Source: Escherichia coli (GTDB lineage: Bacteria > Pseudomonadota > Gammaproteobacteria > Enterobacterales > Enterobacteriaceae). Taken from it: a DNA stretch of 64,000 nucleotides. The DNA lies in the NCBI RefSeq assembly GCF_036507355.1, contig NZ_AP027877.1; one strand, 5' to 3'. The position numbers and the translations under genes were made by a program. Positions 1 through 64,000 of the stretch are shown here, one piece after another (within the stretch, counting starts at the first letter, position 1; each line of letters opens with the position of its first letter). The notes under the pieces are model-generated. The model was given only the letters and a program-made list of their open reading frames with translations, did not search any database and was not told where the DNA came from.

Positions 1-20
1 AATTTCTACAAAACACTTGA

Positions 21-1161
<1,141 letters not shown>

Positions 1162-1189
1162 TCGTTCGTTATTGATGATAATAGATAAT

Positions 1190-1325
1190 GTGTGCACGGA
1201 CGGTCCCCTCGCCCCTTTGGGGAGAGGGTTAGGGTGAGGGGAACAGGCCAGCACTGGCGTGAAAAATTACTCTCACCTCGATCCTCTAACGAATTGGGCC
1301 TGCGGGAACATTCTGCACACTCATT
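1190..1325. repeat. GC-rich palindromic intergenic element in the recA-recX spacer (family not assigned)
   Basis: tgtgcacggacggtcccctcgcccctttggggagagggttagggtgagggg ... cctgcgggaacattctgcaca; internal inverted complementarity and imperfect terminal inverted repeats (tgtgca...tgcaca). Confidence 0.45.
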
Positions 1326-1355
1326 GACTATTAAATCTGTTTATCAGCAAAACCT

Positions 1356-1386
1356 GGGTCGCATCTGCGGCCCTTTTGCTTTTTTA
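1356..1386 (+). terminator. Rho-independent terminator/attenuator between recA and recX
   Basis: gggtcgcatctgcggccc stem-loop followed by ttttgctttttt, 18 bp before the recX start. Confidence 0.7.
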
Positions 1387-1403
1387 AGTTGTAAGGATAT
1401 GCC

Positions 1404-1904
1404 ATGACAGAATCAACGTCCCGTCGCCCGGCATATGCTCGCCTGTTGGATCGTGCGGTACGCATTCTGGCGGTGCGCGATCACAGTGAGCAAGAACTGC
1501 GACGTAAACTCGCGGCACCGATTATGGGCAAAAATGGCCCAGAAGAGATTGATGCTACGGCAGAAGATTACGAGCGCGTTATTGCCTGGTGCCATGAACA
1601 TGGCTATCTCGATGACAGCCGATTTGTGGCGCGCTTTATCGCCAGCCGTAGCCGCAAAGGTTATGGACCTGCGCGTATTCGCCAGGAACTGAATCAGAAA
1701 GGTATTTCCCGCGAAGCGACAGAAAAAGCGATGCGTGAATGTGACATCGACTGGTGCGCACTGGCGCGCGATCAGGCGACGCGAAAATATGGTGAACCTT
1801 TGCCAACTGTCTTTTCAGAAAAAGTTAAGATCCAGCGTTTTCTGCTCTATCGTGGCTATCTGATGGAAGATATCCAGGATATTTGGCGAAATTTTGCCGA
1901 CTGA
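1404..1904 (+). CDS. recX: RecA regulator RecX
   Basis: 166-aa [39 protein letters not shown]... directly downstream of recA. Confidence 0.95.
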
Positions 1905-2031
1905 ACGCATACGGTATTTTACTTCCCAGTCAAGAAAACTTATCTTATTCCCACTTTTCAGTTACCAGCCCGGCGGTTAAGACACGCTGGAGCTGGTGGC
2001 GATATTTCGTTAGCTTGATTTCAGGATAATT

Positions 2032-4662
2032 ATGAGCAAGAGCACCGCTGAGATCCGTCAGGCGTTTCTCGACTTTTTCCATAGTAAGGGACATCAGGTA
2101 GTTGCCAGCAGCTCCCTGGTACCCCATAACGACCCAACTTTGTTGTTTACCAACGCCGGGATGAACCAGTTCAAGGATGTGTTCCTTGGGCTCGACAAGC
2201 GTAATTATTCCCGCGCTACCACTTCCCAACGCTGCGTGCGTGCGGGTGGTAAACACAACGACCTGGAAAACGTCGGTTACACCGCGCGTCACCATACCTT
2301 CTTCGAAATGCTGGGCAACTTCAGCTTCGGCGACTATTTCAAACACGATGCCATTCAGTTTGCATGGGAACTGCTGACCAGCGAAAAATGGTTTGCCCTG
2401 CCGAAAGAGCGTCTGTGGGTTACCGTCTATGAAAGCGACGACGAAGCCTACGAAATCTGGGAAAAAGAAGTAGGGATCCCGTGCGAACGTATTATTCGCA
2501 TCGGCGATAACAAAGGTGCGCCATACGCATCTGACAACTTCTGGCAGATGGGGGACACTGGTCCGTGCGGCCCGTGCACCGAAATCTTCTACGATCACGG
2601 CGACCACATTTGGGGTGGCCCTCCGGGAAGTCCGGAAGAAGACGGCGACCGCTACATTGAGATCTGGAACATCGTCTTCATGCAGTTCAACCGCCAGGCC
2701 GATGGCACGATGGAACCGCTGCCGAAGCCGTCTGTAGATACCGGTATGGGTCTGGAGCGTATTGCTGCGGTGCTGCAACACGTTAACTCTAACTATGACA
2801 TCGACCTGTTCCGCACGTTGATCCAGGCGGTAGCGAAAGTCACTGGTGCAACCGATCTGAGCAATAAATCGCTGCGCGTAATCGCTGACCACATTCGTTC
2901 TTGTGCGTTCCTGATCGCGGATGGCGTAATGCCGTCCAATGAAAACCGTGGTTATGTACTGCGTCGTATCATTCGTCGCGCAGTGCGTCACGGCAATATG
3001 CTCGGCGCGAAAGAAACCTTCTTCTACAAACTGGTTGGTCCGCTGATCGACGTTATGGGCTCTGCGGGTGAAGACCTGAAACGCCAGCAGGCGCAGGTTG
3101 AGCAGGTGCTGAAGACTGAAGAAGAGCAGTTTGCTCGTACTCTGGAGCGCGGTCTGGCGTTGCTGGATGAAGAGCTGGCAAAACTTTCTGGTGATACGCT
3201 GGATGGTGAAACTGCTTTCCGTCTGTACGATACCTATGGCTTCCCGGTTGACCTGACGGCTGATGTTTGTCGTGAGCGCAACATCAAAGTTGACGAAGCT
3301 GGTTTTGAAGCAGCAATGGAAGAGCAGCGTCGTCGGGCGCGCGAAGCCAGCGGCTTTGGTGCCGATTACAACGCAATGATCCGTGTTGACAGTGCATCTG
3401 AATTTAAAGGCTATGACCATCTGGAACTGAACGGCAAAGTGACCGCGCTGTTTGTTGATGGTAAAGCGGTTGATGCCATCAATGCAGGCCAGGAAGCTGT
3501 GGTCGTGCTGGATCAAACGCCATTCTATGCGGAATCCGGCGGTCAGGTTGGCGATAAAGGCGAGCTGAAAGGCGCTAACTTCTCCTTTGCGGTGGAAGAT
3601 ACGCAGAAATACGGCCAGGCGATTGGTCACATCGGTAAACTTGCTGCGGGTTCTCTGAAAGTGGGCGACGCTGTGCAGGCTGATGTTGATGAGGCTCGTC
3701 GCGCCCGTATTCGTCTGAATCACTCCGCAACGCACCTGATGCACGCTGCGCTGCGCCAGGTTCTGGGTACTCATGTATCGCAGAAAGGTTCACTGGTTAA
3801 CGACAAGGTGCTGCGCTTCGACTTCTCACACAACGAAGCGATGAAACCAGAAGAGATTCGTGCGGTCGAAGACCTGGTGAACGCACAGATTCGTCGCAAT
3901 TTGCCGATCGAAACCAACATCATGGATCTCGAAGCGGCGAAAGCGAAAGGTGCGATGGCGCTGTTCGGCGAGAAGTATGATGAGCGCGTACGCGTGCTGA
4001 GCATGGGCGATTTCTCCACCGAGCTGTGTGGCGGTACTCACGCCAGCCGCACTGGTGATATTGGTCTGTTCCGCATCATCTCTGAATCGGGTACTGCTGC
4101 AGGCGTTCGTCGTATCGAAGCGGTAACCGGAGAAGGTGCTATCGCCACCGTTCATGCAGACAGCGATCGCTTAAGCGAAGTCGCGCATCTGCTGAAAGGC
4201 GATAGCAATAATCTGGCTGATAAAGTGCGCTCAGTACTGGAACGTACGCGTCAGTTAGAAAAAGAACTACAACAGCTTAAAGAACAAGCTGCCGCACAGG
4301 AGAGCGCAAATCTTTCCAGTAAGGCAATTGATGTTAATGGTGTTAAGCTGTTGGTTAGCGAGCTTAGCGGTGTTGAGCCGAAAATGTTGCGTACCATGGT
4401 TGACGATTTAAAAAATCAGCTGGGGTCGACAATTATCGTGCTGGCAACGGTAGCCGAAGGTAAGGTTTCTCTGATTGCAGGCGTATCTAAGGACGTCACA
4501 GATCGTGTGAAAGCAGGGGAACTGATTGGTATGGTCGCTCAGCAGGTGGGCGGCAAGGGTGGTGGACGTCCTGACATGGCGCAAGCCGGTGGTACGGATG
4601 CTGCGGCCTTACCTGCAGCGTTAGCCAGTGTGAAAGGCTGGGTCAGCGCGAAATTGCAATAA
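2032..4662 (+). CDS. alaS: Alanine--tRNA ligase
   Basis: 876-aa ORF with class II aaRS motifs; [24 protein letters not shown]... Confidence 0.97.
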
Positions 4663-4896
4663 TATAAGCGTCAGGCAATGCCGTGGACTCGCTTCACGGC
4701 ATTCGCATTAACGCTATCGACAACGATAAAGTCAGGTTGAAGTTGTGTATATCGGCTAAACTTAGGTTTAACAGAATGTAATGCCATGACTGCTTAGATG
4801 TAATGTGTTTGTCATTGCTTACTTTTTGGCGTTATATGATGGATAATGCCGGGATACAGAGAGACCCGACTCTTTTAATCTTTCAAGGAGCAAAGA

Positions 4897-5082
4897 ATGC
4901 TGATTCTGACTCGTCGAGTTGGTGAGACCCTCATGATTGGGGATGAGGTCACCGTGACAGTTTTAGGGGTAAAGGGCAACCAGGTACGTATTGGCGTAAA
5001 TGCCCCGAAGGAAGTTTCTGTTCACCGTGAAGAGATCTACCAGCGTATCCAGGCTGAAAAATCCCAGCAGTCCAGTTACTAA
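4897..5082 (+). CDS. csrA: Carbon storage regulator CsrA
   Basis: 61-aa [64 protein letters not shown]. Confidence 0.97.
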
Positions 5083-5397
5083 TCTTTCCGCGTCTCATCT
5101 TTATCGGTGAGACGCACCCTCAAAATTTCTCCTTCACTCTATAGTCTTTTCGCTTTACTCCCGTTCATTCAACTTAAGTCTCCATTTTTTTACATTACTG
5201 CTATCTGTCAGACCTCCATTTTTCTGTTGATAAAACACTCTTTTTGACGTTTTTACAGACTAATTGAACGTGAAGTGTGCAAACGATAAAAGTGTGGGAA
5301 AAATTGTTTGACTTATAAGTCTCAGAAAGTAATATGTGCGCCACGCAGCGACGATGAGCGATAAACAAGTTCTTCGAAGCACTCGTAAGAGGCGTGT

Positions 5398-5490
5398 GGT
5401 GAGGTGGCCGAGAGGCTGAAGGCGCTCCCCTGCTAAGGGAGTATGCGGTCAAAAGCTGCATCCGGGGTTCGAATCCCCGCCTCACCGCCA
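5398..5490 (+). tRNA. serV: tRNA-Ser (anticodon GCU)
   Basis: 93-nt sequence ggtgaggtggccgagaggctgaagg...ctcaccgcca with long variable arm and anticodon loop ctGCTaa. Confidence 0.93.
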
Positions 5491-5493
5491 TTT

Positions 5494-5570
5494 GCATCCG
5501 TAGCTCAGCTGGATAGAGTACTCGGCTACGAACCGAGCGGTCGGAGGTTCGAATCCTCCCGGATGCACCA
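5494..5570 (+). tRNA. argV: tRNA-Arg (anticodon ACG)
   Basis: 77-nt gcatccgtagctcagctggatagagtactcggctACGaaccgag...ggatgcacca. Confidence 0.93.
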
Positions 5571-5634
5571 TCTCTTACTTGATACGGCTTTAGTAGCGGT
5601 ATCAAAAAATCTGCAGTAAAGTAAGTTTCCCGAT

Positions 5635-5711
5635 GCATCCGTAGCTCAGCTGGATAGAGTACTCGGCTACGAACCGAGCGGTCGGAGGTTCGAATCCTCC
5701 CGGATGCACCA
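5635..5711 (+). tRNA. argY: tRNA-Arg (anticodon ACG)
   Basis: Identical 77-nt tRNA-Arg copy. Confidence 0.93.
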
Positions 5712-5773
5712 TCTCTTACTTGATATGGCTTTAGTAGCGGTATCAATATCAGCAGTAAAATAAATTTCCCGAT

Positions 5774-5850
5774 GCATCCGTAGCTCAGCTGGATAGAGTA
5801 CTCGGCTACGAACCGAGCGGTCGGAGGTTCGAATCCTCCCGGATGCACCA
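5774..5850 (+). tRNA. argZ: tRNA-Arg (anticodon ACG)
   Basis: Identical 77-nt tRNA-Arg copy. Confidence 0.93.
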
Positions 5851-5952
5851 TATTCTCCGTAATCATCAGTGATGATGGTTAAGAAGGATTTTCTTACTTG
5901 ATATGGCTTTAGTAGCGATATCAATATCAGCAGTAAAATAAATTTTCCCGAT

Positions 5953-6029
5953 GCATCCGTAGCTCAGCTGGATAGAGTACTCGGCTACGAACCGAGCGGT
6001 CGGAGGTTCGAATCCTCCCGGATGCACCA
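5953..6029 (+). tRNA. argQ: tRNA-Arg (anticodon ACG)
   Basis: Identical 77-nt tRNA-Arg copy. Confidence 0.93.
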
Positions 6030-6144
6030 TATTCTCCGAAATCTTCAGCAATGAAGGTATCGAAGAGGTAGCGGAATTAACCGCAGGCACCAGGGATGAT
6101 AACGTTGCGCCAGCAACGGCCCGAAGGGCGAACGCCAGTGAGTC

Positions 6145-6162
6145 ATCCTCCCGGATGCACCA
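6145..6162 (+). repeat. Partial direct repeat of the tRNA-Arg 3' end (tRNA remnant or att-like scar)
   Basis: atcctcccggatgcacca matches the last 18 nt of the upstream tRNA-Arg genes, 115 bp after argQ. Confidence 0.6.
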
Positions 6163-6309
6163 TCTTCTCCAAAAAATTTCCTTCAAAAATATCTCATTTC
6201 TAAATAACTACTTTATCCATTTCCTGAATTTTCTTCTCCTTCGCCATCAGCGACAAAATCAAGCAATTACGCTAAAGTAGCGTCATATTTTTCGACTTGC
6301 GAGAAGACC

Positions 6310-6876
6310 ATGTACGAGCGTTATGCAGGTTTAATTTTTGATATGGATGGCACAATCCTGGATACGGAGCCTACGCACCGTAAAGCGTGGCGCGAAGTAT
6401 TAGGGCACTACGGTCTTCAGTACGATGTTCAGGCGATGATTGCGCTTAATGGATCGCCCACCTGGCGTATTGCTCAGGCAATTATTGAGCTGAATCAGGC
6501 CGATCTCGACCCGCATGCGTTAGCGCGTGAAAAAACAGAAGCAGTAAGAAGTATGCTGCTGGATAGTGTCGAGCCGCTTCCTCTTGTTGAAGTGGTGAAA
6601 AGTTGGCATGGACGTCGGCCAATGGCGGTAGGAACGGGGAGTGAAAGCGCCATCGCTGAGGCATTGCTGGCGCACCTGGGATTACGCCGTTATTTTGACG
6701 CCGTCGTCGCTGCTGATCACGTCAAACACCATAAACCCGCGCCAGACACATTTTTGTTGTGCGCGCAGCGTATGGGCGTGCAACCGACGCAGTGTGTGGT
6801 CTTTGAAGATGCCGATTTCGGTATTCAGGCGGCCCGTGCAGCAGGCATGGACGCCGTGGATGTTCGCTTGCTGTGA
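6310..6876 (+). CDS. yqaB: HAD-family sugar phosphatase (fructose-1-phosphate phosphatase YqaB)
   Basis: 188-aa ORF with HAD motif I FDMDGTILDTE. Confidence 0.9.
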   Translation: MYERYAGLIFDMDGTILDTEPTHRKAWREVLGHYGLQYDVQAMIALNGSPTWRIAQAIIELNQADLDPHALAREKTEAVRSMLLDSVEPLPLVEVVKSWHGRRPMAVGTGSESAIAEALLAHLGLRRYFDAVVAADHVKHHKPAPDTFLLCAQRMGVQPTQCVVFEDADFGIQAARAAGMDAVDVRLL

Positions 6877-7301
6877 GTGAAGCGTTATCGCTTTTCTCGT
6901 TGTTTGCCAGTGGTTTTCTCAGCGCTACACTATTACCCGGCAACTCCGAAGTCGTGCTGGTGGCAATGTTGCTTTCCGGGATCAGTCATCCCTGGGTTTT
7001 AGTTTTAACAGCAACAATGGGTAATAGCCTTGGAGGGTTAACTAACGTTATCCTTGGGCGTTTCTTTCCACTGCGTAAAACATCGCGCTGGCAAGAGAAA
7101 GCTACCGGCTGGCTGAAACGCTATGGTGCAGTCACGCTATTATTAAGCTGGATGCCCGTGGTTGGCGATTTACTGTGTCTGTTAGCGGGATGGATGCGCA
7201 TCTCCTGGGGGCCGGTAATCTTTTTTTTGTGCCTTGGTAAAGCGTTACGCTATGTTGCAGTTGCAGCAGCGACCGTTCAGGGCATGATGTGGTGGCACTA
7301 A
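6873..7301 (+). CDS. yqaA: DedA/SNARE-associated family inner membrane protein YqaA
   Basis: 142-aa hydrophobic ORF overlapping the yqaB stop by 4 bp. Confidence 0.85.
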   Translation: MSEALSLFSLFASGFLSATLLPGNSEVVLVAMLLSGISHPWVLVLTATMGNSLGGLTNVILGRFFPLRKTSRWQEKATGWLKRYGAVTLLLSWMPVVGDLLCLLAGWMRISWGPVIFFLCLGKALRYVAVAAATVQGMMWWH

Positions 7302-7346
7302 TTGTAGGCCTGCACATATGGTCACCATTACAGTTATGCTAATTAA

Positions 7347-8930
<1,584 letters not shown>

Positions 8931-8936
8931 CAGAAA

Positions 8937-9011
8937 AGAAAAAGGCCACTCGTGAGTGGCCAAAATTTCATCTCTGAATTCAGGGATGATGATAACAAAT
9001 GCGCGTCTTTC
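8937..9011 (-). ncRNA. micA: MicA (SraD) small regulatory RNA
   Basis: Minus-strand reading gives gaaagacgcgcatttgttatcatcatccctgaattcagagatgaaattttggccactcacgagtggccttttt, which matches the MicA sequence as I recall it; ends in a stem-loop plus U-tract. Confidence 0.8.
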
Positions 9012-9079
9012 ATATACTCAGACTCGCCTGGGAAGAAAGAGTTCAGAAAATTTTTAAAAAAATTACCGGAGGTGGCTAA

Positions 9080-9595
9080 ATGCCGTTGTTAGATAGCTTC
9101 ACAGTCGATCATACCCGGATGGAAGCGCCTGCAGTTCGGGTGGCGAAAACAATGAACACCCCGCATGGCGACGCAATCACCGTGTTCGATCTGCGCTTCT
9201 GCGTGCCGAACAAAGAAGTGATGCCAGAAAGAGGGATCCATACCCTGGAGCACCTGTTTGCTGGTTTTATGCGTAACCATCTTAACGGTAATGGTGTAGA
9301 GATTATCGATATCTCGCCAATGGGCTGCCGCACCGGTTTTTATATGAGTCTGATTGGTACGCCAGATGAGCAGCGTGTTGCTGATGCCTGGAAAGCGGCA
9401 ATGGAAGACGTGCTGAAAGTGCAGGATCAGAATCAGATCCCGGAACTGAACGTCTACCAGTGTGGCACTTACCAGATGCACTCGTTGCAGGAAGCGCAGG
9501 ATATTGCGCGTAGCATTCTGGAACGTGACGTGCGCATCAACAGCAACGAAGAACTGGCGCTGCCGAAAGAGAAGTTGCAGGAACTGCACATTTAG
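9080..9595 (+). CDS. luxS: S-ribosylhomocysteine lyase LuxS
   Basis: 171-aa [28 protein letters not shown]... with the HTLEH metal-binding motif. Confidence 0.96.
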
Positions 9596-9610
9596 TCAGT
9601 GGAACAAAAG

Positions 9611-9645
9611 AAGCCGGGCAGGTGACACCACCGCCCGGTTTTTTT
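9611..9645. terminator. Stem-loop terminator shared by convergent luxS and the HD-kinase gene
   Basis: aagccgggcaggtgacaccaccgcccggttttttt; hairpin followed by a T-run on the + strand. Confidence 0.65.
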
Positions 9646-10756
9646 ACCTTTCAATCACCCGATACTCCACGCTATGTGCTTCATCAGGTTGAGGAACTTC
9701 CAGCCTTGAGGCCATCCGCATCACGACCGCTTCAGGAACTGCATACTCGCGTCTGGCATTTTGCTGCTTCCATTGCGCCCATGGCACTTCAAGATAAACG
9801 ATTTTTACTCGTGCGCCGTAAGCCGTAAACAGGCTGATGAGCTGGCTACGCAGCTGGCGGGTAATGTTCGTTGCATTCCAGATGAACGGCTTTTTCTGGC
9901 GTAAAAAAACGCGCGCCTCTTCTTTTGCCTGTTGCACAATACGCCCGGTGGCGGTTTTGTCGTCCGGACTGGCATTGATTCGCCGCCGCATATCATCAAG
10001 GCTGATAACGTCCATTCCTTGGCACTGTTCATTGATATAGCGATCTTTGCCCATACCCGGTAAGCCACAGAGCAAAATAACCTCAAAAGGTTCAGCCTCC
10101 CAGGGAACAAAATCAGGAGAACTTTGCTCATGGGTCAGGTAATGCCAGCGTGCGGAATCAGACACGAACGAGCGCACTTTTCCCCAACACTGTTGCTCCT
10201 GGCAAAACAGCTCGAACAGATCGATGCGTTCCAGCATTGATTGCCGATCCGGGCTTTGGCGACCAAGCAGATCGGCACGAGCAAGCAAAGCGAGCAGACG
10301 CGTGTCGATGCGCATTGCAGCCGTGAGCAACAAACGCTCCGGTTCCGGACGTTCCAGTAACCATAGCGGTAACCCATGCAGACGCACCAGCGCAACAATT
10401 TGCTCGCGTAGCACGAACGGCGTAGGGATATCGCGCCATAAAATTTGTCGGGCCGTCAGCTCGCCCCGGCGTGCGTGGCCAGGCGACTGAATACGTCCGT
10501 TTTCCTTCACGGTAGTGCTGCGCTTTTCAACGTCATGCAATAACGCCGCCGCCCATAAAACTTCCTGCTGTTGAGCGGGGAGTTGCTGGAATACTGGCTG
10601 AGTAACAAGGGCGTTAAGCACCATTTCGGTATGCACGCCGACGTCACCTTCACCATGATGCTCCGGGTCTTGTGGCGTGTGATGCATCTCCTCAACCCAA
10701 CTGAAACGCTGGCGTAGTGTCGACCAGCGTTTATCGTCGGTAAGCTGCCAAATCAT
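9644..10756 (-). CDS. HD-domain phosphohydrolase fused to a P-loop polynucleotide-kinase-like domain (putative nucleic-acid end-healing enzyme)
   Basis: 370-aa ORF; N-terminal HD motifs (HH at ~33-34, H42, HD at ~74-75 in [10 protein letters not shown]); C-terminal Walker A GLPGMGKD (~231-238) and FIWNATN kinase-like motif; overlaps the upstream ligase gene by 4 bp. Confidence 0.7.
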
Positions 10757-11460
10757 GACTGTTCTCCATAAGCGAACTCATGGGCCATCCGCGCCCGTTG
10801 CCAGTGTCGTTTCCAGTGCACAGTGGTTTTGACATGATTTTTGCGCACATACTTGAAGACGTTATGCGAAAAGTCAGCGACGGAAAACGCATCACGATTC
10901 CGGCTGACAATGCCTTCCAGAGTACAGGGTTGCCCGGTTTGTGTATCCCAGGGATCGAATGCGCCGCGCGCATTGGTCAGCGCCAGAAAATCACGTTGCC
11001 AGTTTTTTTCATCATTCCCCGGCTGCGGGCCGGAGATTTCGGGAACGCAGGGGAAATCAAACAGGGCGGCGTAAAACTGCACCTCTTCCCAGTTCAGCCA
11101 CATATCCTGGCAGCGAACGGCAAACAGGTAAAAGTCCTGTTCCAGCGCGCGGTATTCAATGGAATGAACGGCGTAGAGATTTTCACCAAACAACTCCAGG
11201 TCGCCGAGATCGTTTTTCAGCAGTTGCCAACGCTGGCGAATTTTATAGGTCCATGCCGACTGCGTAGGCGCAGCATGGGAACGGGCAAACACACCGTAGC
11301 GGTTAAGGCAGTTATTTTCGCCGTCGAGTTTTTCTGTGTGCACCAATTGCGTGATGGCCTGTAAATCCTGCCAGTAATCGGCGTTAATGCGGTCATCGCT
11401 GGTGGTGCCAGGGGAGAAAGGATAATGCCAGGTTCTCCCGTATTTCCGTTGGGTATTCAT
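10753..11460 (-). CDS. Minimal ATP-dependent RNA/DNA-ligase-like nucleotidyltransferase (Rnl2-like NTase module)
   Basis: 235-aa ORF with ligase motifs I TEKLDGEN (candidate adenylylation lysine K44), III LFGENLY, IV LEGIV, V FKYVRK. Confidence 0.7.
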
Positions 11461-11685
11461 AATAATCCATTATTTTGTGTGTAATAAATGTACGCCCGCG
11501 AGGGTGCGAGTTATGGGGTTAAAAGAAAAATGTGAGTATCACCCGCGAAAGCGAGGGCGAAGGAAAAAGAGAATTAACAACCTGAGCGAATGCTCAGAAC
11601 CGGTTAATGGTAAATGGAAGAGTTTGGGGCGGCGAAAAGATACACCGAATGAGAGGATAAAACAACCGTTTACAGAATGAGCAAA

Positions 11686-11712
11686 TAAAAAGGGAGCCGC
11701 AGCTCCCTTTGA
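11686..11712 (-). terminator. Rho-independent terminator downstream of emrB
   Basis: Minus-strand gggagctgcggctccc hairpin followed by tttttatttg, 6 bp after the emrB stop. Confidence 0.7.
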
Positions 11713-11717
11713 CAACC

Positions 11718-13256
11718 TTAGTGCGCACCGCCTCCGCCGCCACCTGCGCCAAAGGGCGGTTTAGCAAACCACACCAGCCCCAGCAAGACGAGGAATATCC
11801 CGGCTGACATCCAGAAGATCTCATTTGCGGAAATAATCAGCCCCTGATTGGTGATCTGCTGGGCAATCCAGCCTGATGCCTGCTGTTGCGTCATCCCAAG
11901 CCCTTCCAGTTGACTGTACATCGCCTGGGCATTCGGGTTGAACGGGTTTACCGACTCGGTTAACTGCGCATGGTGCATCGACTCGCGGTTGGTCCACATG
12001 GTTGTGGTTATCGACGTGCCGATAGACCCCGCCAGCGTACGCGTAAAGTTGGAGAGGCTCGATGCCGCCGCCAGTCGTTCCGGTGGCAAACCAGACAGCG
12101 TAATGGTGGTCAGCGGCATAAAGAAGCAGGCCACCGCAAACCCCTGGATAAACTGCGGCCAGGCCGACGCGCCAAAATCCATACCTGGTTCAAAGGTATA
12201 GGCACGCCAGTAGAAGCAGACGGCATACATAATAAAGCTGAAGGTTACCAGTCGGCGCATATCCAGTTTATGCGCGAAGCGGCCGATAATCGGCGACAGT
12301 ATCACTGGAATAATCCCTACCGGCGCAGAGGCCAAACCTGCCCAGGTCGCCGTGTAACCGTAGACCTCCTGCAACAACTGCGGCAGCAGAACAATCGCGC
12401 CGAAGTAGAGCATATACGCGAGGCTGATACACAAACAGCCGATGGTGAAGTTGCGCGACTTAAACAACGACAGATCGACTATCGGGTTATCGTCGGTCAG
12501 CTCCCAGACAATCAGGAAGCAGATAGCCACCACCGCCACCACGGTAAGGATGATAATTTCCTGTGATGAAAACCAGTCCAGCTCTTTACCGCGGTCGAGC
12601 ATAATCTGCAGGCTGCCTATACCAATAACCAGCAGTGCCAGCCCCACGGCATCAATCCGCCGCCGTTCGGTGCGGGTTTCGCGTCCGCGCAGAGTTTGCA
12701 GTGTCATCAACACCACCGCCACGCCAATCGGCACGTTGATGAAGAATATCCAGCCCCAGTGGTAATTATCGCTGATATACCCGCCGAGGATTGGGCCGCA
12801 AATTGGCGCGACAATCACCGTCATCGACCACAACGCCAGCGCGATTGAGCGTTTGGCTGGCGGGTAATTATTCAGCAATAGACTTTGCGAAAGCGGGATC
12901 AACGGCCCGGCGACAATCCCCTGAATCACGCGGAAGAAGATCAGCATATTCAGGCTGCTGGAGACACCACACGCCCACGACGCAATAGCAAAGGCGATGG
13001 TTGACCAGAGGAACAGTTTCACTTCCCCGACGCGCTTTGCCAGCCAGCCGGTAAGCGGGATCGAGATGGCATTTGCCACCCCGAAAGAAGTGATTACCCA
13101 CGTTCCCTGGCTGAGCGATGAGCCCAGATTCCCGGCGATAGTGGGGATCGCCACGTTAGCAATGGTGGAGTCCAGCACCTGCATGAATGTCGCCAGTGAC
13201 AGCGCAATCGTCATAATGACCAGTTGCGCGCCTTCCAGCGGTTTTTGCTGTTGCAT
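11718..13256 (-). CDS. emrB: Multidrug efflux MFS transporter EmrB
   Basis: ORF translation MQQQKPLEGAQLVIMTIALSLATFMQVLDSTIANVAIPTIAG...; 14-TMS MFS. Confidence 0.95.
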   Translation of the reverse strand: MQQQKPLEGAQLVIMTIALSLATFMQVLDSTIANVAIPTIAGNLGSSLSQGTWVITSFGVANAISIPLTGWLAKRVGEVKLFLWSTIAFAIASWACGVSSSLNMLIFFRVIQGIVAGPLIPLSQSLLLNNYPPAKRSIALALWSMTVIVAPICGPILGGYISDNYHWGWIFFINVPIGVAVVLMTLQTLRGRETRTERRRIDAVGLALLVIGIGSLQIMLDRGKELDWFSSQEIIILTVVAVVAICFLIVWELTDDNPIVDLSLFKSRNFTIGCLCISLAYMLYFGAIVLLPQLLQEVYGYTATWAGLASAPVGIIPVILSPIIGRFAHKLDMRRLVTFSFIMYAVCFYWRAYTFEPGMDFGASAWPQFIQGFAVACFFMPLTTITLSGLPPERLAAASSLSNFTRTLAGSIGTSITTTMWTNRESMHHAQLTESVNPFNPNAQAMYSQLEGLGMTQQQASGWIAQQITNQGLIISANEIFWMSAGIFLVLLGLVWFAKPPFGAGGGGGGAH

Positions 13257-13272
13257 CACACGCACCTCTGGA

Positions 13273-14445
13273 TTAGCCAGCGTTAGCTTTTACGATATCG
13301 TCGATCAGTTTATTGACAGGTGCCAGGCTGATTTCACGCGCGGTGCTTACCGCTACCGGAGTGGAACGTACTTTATTTGCCAGTACCTGACCGTCACGGT
13401 TAGTGGTATTGACGCTCACCAGCGTGGATAAACCGATACGCAGCGGGTATTGCTCCAGCTGTTTTTGGTCCAGTTCGATACGAACAGGCAGACGCTGAAC
13501 GACTTTGATCCAGTTACCAGTCGCATTTTGCGCCGGAAGCAGTGAGAACGCGCTACCTGTGCCCATATCCAGACCAACCACTTTACCGGTGTATTTCACA
13601 TCATCGCCGTAAATATCGGTGGTGATAGTGACCGGCTGACCGATACGCATATTGGCAATCTGCGTCTCTTTAAAGTTGGCATCCACCCACATATTGGTGG
13701 CTGGAACGACCGCCATCAGCGGCGTCGTTGGGCTAATTTGCGCCCCAGGCTGTACCGCGCGGCGGGAGACATAACCGGTCATCGGACTGACAATACGAGT
13801 ACGCTCCAGCGCCAGCCAGGCGTTACGTACTTCGGTGGCAGCCTGTTGCACGGCAGGCTGATCTTCCAGTTTAGTCCCCAGAATCATCGCCTGATTGGCA
13901 TTGTATTGTTGAATCGCGACGTCCAGTTGCGCCTGGGCACTGGTAACGGCGTCGCGGGCGTGTTGCAGCTCTTCGCGACCAATCAGGTTGGCATTGCCCA
14001 GCGGCACACGGCGGTTGTAGTCGCTTTGTGCTTTCGCGAGGGCGATTTTTTGCACCTCAATATTCGCCTGCAACTGTTTGCTGTTAATCATCAGCTGGTG
14101 GGTTTGGCGAACGCTGGAAGCCAGTGCAGTTTTGGCTTTTTCAAACGCCTGGCGAGCATCTGTCGGGTCGAGAGTGACCAGCACGTCGCCTTCTTTTACA
14201 AAATCGGTGTTATCGGCCCAGACTTTCGTCACGCTGCCAGACACCTGAGACATAATTTGAATTTGATTCCCTGCCACGTATGCGTCATCGGTTTCTTCGA
14301 AGTGACGCAGTACCAAAAACCAATAAATCCCTATCGCTACGGCAATAATTATAAAGAGCAAGGTGAGAAGGAGGAGCAGACGCTTACGTTTGCCGCTCTT
14401 CTTTACCGGTTGCTGCGGGGTTTGAGTCTCCGCATTTGCGCTCAT
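13273..14445 (-). CDS. emrA: Multidrug efflux periplasmic adaptor EmrA
   Basis: ORF translation ...MSANAETQTPQQPVKKSGKRKRLLLL...; HlyD-family adaptor. Confidence 0.95.
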   Translation of the reverse strand: MSANAETQTPQQPVKKSGKRKRLLLLLTLLFIIIAVAIGIYWFLVLRHFEETDDAYVAGNQIQIMSQVSGSVTKVWADNTDFVKEGDVLVTLDPTDARQAFEKAKTALASSVRQTHQLMINSKQLQANIEVQKIALAKAQSDYNRRVPLGNANLIGREELQHARDAVTSAQAQLDVAIQQYNANQAMILGTKLEDQPAVQQAATEVRNAWLALERTRIVSPMTGYVSRRAVQPGAQISPTTPLMAVVPATNMWVDANFKETQIANMRIGQPVTITTDIYGDDVKYTGKVVGLDMGTGSAFSLLPAQNATGNWIKVVQRLPVRIELDQKQLEQYPLRIGLSTLVSVNTTNRDGQVLANKVRSTPVAVSTAREISLAPVNKLIDDIVKANAG

Positions 14446-14571
14446 ATTGTTCTCCACGATCTTCTTAACTCATCGGCTGAGCCGACCTGCTTGCCAAAAA
14501 GGCCAGCATGTTGCGATGCTGGCCAGTCATTTTTTCTTTTATAAATCTGGATTTTTGAGCGAGATGACGCG

Positions 14572-15102
14572 TTAGCTCATCGCTTCGAGAACCACACCGT
14601 CTTGTTCCATCTGGTCGAGACGGGAGAGCAATTTGCGGGTGATTTGCTCGAGCTGATCTTTTTCTGTTGTGCTGAGCGCGGACCAGAGTTGATGCAGGCA
14701 GTTATGCTGCGGTGGTAAAACCTCGCGCAAAAACTCGTGACCTTTTTCCGTTAATTGCAGATGCAGGCAGCGGCGATCGTTATCGCTTTCACGACGTTCG
14801 ATCCAACCGCGTTTTTCCAGTTCATCGGCAATACGCGTCGCGTTGGTACGGGATGATCCAAGAGCACAACTTAATTCAGAAGGCTGAATACTGTGGTTTT
14901 CCTGAGACTCCAGCGTAATCAACGCCATAAACAACGTCTCGTTAATCCCCTGAGCCTTCAGCATTTTATTGCGGTTCTCCAGCAGCTTGCTTTGCATGTG
15001 CATGCAAAGACGAGTCAGAAGGATCTCCTGATAAGGAAAATCTTCGTGGCGGCTGGCGCGAAATTTTAGCATTTGTTCAATGGGCGTAAACGAACTATCC
15101 AT
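14572..15102 (-). CDS. mprA: MarR-family repressor MprA (EmrR)
   Basis: 176-aa [49 protein letters not shown]... Confidence 0.95.
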
Positions 15103-15192
15103 TTGGGTATGACCTCATTAATTTCAGCCGATATAGTAACGACAGTTACAAATAAAGTAAATGTATTGTTTTAGAAAAATGATTCTTGTGGG

Positions 15193-15528
15193 TTATATAA
15201 TCGCCATCACTTTCCAGGCGAGCCCATAGGCCAGCGCACTAAGCAGTGTTGGGATGATAATGCTGCGTGTTTTATAGAAACTGGCACCCAGTACCGCGAA
15301 GCCGACCAGTGTGGGCACGAAACGGCGTGTATCGTGCATCACTTCTGGTGCGGTAGAGACAACCAGCAGAGCGCATATCGAGGCGATGCCAATGGTGTCG
15401 AGCAAAATACCTACCGCGCCACGTTTGGTTGGGCGGGCATTACCCACACGCAGGCGCAGCGGCAAATAGCGGAAGCAATAATTCGCCGCGCCAACCAGTA
15501 ACCCAAGCAGCAGAACCTCATAGCTCAT
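15193..15528 (-). CDS. ygaH: Branched-chain amino acid exporter small subunit (AzlD-like) YgaH
   Basis: 111-aa hydrophobic ORF overlapping ygaZ. Confidence 0.85.
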
Positions 15529-16255
15529 CGGGCGCTCCTTGCCAGAATGCCTGGATTAACGCAGTGAGGCAGCCACAGACAATGCCTGCCAGAATGGCGA
15601 CGGGAATAGAAAATAGCGTTACGCCTGCAAGGGCACCAACTAACGCTGCGGTAACGCAAAGAGACTGTTTGCGCTGGAAAGAGGCGAGCAGGAAACTCAT
15701 AAAGAGTGCCGGAAGCATAAAACCTAATGCAGCTTCAACGGCGGGATAACCTTGCAGCAAGCCGCTGCCGGAGAATGCCCCTATTACCGTACCAAATACC
15801 CACGATGACCATGAACTGAAGGCAATGCCGATCATCCAGTTCTCGCTCCAGCGGCGATTATTGCGTACCAGTTTTGCGGTGGCGGCGGCAAAAACCTCAT
15901 CCGTCAGGCCAAACGCCCATAGGGCGGTTTTCGATTTTTGCAGACGCTGAATAATACGGCTACGCAGTGACGGGCCATACAAAACATGGCGAACATCCAT
16001 TGCCATGACGGTCAGTGCAGCAACCCACAAACTACTCCCTGCTGCCAGCATCGCGGTAATGACGAACTGGCTCGCGCCTGCATAAATGATGCAGGAGAAA
16101 AAAACGCTTTCGAGAGGAGAGAATCCCAGACGGGTCGCATTCAGACCGAACGCAAAGGCCACCGGAATATAACTAATAACAATCGGTAAACTGTCTTTGC
16201 ATCCTTCCATGAAGGTCGCCGAACCAGGAGCAGGCTGTGGAGTAGGGCTTTCCAT
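15518..16255 (-). CDS. ygaZ: Branched-chain amino acid exporter large subunit (AzlC-like) YgaZ
   Basis: 245-aa membrane ORF upstream of and overlapping ygaH. Confidence 0.85.
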
Positions 16256-16378
16256 AGAGTGTACGCTTAACGATTGTTAATATTATAAATAGACTGAATG
16301 AATATCTTAACCTTATCAGACTGATGGGCTTCTTAACACCCTTATAAGTGTAAAGCCACGAAAACGGTTGCTGATTGC

Positions 16379-17563
16379 TTAATTTGCGGCTTCCTGACGA
16401 TGAAAACCTCGCCACCAGACCAGTAAGTTAACCAGGGCAATCGTCGCGCCAGCCAGACAAACGCCAGCCCAACCGCCATGTTGCCAGGCTGAGGCTGAAA
16501 TTAGCGATCCGGCGGCACCGCCAATAAAGTAGCTGGTCATGTAACCTGCGGTCAGGCGATTACGCGCATCAGGATGTATTCGATAAATTACCGTCTGGTT
16601 AGTGATATGCACGCCCTGCACGGTGAGGTCCAGCACCAGGATGCCGATAATCAGCGCCAGTACGGAAGTGTGACCAAACCAGATTGCCAGCCATGAAAGT
16701 AACAGCAGAAGCAGACCGAAAGTTGTTGTGTGGTGCGATTTGCCCTTGTCGGCAAAACCGCCCGCTGGACGAGCGCCCAACGCTCCGGCAGCTCCCGCAA
16801 GTCCAAACAGACCAATTACACCATCGCTGTAGTTAAAAGGTGGAGCGGCAAGCAAAAAGGCCATTGAGGTCCAGAGAATGCTGAAGTTGGCAAAGGTCAG
16901 GCAGCCCAGCAACGCGCGGGTGCGCAGGATCTTATCGCTGATAAACATGCTGAAAACGGAACCAAGCAACTGTGGGTAGTTGAGGTGGGTTTCTGATTTC
17001 ATTTGTGGCAGACCACGCCATAATGCCAGCGCCATCAGTGCCATTAACACCGAGGCAACCCAAAAGACTGTGCGCCAGCCGCCGAGGTTTGCCAGCAACC
17101 CGGCAACGGTTCGTGCCAGCAAGATCCCCAACAGCAGACCGCTCATAATGGTGCCGACCACTTTGCCGCGTTTGTCCGGTGAAGCCAGCGTCGCTGCCAG
17201 CGGAACCAGAATTTGTGCCACGACCGAGAATAAACCGGTTAATGCCGTACCGAGGATCATCATCGCCAGCGACTGACTGCTGGCAGTGATTAACATGCCG
17301 CCTGCCGCCAGTAAGGTCATCGAGACAATCAGGCGGCGGCGTTCAAACATATCACCGAGGGGAACAAGAAACAGCAGACCGGCGGCATAGCCCAACTGCG
17401 CGGCGGTAACAATAAAGCCTGCCGAACTGGCGGAAAGGGAAAAGTTACGCGCGATGGTGTCGAGCAATGGCTGGGCGTAATAGTTGCTGGCGACCGCCAG
17501 ACCGGTGGCGATAGACATCAGCACGATTAGCGCCGGGCTAAGCTCATGATTAGGTTTGGTCAT
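16379..17563 (-). CDS. ygaY: MFS transporter YgaY (uninterrupted reading frame)
   Basis: 394-aa continuous ORF with 12 predicted TMS pattern; position between proX and ygaZ. Confidence 0.8.
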   Translation of the reverse strand: MTKPNHELSPALIVLMSIATGLAVASNYYAQPLLDTIARNFSLSASSAGFIVTAAQLGYAAGLLFLVPLGDMFERRRLIVSMTLLAAGGMLITASSQSLAMMILGTALTGLFSVVAQILVPLAATLASPDKRGKVVGTIMSGLLLGILLARTVAGLLANLGGWRTVFWVASVLMALMALALWRGLPQMKSETHLNYPQLLGSVFSMFISDKILRTRALLGCLTFANFSILWTSMAFLLAAPPFNYSDGVIGLFGLAGAAGALGARPAGGFADKGKSHHTTTFGLLLLLLSWLAIWFGHTSVLALIIGILVLDLTVQGVHITNQTVIYRIHPDARNRLTAGYMTSYFIGGAAGSLISASAWQHGGWAGVCLAGATIALVNLLVWWRGFHRQEAAN

Positions 17564-17664
17564 TATTTTTGTTCATCAGGTGATGATTAAGCTGGAAATC
17601 AATAATAGCGGATGTTGATGAATATGGGATGAAAGATAGATTGTTGAAATGTGCGGTGTGGTTT

Positions 17665-17745
17665 GTAGGCATGATAAGACGCGCCAGCGTCGCATCAGGC
17701 ATTGTGTACAGAACGGCGGATGCGGCGTATACGCCTTATCCGCCC
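17665..17745. repeat. REP (repetitive extragenic palindromic) elements
   Basis: gtaggcatgataagacgcgccagcgtcgcatcaggc and cggatgcggcgtatacgccttatccg palindromic units. Confidence 0.8.
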
Positions 17746-17754
17746 GAATAAAAA

Positions 17755-18747
17755 TTACTTCTGCGCTGCCAACGCCTCATTCACCCAGCCATCGAACTGC
17801 TGCTGGTGGGCTTTGATCCAGCCATCAACGTGGCCCTGAATATCGCCTTCTGAGGCTTTGCCGTCATGCATAATGGCGTTCTGGGCGTTAATATCTGCCA
17901 CTGGCAACTGCATAATGGCAAACAGTTTCGCTGCTGCCGGGTTTTTCTCGGCCCAGGCTTTATTGGCAACGATATGCATGGTGCTGACCGGGAAGCCGTA
18001 ATTCGCGCCATTCGGCAGTTTAGTATCGGCATTTTTATCGCCCGGCAGTGCAGAGAACGGCACCTGCAACCAGACCACATCTTTCCCTGGCTTCAGCTCA
18101 TTACTCACCCAGTACGGCGTCCAGGTGTAGTAAAACACCGGTTTGCCCTCTTTGTAACGACTGATGGTGTCAGCCATCATCGCCGCGTAGTTCCCCTGAT
18201 TATGCGTCACGGTATTGGTCAGTTCATACGCGGCAAGCTGGTGGTTGATCGCACCTTCGCAGCCCCAGCCAGGGTTACAGCCAGTCAAATCCGCTTTACC
18301 GTCGCCGTTGGTATCGAACAGTTTGGCGATCTTCGGATCTTTCAGTTGTGCGATGTTGGTGATTTTGTACTGGTCGGCGGTTTTCTTATCGATCAGGTAA
18401 CCCTGTGCCGCGCCGTTAACAAATACCCCTTCACGATAAAATTTCTTATCGCCACCGGCAGCTTCATACATGTTGTCATGCAGTGGCGTCCAGTTCACGG
18501 CGGTGAAGGTTGCATCGCCGGAAGCAAGCGAGGTGTAGCCAACGTTGTAATCTACTTCGCTGGGTTTGTTGACGGTATAGCCTAATTTCTCCAGCGCACG
18601 GCTGACCAGCAGCGTCTGGAAGGTTTCTTCGGTGATGGTGCTCTGAACTGGATTAACAGTAATGCCTTTGCCCGGCAGATCGGCAGCAAAAGTTTGTGTA
18701 GAGATAAGCGTGGCAAACGCTGTCGCAAAAAGTACGCTATGTCGCAT
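17755..18747 (-). CDS. proX: Glycine betaine/proline ABC transporter periplasmic binding protein ProX
   Basis: ORF ...[35 protein letters not shown]...; start placed at MRHSV. Confidence 0.95.
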
Positions 18748-18803
18748 TGTTATTCCTTTTTTTGGCAGGGTGATATGCCCGGCGTCACCGGGCAAGTGCA
18801 GAG

Positions 18804-19868
18804 TTACTTAATGAATGGGCGGGTCAGCAGACCGACAGGGCCAGTGGTGTACCAGCGACGGTTGCCGCGACTGCGTGAGTCGCGCCCAACGGCCTGCGTC
18901 AGACGATCGAGGATAATGGCGAGGATCACAATCCCGACGCCGCCAACGGTGGCAAGCCCCATATCCAGACGACCGATACCGCGAAGTACCATCTGACCCA
19001 GCCCGCCGACGGCAATCATCGAGGCAATGACCACCATAGAAAGGGCCAGCATCAGCGTCTGGTTAACGCCCGCCATAATGGTCGGCATCGCCAGCGGTAA
19101 CTGAACTTTGAACAGCATCTGGCGCGGGCTGGCACCGAATGAGCGCGAGGCTTCAATCAGATCCGCCGGAACCTGGTTAATCCCCAGAATGGTCAGACGG
19201 ATAATCGGCGGCAGAGCAAAGATGATCGTCACCACCACGCCCGGCACGTTACCGATACCAAATAGCATGACGATTGGCACCAGATAAACAAACGCTGGCG
19301 TGGTCTGCATGGCATCAAGCAGTGGACGAATAATTTTCGCCGCTCGCGGACTTCTCGCCAGCCATATCCCCAACGGCAAACCGATGACGATACAGAACAG
19401 CAGGGCGGTTAACACCAGCGCCAGAGTCACCATTGCCTGCGACCAGGCACCGATTGCGCCGATGGCAATCAGCGAAACCAGCGTCGCCACGCCCATTCCG
19501 ACCCCGGAAATCTGCCAGGCGATGAGAGCGAAAACGATAATCGCCACTGGCGCTGGCATACCCAGCAGCAATTGCTGGAAACCGTTGAGGATATAATCAA
19601 CCGGAACGCGCACGCCCTGGAAGACGGGACGGAAATGGGTAACGACCCAGTCGATCCCTTCAGTGACCCAACTGTCGAGCGGGATCAGCGTTTTATGGAA
19701 CGGATCGAGAATATTAAAATGCTCGACGTTTGGCGCAGGCGTACTGGTCAGCCAGTCAGCACCACCGCCGTCAGTCGGTGCAGTCGTCGGTGTACCCCAG
19801 GCGTCTGCGGATTGCGCGGCACTGTCCGCCGCTGGCGTGGTATCCCACGGATTATTTTGATCAGCCAT
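18804..19868 (-). CDS. proW: Glycine betaine/proline ABC transporter permease ProW
   Basis: 354-aa [28 protein letters not shown]... with ABC permease core. Confidence 0.95.
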
Positions 19869-21063
19869 TATTTACCCCCTCACGATCTAAAGCGCGCAGC
19901 AGCATTCCTTTCGAAATGATGCCGACATACTGTTGGTCCTCGTCGACCACGGGCACCGCACAGGGTGCCTGTCCGACATGAGAGAGCAACTCGCTAAGAG
20001 GCGTTTGTGCATCGACTGCTAACGGCGCATCAATCAGCGCCGCATCAAGACCTTGCTGCTGCGTTAACGCGGTTTTAAGCGAATCGATGGAGACTGCGCC
20101 GACAAACTTATTACCGCGTTCGATAACGTAGCCATATTCGCGATCTTCATCCTGCAATAATTTCAGTGCCGAACGTGGGCCGAAGCCAGGGGTTTTACGA
20201 ATTAAGCCATTCGGTGTCCGGCGGGCAATATCTTTCGCACTGAATACCTGACTAATATCAACGCCACGGAAGAAGGTACGGACATAATCATTCGCCGGAT
20301 TATTGAGAATTTCATCCGGTGTGCCGACCTGTACCACTTCACCATTTTGCATAATGGCAATTCGGTCGCCAATACGCATGGCTTCATCGAGATCGTGGGA
20401 AATAAAGACAATGGTGCGCTGATGTTTCGCCTGTAATTTTACCAGCTCATCCTGCATCTCGGTGCGAATTAATGGATCGAGCGCCGAGAAGGCTTCATCC
20501 ATTAATAAAATATCCGGATTAATCGCTAACGCGCGGGCTAATCCCACACGTTGACGCATCCCGCCAGAGAGTTCATCCGGGTAGCTGTGGGCATAATTTT
20601 CCAGCCCGACCTGACGCAGTGCATCAAGGGCTTTTTCCCGGCGTTCTTCGGCATTAATTCCGGCCAATTCCATACCGAACGCAGTATTGTCCAGCACGGT
20701 CATATGCGGCATTAAGGCAAAGGACTGGAAGACCATCGCAATCTTTTTTCTGCGCACCTCACGGAGTTCGGCATCGGATATTTTGGCAATATCCACACCA
20801 TCAATCAGCACTTGCCCGCGGGTGGGTTCAATCAGGCGATTGAGAAGGCGTACCATTGTGGATTTACCCGAGCCGGATAATCCCATGATGACAAATATCT
20901 CGCCTTCTTCAATGGCCAGACTGGCGTCTTTTACGCCAAGCGATAGCCCAGTTTTTTCCAGAATTTGTTCTTTTGAAAGTCCTTGTTCGATATATTTGAA
21001 CGCTCGCTGTGGATGCTCGCCAAATATTTTATAAAGATTTTTAATTTCTAATTTAATTGCCAT
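19861..21063 (-). CDS. proV: Glycine betaine/proline ABC transporter ATPase ProV
   Basis: 400-aa ORF with Walker [10 protein letters not shown] and C-terminal CBS domains. Confidence 0.95.
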
Positions 21064-21417
21064 GCAATAGAAAGATTCCTGTTATTTGTTTATGTCGATA
21101 TATTACCCAGTGGAAATAGTCACTTTTTTCTACCCTAACATACTGAGAATCTGAGGCAACCCCCGAGGGCAAATGTGGCATGAATATTGATGTGAGCAAA
21201 TCGCCGGAATTTCCCATGATATAAGGGCTGAGAGCAAATCGAGAAAAGTTGATATTTTTTGTCAAAGATAGCAAAAAACGCCTGAATATTGTGGTTTCAG
21301 GCGAATAATGCAACAGAGTATCTGTGTAGATCACCACAAAATATTTGCGTGATAAAAAGCTATTTGGCGGGAATTATTTCCCTGTCGCGGGTAGTGATAT
21401 TTTTGAAAATAACACCC

Positions 21418-22386
<969 letters not shown>

Positions 22387-24531
22387 TTAAAGTGCACAGG
22401 AGATGCAGCCTTCAATTTCAGTGCCTTCCAGCGCCATCTGACGCAGGCGGATGTAATAGAGCGTTTTGATACCTTTGCGCCAGGCGTAAATCTGCGCTTT
22501 GTTGATATCGCGAGTGGTGGCGGTATCGGGGAAAAACAGCGTCAGCGACAGCCCCTGATCGACATGGCGAGTCGCTTCCGCGTAGGTGTCGATGATCTTT
22601 TCTGCGCCGATTTCGTAAGCGTCCTGATATAGCGCCAGATTTTCGTTAGTCATAAACGGGGCAGGGTAGTAAACGCGTCCTGTTTTGCCCTCTTTGCGTA
22701 TCTCTACTTTCGCCACAATCGGATGAATACTCGACGTAGCATGGTTGATATAAGAGATAGAACCGGTTGGCGGCACCGCCTGAAGATTCTGGTTGTAAAT
22801 GCCGTAGCGCATCACGTCGTCGCGCAGTTGCGCCCACATCTCACGGGTAGGTAACGTAATACCGCTACGGGCAAACAGTTCGCCAACTTTCGCCGTTTTC
22901 GGCTGCCAGTTCCCTTGCAGATATTGGCTAAAATATTCACCACTGGCATAGCGTGACTGTTTGAACCCGGCGAAGGTTTCACCGCGTTCGCGTGCCAGCA
23001 ACATCGAGGTACGCAGTGCGTGCCAGGTGATGGCATAGAAATAGAGATTGGTGAAATCCAGTGCTTCCGGCGAACCATAAGCGATGCCTTCTCGCGCCAG
23101 ATAGCCGTGTAAATTCATCTGCCCCAGTCCGATGGCGTGTGAGGCGGTATTTCCGGCTTCGATGGACGGCACGCTGCGGATATGACTCATATCTGATACT
23201 GCCGTTAAACCGCGCACGGCAGTCTCTACCGTGCGGGCAAAATCGGGGGAATCCATGGTGTGCGCAATATTCAACGAACCTAAATTGCAGGAAATATCAT
23301 GGCCTGTGCAGGTATAGTCGAGATTCTCGTCATACTCTGAGGCGCTGTTAACCTGCAAAATTTCTGAGCAGAGATTACTCATATTTATGCGCCCGGCGAT
23401 AGGGTTAGCACGGTTTACCGTGTCTTCATACATGATGTACGGATAGCCGGACTCAAACTGGATTTCTGCCAGTCGCTGGAAGAAATCACGGGCGTTGAGG
23501 TATTTTTTGCGAATGCGTTCATCGGCAACCAGTTCGTCATAGTGTTCGCTAATGGCGATATCGGCAAACGGTTTGCCATAAACTCGCTCTACGTCATAAG
23601 GCGAAAACAGCGCCATCTGCGCATTCTCTTTTGCCAGATGGAAAGTGATATCCGGGATCACCACGCCAAGCGACAGTGTTTTAATGCGGATTTTTTCGTC
23701 GGCATTTTCCCGTTTCGTGTCGAGAAAACGCAGAATATCGGGATGATGAGCATGTAAATAGACTGCACCAGCCCCCTGACGAGCGCCGAGTTGGTTGGCA
23801 TAGGAAAATGCGTCTTCCAGCATTTTCATCACCGGAATTACGCCAGAAGATTGATTTTCAATACGTTTAATTGGCGCGCCCGCTTCCCGCAGATTCGACA
23901 GCAAAAATGCTACGCCGCCGCCGCGTTTCGACAGTTGCAGTGCGGAATTTACCGCCCGACCAATCGACTCCATATTGTCTTCAATACGCAGCAAAAAACA
24001 GGAAACCAGTTCGCCGCGCTGCTGCTTACCGCAGTTGAGGAATGTTGGCGTGGCTGGCTGAAAGCGTCCTGACAGCATTTCATCGGTCAGTTGCAACGCC
24101 AGCGTCTCATCGCCTTGTGCCAGCGTCAGCGCCACCATCGTGACTCGATCGGCAAAATCTTCCAGATAACGTTTACCGTCGAATGTCTTCAACGTATAGC
24201 TGGTGTAAAACTTCCATGCCCCGAGGAATGTCTGGAAACGAAAACCGCTGGTGTGTGCGTGGGCAAACAGCGTAATGACAAAGTCGCGAGAGTAGCGATT
24301 AAGAACGCTTTCATCATAGTAACCTTCGTTGACCAGCCAGTTCAGGCGCTGCTGCTGGCTACTGAAGGTCACACTGTTCGGACGCACATGCGTCGCAATA
24401 AAGGCGTCAACGGCCTGGCGGTCTTTATCGAACTGAATGCGACCTGCGCTATCGTAGAGGTTAAGCATCGCATTCAGCGCGTGGTAATCCATCGTTTCCT
24501 GCGTCAGGCATTCTGCGGTTGTCGTTGCCAA
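22387..24531 (-). CDS. nrdE: Class Ib ribonucleotide reductase alpha subunit NrdE
   Basis: 714-aa ORF ending in the EGCISCAL redox tail. Confidence 0.95.
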
Positions 24532-24911
24532 AATTCGGTTACTCCTTTACGAACGTTTTCGATATCGCTTTGCGTACCCATGAGTTCAAAACGGTACAGC
24601 CACGGCACGCCGCATTTCCGGGCAATCACATCTCCGGCGCGGCCATACGCCTCACCAAAGTTGCGATTACCAGAAGCAATAACGCCGCGAAGCAACGCCC
24701 GGTTGTGCTCGTCGTTTAAAAAGCGAATTACCTGTCGTGGCACCGCGCCAGCCGTACCGCCGCCGTAAGAGGGCACGATCAGGATGTAAGGCTCGTCTAC
24801 CTGAATCCGTTCCCGCTCATTGAGCGGGATGCGCACCGCGGGCAGCCCTAAACGTTCGATAAAACGCTGCGTATTTTCGGAGCTGCTGGAAAAGTAGACG
24901 AGCTGGCTCAT
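24504..24911 (-). CDS. nrdI: Flavodoxin-like NrdI
   Basis: 135-aa [33 protein letters not shown]... Confidence 0.93.
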
Positions 24912-25153
24912 GCACTGGCCGCGTGTGGCGCTGGATGCAGACGATTGATCATGTCCGGGCGGAAACCAGACCAGCTAAGATCGCCTGCAATCACTACCGG
25001 CAACTGACGAAAGCCCTGAGCACGCAACGCTTCCGCCGCTTCAGGAACGCGATCGACATTAATCATTTCAAAATCAAAGCCCCGGTTTTCCATCGCCCGT
25101 TTGGTGGCGTGGCACTGAACGCAATCGTTACGAGTGTAAATGGTAATGCGCAT
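24908..25153 (-). CDS. nrdH: Glutaredoxin-like NrdH
   Basis: 81-aa [37 protein letters not shown]... with CVQC redox motif. Confidence 0.95.
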
Positions 25154-25361
25154 GATTCGTATTTCCGTTTAAAATGAAGATACGGCGCGATGATACGCGT
25201 CGGGTTGTCTCTCTGTTGATACAGAGATACTAGATGTAGTTGAAAAAAGATTCAACCACACAAGATATGGGAATTTTAGATTGATTTCGCCACCGGTGAA
25301 TGGCTCAACGGGGAAGGGGATTTTGTGTTTTTTTGCCGGGCGCATACCCGGCAACAGCAAA

Positions 25362-25793
25362 TTACATCCGCATGGAAACGGCCAGACGGTTAAAACAATT
25401 CATCAGCCCGATGGCAAACGTTAAGTCGCTGATTTCTGCTGCGCTGAAATGCTCAAGCAAAGGCTGATAAGCCTCGTCTTCCGCATGGGTTCTGGCAATA
25501 TCGGTCACTGATTCCGCCCATGCCAGCGCCGCTCGCTCGCGTTCATCAAAATGATGGCTTACGCGCCAGCCTGCCAGGGCGTCCAGTTTGTGTTGTGGCA
25601 CACCGGATTTGCGCAATGCTTTGCTGTGCATCTCCAGACAAAATGCGCAGCCGTTGATTTGCGAGACGCGCAAATAAATTAACTCCATCAACGTGGTATC
25701 CAGCGTGCTATTTTCCAGTGCCGTTTTGGCCTGCACCAGTGTGTTATACACTGCCGGGCTAAGTTCGTAGTAAGGCTGACGTAATGTAGTCAT
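25362..25793 (-). CDS. Carboxymuconolactone decarboxylase family (AhpD-like) protein
   Basis: 143-aa ORF with CxxCxxxH signature in SQINGCAFCLEMHS. Confidence 0.75.
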   Translation of the reverse strand: MTTLRQPYYELSPAVYNTLVQAKTALENSTLDTTLMELIYLRVSQINGCAFCLEMHSKALRKSGVPQHKLDALAGWRVSHHFDERERAALAWAESVTDIARTHAEDEAYQPLLEHFSAAEISDLTFAIGLMNCFNRLAVSMRM

Positions 25794-25880
25794 ACAGTTT
25801 CTCCTCTTATTAACGCCCGCAATGTAGCACTATAATGGACTGCTAAAGAGAGCCATAAATTACCTAAAAAAGCAGACCAT

Positions 25881-27215
25881 ATGCCACGTTATCAGGATAT
25901 CGCCCGTCAGTTAAAAACGGCTATTGAGCAAGGAGAACTGAAACCTGGCGCAAGGCTACCCTCGAGCCGTACCTGGTCGCAGGAGCTGGGTGTCTCTCGA
26001 TCCACTGTCGAAAATGCTTATGCTGAGCTGGTGGCGCAGGGATGGCTGGTCAGGCGGGGACAGGCGGGTACCTTTGTCAGTGAGCAGATACATCCGCAAC
26101 AGTCTGCTGTGGATGTCGTGGCTTTTGCTGGTGAAAGTCAGCAGCCGCTGCCTTTTCAGATGGGGCTACCTGCACTTGATCTTTTTCCGCGTGAATTGTG
26201 GGCGCGGGTGATGGGCCGCCGTCTGCGTACCCAGACGCGTTTTGATTTGGCATTAGGCGATGTCTGCGGCGAGGCGGCCTTGCGCGAGGCTATTGTTGAT
26301 TATTTACGCGTTTCACGTGGGATTGATTGTCAGCCAGAGCAGGTCTTTATCACTCACGGTTATGCGGCCTCAATGGCTTTAATTCTGCACGCTCTGGCGC
26401 AACCGGGAGACGGGATGTGGATGGAAGATCCCGGCTTTCCGCTGATTCGCCCGATTGTCACTCGCCACGGTATGGAAATTTTACCTGTGCCGGTTGATGA
26501 CAACGGACTGGATGTCACAAGCGGAATACAAAATTATCCTGATGCGCGTTTTGCCCTGATTACTCCGGCACACCAAAGCCCGCTGGGTGTGGCACTCTCT
26601 TTAGCGCGTAGGTATCAGATACTGGAATGGGCAGAGCGTAGTCAGGCATGGATTATTGAAGATGATTACGACAGTGAGTTTCGCTATCACGGTAAGCCGT
26701 TACCGGCACTAAAAAGTCTCGACGCGCCGCAGCGGGTGATTTATGCCGGAACATTCAGCAAAGCGCTATTTCCTGCATTGCGCTGTGCGTGGCTGGTGGT
26801 GCCGGTGGAGCAGATTTCGCAATTCCGGCAGCAGGCGTCACTGGAACCATGTGCTGTACCCGTACTGTGGCAGAACACACTGGCAGATTTCATCCGTGAG
26901 GGGCATTTCTGGCGGCATCTGAAGAAAATGCGCCAGCATTATGCCCAGCGACGGCAGTGGATTGAGCAGGCACTTACGCAGCAGGGATTTCAGGTTGTGC
27001 CGCAAAAAGGCGGTATCCAGATGGTGATCAAACTAGCAGGTAATGACGTGACATTCGTGCATAAAGCCAATGCTGCTGGTCTTGCCGTACAGGCACTTAG
27101 CGACTGGCGTATCCGCTCAAGCGAGGACGGAGGATTATTGCTCTCGTTTACGAATATCGTTAGCGAAAGTATGGCGCGACAGGTAGCACAGCAATTGCGC
27201 AGTGCTTTAAATTAA
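25881..27215 (+). CDS. MocR/GabR-family transcriptional regulator (GntR wHTH + PLP aminotransferase-like domain)
   Basis: 444-aa ORF; N-terminal RLPSSRTWSQELGVSRSTVENAYAELVAQGWL; C-terminal fold-type I region with GTFSKALFP (candidate PLP lysine). Confidence 0.8.
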   Translation: MPRYQDIARQLKTAIEQGELKPGARLPSSRTWSQELGVSRSTVENAYAELVAQGWLVRRGQAGTFVSEQIHPQQSAVDVVAFAGESQQPLPFQMGLPALDLFPRELWARVMGRRLRTQTRFDLALGDVCGEAALREAIVDYLRVSRGIDCQPEQVFITHGYAASMALILHALAQPGDGMWMEDPGFPLIRPIVTRHGMEILPVPVDDNGLDVTSGIQNYPDARFALITPAHQSPLGVALSLARRYQILEWAERSQAWIIEDDYDSEFRYHGKPLPALKSLDAPQRVIYAGTFSKALFPALRCAWLVVPVEQISQFRQQASLEPCAVPVLWQNTLADFIREGHFWRHLKKMRQHYAQRRQWIEQALTQQGFQVVPQKGGIQMVIKLAGNDVTFVHKANAAGLAVQALSDWRIRSSEDGGLLLSFTNIVSESMARQVAQQLRSALN

Positions 27216-27364
27216 TAACCCCGAAGCCAGGCTTCGGGGTCCTATAAGACTGGTGACCAGGGCAAAATCCCCTGATGCGCTATGTTTTTCAGGCCTGTAG
27301 GCGGACAAGGCGTTGACGCACTGAGTACTTTTCAGAAGTCAGGCTACTGCTTGTCATCGTCTCA

Positions 27365-27706
27365 CTACGATTTACGCATGCTCAACAACGCACCGATAAA
27401 AATACCTACCGCAGCAGCAGTTCCCACGCTACACCAGGGTCTTTCACGAACAAAAGAATCCGCGCAGCCAACGGCATCGCGTGCGGCTTGCTGGACGCGA
27501 GTACGACCATGCATTCGCGCCCTGGTTTCTTTCAGCAATGCCTGAGCTTTACTGCGTGCGGCTTCAGCTTCCCCTTTGGCGTCGCTGCCCCAGGACTTCA
27601 ATACAGATTCGAGGCTGTCAGCTAATTGATTGACATCATTCTGGATATCCTGCACGCCATCATCAACGTCGTTGCGGTTCGGTCGGTTAAACATATGATC
27701 CCCCAT
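27365..27706 (-). CDS. ygaM: ElaB/YqjD/DUF883-family membrane-anchored protein YgaM
   Basis: ORF ...MFNRPNRNDVDDGVQDIQNDVNQLADSLESVLKSW... with C-terminal TM anchor; true start may be the internal MFNRP (27694). Confidence 0.85.
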   Translation of the reverse strand: MGDHMFNRPNRNDVDDGVQDIQNDVNQLADSLESVLKSWGSDAKGEAEAARSKAQALLKETRARMHGRTRVQQAARDAVGCADSFVRERPWCSVGTAAAVGIFIGALLSMRKS

Positions 27707-27845
27707 TAGAATTCGATGTAATTTTCAGTGTAGACCATAATTTTCTTAACTGAGGTTCATCGCGGCTTTATGGACTTTTCTGAAAGCGTTGTGAATGCGC
27801 AATCAGGTAAGGTAGGCCCGCGGTTGATAATAACGAGGATCAAAT

Positions 27846-28190
27846 ATGTATTTACGACCAGACGAGGTGGCGCGCGTACTTGAAAAAGTCGGTTTTACTG
27901 TCGATGTGGTAACCCAGAAAGCGTATGGTTACCGCCGTGGGGAAAATTATGTCTATGTTAATCGCGAAGCGCGAATGGGACGTACCGCACTGGTAATTCA
28001 TCCAACATTAAAAGAACGTAGTTCGACACTGGCTGAACCCGCTTCCGATATTAAAACTTGCGATCATTATCAACAATTTCCGCTCTATTTAGCAGGCGAG
28101 CGACACGAGCATTACGGTATCCCGCATGGCTTTAGTTCGCGTGTTGCGCTTGAACGTTATTTGAATGGTTTATTTGGCGAAGCCAGTTAA
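27846..28190 (+). CDS. ygaC: DUF2002 protein YgaC
   Basis: 114-aa [48 protein letters not shown]... Confidence 0.85.
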
Positions 28191-28226
28191 AGACGCGACT
28201 GGCGATGCCAGTCGCGAAAAGAAGAG

Positions 28227-28676
28227 TCAGGCTTTTACCTGCTGGTAACGGCTGACTTTAAACAGTCGGCGGCAATAATCGAGGAAGTAGCCATAAACCG
28301 CCCCCATCAACATCGAAACAACGATGTTTGAACTGACCGCCGCCATAATCTGATGCCAGTCTGCGCCCACCACTAACAAGATCGCCACATACACCGGTGA
28401 CTGGAACGTCACATAAGCCAGGATATCCGCCAGATTTTTTATCCAGCCCGACGGGCTAACTTTGCGTGCCGCGCGCATAAACAGATCGCGGTACATACCG
28501 TATGGCCATGCAATTAAGATGTTCACCGGAATCGCTACCAATCTGGAATAAAAAGACTGTTCGAAGCTCATTCCGGAGAGGAAAACTTCAATACACATGT
28601 TCACGACAGAACAGTAAACAACCATCGCGAACGTATCTGCAACTGCATGACGCAAGCGTGACTGCGGTGAGAACAT
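28227..28676 (-). CDS. alaE: L-alanine exporter AlaE
   Basis: 149-aa membrane [38 protein letters not shown]... Confidence 0.88.
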
Positions 28677-29343
28677 GCTAATGCTCCTTAATAAAAGCGT
28701 AATGGGATGTTAATGGAGATGAAAGCAGTGGATCTCATTGCCATCTGCATTTTCGCATAGCGTATATCGCTGGCTATGACTAATCAATTAGTGAAAAATT
28801 TTTATTTAGTCAGTTTTTGTAGATAAAATATTCCGTAACGGCTCGTTTTTTGTACATTGTGGATTTTTACATGCCGATATGATTTATTTTCAATTAAATC
28901 AATTAGATACGGCCTTTCCTTTAATTTCACTAATGAAAGTTTGGGGGTGAGGTAACGCTATAAGCGTAGAGAATTCGGTGTATGTCGTGACCGGGTCATT
29001 TACAGCATTTTTTATGCCAGAAAATGTACATTAACAGCAGAAAGCACCAGTGAGGGGTGTTTTATTTTATTCTGTTATATTGCATTTTTATTCACTTCAG
29101 TTTTGTCAGGCTTGCGGAATTAGCGAGCAGAGAGCGCCGCTCTGTTCACCAATAACCTAAATTACTCATCAAAATGGCTAATATATAATCTTGAAATTAT
29201 TCTGAGAGTTTCAGAAAATAACAGCTGAAATAATCTCGCGCAGGACTGTAAATAGATTAAATTTTGTGGAAATATAATAAGTGATCGCTTACACTACGCG
29301 ACGAAATACTTTTTTGTTTTGGCGTTAAAAGGTTTTCTTTATT

Positions 29344-29748
29344 ATGTCCGTAATGTTACAAAGTTTAAATAACATTCGCACCCTCCGTGCGATGGCTCGC
29401 GAATTCTCCATTGACGTTCTTGAAGAAATGCTCGAAAAATTCAGGGTTGTCACTAAAGAAAGACGTGAAGAAGAAGAACAGCAGCAGCGTGAACTGGCTG
29501 AGCGTCAGGAAAAAATTAGCACCTGGCTGGAGCTGATGAAAGCTGACGGAATTAACCCGGAAGAGTTATTGGGTAATAGCTCTGCTGCTGCACCACGCGC
29601 TGGTAAAAAACGCCAGCCGCGTCCGGCGAAATATAAATTCACCGATGTTAACGGTGAAACTAAAACCTGGACCGGTCAGGGCCGTACACCGAAGCCAATC
29701 GCTCAGGCGCTGGCAGAAGGTAAATCTCTCGACGATTTCCTGATCTAA
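29344..29748 (+). CDS. stpA: H-NS paralogue StpA
   Basis: 134-aa [39 protein letters not shown]...; long AT-rich upstream region. Confidence 0.95.
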
Positions 29749-29800
29749 TTACTGAGGCCGGATGTCGCTGCCAGGGCGCGTCCGGCGTCGCTTCTCAAGC

Positions 29801-30319
29801 TCATTGGTTCCACGGCATCTTATCTAACAACCTTGCCATCCCACAAAAACCGCTAATTCCTGCAAACAGTAACCCGGCACCAACAAAGCCGCTTAATAAG
29901 AAGAAACCGCTATTTATGGTATAACCCAGTATAACGCCGATTAATATTAAACCACCCGCAGCGATCTGCACCTGGCGCATTAACGGCAAGGGTTGAGATT
30001 TATTTACCGCTACTGGCAATCCTGCTTTTTTCCAGCCATCAATCCCATCTTCGAGTAAAAAGATTTCTGCGGGGGCGGCAATCGCTGCTAATTTATCGGC
30101 ATTATTACTGGTGCGTTTACCTGCCTGGCAGTGGAATATAATTTGCTCGTGACGTAATTTAGCTGGAAGACCTGACTGTTCCAGCACGGATAATGGAGCC
30201 AGATCTGCTTCAGGAATATGTTCACGAAGATATTCATCAGCATCACGAATATCGATTAACTTTGCGCCGCGTGCGATTAATTCTTGTGCATCATGCGGCG
30301 AAATGGTTGTCAAAGCCAT
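29801..30319 (-). CDS. ygaP: Rhodanese-domain inner membrane protein YgaP
   Basis: 172-aa ORF with rhodanese active-site CQAGKR and C-terminal TM helices. Confidence 0.88.
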
Positions 30320-30328
30320 AGTGACTCC

Positions 30329-30628
30329 TTACGGACAATAGACATTTTTCAGGGTGGCGATAATGGCATTTACCGCCTCATTTTTAATGGAATATAGAAT
30401 GCGTTGGGCATCCCGTTGGCTGTCGATAAGCCCTTCGTCCCGCATACGAGCGAGATGCTGTGATGTCGCAGAGGCACTCAGTCCGGTAATGCGCGTCAGC
30501 TCTCCCGCGCTGGTGCCGGGGGAACCGCTAAGCATGCACAGAATCAGCAACCGTTTAGGGTGGCTCATTGCTTTCAATAAGGCCGCTGCCTGTTCGGCAC
30601 TGGCCTGTAATTGCGCGAGTTCAGTCAT
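30329..30628 (-). CDS. ygaV: ArsR-family transcriptional regulator YgaV
   Basis: 99-aa ORF with wHTH; immediately upstream of ygaP. Confidence 0.88.
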   Translation of the reverse strand: MTELAQLQASAEQAAALLKAMSHPKRLLILCMLSGSPGTSAGELTRITGLSASATSQHLARMRDEGLIDSQRDAQRILYSIKNEAVNAIIATLKNVYCP

Positions 30629-30810
30629 ATTTATTTAAGTATTTTCTAAATTAAGTAAACTCTAAACTAAAAATGCAACATATACCAGCATCAGCAGCGT
30701 AAATGAGAGTAAAAGCGTAAGCTGAAACTGGCAGCCTCCGCTAAAATTACTACGCTTAAGAGATAAAATCTCTTTTTAAACAATGAGTAATTTTCTTATA
30801 GGGAGTACAT

Positions 30811-30969
30811 ATGGGTTTCTGGAGAATCGTCATCACCATCATTCTGCCGCCGCTCGGCGTGCTGCTCGGTAAAGGGTTCGGTTGGGCGTTCATTATTAAT
30901 ATTCTGTTGACACTGCTTGGGTATATCCCCGGTTTGATTCACGCGTTCTGGGTGCAAACCCGCGATTAA
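30811..30969 (+). CDS. yqaE: UPF0057/Pmp3-family small membrane protein YqaE
   Basis: 52-codon ORF MGFWRIVITIILPPLGVLLGKGFGWAFIINILLTLLGYIPGLIHAFWVQTRD preceded by gggagtacat RBS; absent from the >=60-aa ORF track. Confidence 0.85.
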   Translation: MGFWRIVITIILPPLGVLLGKGFGWAFIINILLTLLGYIPGLIHAFWVQTRD

Positions 30970-31052
30970 ACCTGTGCTCATCCCCGCGGCGTTAACGCGC
31001 CGCGTTCCTCTGCTACACTTTCTGAGTGTTTCCGTTAACGAATGAGGTAGCT

Positions 31053-31502
31053 ATGGGTCTGTTCAATTTTGTGAAAGATGCCGGAGAAAAACTCTGGGAC
31101 GCGGTTACAGGTCAGCACGATAAAGACGATCAGGCGAAGAAGGTGCAGGAGCATCTGAACAAAACCGGTATACCTGATGCCGATAAAGTGAATATTCAAA
31201 TTGCCGACGGCAAAGCGACGGTCACTGGTGACGGTCTTAGTCAGGAGGCGAAAGAGAAAATCCTTGTTGCGGTGGGGAATATTTCCGGCATTGCCAGTGT
31301 TGATGATCAGGTGAAAACGGCGACACCAGCCACTGCCAGCCAGTTTTATACCGTTAAGTCTGGCGACACTCTGAGTGCCATTTCCAAACAGGTCTACGGT
31401 AACGCTAATCTGTACAATAAAATCTTCGAAGCGAATAAACCGATGCTAAAAAGCCCGGATAAAATTTATCCGGGGCAAGTGTTGCGTATTCCGGAAGAGT
31501 AG
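31053..31502 (+). CDS. kbp: BON/LysM-domain potassium-binding protein Kbp (YgaU)
   Basis: ORF ...[20 protein letters not shown]... with C-terminal LysM ([31 protein letters not shown]). Confidence 0.9.
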
Positions 31503-32165
31503 TTAATTGCCAGCCATCGCCTGCTGGATAATGGGAATTGGCGTCAGTAAATGCTGGCGCATTAACTCACTGGCGCGCGCGGTATCTCGCGCCAGTACCG
31601 CCGCAGTCAGGGTCTGGTGCTGATCGTGTTTATCCTCCAGCATTTCCACCGAAAGCACCGTTCGCCGCAGCCAGATAAATCGATAACGCGCCGCCAGATC
31701 AAACAACCGTTCACGCATTTGCAGCAAATAGTGAGAACCACAGCCCGCCACAATTGCAGTATGAAACGCCTGATGACGCAGATCCCACTCATCAAGCATT
31801 TTCTCGCTGGCGTCACAGGCCTCAAGCTTACTCAGCAGATGCGCTTTTGCGAGAACGTCTGCCTCCCACTCATTGCCACCGCGGGCAATCGCCAGACTCA
31901 CTAACATCGCTTCCATATTGGCGCGGGCGTCGAAAATATCGAGCAGCTCCTGCTCTGACATAGACGCCACCCGATACCCTTTTTGATTCACCACCGTGAC
32001 CAGCCGTTCCGCCACCAGTTGAGAAAGTGCTTCCCGCAACGGCCCAACGCCAAGTGCATAACGCGATGTCAGCAAACTCATCCGTAATTTTTCATCCGGT
32101 TGAAAATTACCGCGAATAATATCGTTCTTCAGCCAGCGATAGCCATCCAGAGACGTAATGGTCAT
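31503..32165 (-). CDS. csiR: GntR-family regulator CsiR
   Basis: ORF ...MTITSLDGYRWLKNDIIRGNFQPDEKLRMSLLTSRY...; downstream of gabP. Confidence 0.9.
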   Translation of the reverse strand: MTITSLDGYRWLKNDIIRGNFQPDEKLRMSLLTSRYALGVGPLREALSQLVAERLVTVVNQKGYRVASMSEQELLDIFDARANMEAMLVSLAIARGGNEWEADVLAKAHLLSKLEACDASEKMLDEWDLRHQAFHTAIVAGCGSHYLLQMRERLFDLAARYRFIWLRRTVLSVEMLEDKHDQHQTLTAAVLARDTARASELMRQHLLTPIPIIQQAMAGN

Positions 32166-32185
32166 GGTGTGACTCCTGATCATTA

Positions 32186-33586
32186 TCAGCGCGTATTATG
32201 AACGGGTGTTTTTTGCCACAATACCAGCTTTTTCCAGCGAGCCATAATTGGCACGGTACAGATAATCCCTATCGCTAATAAGCCAGTGGAGATCACTTCT
32301 AACTGTTGCGCCGGGCGGAATAGCATCACTACCAACACAAAGGTAATAAAGCCGATGACCAGCCAGGTGAGCCACGGGTAAAGCCACATCCGCAGGCGAA
32401 TTTCGCTTCCTTCTGCTCGCAGAATTTTACGCATCCGCAACTGTGAAACGGCGATGACTAAATAAACCAGCAGGGCGATAGCACCGGAGCTGTCTATCAG
32501 GAATTTAAACACTTTCGCAGGTGCGTAATAGTTCACCACCACCGTTAAAAATGCCGCTCCGGTGGAGAGTAACACCGCCACATACGGGGTTTTACTGCGG
32601 TTGATTTTGCCCATTACCGCGGGCGCATCACCGCGACGGCTTAAGGAGTAGAGCATCCTTGACGCGGTATACAGCGCCGAGTTCAGACAGCTGGTTACGG
32701 AAAGTAATATCACGCAGTCCATGATTAATTTCGCATGGGGAATATTGAGCAATTCCAGAACCGAGCGATAAGAACCAACGGCTTTCAGCCCCGGCATATT
32801 CCACGGTATTAACGCCACTACGACAAAAATAGAGCACAAATAGAAGATAGAAATACGCCAGATAACCGAGTTGGTAGCGCGGACAATATGTTTTTCCGGC
32901 GTGTCGGATTCCGCGGCGGCAATGGTGACAATTTCTGCGCCCATAAACGAGAACATGGTGATCAACATCGCGCTTAATACCGCACCGAAGCCGTTGGGCA
33001 TAAAGCCGCCGCTATCCCACAATCTTGAGATCCCGCTCACGTCGGCATACGGGTAAAAACCGCTAATTGCGACTGCACCAAGGAAAATAAAGGCCAGGAT
33101 AGCGATGACTTTGCACAGCGCCAGCCAGAACTCAAATTCGCCGTAGTTTTTAACGCTTAATAAATTACTGCCAGTTAAGGCAAGGGTAATGACGAGGGAA
33201 AATAACCAGATGGGAATGCCTGGAACCCACGAGTGCAGGATCATGGCGGCGATGTTGGCTTCCAGCGGGATAACCAGTACCCAAAACCACCAGTACAACC
33301 AGCCGATGGTATAGCCCGCCCAGCGACCAATGGCTTTATCGGCATAGGTGGAAAACGAACCGGTATCGGGCGTGGCAACCGCCATTTCCGCCAACATCCG
33401 CATAATCATAACCACCAGTAGCCCGGCGAACAGATAGGCCAGTAATACCGCCGGGCCCGCTTCGGCGATGGCGACGCTGGAACCGACAAACAGACTTGCG
33501 CCGATAACACCGGCAATAGACAACATGGTGACATGGCGTGACTTCAGCCCGCCGCCTAACTCATGTGGTTGCGATGATTGCCCCAT
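32186..33586 (-). CDS. gabP: GABA permease GabP
   Basis: APC-family ORF; start placed at MGQSSQPHELGGGLKSRHVTM. Confidence 0.93.
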   Translation of the reverse strand: MGQSSQPHELGGGLKSRHVTMLSIAGVIGASLFVGSSVAIAEAGPAVLLAYLFAGLLVVMIMRMLAEMAVATPDTGSFSTYADKAIGRWAGYTIGWLYWWFWVLVIPLEANIAAMILHSWVPGIPIWLFSLVITLALTGSNLLSVKNYGEFEFWLALCKVIAILAFIFLGAVAISGFYPYADVSGISRLWDSGGFMPNGFGAVLSAMLITMFSFMGAEIVTIAAAESDTPEKHIVRATNSVIWRISIFYLCSIFVVVALIPWNMPGLKAVGSYRSVLELLNIPHAKLIMDCVILLSVTSCLNSALYTASRMLYSLSRRGDAPAVMGKINRSKTPYVAVLLSTGAAFLTVVVNYYAPAKVFKFLIDSSGAIALLVYLVIAVSQLRMRKILRAEGSEIRLRMWLYPWLTWLVIGFITFVLVVMLFRPAQQLEVISTGLLAIGIICTVPIMARWKKLVLWQKTPVHNTR

Positions 33587-33734
33587 CCTGAATCCTCTCG
33601 AAAGTGTGTCACTTGGGAGAGCGCCCCGACATTTCCCGCGTCGGGTCACGCGTTTAATTGTTATTGATTCTTTTTGCCGGAGAGCGGCTCCGCCTTACCC
33701 GGCCAACATAGATTTATTCCTGTTCACGTACAGA

Positions 33735-34087
33735 TTGTCGGATGCGGCGTAGACGCCTTATCCGACCTGGATCCCCGTAGGCCGGACAAGACGCAAAGCG
33801 TCGCCTCCGGCATGGGTGCGCCGATTGTCGGATGCGGCGCAAACGCCTTATCCGACCTACATTTCCGTAGGCCGGACAAGACGCGTAAGCGTCGCCTCCG
33901 GCATGGTGCGCCGAATGTCGGATGCGGCGTAAACGCCTTATCCGACCTACACTCTCGTAGGCCGGACAAGACGCGTAAGCGTCGCCTCCGGCATGGTGCG
34001 CCGAATGTCGGATGCGGCGTTAACGCCTTATCCGACCTACACTCTCGTAGGCCGGACAAGACGCGCAGCGTCGCCTCCGGCATGGGG
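33735..34087. repeat. BIME/REP array (about 4 tandem units of ~85-90 bp)
   Basis: Repeated tgtcggatgcggcg...acgccttatccgacct...gtaggccggacaagacgcg...gcgtcgcctccggcatgg units between gabT and gabP. Confidence 0.85.
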
Positions 34088-34093
34088 GCGGTG

Positions 34094-35374
34094 CTACTGC
34101 TTCGCCTCAGCAAAACACTGGCCGATGATCTCCAGCCCCTGACGAATCTGAGCGTCTTCAATGGTGAGCGGTACAAGGATGCGCAGCACGTTGTAATACG
34201 GGCCGCAGGAGAGAAGAATCAGGCCTTTATCGCGGGCGCGAGCCACGATCTCGGCGGTGAGTTTGGCGTCCGGCTTGTTGTGATCGCCGTCTTCAAACAG
34301 CTCGATGGCGATCATCGCCCCCAGCCCGCGTACGTCGCCGATCTCGGTGTGTTTTTCGGCGATCGCCAACAATCCATCTTTCAACTTCTGCCCCAGATCG
34401 TTGGCTTTCTGCAGCAGATTTTCCTGCTCGAACACCTTCAACACTTCCAGCGCCGCCACGCAGGCAATCGGATTACCGGCATAGGTGCCGCCCAGCCCGC
34501 CTGGAGCGACGGCATCCATCACTTCGGCGCGCCCGGTGACGCCCGCCAGCGGGAAGCCGCCCGCGATCGATTTCGCAAAGGTGGTAAGATCCGGCGCAAC
34601 GCCCATTTGCTCCATCGCAAACAGCGTGCCGGTACGCCCCGCGCCGCTCTGCACTTCATCGGCAATCAGCATGATCCCGTGCTCATCACACAGCGCGCGT
34701 AAACGCTGCATAAAAGCTGGCGTAGCGGCGTAGAAACCGCCTTCGCCCTGAACCGGCTCAATCACGATGGCGGCAATATCTTCCGGCGCGGCGTCATTTT
34801 TGAAGATCCGGTGGATGCTGGCGATAGCGTCATCTTCACTGATGCCGTGCAGTGGGCAAGGATAAAGCGCGCGATAAACGTGCCCTGGCATCAGGCCCAT
34901 GCCCGCAGAGTACGGATTCACCTTGCCGGTCAGCGCCAGCGTGTAATGCGTGCGCCCGTGATACGCGCCGCTAAAGGCGATGGTGCCGCTACGTTTGGTG
35001 GCAGCGCGGGCGATCTTCACCGCGTTTTCCACCGCTTCTGAACCGGTCGTAACCAGCAGCGTTTTCTTGGCAAAATCGCCCGGCACCTTCTGATTCATAA
35101 TCTCGCACAGCTCCAGATACGGCTCGTAAGCCAGCACCTGGAAGCAGGTGTGCGACAGTTTTTTCAACTGCGCTTCCACAGCCGCAACCACTTTCGGATG
35201 CAGGTGCCCGGTATTGAGCACCGCAATGCCGCCCGCGAAATCAAGATACTCACGGCCTTCAACGTCCCACACCCGGCAGTTTTCCGCGCGATCAGCGAAA
35301 ATGGGGTGAATTTGCCCAACGCCACGAGGAACTGCCTGACTGCGGCGCTGCATTAACTCTTTATTGCTGCTCAT
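34094..35374 (-). CDS. gabT: 4-aminobutyrate aminotransferase GabT
   Basis: 426-aa class III aminotransferase ORF MSSNKELMQRRSQAVPRGVGQIHPIFADRAEN... Confidence 0.95.
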   Translation of the reverse strand: MSSNKELMQRRSQAVPRGVGQIHPIFADRAENCRVWDVEGREYLDFAGGIAVLNTGHLHPKVVAAVEAQLKKLSHTCFQVLAYEPYLELCEIMNQKVPGDFAKKTLLVTTGSEAVENAVKIARAATKRSGTIAFSGAYHGRTHYTLALTGKVNPYSAGMGLMPGHVYRALYPCPLHGISEDDAIASIHRIFKNDAAPEDIAAIVIEPVQGEGGFYAATPAFMQRLRALCDEHGIMLIADEVQSGAGRTGTLFAMEQMGVAPDLTTFAKSIAGGFPLAGVTGRAEVMDAVAPGGLGGTYAGNPIACVAALEVLKVFEQENLLQKANDLGQKLKDGLLAIAEKHTEIGDVRGLGAMIAIELFEDGDHNKPDAKLTAEIVARARDKGLILLSCGPYYNVLRILVPLTIEDAQIRQGLEIIGQCFAEAKQ

Positions 35375-35387
35375 TCGCGTTCTCCAG

Positions 35388-36836
35388 TTAAAGACCGATG
35401 CACATATATTTGATTTCTAAGTAATCTTCGATGCCATACTTCGAACCTTCACGACCCAGACCCGAGGCTTTAATGCCGCCGAACGGGGCCACTTCATTGG
35501 AAATAATCCCGGTATTGATGCCGACGATGCCGTACTCCAGCGCCTCGCCCACGCGGAAGACGCGGCTTAAATCACGGGCATAGAAATAGGCGGCAAGGCC
35601 AAACTCGGTGTCATTGGCTTGCGCGATCACATCGGCTTCATCTTTAAAACGGAACAGCGGGGCGAGGGGGCCGAAGGTCTCTTCTTTCGACACTTTGGCG
35701 TTGGCCGGCACGTCCACCAGAATGGTGGGCTGGAAGAAGTTGCCGCCGCGTTCATGTGCTTTACCGCCGCAAACTACGCGCGCGCCTTTCTCCAGCGCAT
35801 CGGCAATATGCTCTTCCACTTTTGCTACCGCTTTTTCATCGATCAGCGGCCCGATGGTGACGCCTTTATCCAGCCCGTCGCCGATATGCAGTTTGCTCAC
35901 CGCCTGCTGCAATTTTTCGGCAAAGCGGTCATACACGCCGTCCTGCACGTATAAACGGTTGGCGCAGACGCAGGTTTGCCCGGCGTTGCGGAATTTCGAG
36001 GCCAGTGCGCCTTCCACGGCTTTATCGAGATCGGCATCGTCAAAGACGATAAACGGCGCGTTGCCGCCCAGCTCCAGCGACACTTTTTTGATGTCTTTCG
36101 CGCACTGTTCCATTAACTGGCGGCCAATTTCGGTCGAACCGGTAAACGACAGTTTGCGCACCAGCGGATTGCTGGTCAGTTCGTTACCCACCGCGCCCGC
36201 CGAACCGGTGACCACGTTAAATACGCCAGCCGGAATGCCCGCGCGGATTGCCAGTTCTGCCAGCGCCAGCGCAGAGAACGGCGTCTGACTGGCGGGCTTC
36301 AGCACCATGGTGCAGCCTGCCGCCAGCGCCGGACCGGCTTTACGGGTAATCATCGCCGCCGGGAAGTTCCACGGCGTGATGGCCGCGGTAACGCCAATCG
36401 GCTGCTTGATCACAATCAGGCGCTTATCGGCCTGATGACCGGGGATGGTGTCGCCATAAATGCGTTTGCCTTCTTCGGCAAACCACTCAATAAAAGAGGC
36501 GGCGTAGCTGATTTCGCCTTTCGCTTCAGCCAGCGGTTTACCCTGTTCGAGGGTCATCAGGCGCGCTAAATCGTCCTGATGCTCCATCATCAAATTGAAC
36601 CAGTTGCGCAGAATGTTGGCGCGTTCTTTGGCGGTGAGCGCGCGCCATGCGGGCAGGGCGCGGTTGGCGGCGTCGATAGCGGCGCGGGTTTCATCTGCGC
36701 CCATTTTCGGCACGCTACCCAGCTTGTCGCCGTTCGCCGGATTGGTGACGTCGATGACTTCACCATTGTTGGCGTCCAGCCATTCCCCGTTAATCAACGC
36801 CTGCTGGCGGAATAAGTTACTGTCGTTCAGTTTCAT
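35388..36836 (-). CDS. gabD: Succinate-semialdehyde dehydrogenase GabD
   Basis: 482-aa aldehyde dehydrogenase ORF MKLNDSNLFRQQALINGEWLDANNGE... Confidence 0.95.
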   Translation of the reverse strand: MKLNDSNLFRQQALINGEWLDANNGEVIDVTNPANGDKLGSVPKMGADETRAAIDAANRALPAWRALTAKERANILRNWFNLMMEHQDDLARLMTLEQGKPLAEAKGEISYAASFIEWFAEEGKRIYGDTIPGHQADKRLIVIKQPIGVTAAITPWNFPAAMITRKAGPALAAGCTMVLKPASQTPFSALALAELAIRAGIPAGVFNVVTGSAGAVGNELTSNPLVRKLSFTGSTEIGRQLMEQCAKDIKKVSLELGGNAPFIVFDDADLDKAVEGALASKFRNAGQTCVCANRLYVQDGVYDRFAEKLQQAVSKLHIGDGLDKGVTIGPLIDEKAVAKVEEHIADALEKGARVVCGGKAHERGGNFFQPTILVDVPANAKVSKEETFGPLAPLFRFKDEADVIAQANDTEFGLAAYFYARDLSRVFRVGEALEYGIVGINTGIISNEVAPFGGIKASGLGREGSKYGIEDYLEIKYMCIGL

Positions 36837-36858
36837 CGCTACATCCTGTTTTCAAAGG

Positions 36859-38127
36859 TTATTGATTAAATGCGGCGTGTAAGGCATCCACACTACGTGC
36901 CGCTCGCAGCGTGCGTCCGGGGTTACTCTGGCTTGCCAACAGCGTTTGTACCTTGCTGACAATATGCGCACCAATAGGAATTGCTGATGTCGCTGCCGGG
37001 GAGGGCGCATTACAGGTGTGGATCGTGCGCGGGGTGGTGACAAACAGAAAATCGTCAATCAGCTTGCCGTCCGGCGATACCGCCTGCGCCCGCACACCGG
37101 CGGGCCAGGGCTGGAGATCGCTTAACGAAAGCCGGGGACAATACTTTTGCACCAGCCGCAGATAGCCGCTTTTGCACAGCGAGTTTTTCATCTCGCCCAG
37201 TCCTGAGCGTAGATGGTTTTGCAGCACCCGGCGAATCCCCGACGAGCCTAAAATCTCCAGCGTGTCGCTAAATGAGAAGTCGCGCTTGCGATAGCCTTCG
37301 CGTTTGAAAGCCAGCACCGCGTTTGGCCCGACGGTCACGCTGCCGTCGATCATGCGGGTGAGATGCACTCCCAAAAACGGCATTGCCGGGTCGGGGATGG
37401 GGTAAATCAGGTGGTTAACAATCTGGTTATGCTCCGGCGCCAGGCGGAAATACTCACCACGGAACGGGCAGATGATAAAGCCCGGTTCGAGGCCGAGCAT
37501 TTTCACCAGCCGGTCAGCCATCAGCCCGGAACAGCTAATCAGCGTTGATGCTTCATATTCGCCGCCCTGACGGGTATGTATCACCACGCCGTTTTTATGC
37601 TCATTAAGCCCTCTGACTTCGGCGTTATAGATAATTTCACCGCCTCTGGCCTGGAAGATTTTTGCCATTGCCGCCGTCACTTCGCGATAGCTGACGATGC
37701 CGCTGGACGGCACAAAAATACCGCCAAGCCCGGTGATATTCGGTTCGCGCTCGCGCAGTTCATCGGCGTTTAACCACTCGCGCTCGATACCGTTCGCGGC
37801 CGTGCGTTCCCATAAGGCGCGCATCCGTTCCATTTCGAGTTCAGACGTGGCGACCAGCATCTTGCCGCAGTTGTCGTAGCGAATGCCGTTTTGATCGCAA
37901 AAGGCTTTGGTGGCGCGGTTTCCCGCCAGGCAAAACTGCGCCTTCAGACTGCCGGGCGTGTAATAAACCCCGGCATGGATCACGCCGCTGTTGTGGCCCG
38001 TCTGGTGACAGGCCGGGCCGGACTCTTTTTCCAGCAACGCAATGCGGGCGTCCGGGTAGACATCAATCAGTTGCATGGCGGTCGACATGCCGATGATGCC
38101 GCCGCCAATAATCACAAAATCATACAT
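36859..38127 (-). CDS. lhgO: L-2-hydroxyglutarate oxidase/dehydrogenase LhgO
   Basis: FAD-binding GxGxxG (MYDFVIIGGGIIGMSTA); start placed at MYDF. Confidence 0.9.
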   Translation of the reverse strand: MYDFVIIGGGIIGMSTAMQLIDVYPDARIALLEKESGPACHQTGHNSGVIHAGVYYTPGSLKAQFCLAGNRATKAFCDQNGIRYDNCGKMLVATSELEMERMRALWERTAANGIEREWLNADELREREPNITGLGGIFVPSSGIVSYREVTAAMAKIFQARGGEIIYNAEVRGLNEHKNGVVIHTRQGGEYEASTLISCSGLMADRLVKMLGLEPGFIICPFRGEYFRLAPEHNQIVNHLIYPIPDPAMPFLGVHLTRMIDGSVTVGPNAVLAFKREGYRKRDFSFSDTLEILGSSGIRRVLQNHLRSGLGEMKNSLCKSGYLRLVQKYCPRLSLSDLQPWPAGVRAQAVSPDGKLIDDFLFVTTPRTIHTCNAPSPAATSAIPIGAHIVSKVQTLLASQSNPGRTLRAARSVDALHAAFNQ

Positions 38128-38146
38128 CCGCTCAATTCCTTTGCGC

Positions 38147-39238
<1,092 letters not shown>

Positions 39239-39460
39239 TTATTGTGATCAAAAACAACAAATTAGTAACATTTAACGTAGGGTATTAAGGTAAAGTGAGA
39301 CAGGAAATGAATAACTAAAGCAACAGGTTAGGGGGGAATTACCATCAGAGAACAGATTATCTGGTCGATAAAAAACAGTAAATGGCTTCACTGCAAAATG
39401 ACCGTCAGTAAACTAAACATATTATCTGCCCCGTTTTAGCGGGGCAGATATAACATTAAA

Positions 39461-40307
39461 TTACAAATAGAGATAGTTCGGCAGTTCTCCTGTTTTCCCT
39501 AAAAGAAGAGCGCTACGCCCAGGAATGTTGATATTTAGAGTTCCGCCTTTAAGCGTAAATACTTTACCAGGGGGAATACTTTTGCGTGTATTATTAATAA
39601 TAATGTTAACGCTATTACTCCCCATATTTTTATATATTCCTGGTTGCAATTTGTTAGGCCAGGTACCTTCAATTTCTTCGTTTCCTTTATTTATTATAAC
39701 TAGTCCGTCATGAGGAGAGTGATTAATATTCACAGAATCCCCACGACTAAAGACCAGAATGTTTTTAGTTGCAAATACACCCTCAAATGCGCTCCATATT
39801 CCTTCTTTATCTATATATAATGCGTGGAATTCATTGTAGAGCTGCTGATAGGTAGAGCAACCTTTATTAAGCCACGCCCACCGCCGACACGCGTGGACCC
39901 ATCATCATTTTTAATCTCAGTCGTTGATTTTAATACCTGACCATCCCAGTAAACTAAAGGCCTGCTGAACGGGAGAGCGGCCATATATGCCATTGCTAAT
40001 TGTTCATCTTGTTGATGGTTAAATAGAAAGTCATTGAAAAGATTGCCATTGTTAGGAAAATCGTGGTTAATGTTAATCAATATCCGTCTTTCTGATGGGA
40101 TGCTTGAGATTGTGGAACCCGGTTTTGATGCAAGGGTTTGGAGATCGCCACCAAATGAAAAGGCTTTTATCGTCTTCATGAGCAATGAAAAATCAATGGC
40201 GCTTAAATCATCTCTTTCATAAAGTAGCGATGACATTTGTTGTTCATCCAACTGGCAAGTTACCAGATATTCCATGTAATTCATAACGGCTTTTTCATGA
40301 TATTTTG
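39461..40307 (-). pseudogene. Downstream fragments of an alpha-amylase-like (ygaQ-like) gene, separated from the 5' part by IS1
   Basis: Two short minus-strand ORFs (39461..39733 and 39811..40284) in different frames continuing the gene interrupted at 40308. Confidence 0.55.
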
Positions 40308-41075
40308 GGTGATGCTGCCAACTTACTGATTTAGTGTATGATGGTGTTTTTGAGGTGCTCCAGTGGCTTCTGTTTCTATCAGCTGTCCCTCCTGTTCAGC
40401 TACTGACGGGGTGGTGCGTAACGGCAAAAGCACCGCCGGACATCAGCGCTATCTCTGCTCTCACTGCCGTAAAACATGGCAACTGCAGTTCACTTACACC
40501 GCTTCTCAACCCGGTACGCACCAGAAAATCATTGATATGGCCATGAATGGCGTTGGATGCCGGGCAACAGCCCGCATTATGGGCGTTGGCCTCAACACGA
40601 TTTTACGTCACTTAAAAAACTCAGGCCGCAGTCGGTAACCTCGCGCATACAGCCGGGCAGTGACGTCATCGTCTGCGCGGAAATGGACGAACAGTGGGGC
40701 TATGTCGGGGCTAAATCGCGCCAGCGCTGGCTGTTTTACGCGTATGACAGGCTCCGGAAGACGGTTGTTGCGCACGTATTCGGTGAACGCACGATGGCGA
40801 CGCTGGGGCGTCTTATGAGCCTGCTGTCACCCTTTGACGTGGTGATATGGATGACGGATGGCTGGCCGCTGTATGAATCCCGCCTGAAGGGAAAGCTGCA
40901 CGTAATCAGCAAGCGATATACGCAGCGAATTGAGCGGCATAACCTGAATCTGAGGCAGCACCTGGCACGGCTGGGACGGAAGTCGCTGTCGTTCTCAAAA
41001 TCGGTGGAGCTGCATGACAAAGTCATCGGGCATTATCTGAACATAAAACACTATCAATAAGTTGGAGTCATTACC
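40308..41075 (+). mobile_element. IS1 insertion sequence, copy 1 (768 bp, with target-site duplication)
   Basis: Starts ggtgatgctgccaacttactgat, ends ...gttggagtcattacc; insA-like ORF 40363..40638 and insB-like ORF 40557..41060; flanked by atattttg direct repeats (40300..40307 and 41076..41083). Confidence 0.95.
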
Positions 41076-42488
41076 ATATTTTGGGTTAAATAAGTTAGTG
41101 TTGTGTAATCGCTCATTATAATTTTTAAGCGGTGGGGTTATTGATCTTTCTATTTGTTCATGTTTTGAGTGTTTTGCTGCATCATAACGTAAACCTCGTA
41201 CGCCATATTTTCGCATTTCACGAACGTATTGATTTTGCAGCATAATAACCTGGTCACTTTTGGGGGTTGTTTTAGGCATTCCATTTAAACGCTTTTCTTT
41301 TAATGCATGGAGGTTTTCCCATTCATCCTTAGAGATGTTATCTTTACTTGCTTCGAAGTCTTTTGCAGTGAGATGTATATCTTCTGGATGGATTTGTTTA
41401 CGTTCTTTTGTTACTGGATCGATAATAAATGGAACCAAAACCTGACCTTGCCAATAGCCAGGGATACCACCTTCTATATCTTTACTGATCTTCGCTCGTA
41501 TATCAGCAGAGGGATAATCCAGGTCATTTTTACCACTACCCCCGATTCCCATAAAGTTAAAGGTATAATCAGGAATGATATCGATACCAAATTTTTTAGC
41601 ATCTTTAACCAATGCGATAAAATCCTGCAAATCTCCCATTGGATTATGGATGGTACAAAGATCTTCGGGTTGATAAGCGTGAAACCAGTAACCTTTTTCT
41701 TCTTCGGGAGTTTCTGGTCCGTCGGCACGGAAAGTTGTCACTGGAGGGATTTGTATATACCCATAATGGCAACGTGCAAATTCAGACATATTTTCTCTGA
41801 TTTGCTGGTAGGTGGCATTAAAAGCATGAAGAATCGCTTCGCCAGGTTTTTTGGGGGTGATGATTTCACATTGTGATTTCTGAACAGCAGTAAGAGATTT
41901 ACGCTCAAGTGTTTGCCGTAGATGTTCTGGATTGATTAGTATTTTAAATGTTTCTTGCTGTCCGGAAGGTGACGTCACGTTAATATTATATACATCGGCT
42001 GCCAGCTCATAGTCAGGAATGTTAATAGCATATGCAACATATTTATCTTTTGGGGAGGGTTTGTCAGATATAATGTGGGTGAAATGTTCAGCAGGACCAT
42101 ACTGGTGAACCCCCTTGTTATCTTCTCTTTCATTCATTGTATCTCTTTGATAAATCCATGTTTTTCCTTCTCCTATCCTGTCTGGCGCTGTAATACTACG
42201 CTGTGCAGCTTTATTCAGTTCACGGTAAGTTGTATCTGGAAAAAGGGAAATTTTATAATCGTTTTTTAACAGATCATTAATGATTTTTTCTGCGTGAAAA
42301 GTTGATATAATTTCTCTGTCTTTTAAATCCTGAGGATAAACTCCACAAGCATTAATAATATTTGTTACACAGTTTAGATATTCTAATGTATTTAATTTGG
42401 AATTTAGATCCCCGTCAGTAATGTTCCATGATAACAATGTGGGGTTGTCGATAGGTAAATTTCTTGGTCCTGGTTTTATAGAAAACAT
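41076..42488 (-). pseudogene. 5' portion of alpha-amylase-like (GH13, ygaQ-like) gene disrupted by IS1
   Basis: ORF 40995..42488 carries GH13-like motif GVRGLRYDAAKH; its last ~27 codons read into IS1. Confidence 0.7.
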
Positions 42489-43047
42489 AATAACGTTCCT
42501 CTAATGGTAGAGTAATATGATGTATACGGAGACATAAAAATGTTTAATTGTTGTGAAAGTAATTGCAAACAGATGTCCTATTTTTATCCAATATTTATAT
42601 GGAAAAGGATAATGCTTAAATCTGTTTTTTTAATTATCGATGTGGTCTGGAGAGGCAACTGTCAAAAATCGCTCATACGAAACTAATTATTAGCAGAATA
42701 AGTTCTATAAAAGAATATATTGCTATATGAAGTTTATTTTTATGGAGTGAAAAGTAACAGATATCATAATGATGCGAAAACTCTTCAGTTAATGTAATAA
42801 ACTTATATTATTAGATACAAAATCATTACAAAGTATCATTGAATCGATGATAACTATAGACAGTGTTAATTATTAACATTTGCTTGTTGACTGCGAGTAT
42901 CGACTTTGCGAATGGAGGCGATGTCGGGTTTTATGTCGCATGTATTGACGACCCAGGATGGATGAGAACGCATAAAAATCTGTTATTTACATCATAAGAT
43001 CATCATGTTTATTGCGTGGTTTATAAGTATTGTTATTGCATACTTAA

Positions 43048-43123
43048 GGCCCTTTAGCTCAGTGGTTAGAGCAGGCGACTCATAATCGCTTGGTCGCTGG
43101 TTCAAGTCCAGCAGGGGCCACCA
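43048..43123 (+). tRNA. ileY: tRNA-Ile2 (anticodon CAU/lysidine type)
   Basis: 76-nt ggccctttagctcagtggttagagcaggcgactCATaatcgcttggtcgctggttcaagtccagcaggggccacca. Confidence 0.9.
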
Positions 43124-43873
43124 AATCATCATTCATGTATCAGGAAGAGTTAAGGGTACAAGGGGTACTCGATGGCGGTCTATATTTCATGACTAACGCC
43201 ATTTAAAGGAAGAAGTGCGGTGGGTGGTTTCGAATGAGGGCTGGTGTTTTGGTACGTGGCACGCCACTGCAATGTATTTATCCATCAGTACTCATTCAAA
43301 AGTACCTGGAAAAAATGCCCGCTATGCCAAGCGGGCAAATTGCTTACATGTGGAATTAAGTAATTAACGATAAAGCCAGAGTATTATCATTTATTATACC
43401 CATTCATTTAATCAGGTTAATTACTCAAATCACTGAACTATTCTCTGTTCGCTCACTGATGATGAGTGAGTACCACAACCAATGTATTAGAACAATGCCG
43501 TAGAGTAAGGATGAAATGTCTCTACCACACCTTAAACATCTACTACTGACTAGAACACCCGCCGCAGGTAGATGAGTTTTGTGAGCGTTACAGGAGCGTG
43601 GCTATGCTCATTAACCAACGCTATTGAGATATAAATTTCTAACACTTGAAAAACGATTTTCACTAATAAATTATAACGGGTGTTTTTTATCATACAGCGA
43701 AATAACTTTTTGTTTATTAAATTTAACATTCTTGTGCTAATTTAATTAAAAAGTCCATGCGTAGCATGTGAAGCAGTTAATGCCAGCAATTGTCTCAAAT
43801 GAGCGATTTTTTATAGTGACAAACAATAATAACATTAAAAATAGCCATGTAGACATTAACTGAGGAATAGACA

Positions 43874-45223
43874 ATGTTAATTAATAAAAGCAACGGATTT
43901 AACGCTAGCGCAGTTTTGGGTAGTGGAAATTATAATGAAAATAAATCTTCTAAACACATGGAGCTACTAGCTCATAGTATTGTAAAATTAATTTGTAAGG
44001 AAGCTGCATCAGAGACGTATCGCGGTGCTCTTGAAACTTTACAAAAAATGATGTCTGAATGTAAATATAAAGAAGGCAACGCCTTTGTCATTATGGGTGC
44101 TGGAGGGCAATTAAAACGTATTAAATATGATGTTGATGAAAATAAATTAAAAATATTCAACATATACTTTGATAATAATTACGAGGTAGTTACTGATGGT
44201 GAGCCTGACGTAGTATGTTTAAGCAAGCAGGTCTGGGAAAATCTTCTCATTAAATTAAAACCGGAGATTAAAGAAAATGTGTTTTCTGAAAATAACAAAT
44301 TATCGAGAGAAAATAATGTTGATCAGTATGTTCAATCCGCTAAAAGAAATGAACAGGCCCTTTTCGATAATATAATAAAAAGTGATTTTCATGTTGCTTC
44401 ACTTCAGCCAGGTAGAACACGTAGTGTTATTTCAGAAACGCCGCCAAATGACTGTATGGAATCACGTAATTCATATGAAAACCAAATAGATGAGATTTCA
44501 TCTTTGTCAGAGTCAAAGGAACACCCTATAGATATTCAAGAAAAAACAGATGCGTTTGTGAATGAGTTCAAGGGGATATTATTTGATCAAAATGGAAGGT
44601 CTTCAGAGTTTCTACTTAATTTTTATGAATGTTGCTATGTGTTTTTACCAAGAGCGCAGCCTCAGGATAAAATCGAAAGCTATAATTCAGCACTGCAAGC
44701 TTTTTCCATCTTTTGTTCATCTACGTTGACACATAATAATATAGGCTTTGATTTCAAATTATTTCCAGAAGTCAAGCTGTCTGGAGAACATCTTGAAACG
44801 GTATTCAAATACAAAAATGGCGATGATGTCCGGGAGATAGCCAAAATTAACATTTCTCTCCAAAAAGAAGAGGGTGGTTTATATAATTTACGTGGATTGG
44901 ATTTTAAGGGATGCTTCTTTTCTGGACAGAACTTCAGTAACTATGATATTCAATACGTGAACTGGGGAACGTCATTGTTTGATGTTGATACTCCGTGTAT
45001 TTTTAATACGCCTGCTAACAATGAGAGTTATGAAAAATCATTAAAACCTGTAAGCGAAAACGGTTTAAATGGAGTCTTATCTGATCGTATTAAAAAAATA
45101 AAAATGATCACGGGTGTGGCACCATTCGATGATATTTTATTTATGGATGATGACTTTGATGATAACTCCCCTGAGGATGGTCCCGTTGAGAATATTCCTG
45201 TTATGAATAGTCCTCTTGTATAA
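43874..45223 (+). CDS. Hypothetical protein, AT-rich, with C-terminal pentapeptide-like repeats and acidic tail
   Basis: 449-aa ORF; visibly AT-rich; NLRGL/DFKGC/FFSGQ/NFSNY/DIQYV/NWGTS pentad periodicity; ends MDDDFDDNSPEDG; hairpin ggggctacgttttcatgtaacccc ~150 bp after the stop. Confidence 0.6.
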   Translation: MLINKSNGFNASAVLGSGNYNENKSSKHMELLAHSIVKLICKEAASETYRGALETLQKMMSECKYKEGNAFVIMGAGGQLKRIKYDVDENKLKIFNIYFDNNYEVVTDGEPDVVCLSKQVWENLLIKLKPEIKENVFSENNKLSRENNVDQYVQSAKRNEQALFDNIIKSDFHVASLQPGRTRSVISETPPNDCMESRNSYENQIDEISSLSESKEHPIDIQEKTDAFVNEFKGILFDQNGRSSEFLLNFYECCYVFLPRAQPQDKIESYNSALQAFSIFCSSTLTHNNIGFDFKLFPEVKLSGEHLETVFKYKNGDDVREIAKINISLQKEEGGLYNLRGLDFKGCFFSGQNFSNYDIQYVNWGTSLFDVDTPCIFNTPANNESYEKSLKPVSENGLNGVLSDRIKKIKMITGVAPFDDILFMDDDFDDNSPEDGPVENIPVMNSPLV

Positions 45224-45649
45224 AGTTCTAAAAGCAGTTTTCAATGATAAATAAATGGCTATTTTTACGAAGAGATAATAACGTAGATTGAAACAATATG
45301 TATTATTGATTGAGTAAATGGGATTATTCTTCACACTACATCCATTTTAGTGTCACTACCAAAGAAAAAGGGGCTACGTTTTCATGTAACCCCTTGATTT
45401 ATTTGGTGGGCTGGCAGTGACTGAATTGGTGCTGTAATTGGTTGAAATATTTCATCTAATGTCTGGTTCAACTTTCCTTAGCTGCCTGAAAGTTTTTTGA
45501 TCTCACCCAGTAATAACAGCGTTACGGTGCACCACGCCTGACTGAAGAACTGCGTGCTCAGGGTTACCACTTCAACGTAAAACCGTGGCAGGAGGTCCGG
45601 ACTGAAAAAACTGCTCAGGACATCATCGGCAGGGAACGCACTGCTAGTC

Positions 45650-45830
45650 TGTAAACTGAACCGACTGGGGCGCAGTATGTGGCATCTTGTCGTGCTGTTG
45701 GAGGAGCTGTGCGAACGTGGTATTAACTTTCGTGCTCTGGCCCAATCTATATTTGCCCAACAATGGGGGGACGAATGCTGTAAAAGTAAAACAATCTGCG
45801 ATCTCAAAGTTATTGTGTGATTTTTATGTG
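45650..45830 (+). pseudogene. Remnant of a Pin/Hin-type serine invertase (pinH-like)
   Basis: Translated fragment [37 protein letters not shown] resembles the invertase core (...WKLDRLGRS...RGI.F.SL...); frame breaks upstream. Confidence 0.55.
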
Positions 45831-46149
45831 AGCAGAAGATATTCATCAGAAACGATTATGTAAATCATTTTATTTTGCCAACGGCCTCATTGTCGAAAGA
45901 AAAGAATACGCCCGTGTTTCCTGAATAGATTGACTTTTTTATCTAACCACACTTCAGCGCACTGCGTTTAAAAAATGCCTCATTCTTATGCGGAATATCA
46001 TCATTTCATCATGATGTCTTTGATGAGCGGTGAACACAATACACTTGCGCTGTCTCTTCAGGATGAATCCCCTGGTCTGGTGCCTGTGGGCTGATGTTGC
46101 AGCAAAGCTAAGGTCGCTTAAACGCTACTCAGTATTCACTTTTCAGAGG

Positions 46150-47653
46150 ATGAAATTTATGAACAGGACCAGTCCCTATTATTTTCGCCGCTCAGTACTT
46201 TCCTTATTGATATCTACCTTAATATATGCCCAGCCCGGGATGGCGGCCTTCACTACTAATGTTATTGGTGTGGTAAACGATGAGACTGTAGATGGCAACC
46301 AACGAGTAGATGAACGAGGTACAACAAATAACACTCATATTATCAACCATGGCCGGCAGGAGGTCTATGGTGGGATATCTAATAGTAGTATTATTGAAAC
46401 TGGTGGCGAGCAACTAGTATCAATCCATGCCGATATTAACGGGCAAGCTAATAATACAACCATTAATGGAGGCAGACAGTCAATTGAGTACGGAGGAATT
46501 TCTACTAGCACGATAATCGAAAGTGGCAATCAATATGTTCATAAAGGTGGTACCAGCAATGACACGACAATTAAGGGCGGTACTTCACGCATAGAGGGGG
46601 GGACTGCAAATGGAACAATCATTGATGGTGGTAGCCAACAAGTAACAACTCAGGGGCATGTTGACGGTACAACGATAAATAAGTCTGGCTCTCAGGACGT
46701 AGTACAAGGAAGTCTGGCAACGAACACAACCATAAATGGTGGTCGACAGTATGTTGAACAGAGCACAGTAGAAACAACAACCATTAAAAATGGCGGTGAG
46801 CAAAGAGTATATGAGAGCCGTGCGCTGGACACGACGATTGAAGGCGGAACTCAGTCTCTGAATAGTAAGTCAACGGCAAAAAATACACAGATCTATTCTG
46901 GTGGCACGCAAATTGTTGATAACACCAGCTCCTCGGATGTTATTGAAGTTTATTCCGGTGGCGTGCTTGATGTTAGTGGTGGTACGGCAACAAATGTTAC
47001 CCAGCACGATGGTGCAATTTTAAAAACTAACACTAACGGTACGACGGTGAGCGGTACGAATAGTGAAGGTGCATTCTCCATCCACAATCACGTGGCAGAC
47101 AATGTGTTGCTGGAAAACGGTGGTCATTTAGACATAAACGCATATGGTTCGGCAAACAAGACGATTATTAAAGATAAAGGAACAATGTCAGTTTTAACCA
47201 ATGCTAAAGCTGATGCGACCCGAATAGATAATGGCGGGGTTATGGATGTTGCAGGAAACGCGACAAATACCATAATTAATGGTGGCACACAGAATATTAA
47301 TAATTATGGCATAGCCACAGGCACCAATATCAACAGCGGAACGCAAAATATCAAAAGCGGCGGGAAAGCTGACACAACAATTATATCCTCCGGGAGCCGG
47401 CAGGTTGTTGAGAAAGATGGTACGGCAATTGGCAGCAATATTAGCGCCGGAGGCTCGCTGATTGTCTATACCGGCGGTATTGCACATGGGGTTAACCAGG
47501 AGACGGGCAGTGCTTTAGTTGCCAACACGGGTGCAGGGACTGATATCGAAGGATACAACAAGCTCTCTCACTTCACTATTACCGGAGGGGAGGCTAATTA
47601 TGTTGTGCTGGAAAACGCTGGCTCATTAACAGTCGTCACTGGTTCCCGGGCAG
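46150..47653 (+). pseudogene. Autotransporter-adhesin passenger domain (ypjA-like), truncated by IS1
   Basis: Signal peptide MKFMNRTSPYYFRRSVLSLLISTLIYAQPGMA then repeated ...TTINGGRQ...GGT.. motifs; reading frame runs directly into the IS1 left end at 47654; no beta-barrel domain. Confidence 0.75.
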
Positions 47654-48421
47654 GGTGATGCTGCCAACTTACTGATTTAGTGTATGATGGTGTTTTTGAG
47701 GTGCTCCAGTGGCTTCTGTTTCTATCAGCTGTCCCTCCTGTTCAGCTACTGACGGGGTGGTGCGTAACGGCAAAAGCACCGCCGGACATCAGCGCTATCT
47801 CTGCTCTCACTGCCGTAAAACATGGCAACTGCAGTTCACTTACACCGCTTCTCAACCCGGTACGCACCAGAAAATCATTGATATGGCCATGAATGGCGTT
47901 GGATGCCGGGCAACAGCCCGCATTATGGGCGTTGGCCTCAACACGATTTTACGTCACTTAAAAAACTCAGGCCGCAGTCGGTAACCTCGCGCATACAGCC
48001 GGGCAGTGACGTCATCGTCTGCGCGGAAATGGACGAACAGTGGGGCTATGTCGGGGCTAAATCGCGCCAGCGCTGGCTGTTTTACGCGTATGACAGGCTC
48101 CGGAAGACGGTTGTTGCGCACGTATTCGGTGAACGCACGATGGCGACGCTGGGGCGTCTTATGAGCCTGCTGTCACCCTTTGACGTGGTGATATGGATGA
48201 CGGATGGCTGGCCGCTGTATGAATCCCGCCTGAAGGGAAAGCTGCACGTAATCAGCAAGCGATATACGCAGCGAATTGAGCGGCATAACCTGAATCTGAG
48301 GCAGCACCTGGCACGGCTGGGACGGAAGTCGCTGTCGTTCTCAAAATCGGTGGAGCTGCATGACAAAGTCATCGGGCATTATCTGAACATAAAACACTAT
48401 CAATAAGTTGGAGTCATTACC
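47654..48421 (+). mobile_element. IS1 insertion sequence, copy 2 (768 bp, no target-site duplication)
   Basis: Same sequence and orientation as copy 1 (identical InsA/InsB translations); flanks cccgggcag / gaggttttg do not match. Confidence 0.95.
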
Positions 48422-49239
48422 GAGGTTTTGTTATATATGTTGTTTCCAATATATTTTTCATTTGTCAAAATTTGATGTATTTTTGCACGAGTCCATAATG
48501 TTCCATTTTCTGCAGGTATGTTCTGTTCATTTAATCTCTCAGCAATAATGAATTCTGGGACGTTATTATCTATAAAGAGATCATATATTCTATTTACAAT
48601 TTTTATTTCATTTTTTGGTCCCGGAATTAATATTACCCTATCTGTTTGAATACTCTTTCTTTTGCGGAAACTCAATATTTCTTTAGCTATGCCATTTTCG
48701 TCTACTAAAAGACGTCTCAGCCCATAACCAGCCATACCGCCTTGATGATAACCAAGCTTTATTAAATTTACTTGCCCTATAAATACCTTTTCAGATAGAT
48801 TCCTGCTGTGATATGCAGCACTAGATCTTTTTATATTCAGTATAACAGAGGACTCTAAAGGGAAATCTTTAGTGGGTATAGGTTCGGAACAATATATAAG
48901 ATCTACACCATTTCTCTCAAATAGAAAGGAATAATATGCCGCTTCATCACTATTTTGAAAACGACCAAAACGGCTCACATCATAAAATAATACAGCCTGT
49001 ATATCTATTTTCTTTTGTTCTACATCGCTAAGTAACTGCTGCAAAGAATGCCTGCCTACGATACTGACTCCGCTCTTACCTGCATCATCGTAGGTATAAG
49101 CGATTTCCATATTGTTCTTTTCAGCATAATCTTTGATATATTCGGACTGATTATGTAAAGAATATTGCTGATGGTCGGTAGACATCCTCAAGTACTGCGC
49201 GACCCTAACTCTATGATTTTTTTCATTTTCGCTAGCCAT
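48422..49239 (-). pseudogene. Large serine recombinase, C-terminally truncated by IS1
   Basis: N-terminal resolvase catalytic motif VAQYLRMSTDHQ and following recombinase-domain sequence; ORF ends inside IS1 after ~272 codons; AT-rich. Confidence 0.7.
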
Positions 49240-49521
49240 GCACGAAACCTCATGGATGATTCAATACAATGTAGTGGATAAAATTGATCAAATTTTAACC
49301 GAATTCAACTGTTTTATCATTGATTAGAGCGAATTTGGTAGATCTTCGAGGTGTATGATAATCGAGAAGAGATGTGAATTATTTAGCTGATATGACCGAC
49401 AGCTTTCGTTATGTGGACTCAATGTCCCCATTTGTAAATGGCTATGCTTAGTCCACATAGGTTAATGGTGTGATTATTAATTCTTTAACTAAATCAAGAT
49501 AGTTAATCCATCATGGGAGAG

Positions 49522-50751
49522 TTATGCGGCAATAACTTTGCATTTTTGAGACGAAACATAGTCACTCCACCATTGCATGAGAACCACCCGTTCAGTGAGA
49601 TACTCTGCACGATTGTAGGCTGCAATTATTTCATCTTTCTTCGAGTGGGCAAGGGCGGCTTCTAAGACATCAGTCCTAAACTTGCCAGACTCCTCAGCAG
49701 CCGTTCTAGCAATGGATCGCATACCGTGAGCTACAAGCTCACCTCCGAAACCCATACGGATTATGGCCGCATTAGCTGTTTGTTCATGCATGTGATTGAG
49801 TGGAGCTTTGATACTGGGGAACACCCACTCTCTATGCCCGCTGATGACTTTCATTAAATCCAAAACTCGCAAAGCTTCTTTGCTCAGTGGAACTTTGTGA
49901 GGCTTCTTCATTTTCATAAACTCCGCCGGGATGTTCCACATGCCAGTTTCAATATCAATATCTGACCATCTTGTGCGAACAGCTTCACCTGGGCGAACCC
50001 ATGTGAGAAGTTGCCACTCAATCAGTAGCCTTGTTTCCAAACGGATAGAAGCATTGTTTAGAGCAACCAAGAAGCGAGGGAGTTCGGAAGGGGGTAATGC
50101 TGGCATATTCTGTTTTTTTGGCTTGCTGAACCGTTGCCCCAGGTTGTCTGCCGGGTTGAATTCTATGAGTTCTTCTGTTGCTGCATAGCGGAAAATTTCA
50201 TTCAGGCGGGATATGATGCGGCGAAGTGTTTCAAGGACACCTCGTTTTTCTATGGGTTCTAAATGCTGTTTAAGCATTTTAGGGCGAATCTCCTTAATTG
50301 GGGTATCACCCAATGTGGAAAAGATATTTCTCTCTAGGCTTCGCCAGATGTCGTTAGCATGATCTTGGGAGATGCCTGACGTTTTGACTTTCTCATCAAG
50401 CCACTTCTTGGCTACTGCTTGAAATGTATGTTCCGTGGCATCTTTCAGTGCATTGGCTTTTTGGTTGTTATGAACTTGGGGGTCTATACCATTTGTAAGC
50501 AACGACAAGTATTCATCACGTAAAGCTCGTGCCTTCGCAAGTGTAAGGTGAGGATAGGTTCCTAAGCTCACCTTAGTTCGCTTTTTGGTCACAGGCACTG
50601 CATATCTGAAATACCAATTTTTCTTCCCTCCCTTCGCCAGGGGAGCGATTCGCAACAGCAAACCATCGCCGTCAAAAAGGTTAACCTCTTTTTCGGCAGG
50701 TTTGGTGCTTTTGATTTCAGTGTCAGTGAGCTTCTTAGCGATTTTGGCCAT
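49522..50751 (-). CDS. P4-type tyrosine integrase adjacent to tmRNA
   Basis: ORF ...MAKIAKKLTDTEIKSTKPAEKEVNLFDGDGLLLRIAP...WYFRY...; C-terminal catalytic domain (HGMRSIARTAAEE); 166 bp from the ssrA 3' end. Confidence 0.88.
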   Translation of the reverse strand: MAKIAKKLTDTEIKSTKPAEKEVNLFDGDGLLLRIAPLAKGGKKNWYFRYAVPVTKKRTKVSLGTYPHLTLAKARALRDEYLSLLTNGIDPQVHNNQKANALKDATEHTFQAVAKKWLDEKVKTSGISQDHANDIWRSLERNIFSTLGDTPIKEIRPKMLKQHLEPIEKRGVLETLRRIISRLNEIFRYAATEELIEFNPADNLGQRFSKPKKQNMPALPPSELPRFLVALNNASIRLETRLLIEWQLLTWVRPGEAVRTRWSDIDIETGMWNIPAEFMKMKKPHKVPLSKEALRVLDLMKVISGHREWVFPSIKAPLNHMHEQTANAAIIRMGFGGELVAHGMRSIARTAAEESGKFRTDVLEAALAHSKKDEIIAAYNRAEYLTERVVLMQWWSDYVSSQKCKVIAA

Positions 50752-50917
50752 GTTTGGGACCCTCGATTTTAGGACCCATCTTCGTGGGTCCCATTCAGGG
50801 TGCCATAACTCGTAGTTCTCAGCAATTCTCACTAGACTACAATAGACGTAAAAAAGCCCGCAGAGCTTGTGCTGTGCGGGCTTAGTAGACTTTACTGAAC
50901 TTCAGTACATCAATATT

Positions 50918-51280
50918 TGGTGGAGCTGGCGGGAGTTGAACCCGCGTCCGAAATTCCTACATCCTCGGTACTACATGCTTAGTCAGTCTTTACATTCGCT
51001 TGCCAGCTGCGGACGGACACGCCACTAACAAACTAGCCTGATTAAGTTTTAACGCTTCAACCCCAGGCAGGGCTTCCACGCGATCTCTTTTGGGTTTGAC
51101 CTCTCTTGATCCCCGTCCTAAGAGCGGAGGCTAGGGAGAGAGGGCTCTAAGCAGGTTATTAAGCTGCTAAAGCGTAGTTTTCGTCGTTTGCGACTATTTT
51201 TTGCGGCTTTTTACGAGGCCAACCGCCCCTCGGCATGCACCTTGGGTTTCGCAAATCCCGTCGAATCCAGAATCAGCCCC
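50918..51280 (-). ncRNA. ssrA: tmRNA (SsrA)
   Basis: Minus-strand reading starts ggggctgattctggattcgacggg and ends gttcaactcccgccagctccacca; encodes tag peptide ANDENYALAA (gcaaacgacgaaaactacgctttagcagct); 363 nt. Confidence 0.95.
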
Positions 51281-51494
51281 AATGTGTAAAGGTAAGTATA
51301 CCAGATTTATGAGCGCCATGACCAGCCTCAATGGCGTTATCGTTAAAGATTTAGCACCCATGTAGCCTGATTTTTATTCGATTAAGCAATGGAATGGCAA
51401 CATTTGTGTCGGATGTGATAACCAATAAGATGTTCATTCGCGCCGCCGGAGAGGGAGGCGCGGTGAGGAACTGGTCAATAATTGGAGTGCAGGT

Positions 51495-51977
51495 TTAACG
51501 GTGGGCGTTTTTCATGATACGCGCTTTATCCACCTGCCATTCGCGCTCTTTGATATCTGAACGTTTATCGTGCTGTTTCTTACCTTTGGCGACGCCGATT
51601 TTCACTTTGCACCAGGCATTTTTCCAGTACAGGGAGAGCGCCACTACGGTATAGCCTTCTCGATTGACGCGACCGTACAATGAGTCCAGTTCGCGCTGGT
51701 TGAGAAGTAACTTGCGGGTACGGGTAGGATCGCACACCACATGCGTGGAGGCCACGGCCATTGGCGTGATGTTAGCGCCAAACAGAAATGCCTCTCCGTC
51801 ACGCAGAAGGACGTAGCTGTCGCTGATATTGGCTTTTCCTGCGCGCAGGGATTTAACTTCCCAGCCTTGCAGGGCAAGTCCCGCTTCGAACTCTTCTTCG
51901 ATAAAGTATTCGTGACGGGCGCGCTTGTTAAGCGCGATGGTCGCTGAACCAGGTTTATGTGCTTTTTTCTTCGTCAT
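51495..51977 (-). CDS. smpB: SsrA-binding protein SmpB
   Basis: 160-aa [47 protein letters not shown]... Confidence 0.96.
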
Positions 51978-52108
51978 AAGCGTCGTGAATCATCGGTAAT
52001 CTGAAATCGAAAACACCCCATATCAATCCTGCGGGGGACAAGGCTCTATCTTAGCATGAACCCGATGTTACCCAGCGCCGGGATAGCGTTTTTTTTACAG
52101 CAGGATAA

Positions 52109-52585
52109 ATGATATTATTTGTTGGATTTTTGTTGATGGAAATTGTTATGCCTCAGATTAGCCGGACCGCACTGGTACCCTACAGCGCGGAGCAAATGTA
52201 TCAGTTAGTGAATGACGTTCAGTCTTATCCTCAGTTTTTGCCGGGTTGTACCGGAAGTCGGATTCTGGAGTCCACTCCTGGGCAGATGACTGCGGCGGTA
52301 GATGTCTCTAAGGCTGGGATCAGCAAAACGTTTACTACCCGCAACCAGTTGACCAGTAACCAAAGTATTCTTATGAATCTGGTGGATGGGCCGTTCAAGA
52401 AATTGATCGGTGGATGGAAGTTTACGCCGCTGAGCCAGGAGGCGTGTCGTATCGAGTTTCATCTCGACTTTGAGTTTACCAATAAGTTGATTGAACTCGC
52501 CTTTGGCCGCGTGTTTAAAGAGCTGGCGGCTAATATGGTCCAGGCTTTTACGGTTCGTGCGAAAGAGGTTTACAGTGCCAGGTAA
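52109..52585 (+). CDS. ratA: Ribosome association toxin RatA (SRPBCC family)
   Basis: 158-aa ORF; conserved core from [24 protein letters not shown]... Confidence 0.88.
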
Positions 52586-52865
52586 AATTGCCGTTGAGGT
52601 GGCTTATGCGCTACCTGAGAAGCAGTACCTGCAGCGCGTGACGCTGCAGGAGGGCGCGACGGTTGAAGAAGCTATTCGCGCCAGTGGTTTGCTGGAATTG
52701 CGGACCGATATCGATTTAACTAAAAACAAAGTCGGCATTTACAGCCGTCCGGCAAAACTAAGCGATAGTGTGCATGATGGCGATCGGGTGGAGATTTATC
52801 GCCCTCTCATTGCCGATCCGAAAGAGCTTCGCAGGCAACGAGCAGAAAAATCAGCGAATAAATAA
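52575..52865 (+). CDS. ratB: UPF0125 protein RatB (YfjF)
   Basis: GTG-initiated ~96-codon [40 protein letters not shown]... overlapping the ratA 3' end. Confidence 0.75.
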
Positions 52866-52925
52866 CGGACAGAAAAAGGTGCTCATTGAGCACCTTTTTT
52901 AACGTCTTTGAGAGCAACTTTACTA

Positions 52926-53267
52926 TTAGTTACCACTCAGCGCAGGTTTGTTATCAATATTGGTCAACACACCGCTACTGTTAAAGGTTAGCGTCAGCGT
53001 TTGCTGCGTTACACCTTCATGACCTGGTTGCTGGCGGAAGACATAGAACCAGGTATTCGTACCAAATGGATCGGACATCAGCGGTGTACCCAATGCGTAC
53101 GCAACTTGTTGTTGCGTCATGCCAACACGTATTTTGGATACGTCGTTAGCGGTCAGATAGTTCCCCTGGTTGATGTCAGGACGGTAAACCACTCGCTCCA
53201 GAGTGGAACAGCCTGCGGTCAACATCAATAGTACTGCTGCTGCAGCAGTCAGCGTTTTACAGCGCAT
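52926..53267 (-). CDS. bamE: Outer membrane protein assembly factor BamE
   Basis: 113-aa lipoprotein ORF with lipobox LTAGC. Confidence 0.93.
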
Positions 53268-53415
53268 AGTGATTTGATTCCTTTTCGGGCCCGAGCAGTA
53301 CGTGGCTCATCTGTAATATGCCGATGATAATAGACCTTTCATCACTTTAAAACCTTTTGCTTTCCGGTCTTACGGCGTTTTGCTGTTTACTCTGACCGTG
53401 AAGCAGGAAAAAAGT

Positions 53416-55077
53416 TTACGCCGCAAGCAGTTCTTTCGCATTCGCCAGTGTGTTACGTGTGACTTCACTGCCACCAAGCAGGCGCGCCAGCTCTTGTAAC
53501 CGCGCTTTTTTATCCAGAGATTGCATATGCGTTTCTGTCATCGCACCATCGGTTTCTTTGCTGACAAAATAGTGTTGATGACCACATCCCGCGACTTGTG
53601 GCAGGTGGGTAACACACATCACCTGAGTCGATTCGCCGAGTTGACGCAGCAGTTTGCCGACAACTGCCGCTGTTGGACCGCTAATCCCTACATCCACTTC
53701 ATCAAAAATCAGTGCCGGGGTTTCCATTTTACGCGCCGTGATAACCTGGATTGCCAGTGCGATGCGGGACAATTCACCACCGGATGCGACTTTGGCAATA
53801 GGCTGCATTGGCTGACCTGGGTTGGTGGTTACCCGAAACTCAATACGATCGGCACCGTCAGCGCCCAGGTGATGCTCGTCAAATTTAACATCGATCGTAA
53901 ACTGCCCATGCGGCATTGAGAGCGCATGCATACTGTCGGTGATCAGCTGTGCAAGTTCTTCTGCATATTGCTGGCGTTGTTGGTGTAATGCGCGCGCGGT
54001 TTCCAGTGCCTGCTGATGATGTTTCGTTACCGCCAGCGCGAGCGTTTCTTGTGAGTCGGCCTGATCGTCCAGTTGCTGCTGTTCTTCCAGTAGCGACTGG
54101 TAATACTGTGGTAATGCCTCAGGGCTGACGTGATGTTTACGTGCCAGCGAAATCTGTTTTGAGATGCGTTGTTCAAGTTCAAACAGCCGGTTGGGATCGA
54201 GATCCAAACGATCGCAGTAGTGGCGCAGTTCGTCGCTGGCTTCAGCAATCTGGATGGTAGCTTCTTCCAGCATATCAAGTACGCCGGACAGTTTGCTGTC
54301 CATGCCAATCAATTCGCTCACCAGTTGTTTAGCCGTGTAAAGCTGACTTTGCAGGTTTGCGTCTTCACCGTCGGCCATTAATGCCAATGCATTCTGGCTG
54401 GTGGTCAGCAATTGACCGCTGTTCGCCAGACGTTTGTACTCTTCGTCGATTTGCTCAAACTCTCCGGGCTGCGGATTAAATTCGTTAAGTTCTTTTAATT
54501 GGTATTGCAGCAGTTCCGCACGGGCAGCGCGTTCCTGACTTAACTGTTGATGATGCGCGAGGTCACGGCAGCTTTGATGCCACAACTGATAACGTGCGGT
54601 CATTTCCTGAAGTAGAGAGGTTTCATTGGCATAGCCATCAAGCAGGAATTTTTGGTGCTCGGGTTTGGTGAGTAACTGATGAGCGTGCTGACCATGGATC
54701 TGAATCAGCAACTGACCCAGTTCGCGCAGTTGTGACAGAGGAACAGCTGTACCGTTGATGAAACCACGGGAGCGACCATCGCTGCTGATCACGCGACGAA
54801 GCAAACATTCATGCCCGTCTTCAAGCTGGTTTTCTTCCAGCCAGCGCAGAGCCGCTGGCGTATCTTTCAGAGAAAAACGGGCGCACAGGTCAGCGCGAGC
54901 AGCGCCGGTACGCACCATGTCGGCTTCAGCGCGACCACCGAGACAAAGACCGAGGGCATCTATTGCAATAGATTTACCCGCGCCGGTCTCGCCAGTTATT
55001 ACGGTCATGCCGCTATGAAAATCAATCTCAAGCTCACGAACGATAGCAAAGTTGCTGATGGTCAGTTGTGCCAACAT
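53416..55077 (-). CDS. recN: DNA repair protein RecN
   Basis: 553-aa SMC-like ORF with Walker A GETGAGKS. Confidence 0.96.
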
Positions 55078-55103
55078 AGTTGTTTTCCTGTATGAAAAAC
55101 CAT

Positions 55104-55145
55104 TACTGTTATTGTGTACAGTATAAACTGGTTTTATATACAGTA
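55104..55145 (-). promoter_or_regulatory. Tandem LexA operators (SOS boxes) in the recN promoter
   Basis: tactgttattgtgtacagta (CTGT-N8-ACAG) and aactggttttatatacagta (CTGG-N8-ACAG) immediately upstream of recN. Confidence 0.8.
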
Positions 55146-55162
55146 AAGAGGCTGGCGTAAAA

Positions 55163-56041
55163 TTAGAATAATTTTTTTGACCAGCCGAGCTTGGTGCTTA
55201 ATGTATTGAAATAACTGTAATCTTTCGGATGAATCAGATTCAGATGGTAATCACAGCGACGAATCAGGACATCTTCACCTTCCTGAATCGGCAGTGCTAT
55301 CTGGCTGTCGCAACTGATTTCCAGGTCGTTACGGCGATGCGAAAAACGCAGACGGATCGTGCTGCTGCTGTTTATGACCAGTGGTCGTGCTGACAACGTA
55401 TGCGGGAACATGGGCACCAGGGTAATCGCATCCAGAGAGGGGGTCAGAATAGGACCGCCCGCAGAGAGGGAATAGGCGGTGGAGCCTGTTGGCGTCGAAA
55501 TAATTAGCCCATCAGATCGCTGAGAAAACGCAAAGATCTCGTCGATATACACTTCGAACTCTATCATATGCGCCACTTTGCCTGGATGAAGTACCACTTC
55601 ATTTATCGCGGTGCTGATGCGCTTTTGGCAATCTTGCTGACAGACTTGCGCTTCCAGCAAAAAACGTTTCTCGCTGATGTAGTGACCTTCCAGCACATCG
55701 GCTAATTGTTGCTGGGCGTTATCGGGGTCAAGGTCAGTCAGGAAACCCAGGTTGCCACGGTTGATTCCAATAACTTTAATATCGTAACGGGCGAGCGTGC
55801 GCGCCGCGCCCAGCATATTACCGTCGCCGCCAACGACTACCGCGAGATCAGCCAGTTGCCCAATCTCCGCGAGCGTGCCAGTTTTCACATTCTTCAGTTG
55901 CAGTTCGTGAGCGATTTGTTGCTCAACGATGACCTCGTAACCTTTTGTGCACAGCCAGCGGTAGAGCATTTCATGTGTTGTCAGTGCAGTAGGGTGCCGT
56001 GGGTGTCCCACAATGCCAATACACTTGAAATGATTATTCAT
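55163..56041 (-). CDS. nadK: NAD kinase
   Basis: 292-aa ORF with GGDGN motif. Confidence 0.95.
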
Positions 56042-56130
56042 TTTTCCGAGGTCCTTGTTGCGAAGATTGATGACAATGTGAGTGCTTCCCTTGAAACCCT
56101 GAAACTGATCCCCATAATAAGCGAAGTTAG

Positions 56131-56757
<627 letters not shown>

Positions 56758-56780
56758 TTTCTGTTTTCGTAATAATTCAC

Positions 56781-56811
56781 GGCCCTGCATGCGAATGCAG
56801 GGCCGTTTTCG
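56781..56811 (+). terminator. Rho-independent terminator after grpE
   Basis: ggccctgcatgcgaatgcagggcc hairpin followed by gttttcg. Confidence 0.75.
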
Positions 56812-58074
56812 TTACTCCGCCACACTCTCGCGCAGCGGTTTCACAGGAAAAACTTTTACCTGCTTAATCATATTGTCCTGTACGTCGAGAATATCTATAT
56901 CGTACTCGCCAATACGCACGCGGGTGCCTGCGACAGGGATCTCTTCCAGTGCCTCAAGAATGACGCCATTAACCGTGCGGGCATCATCTTCCGGTAGATG
57001 CCAGTTAAAGGCTTTGTTGATTTCCCGCACGTTGGCGGTGCCATCGATAATCACCGAACCGTCGTTTTGCGGCGTGACCTCTTCGGCAAGTGTTGGCGAC
57101 ATCGACGTAGTGAAATCGCCGACAATCTCTTCCAGAATATCTTCAACCGTCACCAGCCCCTGAATGTCTCCATACTCGTTGACGACCAGGCCGACTTTCT
57201 TTTTGTTGCGCTGAAACTTTACCAACTGCGTGCTGAGCGGCGTACCTTCCGGCACAAAATAGATCTCGTCTGCGGCGCGTAGCATGGTTTCTTTGGTGAA
57301 CTCTTTTTTCTCCGACATCAACCGCCAGGCTTCACGTACTCGCAGCATACTGATGGCGTCGTCCAGCGAATCACGGTAGAGCACGATGCGCCCGTGAGGT
57401 GAGTGGGAGAGTTGGCGCAGAATAGATTTCCAGTCATCGTTGATATCAATACCGATAATTTCACTGCGCGGCACCATGATGTCATCAACGGTCATTTTTT
57501 CCAGATCGAGCACCGACAGCAGCATATCCTGATTGCGACGGGAAATTTGTGAGCGTGATTCGTGCACGATAGTGCGCAACTCTTCTTTGCTCAAAGAGCC
57601 GCTAACCACGATATCGGTTTTGATACCCATCATGCGCATCAGCATACGGGTGATAGCATTCAGCAACCAGACCAGCGGCATCATCAAAATTTGCAGCGGA
57701 GCCAGCAGAAAACTACTCGGATAAGCGACTTTTTCCGGGTACAGCGCGGCAATGGTTTTCGGCAATACCTCAGCAAATACCAGTACGACAAAAGTCAGCA
57801 CACCAGTCGCAATTGCCACGCCTGCATCACCGTACAAACGCATCCCAACAATAGTGCCGAGCGCGGAGGCAAGAATATTGACCAGGTTATTGCCGATTAA
57901 CACCAGGCTTATCAGGCGGTCTGGCTTACGCAGCAATTTTTCGACGCGTTTGGCCGAGCGATTACCCTGTTTCGCCATATGTCGCAGACGATAGCGGTTG
58001 AGGGTCATCATTCCGGTTTCGGACCCGGAAAAATAGGCTGAAATGACCACCATGATGATCAGAATAATGATCAA
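56812..58074 (-). CDS. yfjD: CorC/HlyC-family membrane protein with DUF21 and CBS domains (YfjD)
   Basis: 420-aa ORF with N-terminal TM region then CBS pair and CorC_HlyC-like C-terminus. Confidence 0.88.
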   Translation of the reverse strand: MIIILIIMVVISAYFSGSETGMMTLNRYRLRHMAKQGNRSAKRVEKLLRKPDRLISLVLIGNNLVNILASALGTIVGMRLYGDAGVAIATGVLTFVVLVFAEVLPKTIAALYPEKVAYPSSFLLAPLQILMMPLVWLLNAITRMLMRMMGIKTDIVVSGSLSKEELRTIVHESRSQISRRNQDMLLSVLDLEKMTVDDIMVPRSEIIGIDINDDWKSILRQLSHSPHGRIVLYRDSLDDAISMLRVREAWRLMSEKKEFTKETMLRAADEIYFVPEGTPLSTQLVKFQRNKKKVGLVVNEYGDIQGLVTVEDILEEIVGDFTTSMSPTLAEEVTPQNDGSVIIDGTANVREINKAFNWHLPEDDARTVNGVILEALEEIPVAGTRVRIGEYDIDILDVQDNMIKQVKVFPVKPLRESVAE

Positions 58075-58118
58075 CGTAGTAGTAGAAATGTGTTCCAGGG
58101 GAAACTCCTTTTCTGGGT

Positions 58119-58910
58119 TTAGCTGATTAACTGCTGGACAATTCGGCTGCCGAAGTAGGCCAGTGTCAGAATAACTGCACCCGCAACGTTAAACCAGACG
58201 ACGCGGCGTCCACGCCATCCTTCATGATAATGTCCCCACAGCAGCACAATATAGACAAACCACGCCACGATAGAGAGCACAGCCTTGTCGATATTTTCCA
58301 TGCTAAATAAGTTGTGCATGTAGAACAGGCCAGTGCAAAGCGTGAGCGTTAGCAGCACCACGCCAATCTGCGTGATGTGGAACATTTTACGCTCGATACT
58401 CATCAATGGCGGCATTTCCTGGTTAAACGCCAGCTTCTTGTTCTTCAGTTGGTAATCAATCCACGCCAGTTGCAGCGCGTACAGGGCGGCGATAATTAGC
58501 GTGGCATAGGAAAAGAGCGATAAGCCAATGTGCACCAGCATCCCAGGCGTAGCTTCCAGATGGGTGATGTATTCATTGGGCATGAAGGTCGCCAGCGCCA
58601 GGTTGATAAGTGCAAAGGCATAGACAATGGGTAGCAGCAACCAGCCACGATTGCGAGAAGCCACAATGGTCATTACCGTACAGATCATCAAACTGACCAA
58701 TGAACCAACGTTCAGCAGGCTGAGGTTTTGTCCGCTATCACCGTCGGGCAGGATGCGGGCTTCCAGAGCGATTGCGTGGCAGACCAGCGCAATGACCGCA
58801 GAAATAATAGCCATGCGCCGCCAGCCGCCGTTTTTTTGCAGCAGACCGGGAACAATCAGCGCAAGACTGACGGAGTAGGCGACAAGCGCGAGCAGAGCAA
58901 AAACGGGCAT
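58119..58910 (-). CDS. ypjD: Cytochrome c assembly-family inner membrane protein YpjD
   Basis: Polytopic membrane ORF; start placed at MPVFALLALVAYSVSLALIVPGLL. Confidence 0.85.
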   Translation of the reverse strand: MPVFALLALVAYSVSLALIVPGLLQKNGGWRRMAIISAVIALVCHAIALEARILPDGDSGQNLSLLNVGSLVSLMICTVMTIVASRNRGWLLLPIVYAFALINLALATFMPNEYITHLEATPGMLVHIGLSLFSYATLIIAALYALQLAWIDYQLKNKKLAFNQEMPPLMSIERKMFHITQIGVVLLTLTLCTGLFYMHNLFSMENIDKAVLSIVAWFVYIVLLWGHYHEGWRGRRVVWFNVAGAVILTLAYFGSRIVQQLIS

Positions 58911-59076
58911 AGTAATGTCGACAGTTTGAGCAATAAGAAAGAGAAGCAGTATAGCGTCAGGTGAACGCTGCTCCAACCGTTGCATAACAACAAAGACGCC
59001 TTCATGTTATACTGCGGCAAAATACTGATGATGTGTCGCGATTGCGGCCAACCGTTTCCACCCCAGGCGAGAGACA

Positions 59077-64000: not shown

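Follow-up and report, generated by a model that had tools for sequence, protein, structure and literature searches.

Two identical direct IS1 copies around ileY in Escherichia coli as a probable substrate for recombinational loss beside the ssrA island

Two IS1 copies lie in the same orientation on either side of ileY in the window (the whole 64-kb stretch of DNA that was analysed), which raises the question of whether they form a unit that moves together or are separate acquisitions through which the DNA between them could be lost. It is very probable that they represent two copies of the same IS1 variant, acquired by separate events, and that the pair is a substrate for recombinational loss of the ileY interval. 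The window is an E. coli-type chromosome segment with the K-12 gene order from recA to yfiN, the recA gene itself being present. It is collinear with K-12 positions 2,742,762–2,823,868, differing only by IS1, two 2.1-kb inserts and the island, and, the gab–ypjA stretch excepted, its identity to K-12 is 98.4–99.8%. Two IS elements were found in the 64 kb, and this pair accounts for both IS1 copies. The features of the locus are as follows.

38147–39124, minus strand: glaH (csiD), the conserved gene to the left of the unstable region (NF002814 GlaH, 542 bits; K-12 synteny)
39461–40307, minus strand: 3' fragment of a ygaQ-like gene of the alpha-amylase family (comparison with the intact 750-aa gene)
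40300–40307, unstranded: left copy of the ATATTTTG duplication (alignment and string comparison; empty site in eight relatives)
40308–41075, plus strand: left IS1 copy, 768 bp, a simple insertion (insA 40363–40638, insB 40557–41060, A6C motif 40614–40620)
41076–41083, unstranded: right copy of the ATATTTTG duplication (alignment, string and empty-site comparison)
41084–42488, minus strand: 5' fragment of the ygaQ-like gene, the ORF of which reads on into IS1 and stops at 40995
43048–43123, plus strand: ileY, tRNA-Ile2 with anticodon CAU (ARAGORN label Met; the gene at this site carries a tRNA-Ile annotation in K-12 and others)
43874–45223, plus strand: intact ypjCB, 449 aa (NF050179, 924 bits; PF17612 and PF17621, DUF5507 plus DUF5508)
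45584–45751, plus strand: pinH-type serine recombinase remnant, a pseudogene (coordinates transferred from the locus of strain 100416)
46159–47653, plus strand: 5' third of the ypjA/ehaD autotransporter gene (1,495 of about 4,575 nt), interrupted by the right IS1
47654–48421, plus strand: right IS1 copy, 768 bp, identical to the left (A6C motif 47960–47966), without target duplication, at an old deletion junction
48422–49239, minus strand: 5' 818 nt of the large serine recombinase gene of the ssrA island, truncated by the right IS1 (resolvase/recombinase family matches; full protein 518 aa)
49522–50751, minus strand: tyrosine integrase of the ssrA island, 409 aa (NF007246, 444 bits)
50918–51280, minus strand: ssrA (tmRNA), the attachment site of the island, 100% identical to K-12

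Elements of the IS1 family are about 768 bp in length, have imperfect terminal inverted repeats of approximately 23 bp starting with GGT, and duplicate 8–9 bp of their target. The length and ends of both copies agree with this description, and the target duplication is found at the left copy only. Each copy begins and ends with GGTGATGCTGCCAACTTACTGAT and GGTAATGACTCCAACTTATTGAT, imperfect inverted repeats that match at 18 of the first 23 positions, and each encodes an InsA of 91 aa (PF03811 and PF12759) and an InsB of 167 aa (PF03400). In both copies insA, insB and the A6C frameshift site are intact, with the TTAAAAAAC motif sitting in the insA/insB overlap as expected for the −1 frameshift that yields the InsAB' transposase. 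Both are 99.5–100% identical to elements annotated as IS1A in other genomes. As originally predicted, the copies are identical and in the same orientation: alignment, repeat search and string comparison agree on 768 of 768 positions, both on the plus strand. Their starts lie 7,346 bp apart, leaving 6,578 bp between the copies. The identity extends by one base leftward, a coincidence, and by none rightward.

The left IS1 is flanked by an 8-bp target duplication, ATATTTTG, and eight related genomes carry the empty site, CTTTTTCATGATATTTTGggttaaat, in which ATATTTTG occurs a single time. Because of this duplication and these empty sites, the left copy is evidently a simple insertion into an AT-rich ygaQ-like gene of the amylase family, and the claim of an insertion with target duplication in an alpha-amylase-like gene is thereby borne out. 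Once the IS1 and one copy of the duplication are removed, the reconstructed gene aligns at 98.5% identity with its intact 750-aa counterpart in strain 100416, and the one gap, of 1 nt, corresponds to a 1-bp deletion near 39879, a frameshift in the 3' fragment.

When the left flank of the right IS1, CCCGGGCAG, was compared with its right flank, GAGGTTTTG, no target duplication was found. This element bridges the ypjA 5' fragment and the truncated serine recombinase gene of the ssrA-integrated island. In eight references the left flank runs on as ypjA (CCCGGGCAG followed directly by ttgatacg), and in eleven references the right flank runs on as the intact 518-aa recombinase gene; the recombinase fragment is 100% identical to the intact gene of two of the compared genomes, which extends past the breakpoint. 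Since the duplication is lacking and both flanks continue in references, the right IS1 must mark an earlier IS1-associated deletion, and the absent duplication is explained as the product of this later event. The deletion took the 3' two-thirds of ypjA together with the distal part of the island, of which only the integrase and one half of the serine recombinase gene are left. Both genes cut at this scar, ypjA and that of the serine recombinase, are therefore pseudogenes. The route may have been either an IS1 adjacent deletion or IS1–IS1 recombination, which are indistinguishable on sequence alone. The exact integrase protein of the island is widespread and always adjoins ssrA. The absent duplication and the past deletion at this element had been overlooked in the original prediction.

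Between the two copies lie the 5' part of ygaQ, ileY, ypjCB, the pinH remnant and the 5' part of ypjA. The three items that had been placed there beforehand (ileY, a 449-aa gene and an autotransporter fragment) are thus confirmed, and correspond to tRNA-Ile2, an intact YpjCB and the 5' third of ypjA. The ileY gene, labelled Met by ARAGORN because of its CAT anticodon, is identical to K-12 ileY at 75 of 76 positions, the single-base difference being a T at position 6, and at 76 of 76 to same-site tRNA-Ile genes in other genomes. The ypjCB gene is split into ypjC and ypjB in the K-12 annotation. The pinH remnant is annotated in the homologous stretch of four other genomes, strain 100416 among them, and the segment that contains it (45224–46029) is 97.8–98.8% identical across all four. 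A 26-nt inverted repeat lies around ileY (42658–42683 and 43792–43817), with only 81% complementarity; we estimate that chance alone would give 12-nt seeds several times in 17 kb. The interval has a GC content of 34–38%, against 50%, and is collinear with K-12, in its native place between glaH and ssrA. The comparison of its presence and absence across strains, which had been proposed as a check, showed it to be contiguous in 2803 of the 5426 complete E. coli genomes, with its ileY–ypjA part missing at nine IS1-bridged junctions. Its description as accessory DNA therefore holds as far as low GC and variability among strains are concerned, but this is the usual chromosomal content of the site in about half of the complete E. 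coli genomes.

Two intact direct IS1 copies around a low-GC cargo recall Tn9, and InsAB' could in principle use the outer ends, so that the 8.1-kb IS1–interval–IS1 unit might be a composite transposon, either one by which ileY, ypjCB and the ypjA fragment reached this site or one that is actively mobile as a unit. Against this, the left IS1 has a duplication of its own and the ygaQ-like gene continues on both sides of it, whereas the outer flanks of the unit, GATATTTTG and GAGGTTTTG, form no duplication and belong to different genes (ygaQ and the island recombinase). The interior has the order, orientation and place that it has in K-12 and in the 2,803 genomes, and the plasmid records that hold at least 80% of it are only mislabelled chromosomes of 4.8–4.9 Mb; no genuine plasmid carrying the interval was found. 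Thus, two IS elements do surround a cargo, but the unit-wide duplication in a single target is missing and the cargo is not away from its native site. Arrival as a composite transposon is largely refuted by the lack of a shared outer duplication, the native collinear position and the absence of a true plasmid copy; overall, a Tn9-like unit is very improbable here, and the transposon-like behaviour suggested by the original prediction is not supported.

The nucleotide identity of the copies would also fit local copying, in which both arose from one intramolecular replicative transposition event. Such an event leaves either one IS at a deletion or two inverted copies around an inverted segment. 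The copies here are direct, however, the interval has the K-12 orientation, and the complete direct duplication of the left IS1 is typical of simple insertion, all of which makes a single-event origin unlikely; a local hop from the right IS1 into ygaQ is possible, and would still be a separate insertion event. Identical 768-bp repeats are, in addition, a classic cause of short-read misassembly, and one copy could have been misplaced. Yet all four junctions are specific and coherent, the 8-bp duplication is perfect and lies at a verified empty site, the two gene truncations are of a kind found in many finished genomes, and the sequence bears no sign of a chimera. An assembly artefact is accordingly extremely improbable.

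Because the copies are perfect direct repeats of 768 bp, 6,578 bp apart, RecA-dependent recombination has a substrate in them. Exchange within one molecule would release a 7,346-bp circle containing one IS1, the 5' part of ygaQ, ileY, ypjCB, the pinH remnant and the ypjA fragment, and the chromosome after excision would retain one IS1 that joins the 3' fragment of ygaQ to what is left of the recombinase gene. A tandem duplication would result from unequal exchange between sister chromatids. We infer these outcomes from what is established for IS elements and from analogous natural junctions; products of deletion or amplification by this very pair were not observed. The identical direct repeats support the predicted loss of ileY, ypjCB and the ypjA fragment by homologous recombination, with which the 5' two-thirds of ygaQ would also go. 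Such a loss should be tolerated because the genes removed are all pseudogenes or non-essential, and E. coli B and other strains live without ileY; the ileY–ypjA part is absent from nine junction classes, including that of REL606. AUA decoding is presumably covered by ileX, the second tRNA-Ile2 gene.

The predicted instability of the region is evident in other strains, in which about eleven distinct IS1-bridged junctions tie this ssrA island to points between glaH and ypjA, nine of them without ileY. For instance, a single IS1 joins the island remnant directly to ygaQ or glaH, with ileY, ypjCB and ypjA absent, in strain 600, the EC556 clone, CP043852.1, 3PT, PSJ-23, PCP07083, GCA_027273855.1 and REL606. 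Related IS1 junctions are present in A30, which has likewise lost ileY, and in two strains that retain it, MDK6L1 and TKEC21-59. The bridging elements are 93–100% identical to those of the window and occur in both orientations, which marks the events as independent. These natural single-IS1 junctions are equally compatible with IS1 × IS1 recombination and with transposase-mediated adjacent deletion, and cannot show which of the two took place. In CP043852.1 the single IS1 lies between ygaQ and the recombinase gene, and in NC_010468.1 the locus is intact; these two "ATCC 8739" genomes were considered as a deletion derivative and its parent, and the pairing was rejected, as their ssrA islands differ.

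Each of the three IS1 junctions of the window was absent from all 5,426 complete E. coli genomes; junction matches that appeared 100% covered span 500–950 bp and reflect an IS1 nearby at a different position. The 29-mer of the left junction was absent from GTDB representative genomes and JGI metagenome contigs, and exact-protein look-up returned no match for the YpjCB protein or for the ORF in which the recombinase is fused to IS1. Other strains do have the exact GlaH and integrase proteins, but none of them is nucleotide-identical or has the IS1 copies of the window, and a close relative turned up in none of the collections. One bolder proposal is that the unit is a functional composite transposon able to move the AUA-decoding tRNA-Ile2 gene and ypjCB to plasmids or other genomes; another is that the recurrent IS1-bridged loss of ileY–ypjA beside this island reflects selection and not mere opportunity. 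These are highly doubtful; if there were such a mobile ileY unit, its recipients would gain extra capacity to translate AT-rich foreign genes.

The IS1-flanked ileY interval is real and ordinary, and IS-mediated loss of ileY is already known, independently, in many E. coli strains. The locus is a further case of IS1 as portable homology within the known variable ssrA–glaH region and is mainly of value for annotation, although cultures or assemblies of this strain could prove heterogeneous through the predicted 7,346-bp deletion or a tandem amplification. In E. coli the loss of ileY, which is one of two AUA-reading tRNA genes, is recurrent, and ileY is supplied on helper plasmids in B-derived hosts, which is relevant to the expression of AT-rich genes.

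Several known systems resemble this arrangement. Tn9, in which direct IS1 repeats flank cat, likewise has two direct IS1 copies around a few kilobases, but the unit in the window has no duplication around it, its cargo lies in native chromosomal context, and no copy exists elsewhere. The classical IS1-promoted adjacent deletions of the gal region, reportedly described by Reif and Saedler, resemble the right IS1 in that IS1 is kept at a duplication-free junction with DNA missing on one side, and resemble the ssrA–glaH region in that breakpoints are nested and variable among strains; judged from the junction sequence, the right IS1 is inseparable in mechanism from IS1–IS1 recombination. Recombination between homologous IS copies accounts for 76 of 110 rearrangements in the Lenski long-term evolution experiment (LTEE), including IS1–IS1 deletions of about 8 kb (PMC4173774), and an IS1-flanked tandem amplification (arn) is known from E. 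coli B (PMC11253626). In both cases, as in the window, identical direct IS1 copies are the portable homology, and the LTEE deletions, scored "RRE-IS1", left one IS1 at the junction (PMC4173774); those events were observed experimentally, whereas in the window the substrate alone is seen. A close likeness is with E. coli B, which, like E. coli W, lost ileY through a separate IS-mediated deletion (PMC3032704). The ssrA–glaH locus of REL606/BL21 has the same ssrA island (99.8% nucleotide identity over the integrase gene stretch), an IS1 where the island meets the glaH side, and the same genes at stake (ygaQ, ileY, ypjCB and ypjA). In E. coli B, however, the deletion is complete, one IS1 joining the island's second ParB gene to the region upstream of glaH, whereas the window has kept the interval between its two IS1 copies but less of the island.

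The IS1 copies at 40308-41075 and 47654-48421 are identical at 768/768 positions and both lie on the + strand (alignment, repeat search and string comparison), as the original prediction had stated, and thus form perfect direct repeats with a start-to-start distance of 7,346 bp. A perfect repeat of 768 bp far exceeds chance origin, and the 64-kb window contains no IS1 copies beyond these two. Each copy has the terminal inverted repeats of IS1, in which 18/23 first positions match, and encodes a 91-aa InsA (PF03811, PF12759) and a 167-aa InsB (PF03400), with the frameshift site TTAAAAAAC in the insA/insB overlap.

Between recA and the yfi genes, the window runs collinear, in inverted orientation, with positions 2,742,762-2,823,868 of E. 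coli K-12. Identity is ~96% in the gab–ypjA stretch and 98.4-99.8% elsewhere. The features around the IS1 pair are as follows.

Features around the IS1 pair (window coordinates, strand)
38147-39124, - strand: glaH
39461-42488, - strand: ygaQ-like amylase-family gene, interrupted by the left IS1
43048-43123, + strand: ileY
43874-45223, + strand: ypjCB, intact, 449 aa
about 45584-45751, + strand: remnant of a pinH-type recombinase
46159-47653, + strand: ypjA, initial 1,495 nt
47654-48421, + strand: right IS1
48422-49239, - strand: 518-aa serine recombinase gene, initial 818 nt
49522-50751, - strand: tyrosine integrase
50918-51280, - strand: ssrA

The CAT anticodon of the tRNA at 43048-43123 leads ARAGORN to label it Met; the gene matches K-12 ileY at 75/76 positions, and tRNA-Ile genes annotated at the same site in other strains at 76/76. 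The base differing from K-12, read as T at position 6, gives a U6-G67 wobble in the acceptor stem, and this allele is also present in eight other genomes. Elsewhere in the window, serV is followed by four tRNA-Arg(ACG) genes (5398-6029), as in K-12, with spacer lengths unlike those of K-12 as judged from overlapping partial alignments. Two 2.1-kb inserts relative to K-12 were also observed: one between luxS and emrB (9600-11717), whose two genes resemble an RNA-repair-type pair, with products of 370 aa (AAA_33 kinase-like domain, PF13671, at the C terminus) and 235 aa (RNA ligase, PF09414); and one between ygaM and nrdH (25268-27363), where divergent genes encode a 143-aa member of the carboxymuconolactone decarboxylase family and a 444-aa GntR/aminotransferase-type regulator.

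The left IS1 is a simple insertion with an 8-bp target duplication, as the empty target CTTTTTCATGATATTTTGggttaaat, with one ATATTTTG, is found in eight related genomes. The junction is formally ambiguous because the target continues GGT and IS1 also starts GGT; the true element start, GGTGATG, is fixed by the identical right copy, which is preceded by a ypjA-derived G. When the left IS1 and one duplication copy are removed, the rebuilt ygaQ-like gene and its intact 750-codon counterpart in strain 100416 are 98.5% identical. A frameshift near 39879, due to a separate 1-bp deletion, adds to the IS1 insertion, and the gene has therefore been inactivated twice.

The right IS1 lacks a target duplication, its flanks being CCCGGGCAG and GAGGTTTTG. 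The left flank runs on as ypjA in eight references (…CCCGGGCAG/ttgatacg…, slash at the junction), and the right flank is preceded by further serine recombinase sequence in eleven (…aatttagat/GAGGTTTTG…). The right IS1 is therefore the scar of an earlier collinear deletion and joins truncated ypjA to the truncated serine recombinase gene. Strains that retain the island at ssrA carry two ParB-like genes, and often a type I restriction system, after the integrase and recombinase genes; the deletion removed ~3.1 kb of ypjA and the distal part of the ssrA island. It may have come about either through adjacent deletion by the transposase or through recombination between two IS1 copies present earlier. 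Rearrangement of the locus by IS1 has thus already happened, and the right IS1 is direct evidence of it. This scar was not mentioned in the original prediction.

A synthetic query, in which the outer 1.5-kb flanks of the two IS1 copies were fused, matched genomes in which both sides adjoin with a single IS1 between them. These junctions were mapped and annotated.

IS1-bridged junctions (left breakpoint in window coordinates; IS1 orientation; right side)
strain 600: 41611; +; recombinase gene, 283 bp beyond the window's portion
EC556/571/581: 41930; +; recombinase gene, 211 bp beyond the window's portion
CP043852.1: 41475; +; recombinase gene at 48960
3PT: 39752; +; recombinase gene at 48732
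PSJ-23: 39367; -; recombinase gene, 211 bp beyond the window's portion
PCP07083: 41463; -; integrase gene at 49585
GCA_027273855.1: 39375; -; past the ParB genes
REL606 (E. coli B): 39415; -; past the ParB genes

Three other junctions are of a related kind. A complex IS5/IS1/IS3 junction is present in A30, from which ileY is also gone; ileY is kept in MDK6L1 (left breakpoint in ypjA at 47400, fused to ParB) and TKEC21-59 (left breakpoint in ypjCB at 44058, then IS3 and IS1). The bridging IS1 elements have 93-100% identity to those of the window and occur in both orientations, which indicates independent events. The predicted window product (breakpoints 40307 and 48422) lies within this natural spectrum. 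No close relative of the window's strain was found in database searches. Two records labelled E. coli ATCC 8739, which differ in length by 58 kb, were considered as a before-and-after pair and rejected, as their ssrA islands differ: NC_010468.1 has a P4-like island with ygaQ, ileY and ypjA intact, and NZ_CP043852.1 has the integrase–recombinase island, one IS1 and no ileY.

RecA-dependent exchange between the two copies would release a circle of 7,346 bp, with a single IS1 left behind, and unequal sister exchange would duplicate the interval. Loss would probably be tolerated, because neither the ygaQ-like gene nor ypjA is intact any longer, the function of ypjCB is not known and ileY-less strains exist; ileX, outside the window, presumably supplies tRNA-Ile2.

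The interval itself was not brought in by the IS1 pair. It occupies its native position and orientation by comparison with K-12, and 2,803 of 5,426 complete E. coli genomes contain 80% or more of it as a contiguous stretch (identity up to 98.1%). The GC content of ygaQ, the ileY intergenic region and ypjCB is 34-38%, against 50% for the window, and the interval varies between strains. The description "accessory DNA" is fair in the pan-genome sense, but not in the sense of cargo carried in by IS1. A composite transposon-like unit had also been proposed. No target duplication brackets the pair as a whole, and in the plasmid collection most of the interval occurs only in records of 4.8-4.9 Mb, which are evidently chromosomes filed as plasmids (three, H150-H152). 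There is thus no support for past movement as a composite transposon, and future transposition of the unit is only a formal possibility.

In two strains encoding the same GlaH protein as the window, homology to the window breaks off at most 3 nt from the 3' end of ileY. This gene seems to serve as a site of island integration or as a boundary of rearrangement. In one strain (L023, 6774-7299), ileY is followed by a CP4-like island that carries a toxin-antitoxin pair, CbtA/YeeU, and in the other (L017, 6775-7298) by unrelated chromosomal genes. A further record, NZ_AP027503.1 (pLR-25_3), is a circular 13,989-bp non-mobilizable "plasmid" reported with no replicon, relaxase or replication gene. 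Its sequence is a mosaic of pieces from the ssrA–glaH chromosomal locus: distal island genes, ypjA with an internal gap, part of pinH, IS1, 781 bp of ygaQ, IS3, an intA-like segment and a second IS1 in inverted orientation. The record may represent either a circle excised between IS elements or an artefact of assembly.

Instability of the IS1-flanked interval is thus a reasonable expectation, and the original prediction of a structurally unstable region is backed by the many natural analogue junctions and by published losses of ileY, which is missing from E. coli W and B via separate IS-mediated deletions (Archer et al., PMC3032704). In the long-term evolution experiment, 76/110 rearrangements were due to recombination between homologous IS copies, among them IS1-IS1 deletions of about 8 kb with one IS1 copy remaining (Raeside et al., PMC4173774), and a tandem amplification flanked by IS1 has been described in E. 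coli B (Maybin et al., PMC11253626). Such instability is textbook IS biology, and the same outcome has already been published for this locus.

Follow-up and report, generated by a model that had tools for sequence, protein, structure and literature searches.

Intact YpjCB of Escherichia coli, a fast-evolving islet protein with a constrained solenoid-like segment and a probable binding role

Introduction

What does the AT-rich open reading frame that adjoins the tRNA gene ileY in this stretch of E. coli DNA encode, and what might its product do? A sequence-only reading of the window (the whole 64,000-nucleotide stretch that was analysed) had described a protein of 449 residues with a five-residue periodicity and an acidic tail, for which a secreted effector-like role or DNA mimicry was proposed. 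The frame corresponds to ypjCB, an uncharacterised E. coli gene that the annotation of the reference strain K-12 lists as a pair of genes, and a search of the literature on the YpjCB genes and their DUFs found no functional study. There are published hints from K-12 and strain 55989. The nucleoid-associated protein Hha is reported to bind the ypjC region in K-12, and ypjC expression shifts 9-fold (PMC2408971). Deletion of ypjC in K-12 led to more of a pathogen colonising the biofilm, and biofilm cell numbers rose 3.5-fold; in strain 55989 no ypjC mutant could be made, and expressing K-12 ypjC constitutively was without effect (Da Re et al., PMC3646849).

The open reading frame is an intact ypjCB gene

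The 449-aa frame read from the sequence was found exactly as described, with an ATG start and a ribosome-binding motif:

43874..45223, + strand: ypjCB coding sequence, intact allele; ATG start, 449 codons plus stop (list of open reading frames)
43862..43865, + strand: Shine-Dalgarno GAGG, 8 nt 5' of the ypjCB ATG (direct reading of the sequence)

This frame is full-length, intact YpjCB, a member of a known family that has already been catalogued. Its product matches NCBIfam NF050179 (Ecoli_YpjCB) with 924.4 bits against a cutoff of 650, residues 1-449 covering positions 1-465 of the 465-position model, and Pfam places DUF5507 (residues 1-160, E = 1.3e-87) and then DUF5508 (residues 195-449, E = 4.6e-163) on the one polypeptide. 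The database holds an E. coli protein that is 100% identical to it, and the full-length database members listed share 76-100% protein identity with it. It had been considered that the frame could be a fragment of a longer known gene, but it is not: of the 117 near-full-length family proteins (at least 430 aa), 67 have 449 aa, more than any other length. Comparison with the K-12 ypjC locus, which the sequence-only reading had pointed to, shows the frame to be the unbroken form of ypjC (b2650) plus ypjB (b2649), which in K-12 are one gene divided by a stop at codon 161, with the same synteny; the O157 Sakai counterpart is ECs_3517.

A low-GC islet between glaH and ssrA

The genes ygaQ-ileY-ypjCB-pinH'-ypjA form a low-GC, often decaying islet between glaH and ssrA, in and around which the following elements were mapped:

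40307..41075, + strand: IS1 copy inside ygaQ, with the 9-bp target duplication ATATTTTGG (repeat search, end mapping)
43048..43123, + strand: ileY, tRNA-Ile(CAU) (ARAGORN, CAT anticodon; Rfam tRNA, 71.6 bits; annotated as ileY in K-12 and Sakai)
45368..45395, no strand assigned: GC-rich hairpin about 145 nt past the ypjCB stop, with an A-run before it and T-rich sequence after it (called on the minus strand by the pattern scan)
45584..45751, + strand: pinH remnant, an internal fragment of a serine recombinase/invertase gene (ends within 1 nt, transferred from the 99% identical NZ_CM128593.1)
46159..47652, + strand: 5' part of ypjA, an AIDA/Ag43-type autotransporter adhesin gene cut by IS1 from 47653 (NCBIfam Ag43/AIDA matches; synteny)
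47653..48421, + strand: second IS1 copy, identical to the first and in the same orientation, with no target duplication, truncating ypjA (IS1 transposase matches)
50918-51280: ssrA, in the window

The G+C content across the ypjCB frame is 0.33-0.36, as opposed to 0.50-0.56 in the core genes on either side (38000-39000 and past 51000), and the ATG lies 750 nt downstream of ileY, in keeping with the earlier description of AT-rich accessory DNA adjoining this tRNA gene and encoding an uncharacterised product. The low-GC block spans about 39000-45500 and is thus wider than ypjCB, taking in ygaQ as well. The order glaH-ygaQ-ileY-ypjCB-pinH'-ypjA-ssrA is always kept, as 11 other genomes show (K-12, O157 and nine more), the K-12 pinH pseudogene sits at the same position as the remnant described here, and ygaQ and ypjA are also often pseudogenes in the compared genomes. 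The hairpin downstream of ypjCB is a possible two-way terminator (consensus match only). An Rfam scan of 42400-46200 returned nothing but the tRNA, and a promoter scan gave 14 sites against 10.3 +/- 3.4 in shuffled sequence, i.e., no excess.

tRNA-Ile(CAU) decodes AUA, and 10 of the 30 isoleucine codons of ypjCB are AUA. The tRNA gene itself is polymorphic among strains and is not a fixed core tRNA serving as an integration site. In KE41, which has no ypjCB, a 3-kb query matched once, at the ileX tRNA locus beside mug/rpoD, and because this genome shows no separate place for ileY, it seems that ileY moves with the islet.

Domain architecture and predicted structure

The protein is divided into two Pfam domains joined by a variable region, with the strongest conservation in parts of the C-terminal half:

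43874..44353, + strand: N-terminal domain, residues 1-160 (DUF5507 = K-12 YpjC; Pfam)
44228..44548, + strand: hypervariable, probably disordered linker, residues ~119-225 (pN/pS, pLDDT below 30, indels, lesions)
44456..45220, + strand: C-terminal domain, residues 195-449 (DUF5508 = K-12 YpjB; Pfam, K-12 annotation)
44594..44818, + strand: constrained core 1, residues 241-315 (pN/pS 0.25-0.42; AlphaFold2 model of the C-domain)
45110..45220, + strand: acidic tail (invariant columns among 16 alleles; pLDDT below 35)

The first ~28 residues are rich in Ser, Asn and Thr and nearly free of acidic residues; across alleles, the first 20 residues contain 36-50% S/N/T and 0-1 D/E, and in an alignment of 16 alleles the few invariant N-terminal residues include S/N together with M1. 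An alpha-alpha-beta4-alpha fold is suggested by AlphaFold2 for the N-domain at pLDDT below 45, in a full-length model that is poor (pLDDT 42, shallow alignment) and in which this domain is not interpretable. In the linker, alleles are distinguished by an indel of 25-35 residues, and pN/pS reaches 1.3-1.6 in windows over residues 166-240, with 0.86 for residues 131-225 as a whole. Met195, which is the start of K-12 YpjB, is invariant among alleles, and no clear Shine-Dalgarno was found 5' of its ATG.

The C-domain was modelled at pLDDT 63 and pTM 0.61, with three helices and three long strands ahead of solenoid turns; core 1 would hold two of the three helices (244-260, 263-285) and the first two of the three strands (294-303, 306-315). 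At the C-terminus, the motif TGVAPFD.I..MDDDFDD (residues 413-430) is invariant in the 16 alleles and is followed by a variable end, and the net charge of -7 over the last 24 residues bears out the acidic tail noted earlier. The highest Kyte-Doolittle 19-residue mean is 0.83, so that no membrane segment is predicted, and YpjCB is predicted to have no signal peptide either.

The pentad run

The most constrained stretch of the protein is the one in which the five-residue periodicity had been noticed:

44882..44986, + strand: seven pentapeptide-like repeats, residues 337-371 (periodicity test; dN/dS; AlphaFold2; Foldseek)

The pentads read YNLRG LDFKG CFFSG QNFSN YDIQY VNWGT SLFDV, in which position i is hydrophobic in 7/7 (L/F/F/F/I/W/F), position i-1 is N or D in 5/7, and the inward-facing position i-2 (Y, L, C, Q, Y, V, S) is small (C, V, S) in 3/7 only. 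When the protein was shuffled, an equally long run with no fewer N/D residues appeared once in 20000 trials, so that the periodicity is real, and a looser test (at least five [ND][hydrophobic] in seven pentads) was reached in 19/20000. Constraint on this stretch is seen both as dN/dS (0.17 for residues 334-370) and as pN/pS (0.22-0.25 for residues 331-375). AlphaFold2 places short strands about every five residues here (pLDDT 71-79), modelled as a beta-solenoid of ~1.75 turns, and the first non-family matches of Foldseek in AFDB50 are three proteins annotated as pentapeptide repeat-containing (E = 1.9e-5 to 1.2e-4), namely an E. albertii protein (E = 1.9e-5, TMq 0.45, 184 columns) and a fragment each from 'Bacteroides' and Salmonella, with noise (a retrotransposon RNase H, TMq 0.2) beginning at E = 2e-4, about tenfold weaker.

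As to membership of the pentapeptide-repeat proteins, the Pfam models PF00805, PF13576 and PF13599 gave no match to YpjCB at E <= 10, while EspX4 has all three, and fold searches of the PDB gave no match. When the 60-residue pentad segment was searched against PDB sequences, antibody VH frameworks (E = 0.04) ranked above Qnr (E = 0.26), which places the sequence likeness to pentapeptide proteins at noise level. The beta-helix that had been proposed for this region thus agrees with the periodicity, the predicted strands and the AFDB50 matches, but it finds no counterpart in Pfam or among solved structures.

Selection, alleles and disruptions

Alleles of ypjCB differ by up to 23% at the protein level. 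Overall dN/dS is 0.71, compared with 0.04 in glaH, 0.12 in ygaQ and 0.25 in ypjA at similar dS, so that by this measure ypjCB evolves about 17 times faster than the neighbouring core gene. Among 11 alleles with at least 278 missense events, nonsense columns number 2 against 19.6 expected (Poisson P = 6e-7). Kept through so many missense changes and preceded by a Shine-Dalgarno, the intact frame of ypjCB is a real, selected coding sequence.

Disrupted alleles, carrying stop codons, frameshifts or IS elements, were found in 3 of 12 chosen alleles and in 12 of 23 IMG/VR loci. The four independent first lesions lie at codons 119, 154, 161 and 203, all within codons 119-203 in the linker, a clustering that is drawn from four events in a non-random sample, and the C-terminal 255-360 codons remain open in 15/15 disrupted alleles. 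Judged from these sequences, each domain may be able to function as a polypeptide of its own. The overall dN/dS, the absence from 44% of genomes described below and the frequent disruption also fit a gene that is losing its function.

Distribution and searches for relatives

A single chromosomal copy of ypjCB is present in 3023 of 5426 complete genomes (~56%), and the gene is lacking in the other 2403 (44%). The family occurs only in E. coli. When 1.84 billion (1.84e9) representative proteins were searched exhaustively, only 45 matched, namely a single full-length cluster, fragments of E. coli type and a marginal PA14 protein, with no convincing relative outside E. coli; species-representative genomes yielded only two contaminant-like short contigs, and a plasmid collection yielded only chromosomes mislabelled as plasmids and one partial ypjCB on a 245-kb record. 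YpjCB matches PHROG 30093, the family's own PHROG entry, because predicted prophage regions in IMG/VR have ypjCB at their margins; none of the deposited phage genomes carries it.

The first ~330 residues had been read as having no recognisable motif, and profile searches agree. Beyond DUF5507 and DUF5508, Pfam gave nothing at E <= 0.1 (the only other line was Ku_PK_bind, E = 0.37), PADLOC returned 0 anti-phage defence families at E <= 1, and a PDB sequence search gave no match at E <= 10.

Discussion

The most likely explanation (with a probability of about 0.6) is that intact, E. coli-only YpjCB is an adaptor or decoy that binds a partner macromolecule and is not an enzyme. We infer a binding role from the lack of any catalytic signature and from selection that bears mainly on the solenoid, helical core and tail motif; the argument is one of exclusion, because no enzyme motifs, no defence-system match and no fold match were found. 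The protein would consist of a folded N-domain, a long hypervariable linker, and a C-domain with the solenoid and an invariant acidic-hydrophobic tail motif, where the solenoid, helical core and tail motif would serve as the surfaces that bind the partner, and the rest would drift or diversify.

Alternatively, though this is unlikely, YpjCB could be an effector-like substrate of a type III secretion system (LEE or ETT2), a distant relative of the SopA/EspX pentapeptide-repeat effectors whose solenoid and acidic tail would act on a protein of the host. The pentapeptide-repeat proteins at the head of the Foldseek list favour it, as do profile-profile alignment of residues 294-357 with EspX4/YjbI 65-124 (E = 0.0036-0.0054), which takes in the hairpins before the repeats and the first turn, a BLASTP match to EspX4 (E = 0.033), and a shuffle test of the hairpin-plus-first-turn region (p about 3e-4). 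The Ser/Asn/Thr-rich N-terminus nearly without acidic residues points the same way; ypjCB is a low-GC islet gene whose product lacks a signal peptide and, like many effectors, evolves fast, and EspX4/yjbI is likewise widespread and a pseudogene in K-12. However, hhalign gives a probability of only 7-9% over 58-60 columns, the shuffle test falls to p = 0.04 at full length and p = 0.05 for the hairpin part alone, and Foldseek noise lies only about tenfold below the matches. YpjCB also lacks the SopA central domain PF13981 found in EspX4/YjbI relatives, as well as any Pfam pentapeptide match, SopA/NleL structures are absent from the PDB fold searches, the curated Sakai record calls espX1 an 'effector-like protein' and ECs_3517 merely a 'hypothetical protein', and ypjCB is common in strains without LEE, e.g., K-12. 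An attempt to broaden the EspX4 profile from the protein database gained no new members, which leaves the profile-profile test shallow. The likeness to SopA/EspX4 is weak and not statistically secure, and the effector-like role proposed from the sequence is accordingly speculative. EspX1 was also considered as a relative and was rejected, as similarity is absent. It is distinctly unlikely that YpjCB is an unrecognised, E. coli-specific factor directed at a host or a competitor that arose as a very divergent SopA/EspX offshoot, in which a two-turn solenoid and the tail would bind a target, the rest would be diversifying, and the domains would function when split in the linker. Another reading, itself quite unlikely, takes ypjCB as an evolutionary leftover, an orphan frame on its way to loss, with hardly any selection on it and no present function; this would fit a dN/dS that exceeds 1 in several windows on top of the high overall value, the lack of the gene in 2403/5426 genomes, its many independent disruptions by stops, frameshifts and IS elements, the decay of its neighbours ygaQ and ypjA, and the lack of a homologue outside E. 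coli. Against it stand the roughly tenfold under-representation of nonsense changes in a frame kept through at least 278 missense changes, the clear purifying selection on the pentads and helical core (0.17-0.42), disruptions that spare both domains, and the published K-12 deletion phenotype (PMC3646849).

Two further roles for the C-terminal region are far less probable. In one, which is very improbable, the pentapeptide helix and acidic tail would make YpjCB a Qnr/MfpA-type DNA mimic whose target is gyrase or some other protein that binds DNA. Qnr and MfpA form dimers of roughly 8-10 turns and resemble B-form DNA in both length and charge. Residues ~338-370 align weakly to the Qnr of Aeromonas (PDB 3pss), at E = 0.9 for the family profile and 0.26 for the segment by itself, and the C-terminus of YpjCB is acidic, but those E-values are no better than noise and are surpassed by antibody VH frameworks, neither Pfam pentapeptide models nor PDB folds match, and the mimicry suggested by the sequence-only reading is disfavoured because a run of seven pentads, or about 1.75 turns, is much too short for it. 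In the other, which is barely credible, the C-terminal beta region would be a PA14-like carbohydrate-binding module, after P0164, the sole non-family protein in the exhaustive search (E = 3e-4), which carries a Laminin_G_3 (LamG-like) domain and four PA14 domains and aligns to YpjCB 296-359 with 37% identity, including FPE..LSG.HL and F.GC..S.QNF.N. However, this match straddles the junction of two PA14 domains, its score sums four near-identical repeats, and the DUF5508 model reaches only E = 0.18-0.37 per domain; Pfam PA14 (PF07691) gives no match to YpjCB at E <= 10, the AlphaFold2 C-domain model is not a PA14 barrel, and P0164 is one match among 1.84e9 proteins. The lead was therefore rejected as a probable chance match over a repeat junction.

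Comparison with known systems

YpjCB belongs to a known, already catalogued gene family that has no assigned function; the binding role is our best guess and is unproven. The analysis reveals no new kind of system; it shows that constraint is concentrated in the solenoid-like segment and tail motif and that natural disruptions fall within the interdomain linker, and these results offer concrete handles for experiments.

The allele in the window shares with the rest of the YpjCB family the same two Pfam domains and the same site between ileY and pinH'/ypjA, and it differs from K-12 ypjC/ypjB, broken at codon 161, in being unbroken. It is a rare allele, as DNA identity of at least 99% is seen in one complete genome only and most genomes share 90-95%. 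Like Qnr and MfpA, YpjCB has a five-residue periodicity with a hydrophobic centre preceded by N/D, although its run is far shorter. SopA/EspX4 and YpjCB are both encoded by AT-rich accessory genes, lack a signal peptide and are decayed in K-12, whereas EspX4 has ~30 pentads near its N-terminus, followed by PF13981, and YpjCB has seven near its C-terminus, flanked by other domains.

An intact allele of an E. coli-restricted family

The sequence-only reading described an AT-rich gene for a 449-residue protein about 750 bp downstream of the tRNA gene ileY, and all of this was borne out, with an ORF at that place, a gap of 750 nt between ileY and the start codon, and a G+C content of 0.33-0.36 across ypjCB as against 0.50-0.56 in the core genes of both flanks. 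The low-GC block extends beyond ypjCB and takes in ygaQ.

43048-43123, + strand: tRNA with a CAT anticodon (ileY), Rfam tRNA 71.6 bits
8 nt 5' of the ypjCB start codon: ribosome-binding site GAGG
43874-45223, + strand: ypjCB ORF, ATG start, 449 residues

YpjCB matches NCBIfam NF050179 'Ecoli_YpjCB' from end to end (924 bits, cutoff 650), and its Pfam make-up is DUF5507 (residues 1-160) followed by DUF5508 (residues 195-449). In K-12 MG1655, where comparison had been proposed, the same position holds ypjC (b2650, DUF5507) and ypjB (b2649, DUF5508), and the K-12 DH10B copy is a single ypjCB pseudogene with an internal stop according to PGAP annotation, a stop mapped here to codon 161. The full-length match, the presence of both domains and the K-12 comparison show that the window gene is intact and is not a piece of a longer gene; 449 aa is also the length seen most often in a set of 117 near-full-length database proteins (at least 430 aa), and an identical protein is present in an E. 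coli assembly. The ORF is an intact allele of the known, E. coli-restricted YpjCB family, which is already catalogued, so that its novelty is low.

Of 5426 complete E. coli genomes, 3023 have ypjCB, as a single chromosomal copy. When 1.84 billion cluster representatives were searched exhaustively with HMMER, 45 matched: one full-length cluster (76% identity), a group of E. coli-type fragments, and a single marginal protein that is unrelated. In a pattern scan covering one genome for each prokaryotic species, the only matches were two short contigs that look like contaminants. The gene was found in no deposited phage; at 23 IMG/VR loci it lies at the border of predicted prophage regions, which explains its PHROG match.

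A decaying low-GC islet, apparently with its own tRNA

The gene order gabD-lhgO-glaH-ygaQ-ileY-ypjCB-pinH'-(small ORF)-ypjA-[islands]-ssrA is kept across the twelve genomes inspected, and ypjCB sits in a decaying low-GC islet. The tRNA at 43048-43123 is annotated as ileY, tRNA-Ile(CAU), in related E. coli records. In KE41, a genome without ypjCB, a 3-kb query matched at one place only, the ileX tRNA locus, so that ileY is apparently part of the islet and seems to come and go with it rather than to mark a fixed integration site. It would thus seem that the islet brings its own tRNA for AUA codons; AUA accounts for 10 of the 30 Ile codons of ypjCB.

Several further features of the window were observed. 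Positions 28, 42-44 and 67 of ileY vary among E. coli strains (loci L001, L005-L014), mostly in pair-preserving ways (G-U to A-U or G-C), which is unusual for a tRNA gene inside one species. The ileY-ypjCB spacer is more conserved than the ORF (5% vs 9.7% between-strain divergence) and holds a strong terminator-like hairpin on the - strand (43316-43337; 8-bp stem, 6 of its pairs GC, followed by a T-run), with no evident minus-strand gene reading into it. The 230 bp 5' of ypjA (45772-46000) are 83-86% identical to a stretch adjoining ymgJ in many E. coli genomes and may be an upstream region common to two autotransporter genes. A cluster of tRNA-Ser(GCU) and then four tRNA-Arg(ACG) genes lies at 5398-6029.

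An IS1 copy stands on each side of ygaQ'-ileY-ypjCB-pinH'-ypjA' (40307-41075 and 47653-48421); the two are identical and point the same way. The first merely interrupts ygaQ, with a 9-bp target duplication (ATATTTTGG); the second truncates ypjA and has no target duplication, so that a deletion or rearrangement next to it is implied. The whole segment between them could be deleted by their recombination. Two remnants of an element that had integrated at ssrA stand between the second IS1 and the ssrA gene:

48400-49239, - strand: serine recombinase-like ORF, 279 aa
49522-50832, - strand: P4-type tyrosine integrase, 436 aa
50918-51280, - strand: tmRNA ssrA

Rapid change within a preserved reading frame

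In a codon alignment of the window allele with ten others spanning the diversity (the frameshifted twelfth allele, L013, was excluded), ypjCB has a mean dN of 0.098 and a mean dS of 0.137 (dN/dS 0.71), compared with dN/dS of 0.04 for glaH, 0.12 for ygaQ and 0.25 for ypjA in the same strains. With dS comparable, ypjCB is neither older nor foreign relative to its neighbours; its protein is simply a very fast-changing one. Even so, the frame has been kept: nonsense makes up 6.6% of non-synonymous mutational opportunities, and alongside at least 278 missense events only 2 stop-containing columns occur vs 19.6 expected (P = 6e-7). ypjCB is a selected coding sequence.

Constraint is uneven. The pentads (residues 334-370) have a dN/dS of 0.17, and pN/pS is 0.25-0.42 at residues 241-315, 0.39 at residues 61-90 and 1.1-1.6 at residues 1-30, 91-120 and 166-240. 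The tail motif TGVAPFD.I..MDDDFDD (residues 413-430, window 45110-45163) is invariant across 16 diverse alleles and resembles a short linear motif for binding; the tail around it is otherwise variable and probably disordered. Some alleles carry a linker insertion of 25-35 residues, e.g. PVTKNSQQVKGHYGDKLKEMQMFLNQMSNALQQAP (P0104, P0121, P0078, P0088, P0100; columns 210-248 of the allele alignment), and C-terminal ends vary, giving forms of 449, 457, 474 and 484 aa. Shared blocks among aligned alleles look mosaic, which suggests recombination between them.

Broken copies occur in 3 of 12 chosen genomic alleles and 12 of 23 IMG/VR loci (in all, L008, L009, L013, L019-L021, L030 and L032-L039). 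All four independent first lesions (three stops, at codons 119, 154 and 161, plus the loss of 1 bp at codon 203) fall inside the variable linker between DUF5507 and DUF5508 (codons 119-203, window 44228-44482), and the 255-360 codons 3' of the lesion are still open in 15/15 broken alleles. As the linker holds 19% of codons and 19-21% of nonsense opportunities, this has a probability of ~0.0015 under uniform placement, for few events in a non-random sample. Confinement to the linker is only a hint that each domain may retain a use as a polypeptide of its own, the arrangement annotated in K-12.

Pentads and predicted structure

The five-residue periodicity and acidic tail noted from the sequence were accurate. 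Seven consecutive pentads occupy residues 337-371 (YNLRG LDFKG CFFSG QNFSN YDIQY VNWGT SLFDV), with a hydrophobic central residue in 7/7 and N/D just before it in 5/7; the run was equalled in 1 of 20000 shuffles of YpjCB, a looser test being passed by 19 of 20000. The last 24 residues have a net charge of -7, and a membrane segment is absent (top 19-residue hydropathy mean 0.83). For the whole protein the AlphaFold2 model is poor (pLDDT 42); that of residues 215-390 (pLDDT 63, pTM 0.61) has three helices, then three long antiparallel strands (294-328), and in the pentads short strands about every five residues (pLDDT 71-79). In this model the pentads are arranged as in a four-sided beta-solenoid with about two turns.

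Foldseek found nothing below E 1e-3 in the PDB. In AFDB50 it matched the YpjCB family itself and next three 'pentapeptide repeat-containing proteins': one of E. albertii (E 1.9e-5, TMq 0.45) and two fragments, assigned to 'Bacteroides' and to Salmonella (the latter at E 1.2e-4); obvious noise set in at E 2e-4. Pfam pentapeptide models gave no match at E <= 10, and in a PDB search with the 60-residue pentad segment alone antibody VH frameworks ranked above Qnr. The pentapeptide-repeat reading thus stands in part: 'pentapeptide-like' is justified, as a structural description only, for a short, conserved, periodic segment. Residues 328-364 (window 44855-44965; SLQKEEGGLYNLRGLDFKGCFFSGQNFSNYDIQYVNW) show ungapped ~35% identity to VH framework 1 through CDR1 (QLQESGGGL...SC.ASGFTFS.Y.MSWV), a likeness almost certainly due to chance (PDB E 0.04).

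Candidate roles and known systems

The most interesting reading remaining, a weak one, is that of an effector-like protein akin to SopA/EspX. The AFDB50 pentapeptide matches, after which EspX4/YjbI was chosen for comparison, speak for it, as do profile-profile alignment of YpjCB 294-357 with EspX4 65-124 (E 0.004-0.005), BLASTP (E 0.033) and a shuffle test of the aligned region (p ~3e-4). Against it, the hhalign probability of that alignment is only 7-9%, shuffle tests give p 0.04 for full proteins and 0.05 for hairpins alone, and EspX1 shows no similarity. Membership of the pentapeptide-repeat or SopA/EspX family is thus not established. A DNA-mimic role, also proposed from the sequence, is unlikely, since such a role would call for a much longer run of repeats. 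The sole distant HMMER match, P0164, a database protein with a Laminin_G_3 (LamG-like) domain and four PA14 domains, aligns to YpjCB 296-359 where one PA14 domain meets the next, and its four near-identical repeats inflate the match; with no Pfam PA14 match to YpjCB, this kinship was taken as chance. Overall, the sequence-only interpretation holds for an uncharacterised low-GC islet gene by ileY, but its candidate roles are weak (effector) or unlikely (DNA mimic).

No published study was found on the function of intact YpjCB. In K-12 Hha-enrichment arrays, the ypjC region was enriched 4.6-fold and the ypjC transcript changed 9-fold, and Hha sites were much scarcer when hns was mutated (PMC2408971), so that Hha binding is largely H-NS-dependent; this fits an AT-rich, H-NS/Hha-bound islet. 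It has also been reported that pathogen 55989 colonised a commensal biofilm more when K-12 ypjC was deleted, with biofilm cells up 3.5-fold, that constitutive ypjC expression was without effect, and that a ypjC mutant of 55989 was not obtainable (PMC3646849). We infer that YpjCB would be a non-enzymatic, modular binding protein acting through its helical core, two-turn solenoid and acidic tail motif, the rest being under weak or diversifying selection. The new points are modest, namely constraint focused on the pentads, a very high dN/dS with the frame kept, and natural disruptions limited to the linker. Among known systems, CP4-57 of K-12 is integrated at ssrA, as is the remnant element of the window, and EspX4/YjbI, a SopA-family effector-like protein, is decayed in K-12, as is ypjCB.

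Follow-up and report, generated by a model that had tools for sequence, protein, structure and literature searches.

In Gin, Hin and gamma-delta the catalytic serine motif lies at about residues 8-10, and the Fis-dependent recombinational enhancer sits in the 5' part of invertase genes. Intact invertases such as PinE of e14 and the Gin, Cin and Hin enzymes of Mu, P1/P7, P2-like prophages and Salmonella are complete proteins of ~185-190 aa, with the catalytic serine and a C-terminal helix-turn-helix domain, and they adjoin a ~1.8-kb invertible tail-fibre segment with pix-type inverted repeats (PMC12529663). The closest intact relatives of the locus described here adjoin invertible tail-fibre segments of P2-like/e14 prophages, from whose sequences we recovered the e14 crossover sites (AAACCTTGGTTTGGGAGAAGG and CCTTCTCCCAAACCAACGTTT, 1797 nt apart) and, in a P2-like phage, a 31-nt perfect repeat pair; the P-segment repeats as reported agree with both sets of sites (PMC12529663). 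Within the 64-kb window (the whole stretch of Escherichia coli DNA that we analysed), by contrast, the catalytic-domain core homologous to these enzymes occurs as a short fragment that has neither the complete length, the catalytic serine nor the C-terminal helix-turn-helix domain, and that lies beside neither a tail-fibre segment nor pix-type repeats.

A 37-residue peptide from this fragment had been assigned, in a sequence-only reading of the DNA, to the conserved core of Hin/Pin/resolvase-family serine recombinases, and homology searches bear this assignment out. The coding sequence of the peptide, 45641-45751 on the + strand, falls within an open frame that runs from stop to stop (45581-45817), with a TAA upstream and a TGA at 45818-45820. 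A profile search, which might have returned no significant similarity to serine invertases, instead placed the translation of 45584-45751 above the curated cut-off for the catalytic-domain family Resolvase (Pfam PF00239, E 3.8e-8, 34 bits against a cut-off of 23.3), with the match spanning profile positions 51-103 of 145 only. Among solved structures the best match was the phage Mu Gin DNA invertase (PDB 3uj3/4m6f; residues 39-95 of 193, E 1.7e-12, 50.6 bits), and tblastn with E. coli PinE aligned residues 39-94 to 45584-45751 at 71% amino acid identity (E 1e-22). At the DNA level, prophage invertase genes of E. coli matched 45593-45733 with identities of up to 83.7% over 141 bp (E 7e-34), and the top phage matches to the fragment were annotated DNA invertases.

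These comparisons also bear on whether the source of the fragment might be a transposon- or plasmid-borne cointegrate resolvase of the Tn3/gamma-delta type rather than an invertase. The adjoining IS fragment and the mobile-element-rich surroundings would suit such a source, and the Pfam domain is common to both subfamilies, but gamma-delta/Tn3 resolvases matched the fragment at only 18-22 bits (21.8 bits and E 2e-3 for gamma-delta, against the 50.6 bits of Gin), whereas DNA identity to prophage invertases reaches 84% and amino acid identity to PinE 71%; we regard the probability of a resolvase source as close to negligible. By homology, the fragment is a member of the Hin/Gin/Pin/Cin-type serine DNA invertases, far nearer to these than to the gamma-delta/Tn3 resolvases.

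Alignment with the K-12 genome identifies the fragment as the already catalogued pseudogene pinH (b2648) of E. coli K-12. The window is ~98% identical, column by column, to K-12 and to strain EC1515, and the K-12 annotation of pinH maps to the stop-to-stop frame at 45581..45820 (+ strand), while in other strains PGAP labels 45584-45751 as an incomplete 'recombinase family protein' missing its N-terminus and C-terminus. Among the papers searched, none dealt specifically with pinH. Taking Pfam, Gin, PinE and DNA alignments together, we place the remnant of the Pin-type invertase at 45590..45775 (+ strand): DNA homology to pinE and to two prophage invertase genes runs from ~45590 to ~45775, so that the surviving part amounts to ~185 bp, or codons ~39-105 of a gene of ~184 codons, about one third. 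The limits of 45650-45830 given in the sequence-only reading were thus slightly off, since homology extends from about 45584/45590 to ~45775 and the frame closes with ~45 bp that do not derive from an invertase. The K-12 annotation likewise includes foreign sequence at both ends; because of where the homology breaks, its first ~9 bases can be attributed to IS3 and its last ~45 bases to the leader of the neighbouring gene ypjA.

The frame of the remnant is broken on both sides, as the sequence-only reading had it. Upstream, homology begins at PinE residue 38/39 and is preceded by an IS3 fragment with neither a start codon nor N-terminal homology: pinH is without the N-terminal ~38 codons, the first ~115 nt of the invertase gene are deleted, a start codon is missing from the homologous position, and a tblastn search with PinE residues 1-38 gave no match in the whole 64-kb window. 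Downstream, relative to pinE, a frameshifting 4-bp deletion lies within 45741..45764 (+ strand), its exact place being ambiguous (MAFFT alignment, gap columns 183-186), and is followed by a 3-bp expansion of a G-run (~45765-45770), after which homology ends; PinE residues 95-184, which hold the C-terminal helix-turn-helix domain, had no match in 45000-46200 or in the whole window. Within the remaining core, pinH departs from residues that PinE, the P2-type invertase and Gin share (KLDRLGRS to KLNRLGRS, VVW to LVC, SMRH to SMWH and ELRERG to ELCERG). In a rough Nei-Gojobori estimate from only 56 codons, dN/dS was 0.40 for pinH against pinE and 0.12 between two intact genes, pinE and the P2-T22 invertase; the pinH value fits relaxed constraint. 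Because the N-terminal serine region and the C-terminal DNA-binding domain are lost, the start codon is absent and the frame is shifted, pinH cannot encode a recombinase.

Both edges of the remnant are junctions with unrelated DNA. On the left, an internal IS3 fragment of 85 bp (45505..45589, + strand), identified by blastn against K-12 IS3A, corresponds to IS3A nt 530-615 inside insF/orfB (90% identity, E 4e-28); its translation matches Pfam HTH_21, it matches genes annotated as 'IS3 family transposase' in E. coli plasmids, and it carries no annotation at the pinH locus, either in K-12 or from PGAP. Neither IS3 terminus is present in this fragment, and we therefore infer that the IS3-pinH join came about through deletion or illegitimate recombination and not through simple insertion. 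GC content is 0.53 in the IS3 and pin pieces versus 0.34-0.40 in the flanks, a composition that marks the two pieces as foreign inserts.

On the right, the upstream leader module of ypjA (45773..46129, + strand) was delimited by its occurrence at a second genomic place and by pairwise alignment. This leader of ~360 bp is ~89% identical to one at the ymgJ-ycgI autotransporter-remnant locus near minE (5001-5359 of the extracted locus sequence), which has no invertase beside it and which appears as a second matching place in most E. coli genomes. The start of the ypjA leader coincides exactly with the end of invertase homology. Since the leader recurs without an invertase and its edge is the point where invertase homology ends, leader and invertase appear to have been joined secondarily. 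The leader may be a shared regulatory module of the ypjA-type autotransporter lineage. Both copies contain a paralogous 39-codon ORF. The K-12 ycgV locus was also considered as the leader paralogue and was rejected for lack of similarity, the paralogue being ymgJ-ycgI. A 25-mer from the ypjA leader was also searched against GTDB species representatives for an intact upstream invertase elsewhere, and hit two tiny contigs only; these belong to a Terrisporobacter mayombei assembly and a Planococcaceae MAG, and E. coli contamination probably explains both matches.

The sequence-only reading further supposed that the decayed invertase had once controlled phase variation of the neighbouring adhesin-like gene. 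On this account pinH would be the relic of a Hin-like switch, in which an ancestral invertase in or beside an invertible promoter segment toggled ypjA, as hin does for fljBA; the remnant does precede ypjA and point the same way, in the geometry of hin and fljB. Inversion control of an autotransporter has a counterpart in UpaE, whose switch uses FimB/FimE-like tyrosine recombinases and intact inverted repeats. UpaE, an autotransporter of UPEC, is given as being under invertible-element control in PMC9289746 (citing Battaglioli et al. 2018), and so exemplifies in E. coli the kind of mechanism supposed for ypjA, an adhesin-like autotransporter switched by DNA inversion; nothing comparable to its intact inverted repeats occurs near pinH/ypjA.

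The search for recombination sites gave this supposition no support. We looked for crossover sites in three ways, with the complete 26-mer, with the AAACC-NN-GGTTT core and by scanning for the best similarity to the e14 and P2-like phage sites: the window held no pix/gix/hix-like 26-mer with 3 or fewer mismatches, its matches to the core were at chance level and all >9 kb from pinH/ypjA, and the best 26-mer similarity to crossover sites in 43.1-47.7 kb was 17/26, equal to the level in shuffled sequence. In that interval, accordingly, no hix/gix/pix-like site and no inverted-repeat recombination site was found beyond chance. The leader of ypjA is moreover independent of the invertase, beginning where invertase homology ends and recurring at ymgJ-ycgI without one; the sampled matches from ~3000 genomes included no inverted arrangement; and the nearest relatives of pinH are tail-fibre invertases. 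We consider a Hin-like relic at this locus very unlikely, although the DNA on which such a geometry would depend is itself deleted. Just as improbable, in our judgement, is the fuller proposal that the ancestral invertase formed a switch for a ypjA-type module, with the ~360-bp leader that ypjA has in common with ymgJ-ycgI as the remains of its invertible control region, or its weaker variant, in which the IS3-pin mosaic now modulates ypjA transcription. If such a switch had existed, this would be the first autotransporter of Escherichia under the control of a serine invertase.

The pinH-ypjA junction is present in 3001 complete E. coli genomes, and the ypjCB-pinH segment in 3030, in each case as a single place that accounts for 80% or more of the query, and for both queries every sampled full-coverage match was collinear and on one strand. 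The mosaic is kept in ~59% of complete E. coli genomes at 88-99% identity, and the conservation of pinH is not above that of neighbouring non-coding DNA.

Such retention raises the question of co-option, namely that ypjA draws a promoter or regulatory site from the fragment, or that the fragment encodes a small peptide, for instance that of an ATG-initiated 47-codon ORF at 45677-45820. Beyond the existence of this ORF and the persistence of the mosaic in ~59% of genomes, the evidence runs the other way: the C-terminal half of the ORF is read from ypjA-leader DNA, a promoter and terminator scan of 45150-46250 found no + strand sigma-70-like promoter and a total count at the level of shuffled sequence, an Rfam scan of 42-52 kb returned nothing at the pinH locus (ileY, tmRNA and weak partial matches only), conservation does not exceed that of the flanks, and both the K-12 and PGAP annotations treat the locus as a pseudogene. 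An antisense 122-aa ORF and small neighbouring ORFs at pinH had no Pfam match. That the scar is so widely conserved might mean that it has acquired a secondary use, but we hold co-option of either kind to be highly doubtful.

We conclude instead, with high confidence, that pinH is a non-functional middle fragment of an invertase gene, probably from a P2-, Mu- or e14-like prophage, and an inert relic of old prophage/island turnover. Debris of the parental phage was sought by tblastn across the 64-kb window using the tail fibre, tfa, sheath, McrA and PinE proteins of e14/P2-like phages, and PinE alone gave a match; because the window holds no other phage remains, the prophage origin is argued solely from the nearest relatives of the fragment. 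In the history that we propose, an invertase gene would have been disrupted within horizontally acquired DNA between ileY and ssrA, and illegitimate joins would then have fused the remnant on its left to the internal IS3 piece and on its right to the ypjA leader. The resulting mosaic would have become fixed before the sampled E. coli lineages split and have drifted since, leaving a remnant presumably without a role, the scar of old prophage/island turnover. All that pinH offers is a sign that prophages or islands turned over long ago between ileY and ssrA in E. coli and Shigella-like genomes. The new details concern its true limits (~45590-45775) and the nature of its two breakpoints (the IS3 piece and the leader duplicated at ymgJ-ycgI), and are limited to these; they help to reconstruct how the ypjA region was assembled and open no new biology.

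The neighbouring elements show further turnover. The description of a decayed invertase adjoining a truncated autotransporter holds, in that pinH lies beside a copy of ypjA that is cut by IS1. The 5' third of this gene (ypjA/ehaD, encoding an AIDA-type autotransporter adhesin and recognised from homologous RefSeq loci and Pfam AIDA repeats) occupies 46159..47653 on the + strand; ~498 codons are left before the IS1 cut at 47653, where the full-length RefSeq gene measures 4581 bp in K-12. The IS1 copy (47654..48421, + strand; called from its InsA/InsB ORFs, IS1 end sequences with the terminal repeat at 47654, and E. coli annotation) truncates both of its neighbours, ypjA and a large serine recombinase gene that is unrelated to pinH and was recognised at 48422-49239 on the - strand by its Resolvase and Recombinase domains. 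This double truncation suggests that most of the ssrA-linked island was deleted by an IS1-mediated event. Further on lie a P4-type tyrosine integrase gene beside ssrA (49522-50832, - strand) and the tmRNA gene ssrA itself (50918-51280). No complete E. coli genome reproduced the exact ypjA::IS1 junction, and the closest of them matched the locus at 99.1% identity. A second IS1 lies ~7 kb upstream, with a terminal repeat at 40308 and an InsB-sized ORF at 40557-41060, and fits an IS1-rich, Shigella-like genome. Adjoining ssrA directly downstream, at 50850-50927, we also observed a weak partial Rfam match to the IsrM sRNA (46 bits against a gathering score of 376), which probably mirrors shared island-attachment sequence and not an IsrM gene.

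On the other side of pinH, a tRNA gene with a CAT anticodon (43048-43123), called tRNA-Met by ARAGORN, corresponds to ileY, annotated as tRNA-Ile(CAU) in RefSeq, and is followed by an intact ypjCB of 449 codons (43874-45223) with DUF5507 and DUF5508 domains. This gene is unusually divergent among E. coli, at 88-95% identity with only 3 records at or above 99%; the pinH-ypjA junction varies much less. A 16-nt inverted repeat (15/16 matching; 43836-43851 and 45252-45267) brackets ypjCB almost exactly and is the sole notable pair in 43.1-47.7 kb; it was rejected as a switch, being near chance (31 of 200 shuffles contain one or more such pairs), without a pix-like core and associated with no inversion among the 3030 genomes with collinear matches.

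Among described loci, two others can be set beside the one in the window. Another naturally truncated Pin-like gene (104 aa), at the end of prophage vB_EcoM-611R5, is among the best DNA matches to the fragment (83.7%) and, unlike pinH, retains its N-terminus, its start codon and the adjoining tail-fibre segment. The K-12 pinH locus is the nearer counterpart: its sequence is virtually identical and its gene order is that of the window, with ileY, ypjC/ypjB, pinH and ypjA in succession in MG1655, although K-12 has ypjCB split into ypjB and ypjC where the window carries the intact 449-codon fusion, and the window further differs from K-12 in having ypjA interrupted by IS1 and in lacking most of the CP4-57-like island that separates ypjA from ssrA.

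Follow-up and report, generated by a model that had tools for sequence, protein, structure and literature searches.

An IS1 copy without target duplication marks a probable deletion between ypjA and the ssrA-linked genomic island of Escherichia coli

The proneness of IS1 to adjacent deletions is well established. In Shigella, the gene-loss "black holes" represent deletions formed by recombination between IS copies, which leave the same end product. Target duplications missing from the flanks of IS elements frequently result from adjacent deletions or from IS–IS recombination, and in the long-term evolution experiment all 14 of the 14 traced IS-associated deletions were adjacent deletions (PMC11708052). 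The window analyzed here, i.e., the whole stretch of 64,000 nucleotides from the E. coli contig NZ_AP027877.1, harbors at 47654–48421 an IS1 copy lacking such a duplication and separating a truncated adhesin gene from a truncated recombinase gene. The initial annotation had explained this arrangement by an IS1-mediated adjacent deletion or by inter-IS1 recombination; the observation was confirmed, and the interpretation is supported by the collinearity of the two flanks in intact relatives and by the junctions, both of which are flush with the IS1 ends (see below).

The element (47654–48421, plus strand) is a complete IS1A-like IS1 of 768 bp, recognized by its terminal repeats, reading frames, and identity to other copies. 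Its termini start with GGTGATGCTGCC and end with GGAGTCATTACC; in a longer extract, the element opens with GGTGATGCTGCCAACTTACTGAT and closes with ...AAGTTGGAGTCATTACC. It carries the imperfect terminal inverted repeats of ~23 bp by which membership in IS1 is recognized (GGTGATGCTGCCAACTTACTGAT / GGTAATGACTCCAACTTATTGAT), with IRL at 47654–47676 and IRR ending at 48421. The insA (47709–47984) and insB (47903–48406) frames are joined by the A6C programmed frameshift motif TTAAAAAAC, which is located at IS1 position 305 and begins at 47958. The sole other IS1 within the window, at 40308–41075, lies in the same orientation and is 100% identical to it base for base. Identity to the copies annotated as IS1A-family in E. 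coli strains ST540 and 2452 is 99.3–99.7%, and the copies annotated as IS1A in strain 2452 are 99.7% identical to the IS1 of the window.

The 9-bp flanks of this IS1 differ (left cccgggcag vs. right gaggttttg), exactly as had been claimed, to the base, and a direct repeat of 7–11 bp, sought around 47654–48421 at every offset, was not found. The missing target duplication leaves the identity of the element as an IS1 untouched. Both junctions are formed by the exact, intact termini of IS1, as is characteristic of a deletion scar: at the left one, the ypjA sequence CACTGGTTCCCGGGCAG passes directly into GGTGATGCTGCC, and at the right one, GGAGTCATTACC passes into the recombinase sequence GAGGTTTTGTTATATATG. 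A complete IS1 lying flush at both junctions argues for transposase chemistry or an exchange between IS copies and not for random breakage.

To the left of the element, the 5′ fragment of the ypjA/ehaD autotransporter adhesin gene (46159–47653, plus strand) contains passenger repeats only. The frame beginning at the start codon at 46159 comprises 498 codons, and its stop is a TGA formed inside the left end of IS1 (47656–47658), whereas the intact gene, listed by thousands of E. coli genomes under the name "adhesin-like autotransporter YpjA/EhaD", is 4581 nt (1526 codons) long. The fragment matches only the models of passenger repeats (Ag43, AIDA-I, and strand-loop-strand repeats); the beta-barrel characteristic of YpjA/EhaD members, together with the rest of the 3′ 2.8 kb of the gene, is absent from the window. 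The ypjA of the window is a gene fragment and not a functional member of the autotransporter family. The initial annotation rightly described a frame running into the IS1 end after about 500 codons with no beta-barrel, but these are not the first 500 native codons, the fragment having suffered an internal deletion of 285 bp (see below); the IS1 junction falls at native ypjA nt 1780, in codon 593 of 1526. In the intact gene, the left flank is followed by TTGACACGA, and the continuation of ypjA beyond the junction reads TTGACACGATTATT.

To the right, the gene order is as follows: recombinase fragment, intact integrase, and then ssrA. The first of these (48422–49239, minus strand) is the 5′ fragment of a gene annotated as "recombinase family protein", the intact form of which comprises 1557 nt and encodes 518 aa; 818 nt, i.e., 272 codons plus 2 nt, are retained, in line with the earlier description of a large serine recombinase cut after about 272 codons. 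Its frame reads on for 7 codons into the right end of IS1, to 48400; the upstream recombinase sequence reads TTTAATTTAGAT. The intact homolog from strain D2 (518 aa) contains an N-terminal catalytic Resolvase domain at residues 14–152 (E 1.4e-21) and a Recombinase domain at residues 210–312 (E 1.2e-21), with a long C-terminal region behind them, and the combination of these domains in a 518-aa protein identifies it as a large serine recombinase; the product encoded in the window stops at residue 272, within the Recombinase domain. Next comes the P4-type tyrosine integrase belonging to the ssrA island, which is intact (49522–50751, minus strand, 409 aa), followed by ssrA itself (tmRNA; 50918–51280, minus strand), the proximal attachment site of the island. 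The DNA at 48422–50900, the integrase included, is 100% identical to many E. coli genomes.

The two flanks were compared with E. coli D2 (NZ_CP010137.1) and NT1F10 (NZ_CP075462.1), in which both ypjA and the island are intact. Each flank is 100% identical to its own gene, ypjA or the recombinase, and in D2, NT1F10, and 2452 the two lie collinearly, with unchanged order and orientation, as is to be expected at a deletion scar. In D2, the left junction maps to locus position 9160 and the right one to 19491, with 10,330 bp between them; in NT1F10, the flanks are separated by ~13.8 kb. Judging from these relatives, the DNA lost at the IS1 probably amounted to about 10–14 kb. The absent interval encompasses ypjA nt 1781–4581 (codons 594–1526), a spacer of 163 bp after the ypjA stop, the distal boundary of the island (attR) along with all of its cargo and both ParB genes, and nt 819–1557 (the 3′ half) of the recombinase gene. 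A search for the deleted genes and DNA elsewhere within the window found none of them. Only the integrase and the recombinase fragment are left of the island, which bears out the earlier claim that most of the ssrA-linked island had been removed, leaving the integrase plus fragments; the extent of the deletion had to be refined, as it also crosses the island boundary into the chromosomal ypjA. The same mapping excludes the later decay, through point mutations, of the 9-bp duplication of a simple IS1 insertion. Decay of this kind is a general possibility (PMC11708052), and its probability at this locus is negligible: the flanks stem from different genes situated 10 kb apart in intact relatives, each of them is 100% identical to its gene, and the native continuation of the left flank, TTGACACGA, is not recombinase sequence.

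The island belongs to a family occupying ssrA in about 590 of the 5426 complete E. coli genomes and displaying a common layout, i.e., integrase, serine recombinase, two ParB-family genes, and variable cargo. In locus coordinates, the ssrA island spans 12125–21986 in D2, 5108–17330 in ST540, 10681–27229 in 2452, and 12416–26663 in NT1F10. The cargo depends on the strain: D2 possesses a SIR2-family gene (PADLOC PDC-S25), ST540 and 2452 a type I restriction-modification system, and NT1F10 other genes. The integrase, the large serine recombinase, and the two ParB-family genes constitute the conserved core of the island, and the cargo is swappable. NACHT and primase-helicase genes are listed in another strain carrying this island family. 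The recombinase–ParB–ParB set was also considered as a known defence system and rejected: PADLOC gave no match for the recombinase or the first ParB, and for the second ParB it returned only a weak match, to a type II methyltransferase model.

An ssrA 3′-end repeat of at least 12 bp, sought as the distal mark of the island, was not found, and the boundary was set by the comparison of K-12 with D2. Their identity extends to 163 bp beyond the ypjA stop, and they diverge exactly at the K-12 psaA, the ssrA 3′-end repeat that marks the end of CP4-57 in K-12; this point of divergence places the distal attachment site inside the deleted interval. Since that site was lost, the remaining 2.5-kb island stump (the integrase plus half of the recombinase) is predicted to be no longer able to excise. 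CP4-57 had been put forward as the reference island, which proved wrong: the alignment of the flanks to K-12 reveals a shared integration site alone. CP4-57 sits in the same slot, delimited by ssrA and by the psaA repeat at ~160 bp from the ypjA stop, and likewise encodes a P4-type integrase. However, its integrase is 47.7% identical to that of the window at the protein level, its DNA shares a single 33-bp match with the island of the window, and it lacks the serine recombinase and the ParB genes. CP4-57 is thus a different island family, its gene content not being shared with the island considered here; the appropriate references are genomes like D2 and NT1F10.

The left flank bears a second lesion, an in-frame deletion of 285 bp (95 codons) in ypjA, with the junction at 47605–47615 (plus strand) formed by the 11-bp repeat GTGCTGGAAAA; the deletion stops 38 bp short of the IS1, and the sequence across its junction reads ATGTTGTGCTGGAAAACGCTGG. 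In the alignment with D2, the window matches up to its position 47615 the D2 locus up to 8837, and from 47600 on it matches D2 from 9107, the missing segment corresponding to D2 locus 8838–9122. All 2763 of the 2763 complete E. coli genomes covering this stretch match it in two pieces spanning 405 bp, which indicates that the 285-bp deletion occurs in the window alone; in no reference are the final 100 bp of ypjA before IS1 contiguous. Because 38 bp of native sequence remain before IS1, the chemistry of adjacent deletion is unable to make this lesion. Its simplest reading is a separate slippage or microhomology decay of an already dead gene. The G in CCCGGGCAG, which differs from D2, was considered as a mutation linked to the junction and rejected; it is a normal allele, shared by XJ34 and E6474.

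The closeness of the two lesions could also be understood as the outcome of one complex repair event: after a double-strand break in ypjA, resection and repair would have generated the large deletion as well as the 285-bp one with its microhomology, an IS1 being captured in the break without duplication. A unique deletion between 11-bp repeats situated only 38 bp from the IS1 end is consistent with such an event. De novo IS insertions without duplication at the center of large deletions have been reported, and a break-capture model has been proposed for IS5 and IS481, where it is still a hypothesis (PMC11708052). We regard this explanation as very unlikely here, since two independent events in an already dead gene fit equally well and nothing ties the 285-bp lesion and the IS1 deletion in time. 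Should it be true, the locus would represent a natural-isolate IS1 case of the mechanism proposed in PMC11708052.

A change of ancestry at the IS1, i.e., imported DNA with IS1 as the crossover, was rejected as well, there being no discontinuity tied to the junction. Identity to D2 is ~95.7% on the left side and ~99.3% on the right side; the left region is a fine mosaic, in which identity to D2 in 500-bp windows ranges from 90% to 100%. Both sides are ~98–99% identical to XJ34, and the 500 bp adjoining IS1 are 100% identical to D2 and XJ34. For positions 14000–38000 of the window, the closest of the 5426 complete E. coli genomes is 98.6% identical, and the whole backbone to the left of IS1 (14000–47600) likewise does not exceed 98.6% identity to any of them; the backbone to the right of ssrA displays ~99% identity to common strains.

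Several other features of this backbone were recorded. The tRNA cluster at 5398–6029, in which one tRNA-Ser(GCT) precedes four tRNA-Arg(ACG), is the serV–argV array, normal for this region. The ypjCB gene (43874–45223) is a single uninterrupted frame of 449 codons, as in XJ34; elsewhere it is split into ypjB and ypjC (K-12) or contains an internal stop (several reference strains). Between ypjCB and ypjA, in the region of the pinH remnant, 86 bp at 45505–45589 are 89.5% identical to part of IS3 and seem to be the remnant of an earlier IS element.

The first IS1 copy of the window (40308–41075, plus strand) provides an internal control: a simple insertion has placed it in the ygaQ-like alpha-amylase pseudogene, which it splits into two minus-strand ORFs (39811–40284 and 40995–42488), and its flanks at 40300–40307 and 41076–41083 represent a normal target duplication of 8–9 bp, ATATTTTG(G). 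As this copy keeps its own duplication, an exchange of flanks or an inversion between the two IS1 copies of the window was rejected. The region 40308–48421, at whose ends the two identical copies stand as direct repeats 6.6 kb apart, has a composite-transposon-like arrangement; located inside the 6.6 kb are the 5′ part of ygaQ, the tRNA-Ile(CAU) gene ileY (43048–43123), ypjCB, and the ypjA stump. With two identical direct copies around them, ileY, ypjCB, and the ypjA stump are open to further deletion.

Similar IS1-bounded deletions or rearrangements were documented at the same locus in other strains (coordinates are those of the respective loci). In ST540 (NZ_CP007391.1), the IS1 at 4310–5077 connects the ileY side with hsdR directly, ypjCB and ypjA being gone. 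Strain 2452 (NZ_CP031833.1) carries an IS1 at 9940–10707 where ypjA is cut at nt 2055 (vs. native nt 1780 in the window), and an internally deleted copy at 12204–12938, the right flank of which reproduces the hsdR junction of ST540. In NT1F10, an IS1 lies at 18645–19412 within the cargo region of the island. In TKEC21-59 (NZ_CP092452.1), where the IS1 lies at 11433–12200, nothing of the island but the integrase and a recombinase gene cut at nt 1409 (vs. nt 818 in the window) remains, beside a truncated ypjC. None of these copies is flanked by a target duplication, whereas normal duplications were found in 5 of the 10 other IS1 copies examined at these loci. All the breakpoints differ, which indicates that the scars are independent events.

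These findings also bear on a possible artefact of assembly, in which two real IS1 copies with 10–14 kb between them were collapsed and the interval was dropped. The IS1 copies, at 100% identity, exceed the length of short reads, and neither junction occurs in any other assembly searched. Nevertheless, we consider an artefact unlikely: the flanks are true neighbors in the correct order and orientation and not a random join, closed genomes of other strains carry real scars of a like kind at the locus, the identical copy 6.6 kb away was resolved with a proper duplication, and the window contains the deleted genes nowhere else.

The scar itself is regarded as real, and two routes to it deserve serious consideration. 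By adjacent deletion, an IS1 would first have inserted in the interval, either within the ssrA island, in its AT-rich serine recombinase gene, or in ypjA, so that either flank may represent the original insertion site. Intramolecular replicative transposition from this resident IS1 into a second site on the same chromosome would then have eliminated all the DNA from the IS1 end to the new target, which is the classic "adjacent deletion" of IS1. A single complete IS1 would be left with flanks originating from different places and hence with no target duplication, and in the end both the adhesin gene and the recombinase would be dead, a 2.5-kb stump of the island remaining with an intact integrase.

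By the other route, RecA-type homologous recombination would have operated between two direct IS1 copies, one in ypjA and one in the recombinase gene, yielding a single IS1 whose left flank derives from the first copy and whose right flank derives from the second, and the interval would be gone. The two insertions would need the duplications CCCGGGCAG (the ypjA copy) and GAGGTTTTG (the recombinase copy), and the expected reciprocal precursor junctions are GGAGTCATTACC followed by CCCGGGCAGTTGACACG and TTTAATTTAGATGAGGTTTTG followed by GGTGATGCTGCC. Taken by itself, the sequence appears to fit adjacent deletion and direct IS1 × IS1 recombination equally, and since the two IS1 copies of the window are 100% identical, a hybrid IS1 would not be recognizable. 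States with multiple IS1 do exist in the same interval: strain 2452 possesses five copies or fragments from ypjA to ParB, and NT1F10 possesses two. Other genomes have an IS1 in ypjA or in the recombinase gene at other positions, the window itself contains two identical direct copies 6.6 kb apart, and IS–IS recombination is listed among the frequent causes of missing duplications (PMC11708052). Against this route, two independent insertions in the same orientation are required before the exchange, and the collections searched contain neither of the precursor junctions.

The search for precursors covered the 5426 complete E. coli genomes, species-representative genomes, and metagenome contigs. 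In these three collections, neither junction of the window was found as a single-piece match, and a precursor, i.e., an IS1 at either junction with its duplication, was likewise not detected. Look-ups of exact proteins found no record identical to the truncated recombinase, the truncated YpjA, or the YpjCB product. One resident copy is enough for adjacent deletion and IS1 is known for its proneness to it, so we lean slightly toward this route and tentatively assign it a little short of an even chance; IS1 × IS1 recombination is retained as a credible, if less probable, alternative.

The scar is the reason to annotate ypjA/ehaD and the serine recombinase gene as pseudogenes, and it accounts for the reduction of the ssrA island to a 2.5-kb stump with an orphan integrase. 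Any defence cargo of the island has been lost as well, SIR2 or type I restriction systems being present at this place in relatives. Taken with the four other strains and their independent scars, the locus identifies the ypjA–ssrA interval as a recurrent target of IS1-driven erosion. Beyond annotation and the history of the strain, its importance is small.

Compared with the known systems, the locus shares with IS1 adjacent deletions the single complete IS, the lack of a duplication, the contiguity of formerly distant DNA, and a loss in the kilobase range; it differs from them in that the event in the window is inferred from its end product alone. With the IS–IS recombination deletions of the E. 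coli long-term evolution experiment it has in common the single IS bordered by the outer flanks of two copies, although in the present interval a two-copy precursor was seen only at other sites (2452 and NT1F10). Parallel cases are the scars of TKEC21-59, ST540, and 2452, which affect the same ssrA island family and the same neighboring region, ileY–ypjCB–ypjA. Overall, the junctions of the window are unique, the kind of event is already known, and the process is an ordinary, recurrent IS1-driven erosion of a genomic-island hotspot.

Follow-up and report, generated by a model that had tools for sequence, protein, structure and literature searches.

The closest described relative of the locus analysed here is CP4-57 of Escherichia coli K-12 (intA, alpA and the attR psaA), which occupies the same site, between the 3' end of ssrA, the tmRNA gene, and the 3' flank of ypjA. 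CP4-57 is known to excise by way of AlpA and IntA. Its distal end is psaA, a 14-nt pseudo-ssrA located 160 bp past the ypjA stop codon. Islands linked to tmRNA are also known from Pseudomonas, where I23, I44 and I55 are non-autonomous defence islands with the integrase first (PMC12595487). In these and in the Vibrio islands alpA is distal and the repeat is a perfect 14 bp, and a serine recombinase-ParB cassette is not reported for them (PMC12595487).

We examined the ssrA locus in a 64-kb stretch of E. coli DNA (the whole stretch is referred to as the window, and coordinates are positions within it). The segment next to ssrA is very probably the immobilised proximal stump of a type of ssrA-integrated island common in Enterobacteriaceae, eroded by an IS1-associated deletion. 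The features concerned are as follows.

46159-47653, plus strand: 5' part of ypjA/ehaD, approximately codons 1-498 of 1526 (AIDA repeats by Pfam; blastp, blastn and RefSeq feature names).
47654-48421, plus strand: IS1, 768 bp, with ORFs at 47709-47984 and 47903-48406.
48422-49239, minus strand: 5' 818 nt of a large serine recombinase gene, codons 1-272 of 518, a pseudogene (Pfam; comparison with WP_025297248.1).
49240-49521, minus strand: spacer of 282 bp between integrase and recombinase, kept with the block in all relatives.
49276-49300: AT-rich GATC near-palindrome in the spacer.
49410-49459: 50-bp imperfect palindrome in the spacer.
49522-50751, minus strand: CP4-57/P4-like tyrosine integrase of 409 aa, ORF from the ATG at 50751 (Pfam, NCBIfam).
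50847-50882, minus strand: terminator-like hairpin with a T-run (terminator scan; stem 50868-50854).
50918-50947, minus strand: att core, the last 30 nt of ssrA (TGGTGGAGCTGGCGGGAGTTGAACCCGCGT on the plus strand).
50918-51280, minus strand: ssrA (ARAGORN; Rfam RF00023, 295.8 bits, full length).

The ssrA gene is complete, with 0 mismatches to its K-12 counterpart and a tag peptide of ANDENYALAA as determined by ARAGORN. It has smpB just upstream (51495-51977), and the chromosome in the window, which is of E. coli/Shigella type, is inverted with respect to K-12. The island is attached at the ssrA 3' end, which is reconstituted at the island junction and constitutes attL. The length of the core was obtained from CFSAN061772, in which another island is inserted between ssrA and an integrase of the WP_001062342.1 type, leaving a partial ssrA; in this tandem array exactly the 30-nt att core is repeated beside the same integrase (L003 22497-22526). 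As the partial ssrA spans exactly 30 nt, the att core has a maximum length of 30 nt. The terminator-like hairpin lies 36-71 nt downstream of ssrA, within island-derived DNA, and has a 33-nt match at 91% to the K-12 CP4-57 flank (L006 3003-3035). In both cases ssrA uses a terminator brought in by the element, and this hairpin is the only part of the island flank in the window with DNA similarity to that of CP4-57.

The integrase start is separated from the ssrA 3' end by 166 bp (50752-50917), which reproduces to the base the distance given in a first-pass annotation of this DNA; as in CP4-57, the integrase is the first gene after ssrA, placing it beside the 3' end of the target gene. The protein has the same sequence as RefSeq WP_001062342.1 and consists of an arm-binding domain (Arm-DNA-bind_3, PF13356, 5.6e-23), a central core-binding domain (Phage_int_M, PF22022, 3.4e-24) and a C-terminal catalytic domain (Phage_integrase, PF00589, 8.1e-20). 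It scores 444.6 bits against NCBIfam PRK09692 (cut-off 434) and shares 48% amino acid identity with K-12 IntA over the full length, both belonging to the same family with the same domain architecture. The window integrase was aligned with four relatives (IntA, an IntS-like integrase and two alleles), and R253, H342, R345, H369 and Y379 were found to be invariant, with the frame uninterrupted. The earlier description of a P4-type integrase with an intact frame is upheld by this alignment, which reveals no inactivating lesion. Judged by its sequence the integrase gene is intact, and plausibly it can still be expressed, expression and activity being presumed. Its GC content is 46%, compared with 50% for the window.

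Beyond the spacer lies the recombinase stump, whose sequence is the same as residues 1-272 of WP_025297248.1 (518 aa). It bears VAQYLRMSTDHQ, with the catalytic motif YLRMSTDHQ and the nucleophile Ser20, and Pfam assigns it a Resolvase domain (2.4e-22) together with positions 1-63 of the 102 positions of the Recombinase domain. The N-terminal catalytic domain is therefore present, with both the serine motif and the Resolvase match. The C-terminal DNA-binding region is incomplete, since of the 518 residues the window copy keeps only the first 272 and breaks off within the Recombinase domain. For the full-length recombinase, no zinc ribbon is matched by Pfam and no CxxC pair is visible. Position 48422, where the stump ends, is the first base after IS1, and the fragment is a pseudogene because it is cut by this element. 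A 279-aa ORF fusing the recombinase to IS1 had no record in the database look-up. The first-pass annotation had described an AT-rich N-terminal part of a large serine recombinase, in agreement with the 34% GC content of the fragment, and a residual ssrA-linked island, a reading that is likewise supported. It had also noted little cargo before IS1; between the recombinase stump and IS1 there is in fact none.

The region 48422-50917 occurs with at least 99% identity in 535 complete E. coli genomes. The first-pass annotation had proposed a comparison with intact ssrA islands. Reading from ssrA, these contain the integrase (409 aa), the serine recombinase at its full 518 aa, and a pair of ParB_N/RepB proteins of 298 aa each, which overlap. 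The cargo past this four-gene block is variable and mostly of defence type, and the distal end of the E. coli island is a degenerate pseudo-ssrA repeat just past the ypjA 3' end. A type I restriction-modification system forms part of the cargo in both ST540 and B-1109, the latter further carrying a relaxase, ankyrin-repeat proteins and a SIR2 protein. Klebsiella and Enterobacter have the same four-gene block beside ssrA, with Mrr/McrA-like or UvrA-like plus ThiF cargo. In Salmonella the cassette is found behind a P2-like prophage, and in front of the cassette lie a partial copy of ssrA and a gap of integrase size in which no gene is called. Identity of the four-gene block across genera is at least 96%.

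The recombinase-ParB-ParB cassette of these islands is intact in 620 of 654 carriers (5426 complete E. coli genomes searched), BL21-lineage strains included. A copy with 94% identity is present in the argW/IntS island of E. coli. A scan of genome contigs yielded only 6 loci. A copy in Xenorhabdus is 58% identical and has two ORFs of approximately 295 aa, while Agrobacterium pAtC58 and a Burkholderia plasmid carry homologues with approximately 45% identity, behind which lie two 'RepB C-terminal domain' genes whose starts overlap. A match on a 'Lactiplantibacillus' plasmid was set aside, the GC content of 62-71% indicating a probably misassigned contig.

The wider distribution raises the question of whether the cassette is a separate, nested element, inserted by its own serine recombinase beside or into the 3' ends of P4-like integrases, in which case the window would hold the remnants of two elements. 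The difference in GC content (34% for the cassette, 46% for the integrase) points in this direction, as does the occurrence of the cassette on the Agrobacterium and Burkholderia plasmids and in Xenorhabdus without the integrase found in the window. In the argW island, the cassette has a decayed integrase 3' fragment on each side, the two being in direct orientation, and the 50-bp imperfect palindrome of the spacer has the geometry of a serine-recombinase att site. Nevertheless, all integrase alleles with at least 90% identity to that of the window are linked to the same 282-bp spacer, the 80%-identity allele never is, and the four-gene block is conserved across genera as a whole. Furthermore, the apparent right-hand boundary 50 bp past the second ParB gene coincides with the start of an IS3 fragment shared by the ssrA islands, and neither an empty target site nor a matching attR-like palindrome was found. 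We therefore regard a nested origin as unlikely.

The cassette itself is apparently uncharacterised, a combination of a serine recombinase lacking a zinc ribbon with two ParB_N/RepB proteins encoded in overlapping frames; full-text literature searches found no published description of either the cassette or the island type. PADLOC gave no match for the recombinase or the first ParB and only a weak methyltransferase-type ParB_N match for the second; it has no model for the cassette, and assignment to a known defence system was rejected on this basis. PHROGs classify the recombinase as 'integrase' (PHROG 95) and both ParB proteins as 'unknown function'. Tentatively, the cassette might represent a new maintenance, recombination-control or defence module of islands and plasmids, acting for example through ParB-clamp-directed site-specific recombination, although we consider this doubtful. 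The 50-bp spacer palindrome, which is kept in the window, is a candidate site for such ParB-directed recombination. The window copy of the cassette is dead, with most of it lying outside the window; the wider interest is in the strongly conserved cassette of the intact island, which is present in common laboratory strains of E. coli B lineage.

On the far side of IS1 the sequence is not that of the recombinase, and instead corresponds to the chromosomal autotransporter gene ypjA, which is cut. The first-pass annotation had recognised neither this truncated chromosomal gene nor the place of the recombinase in a conserved integrase-recombinase-ParB-ParB block. The window ypjA has 91% identity by blastp to residues 1-498 of the 1526 in B-1109 YpjA. 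A blastn comparison with B-1109 shows that window positions 41076-47615 correspond to L005 16887-23426, and that similarity resumes with window positions 48422-52000 29.3 kb further on. Apart from IS1, none of the intervening 29.3 kb of B-1109 DNA is represented in the window. The resulting deletion size of approximately 29 kb is measured against a single comparator, B-1109, which has the longest island found, and cargo varies by strain. Relative to B-1109, the window lacks the entire cargo and both ParB-like genes, as well as the remainder of the recombinase; the distal att junction is missing too, together with the ypjA 3' end.

This bears directly on mobility. The first-pass annotation had suggested that excision factors might still act on the remnant, which would make it an excisable mini-island with an intact integrase and a far att site nearby. 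The intact frame and catalytic residues of the integrase, the attL with its complete ssrA, and the excision of CP4-57 from the same site through AlpA and IntA all speak for such an element. However, no second ssrA 3' core is present in the 64-kb window, as searched with 18-, 26-, 29- and 30-nt cores allowing up to 3 mismatches, and k-mers of at least 10 nt shared with the core are only chance 10-11-mers, with none of 12 nt or more across the window. The same annotation had named the lack of a far att repeat beforehand as grounds for abandoning its suggestion, and the 30-nt core is indeed single-copy in the window. The distal backbone flank (CACCGTCCAATCATGAT) likewise has no copy in the 64 kb. 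This flank can be recognised because the backbone sequence abutting the distal att is common to K-12, B-1109 and GYB01, the last of which is an empty site, its ssrA 3' end directly meeting the same distal backbone sequence. At the backbone position of psaA, B-1109 carries a degenerate ssrA remnant, the degenerate form of psaA being TGGTGGGCTGGCGG. A good distal direct repeat was not seen in the intact relatives and that of B-1109 is only degenerate, which suggests that even full-length relatives may be poorly mobile.

In the window, the IS1 deletion passes the island end into ypjA and removes the ypjA 3' end, beyond the distal junction, indicating that this junction was deleted as opposed to displaced. 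Between ssrA and IS1 the ORF list contains only the integrase and the recombinase stump, with no AlpA/Xis-type gene, and the window as a whole offers neither an attR nor cargo or an excision regulator. With a single att site, the stump would be unable to excise by site-specific recombination. Excision competence of the remnant thus appears to be refuted, at least within the 64-kb window, and a mini-island that is still excisable is very unlikely. A displaced attR outside the window, for example following an inversion, is formally possible.

The IS1 at the joint measures 768 bp and has both its terminal inverted repeats and the insA/insB frames; the RefSeq name for matching sequence is IS1/IS1A. 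It lacks the target-site duplication of 8-9 bp that a simple insertion leaves, the 9-bp flanks being different (CCCGGGCAG versus GAGGTTTTG). A second IS1 at 40308-41075 shows 0 mismatches to it over 768 positions and is bordered by an 8-bp duplication (ATATTTTG). The lack of a duplication at 47654, unlike the identical copy at 40308, identifies the former as a deletion joint. A simple IS1 insertion into the recombinase gene of a complete island, the remainder continuing past IS1, is known elsewhere (GENOMIC22-004, for example), but can practically be dismissed here, given that ypjA codons 1-498 lie across an IS1 without a target-site duplication and that the window contains no further recombinase, ParB or cargo sequence.

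We propose that an IS1-associated deletion joined recombinase codon 272 to approximately codon 498 of ypjA; a single IS1 could have deleted the DNA adjacent to it, or two IS1 copies could have recombined with each other. Lost with this deletion would be two thirds of ypjA and the distal att, and from the island itself the cargo, both ParB genes, the C-terminal half of the recombinase and whatever excision regulator there was. The locus would keep attL, made up of an intact ssrA and a terminator from the island, along with the intact integrase gene and the dead fragment of the recombinase, and the intact ssrA 3' end would stay available as attB for new elements. While the anatomy, the identities, the joint and the lack of a second att site in the window can be read directly, the order of events is one that we infer. 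No E. coli genome in the collection has a pre-existing IS1 at either breakpoint; H34 and H36 were considered as carriers and rejected, as their IS1 insertions are at other positions. The IS1 insertion at the window 40308 site is found in no complete E. coli genome searched, and the same is true of the joint between ypjA, IS1 and the recombinase.

Other genomes carry IS1 joints of their own at this locus. In AH21, IS1 joins recombinase codon 31 to ypjA; in EC556, it joins recombinase nucleotide 1030 to an amylase pseudogene. The joint of E. coli B falls after the second ParB gene, leading to glaH, and that of ST540 after the restriction-modification genes, adjoining ileY. CFSAN061772 has a further independent IS1 joint at the ssrA locus. 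The window breakpoints are common to none of these five, and with no other genome having them, the deletion appears to be private to the source strain. The ssrA-ypjA interval can be viewed as a recurrent target of IS1 deletion.

Taken together, the remnant is a known kind of element that reflects ordinary genome decay and is no mobile unit: a textbook island stranded at a tRNA/tmRNA site through IS-mediated erosion. For annotation, its value is in identifying an orphan integrase, a recombinase pseudogene, a ypjA pseudogene and a deletion joint.

In terms of known systems, the full-length recombinase resembles the large serine recombinases TP901-1 integrase, SPbeta SprA/YokA, CcrB and TnpX, in which a Y-x-R-x-S-T-x-x-Q catalytic domain is followed by a Recombinase domain. 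Its sequence matches are 3bvp, 9dxh and 2mhc, NCBIfam CcrB and PHROG 95, and the nearest solved structures are domains of TP901-1, TnpX and SPbeta SprA. In contrast to these enzymes, the cassette protein has no Pfam zinc ribbon and is co-transcribed with two ParB-like proteins, and the window copy stops at residue 272. Pseudomonas I23, I44 and I55 and the Vibrio VPI-1-type elements share with the intact relatives a tmRNA-proximal tyrosine integrase, variable defence cargo and a short tmRNA 3'-end repeat, and in both groups most copies are without evident transfer machinery; they differ from the window, where nothing distal survives. In CP4-57, the integrase is followed by yfjH and alpA, whereas the recombinase and two ParB genes take this place in the intact relatives of the window island, and neither attR nor cargo nor a regulator is left in the window copy. 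The closest correspondence is with E. coli B, C43(DE3) and NEBExpress, where the integrase is again WP_001062342.1 and the recombinase belongs to the same family, with DNA identities of 99.9-100%. The E. coli B locus has also been shortened by an IS1-associated deletion into chromosomal genes, but there neither the recombinase nor either ParB gene is damaged and it is the complete block that IS1 joins to glaH, whereas in the window the recombinase is cut and joined to ypjA.

The recombinase-ParB-ParB cassette, of which the window retains recombinase codons 1-272, comprises three genes with overlapping frames, encoding a 518-aa serine recombinase and two ParB_N/RepB-type proteins of ~298 aa. 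Its conservation spans Enterobacteriaceae islands through to Agrobacterium and Burkholderia plasmids, and, of the 5426 complete E. coli genomes, 620 carry the cassette intact, the BL21 lineage among them. Neither a defence-system model (PADLOC) nor a publication was found for the cassette by model and literature search. Copies were located in the comparison loci (L-numbers) as follows:

L001, 17483-20818
L015, 10679-14014
L019-L023, 10001-13336
L032, 5989-9328
L033, 5971-9310
L027, 9986-13302

A recombinase homologue also occurs on NZ_CP110863.1 (L034), which PLSDB lists as a plasmid of Lactiplantibacillus plantarum; the GC content is 62-71%, and the organism assignment is probably wrong.

The spacer between the integrase and recombinase genes contains a 50-bp imperfect palindrome (window 49410-49459) with arms of 24 nt around a 2-nt centre, the outer 10-mers of which are perfect (TATGTGGACT / AGTCCACATA). 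It is kept in relatives, and could serve as an operator or as a site for a recombinase. The spacer also has a GATC near-palindrome, rich in AT, at 49276-49300.

The two IS1 copies of the window (40308-41075 and 47654-48421) are identical in sequence and directly oriented. The former is a simple insertion, located in a ygaQ-like amylase pseudogene with an 8-bp duplication (ATATTTTG). Between these identical direct copies lie 6.6 kb with the ypjA stump, ileY, ypjCB and a pinH remnant, so recombination between the two could cause a further deletion. The ssrA-ypjA-ileY interval has been eroded by IS1-associated deletions in AH21, E. coli B, ST540, CFSAN061772 and EC556; these are independent events, and the breakpoints differ in every lineage. 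The deletion loci are:

L002, 12256-13060
L015, 14413-15110
L001, 9365-10062
L003 (CFSAN061772), 16269-16969

Between the two IS1 copies, the window ypjCB (43874-45223) is an uninterrupted 449-codon ORF (NCBIfam YpjCB, 924 bits); in several RefSeq comparators an internal stop interrupts the gene, which is annotated there as a pseudogene. Elsewhere, the window contains:

5398-6029, tRNA cluster serV-argV-argY-argZ-argQ, repeat units of ~130 nt
25362-27215, divergent AhpD-like (143 aa) and MocR/PdxR-like (444 aa) genes between nrdH and ygaM
33725-34084, intergenic REP/BIME-type palindromic repeats near the gab genes, four tandem 90-nt units

The tRNA cluster is arranged as is normal for E. coli. 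The divergent pair is a small accessory insertion, because nrdH and ygaM are directly neighbouring in strains GYB01 and B-1109.

In the E. coli argW/IntS island (L007), the cassette lies between two directly oriented remnants of ssrA-type integrase genes, both of them decayed 3' fragments (9175-9734 and 13434-13677), and DUF6119 and hxsACBD come next. Strain 2013C-4465 (L016) combines ssrA, an integrase allele of 80% identity, DUF6119 and hxs without the cassette. Together, these arrangements suggest that P4-like islands exchange modules with one another. At ssrA, CFSAN061772 has a tandem array (L003 22497-34374), in which a second element, with DarT/DarG, phage remnants and a type II restriction-modification system, is inserted between ssrA and the integrase block, with a 30-nt partial ssrA copy at the internal junction.
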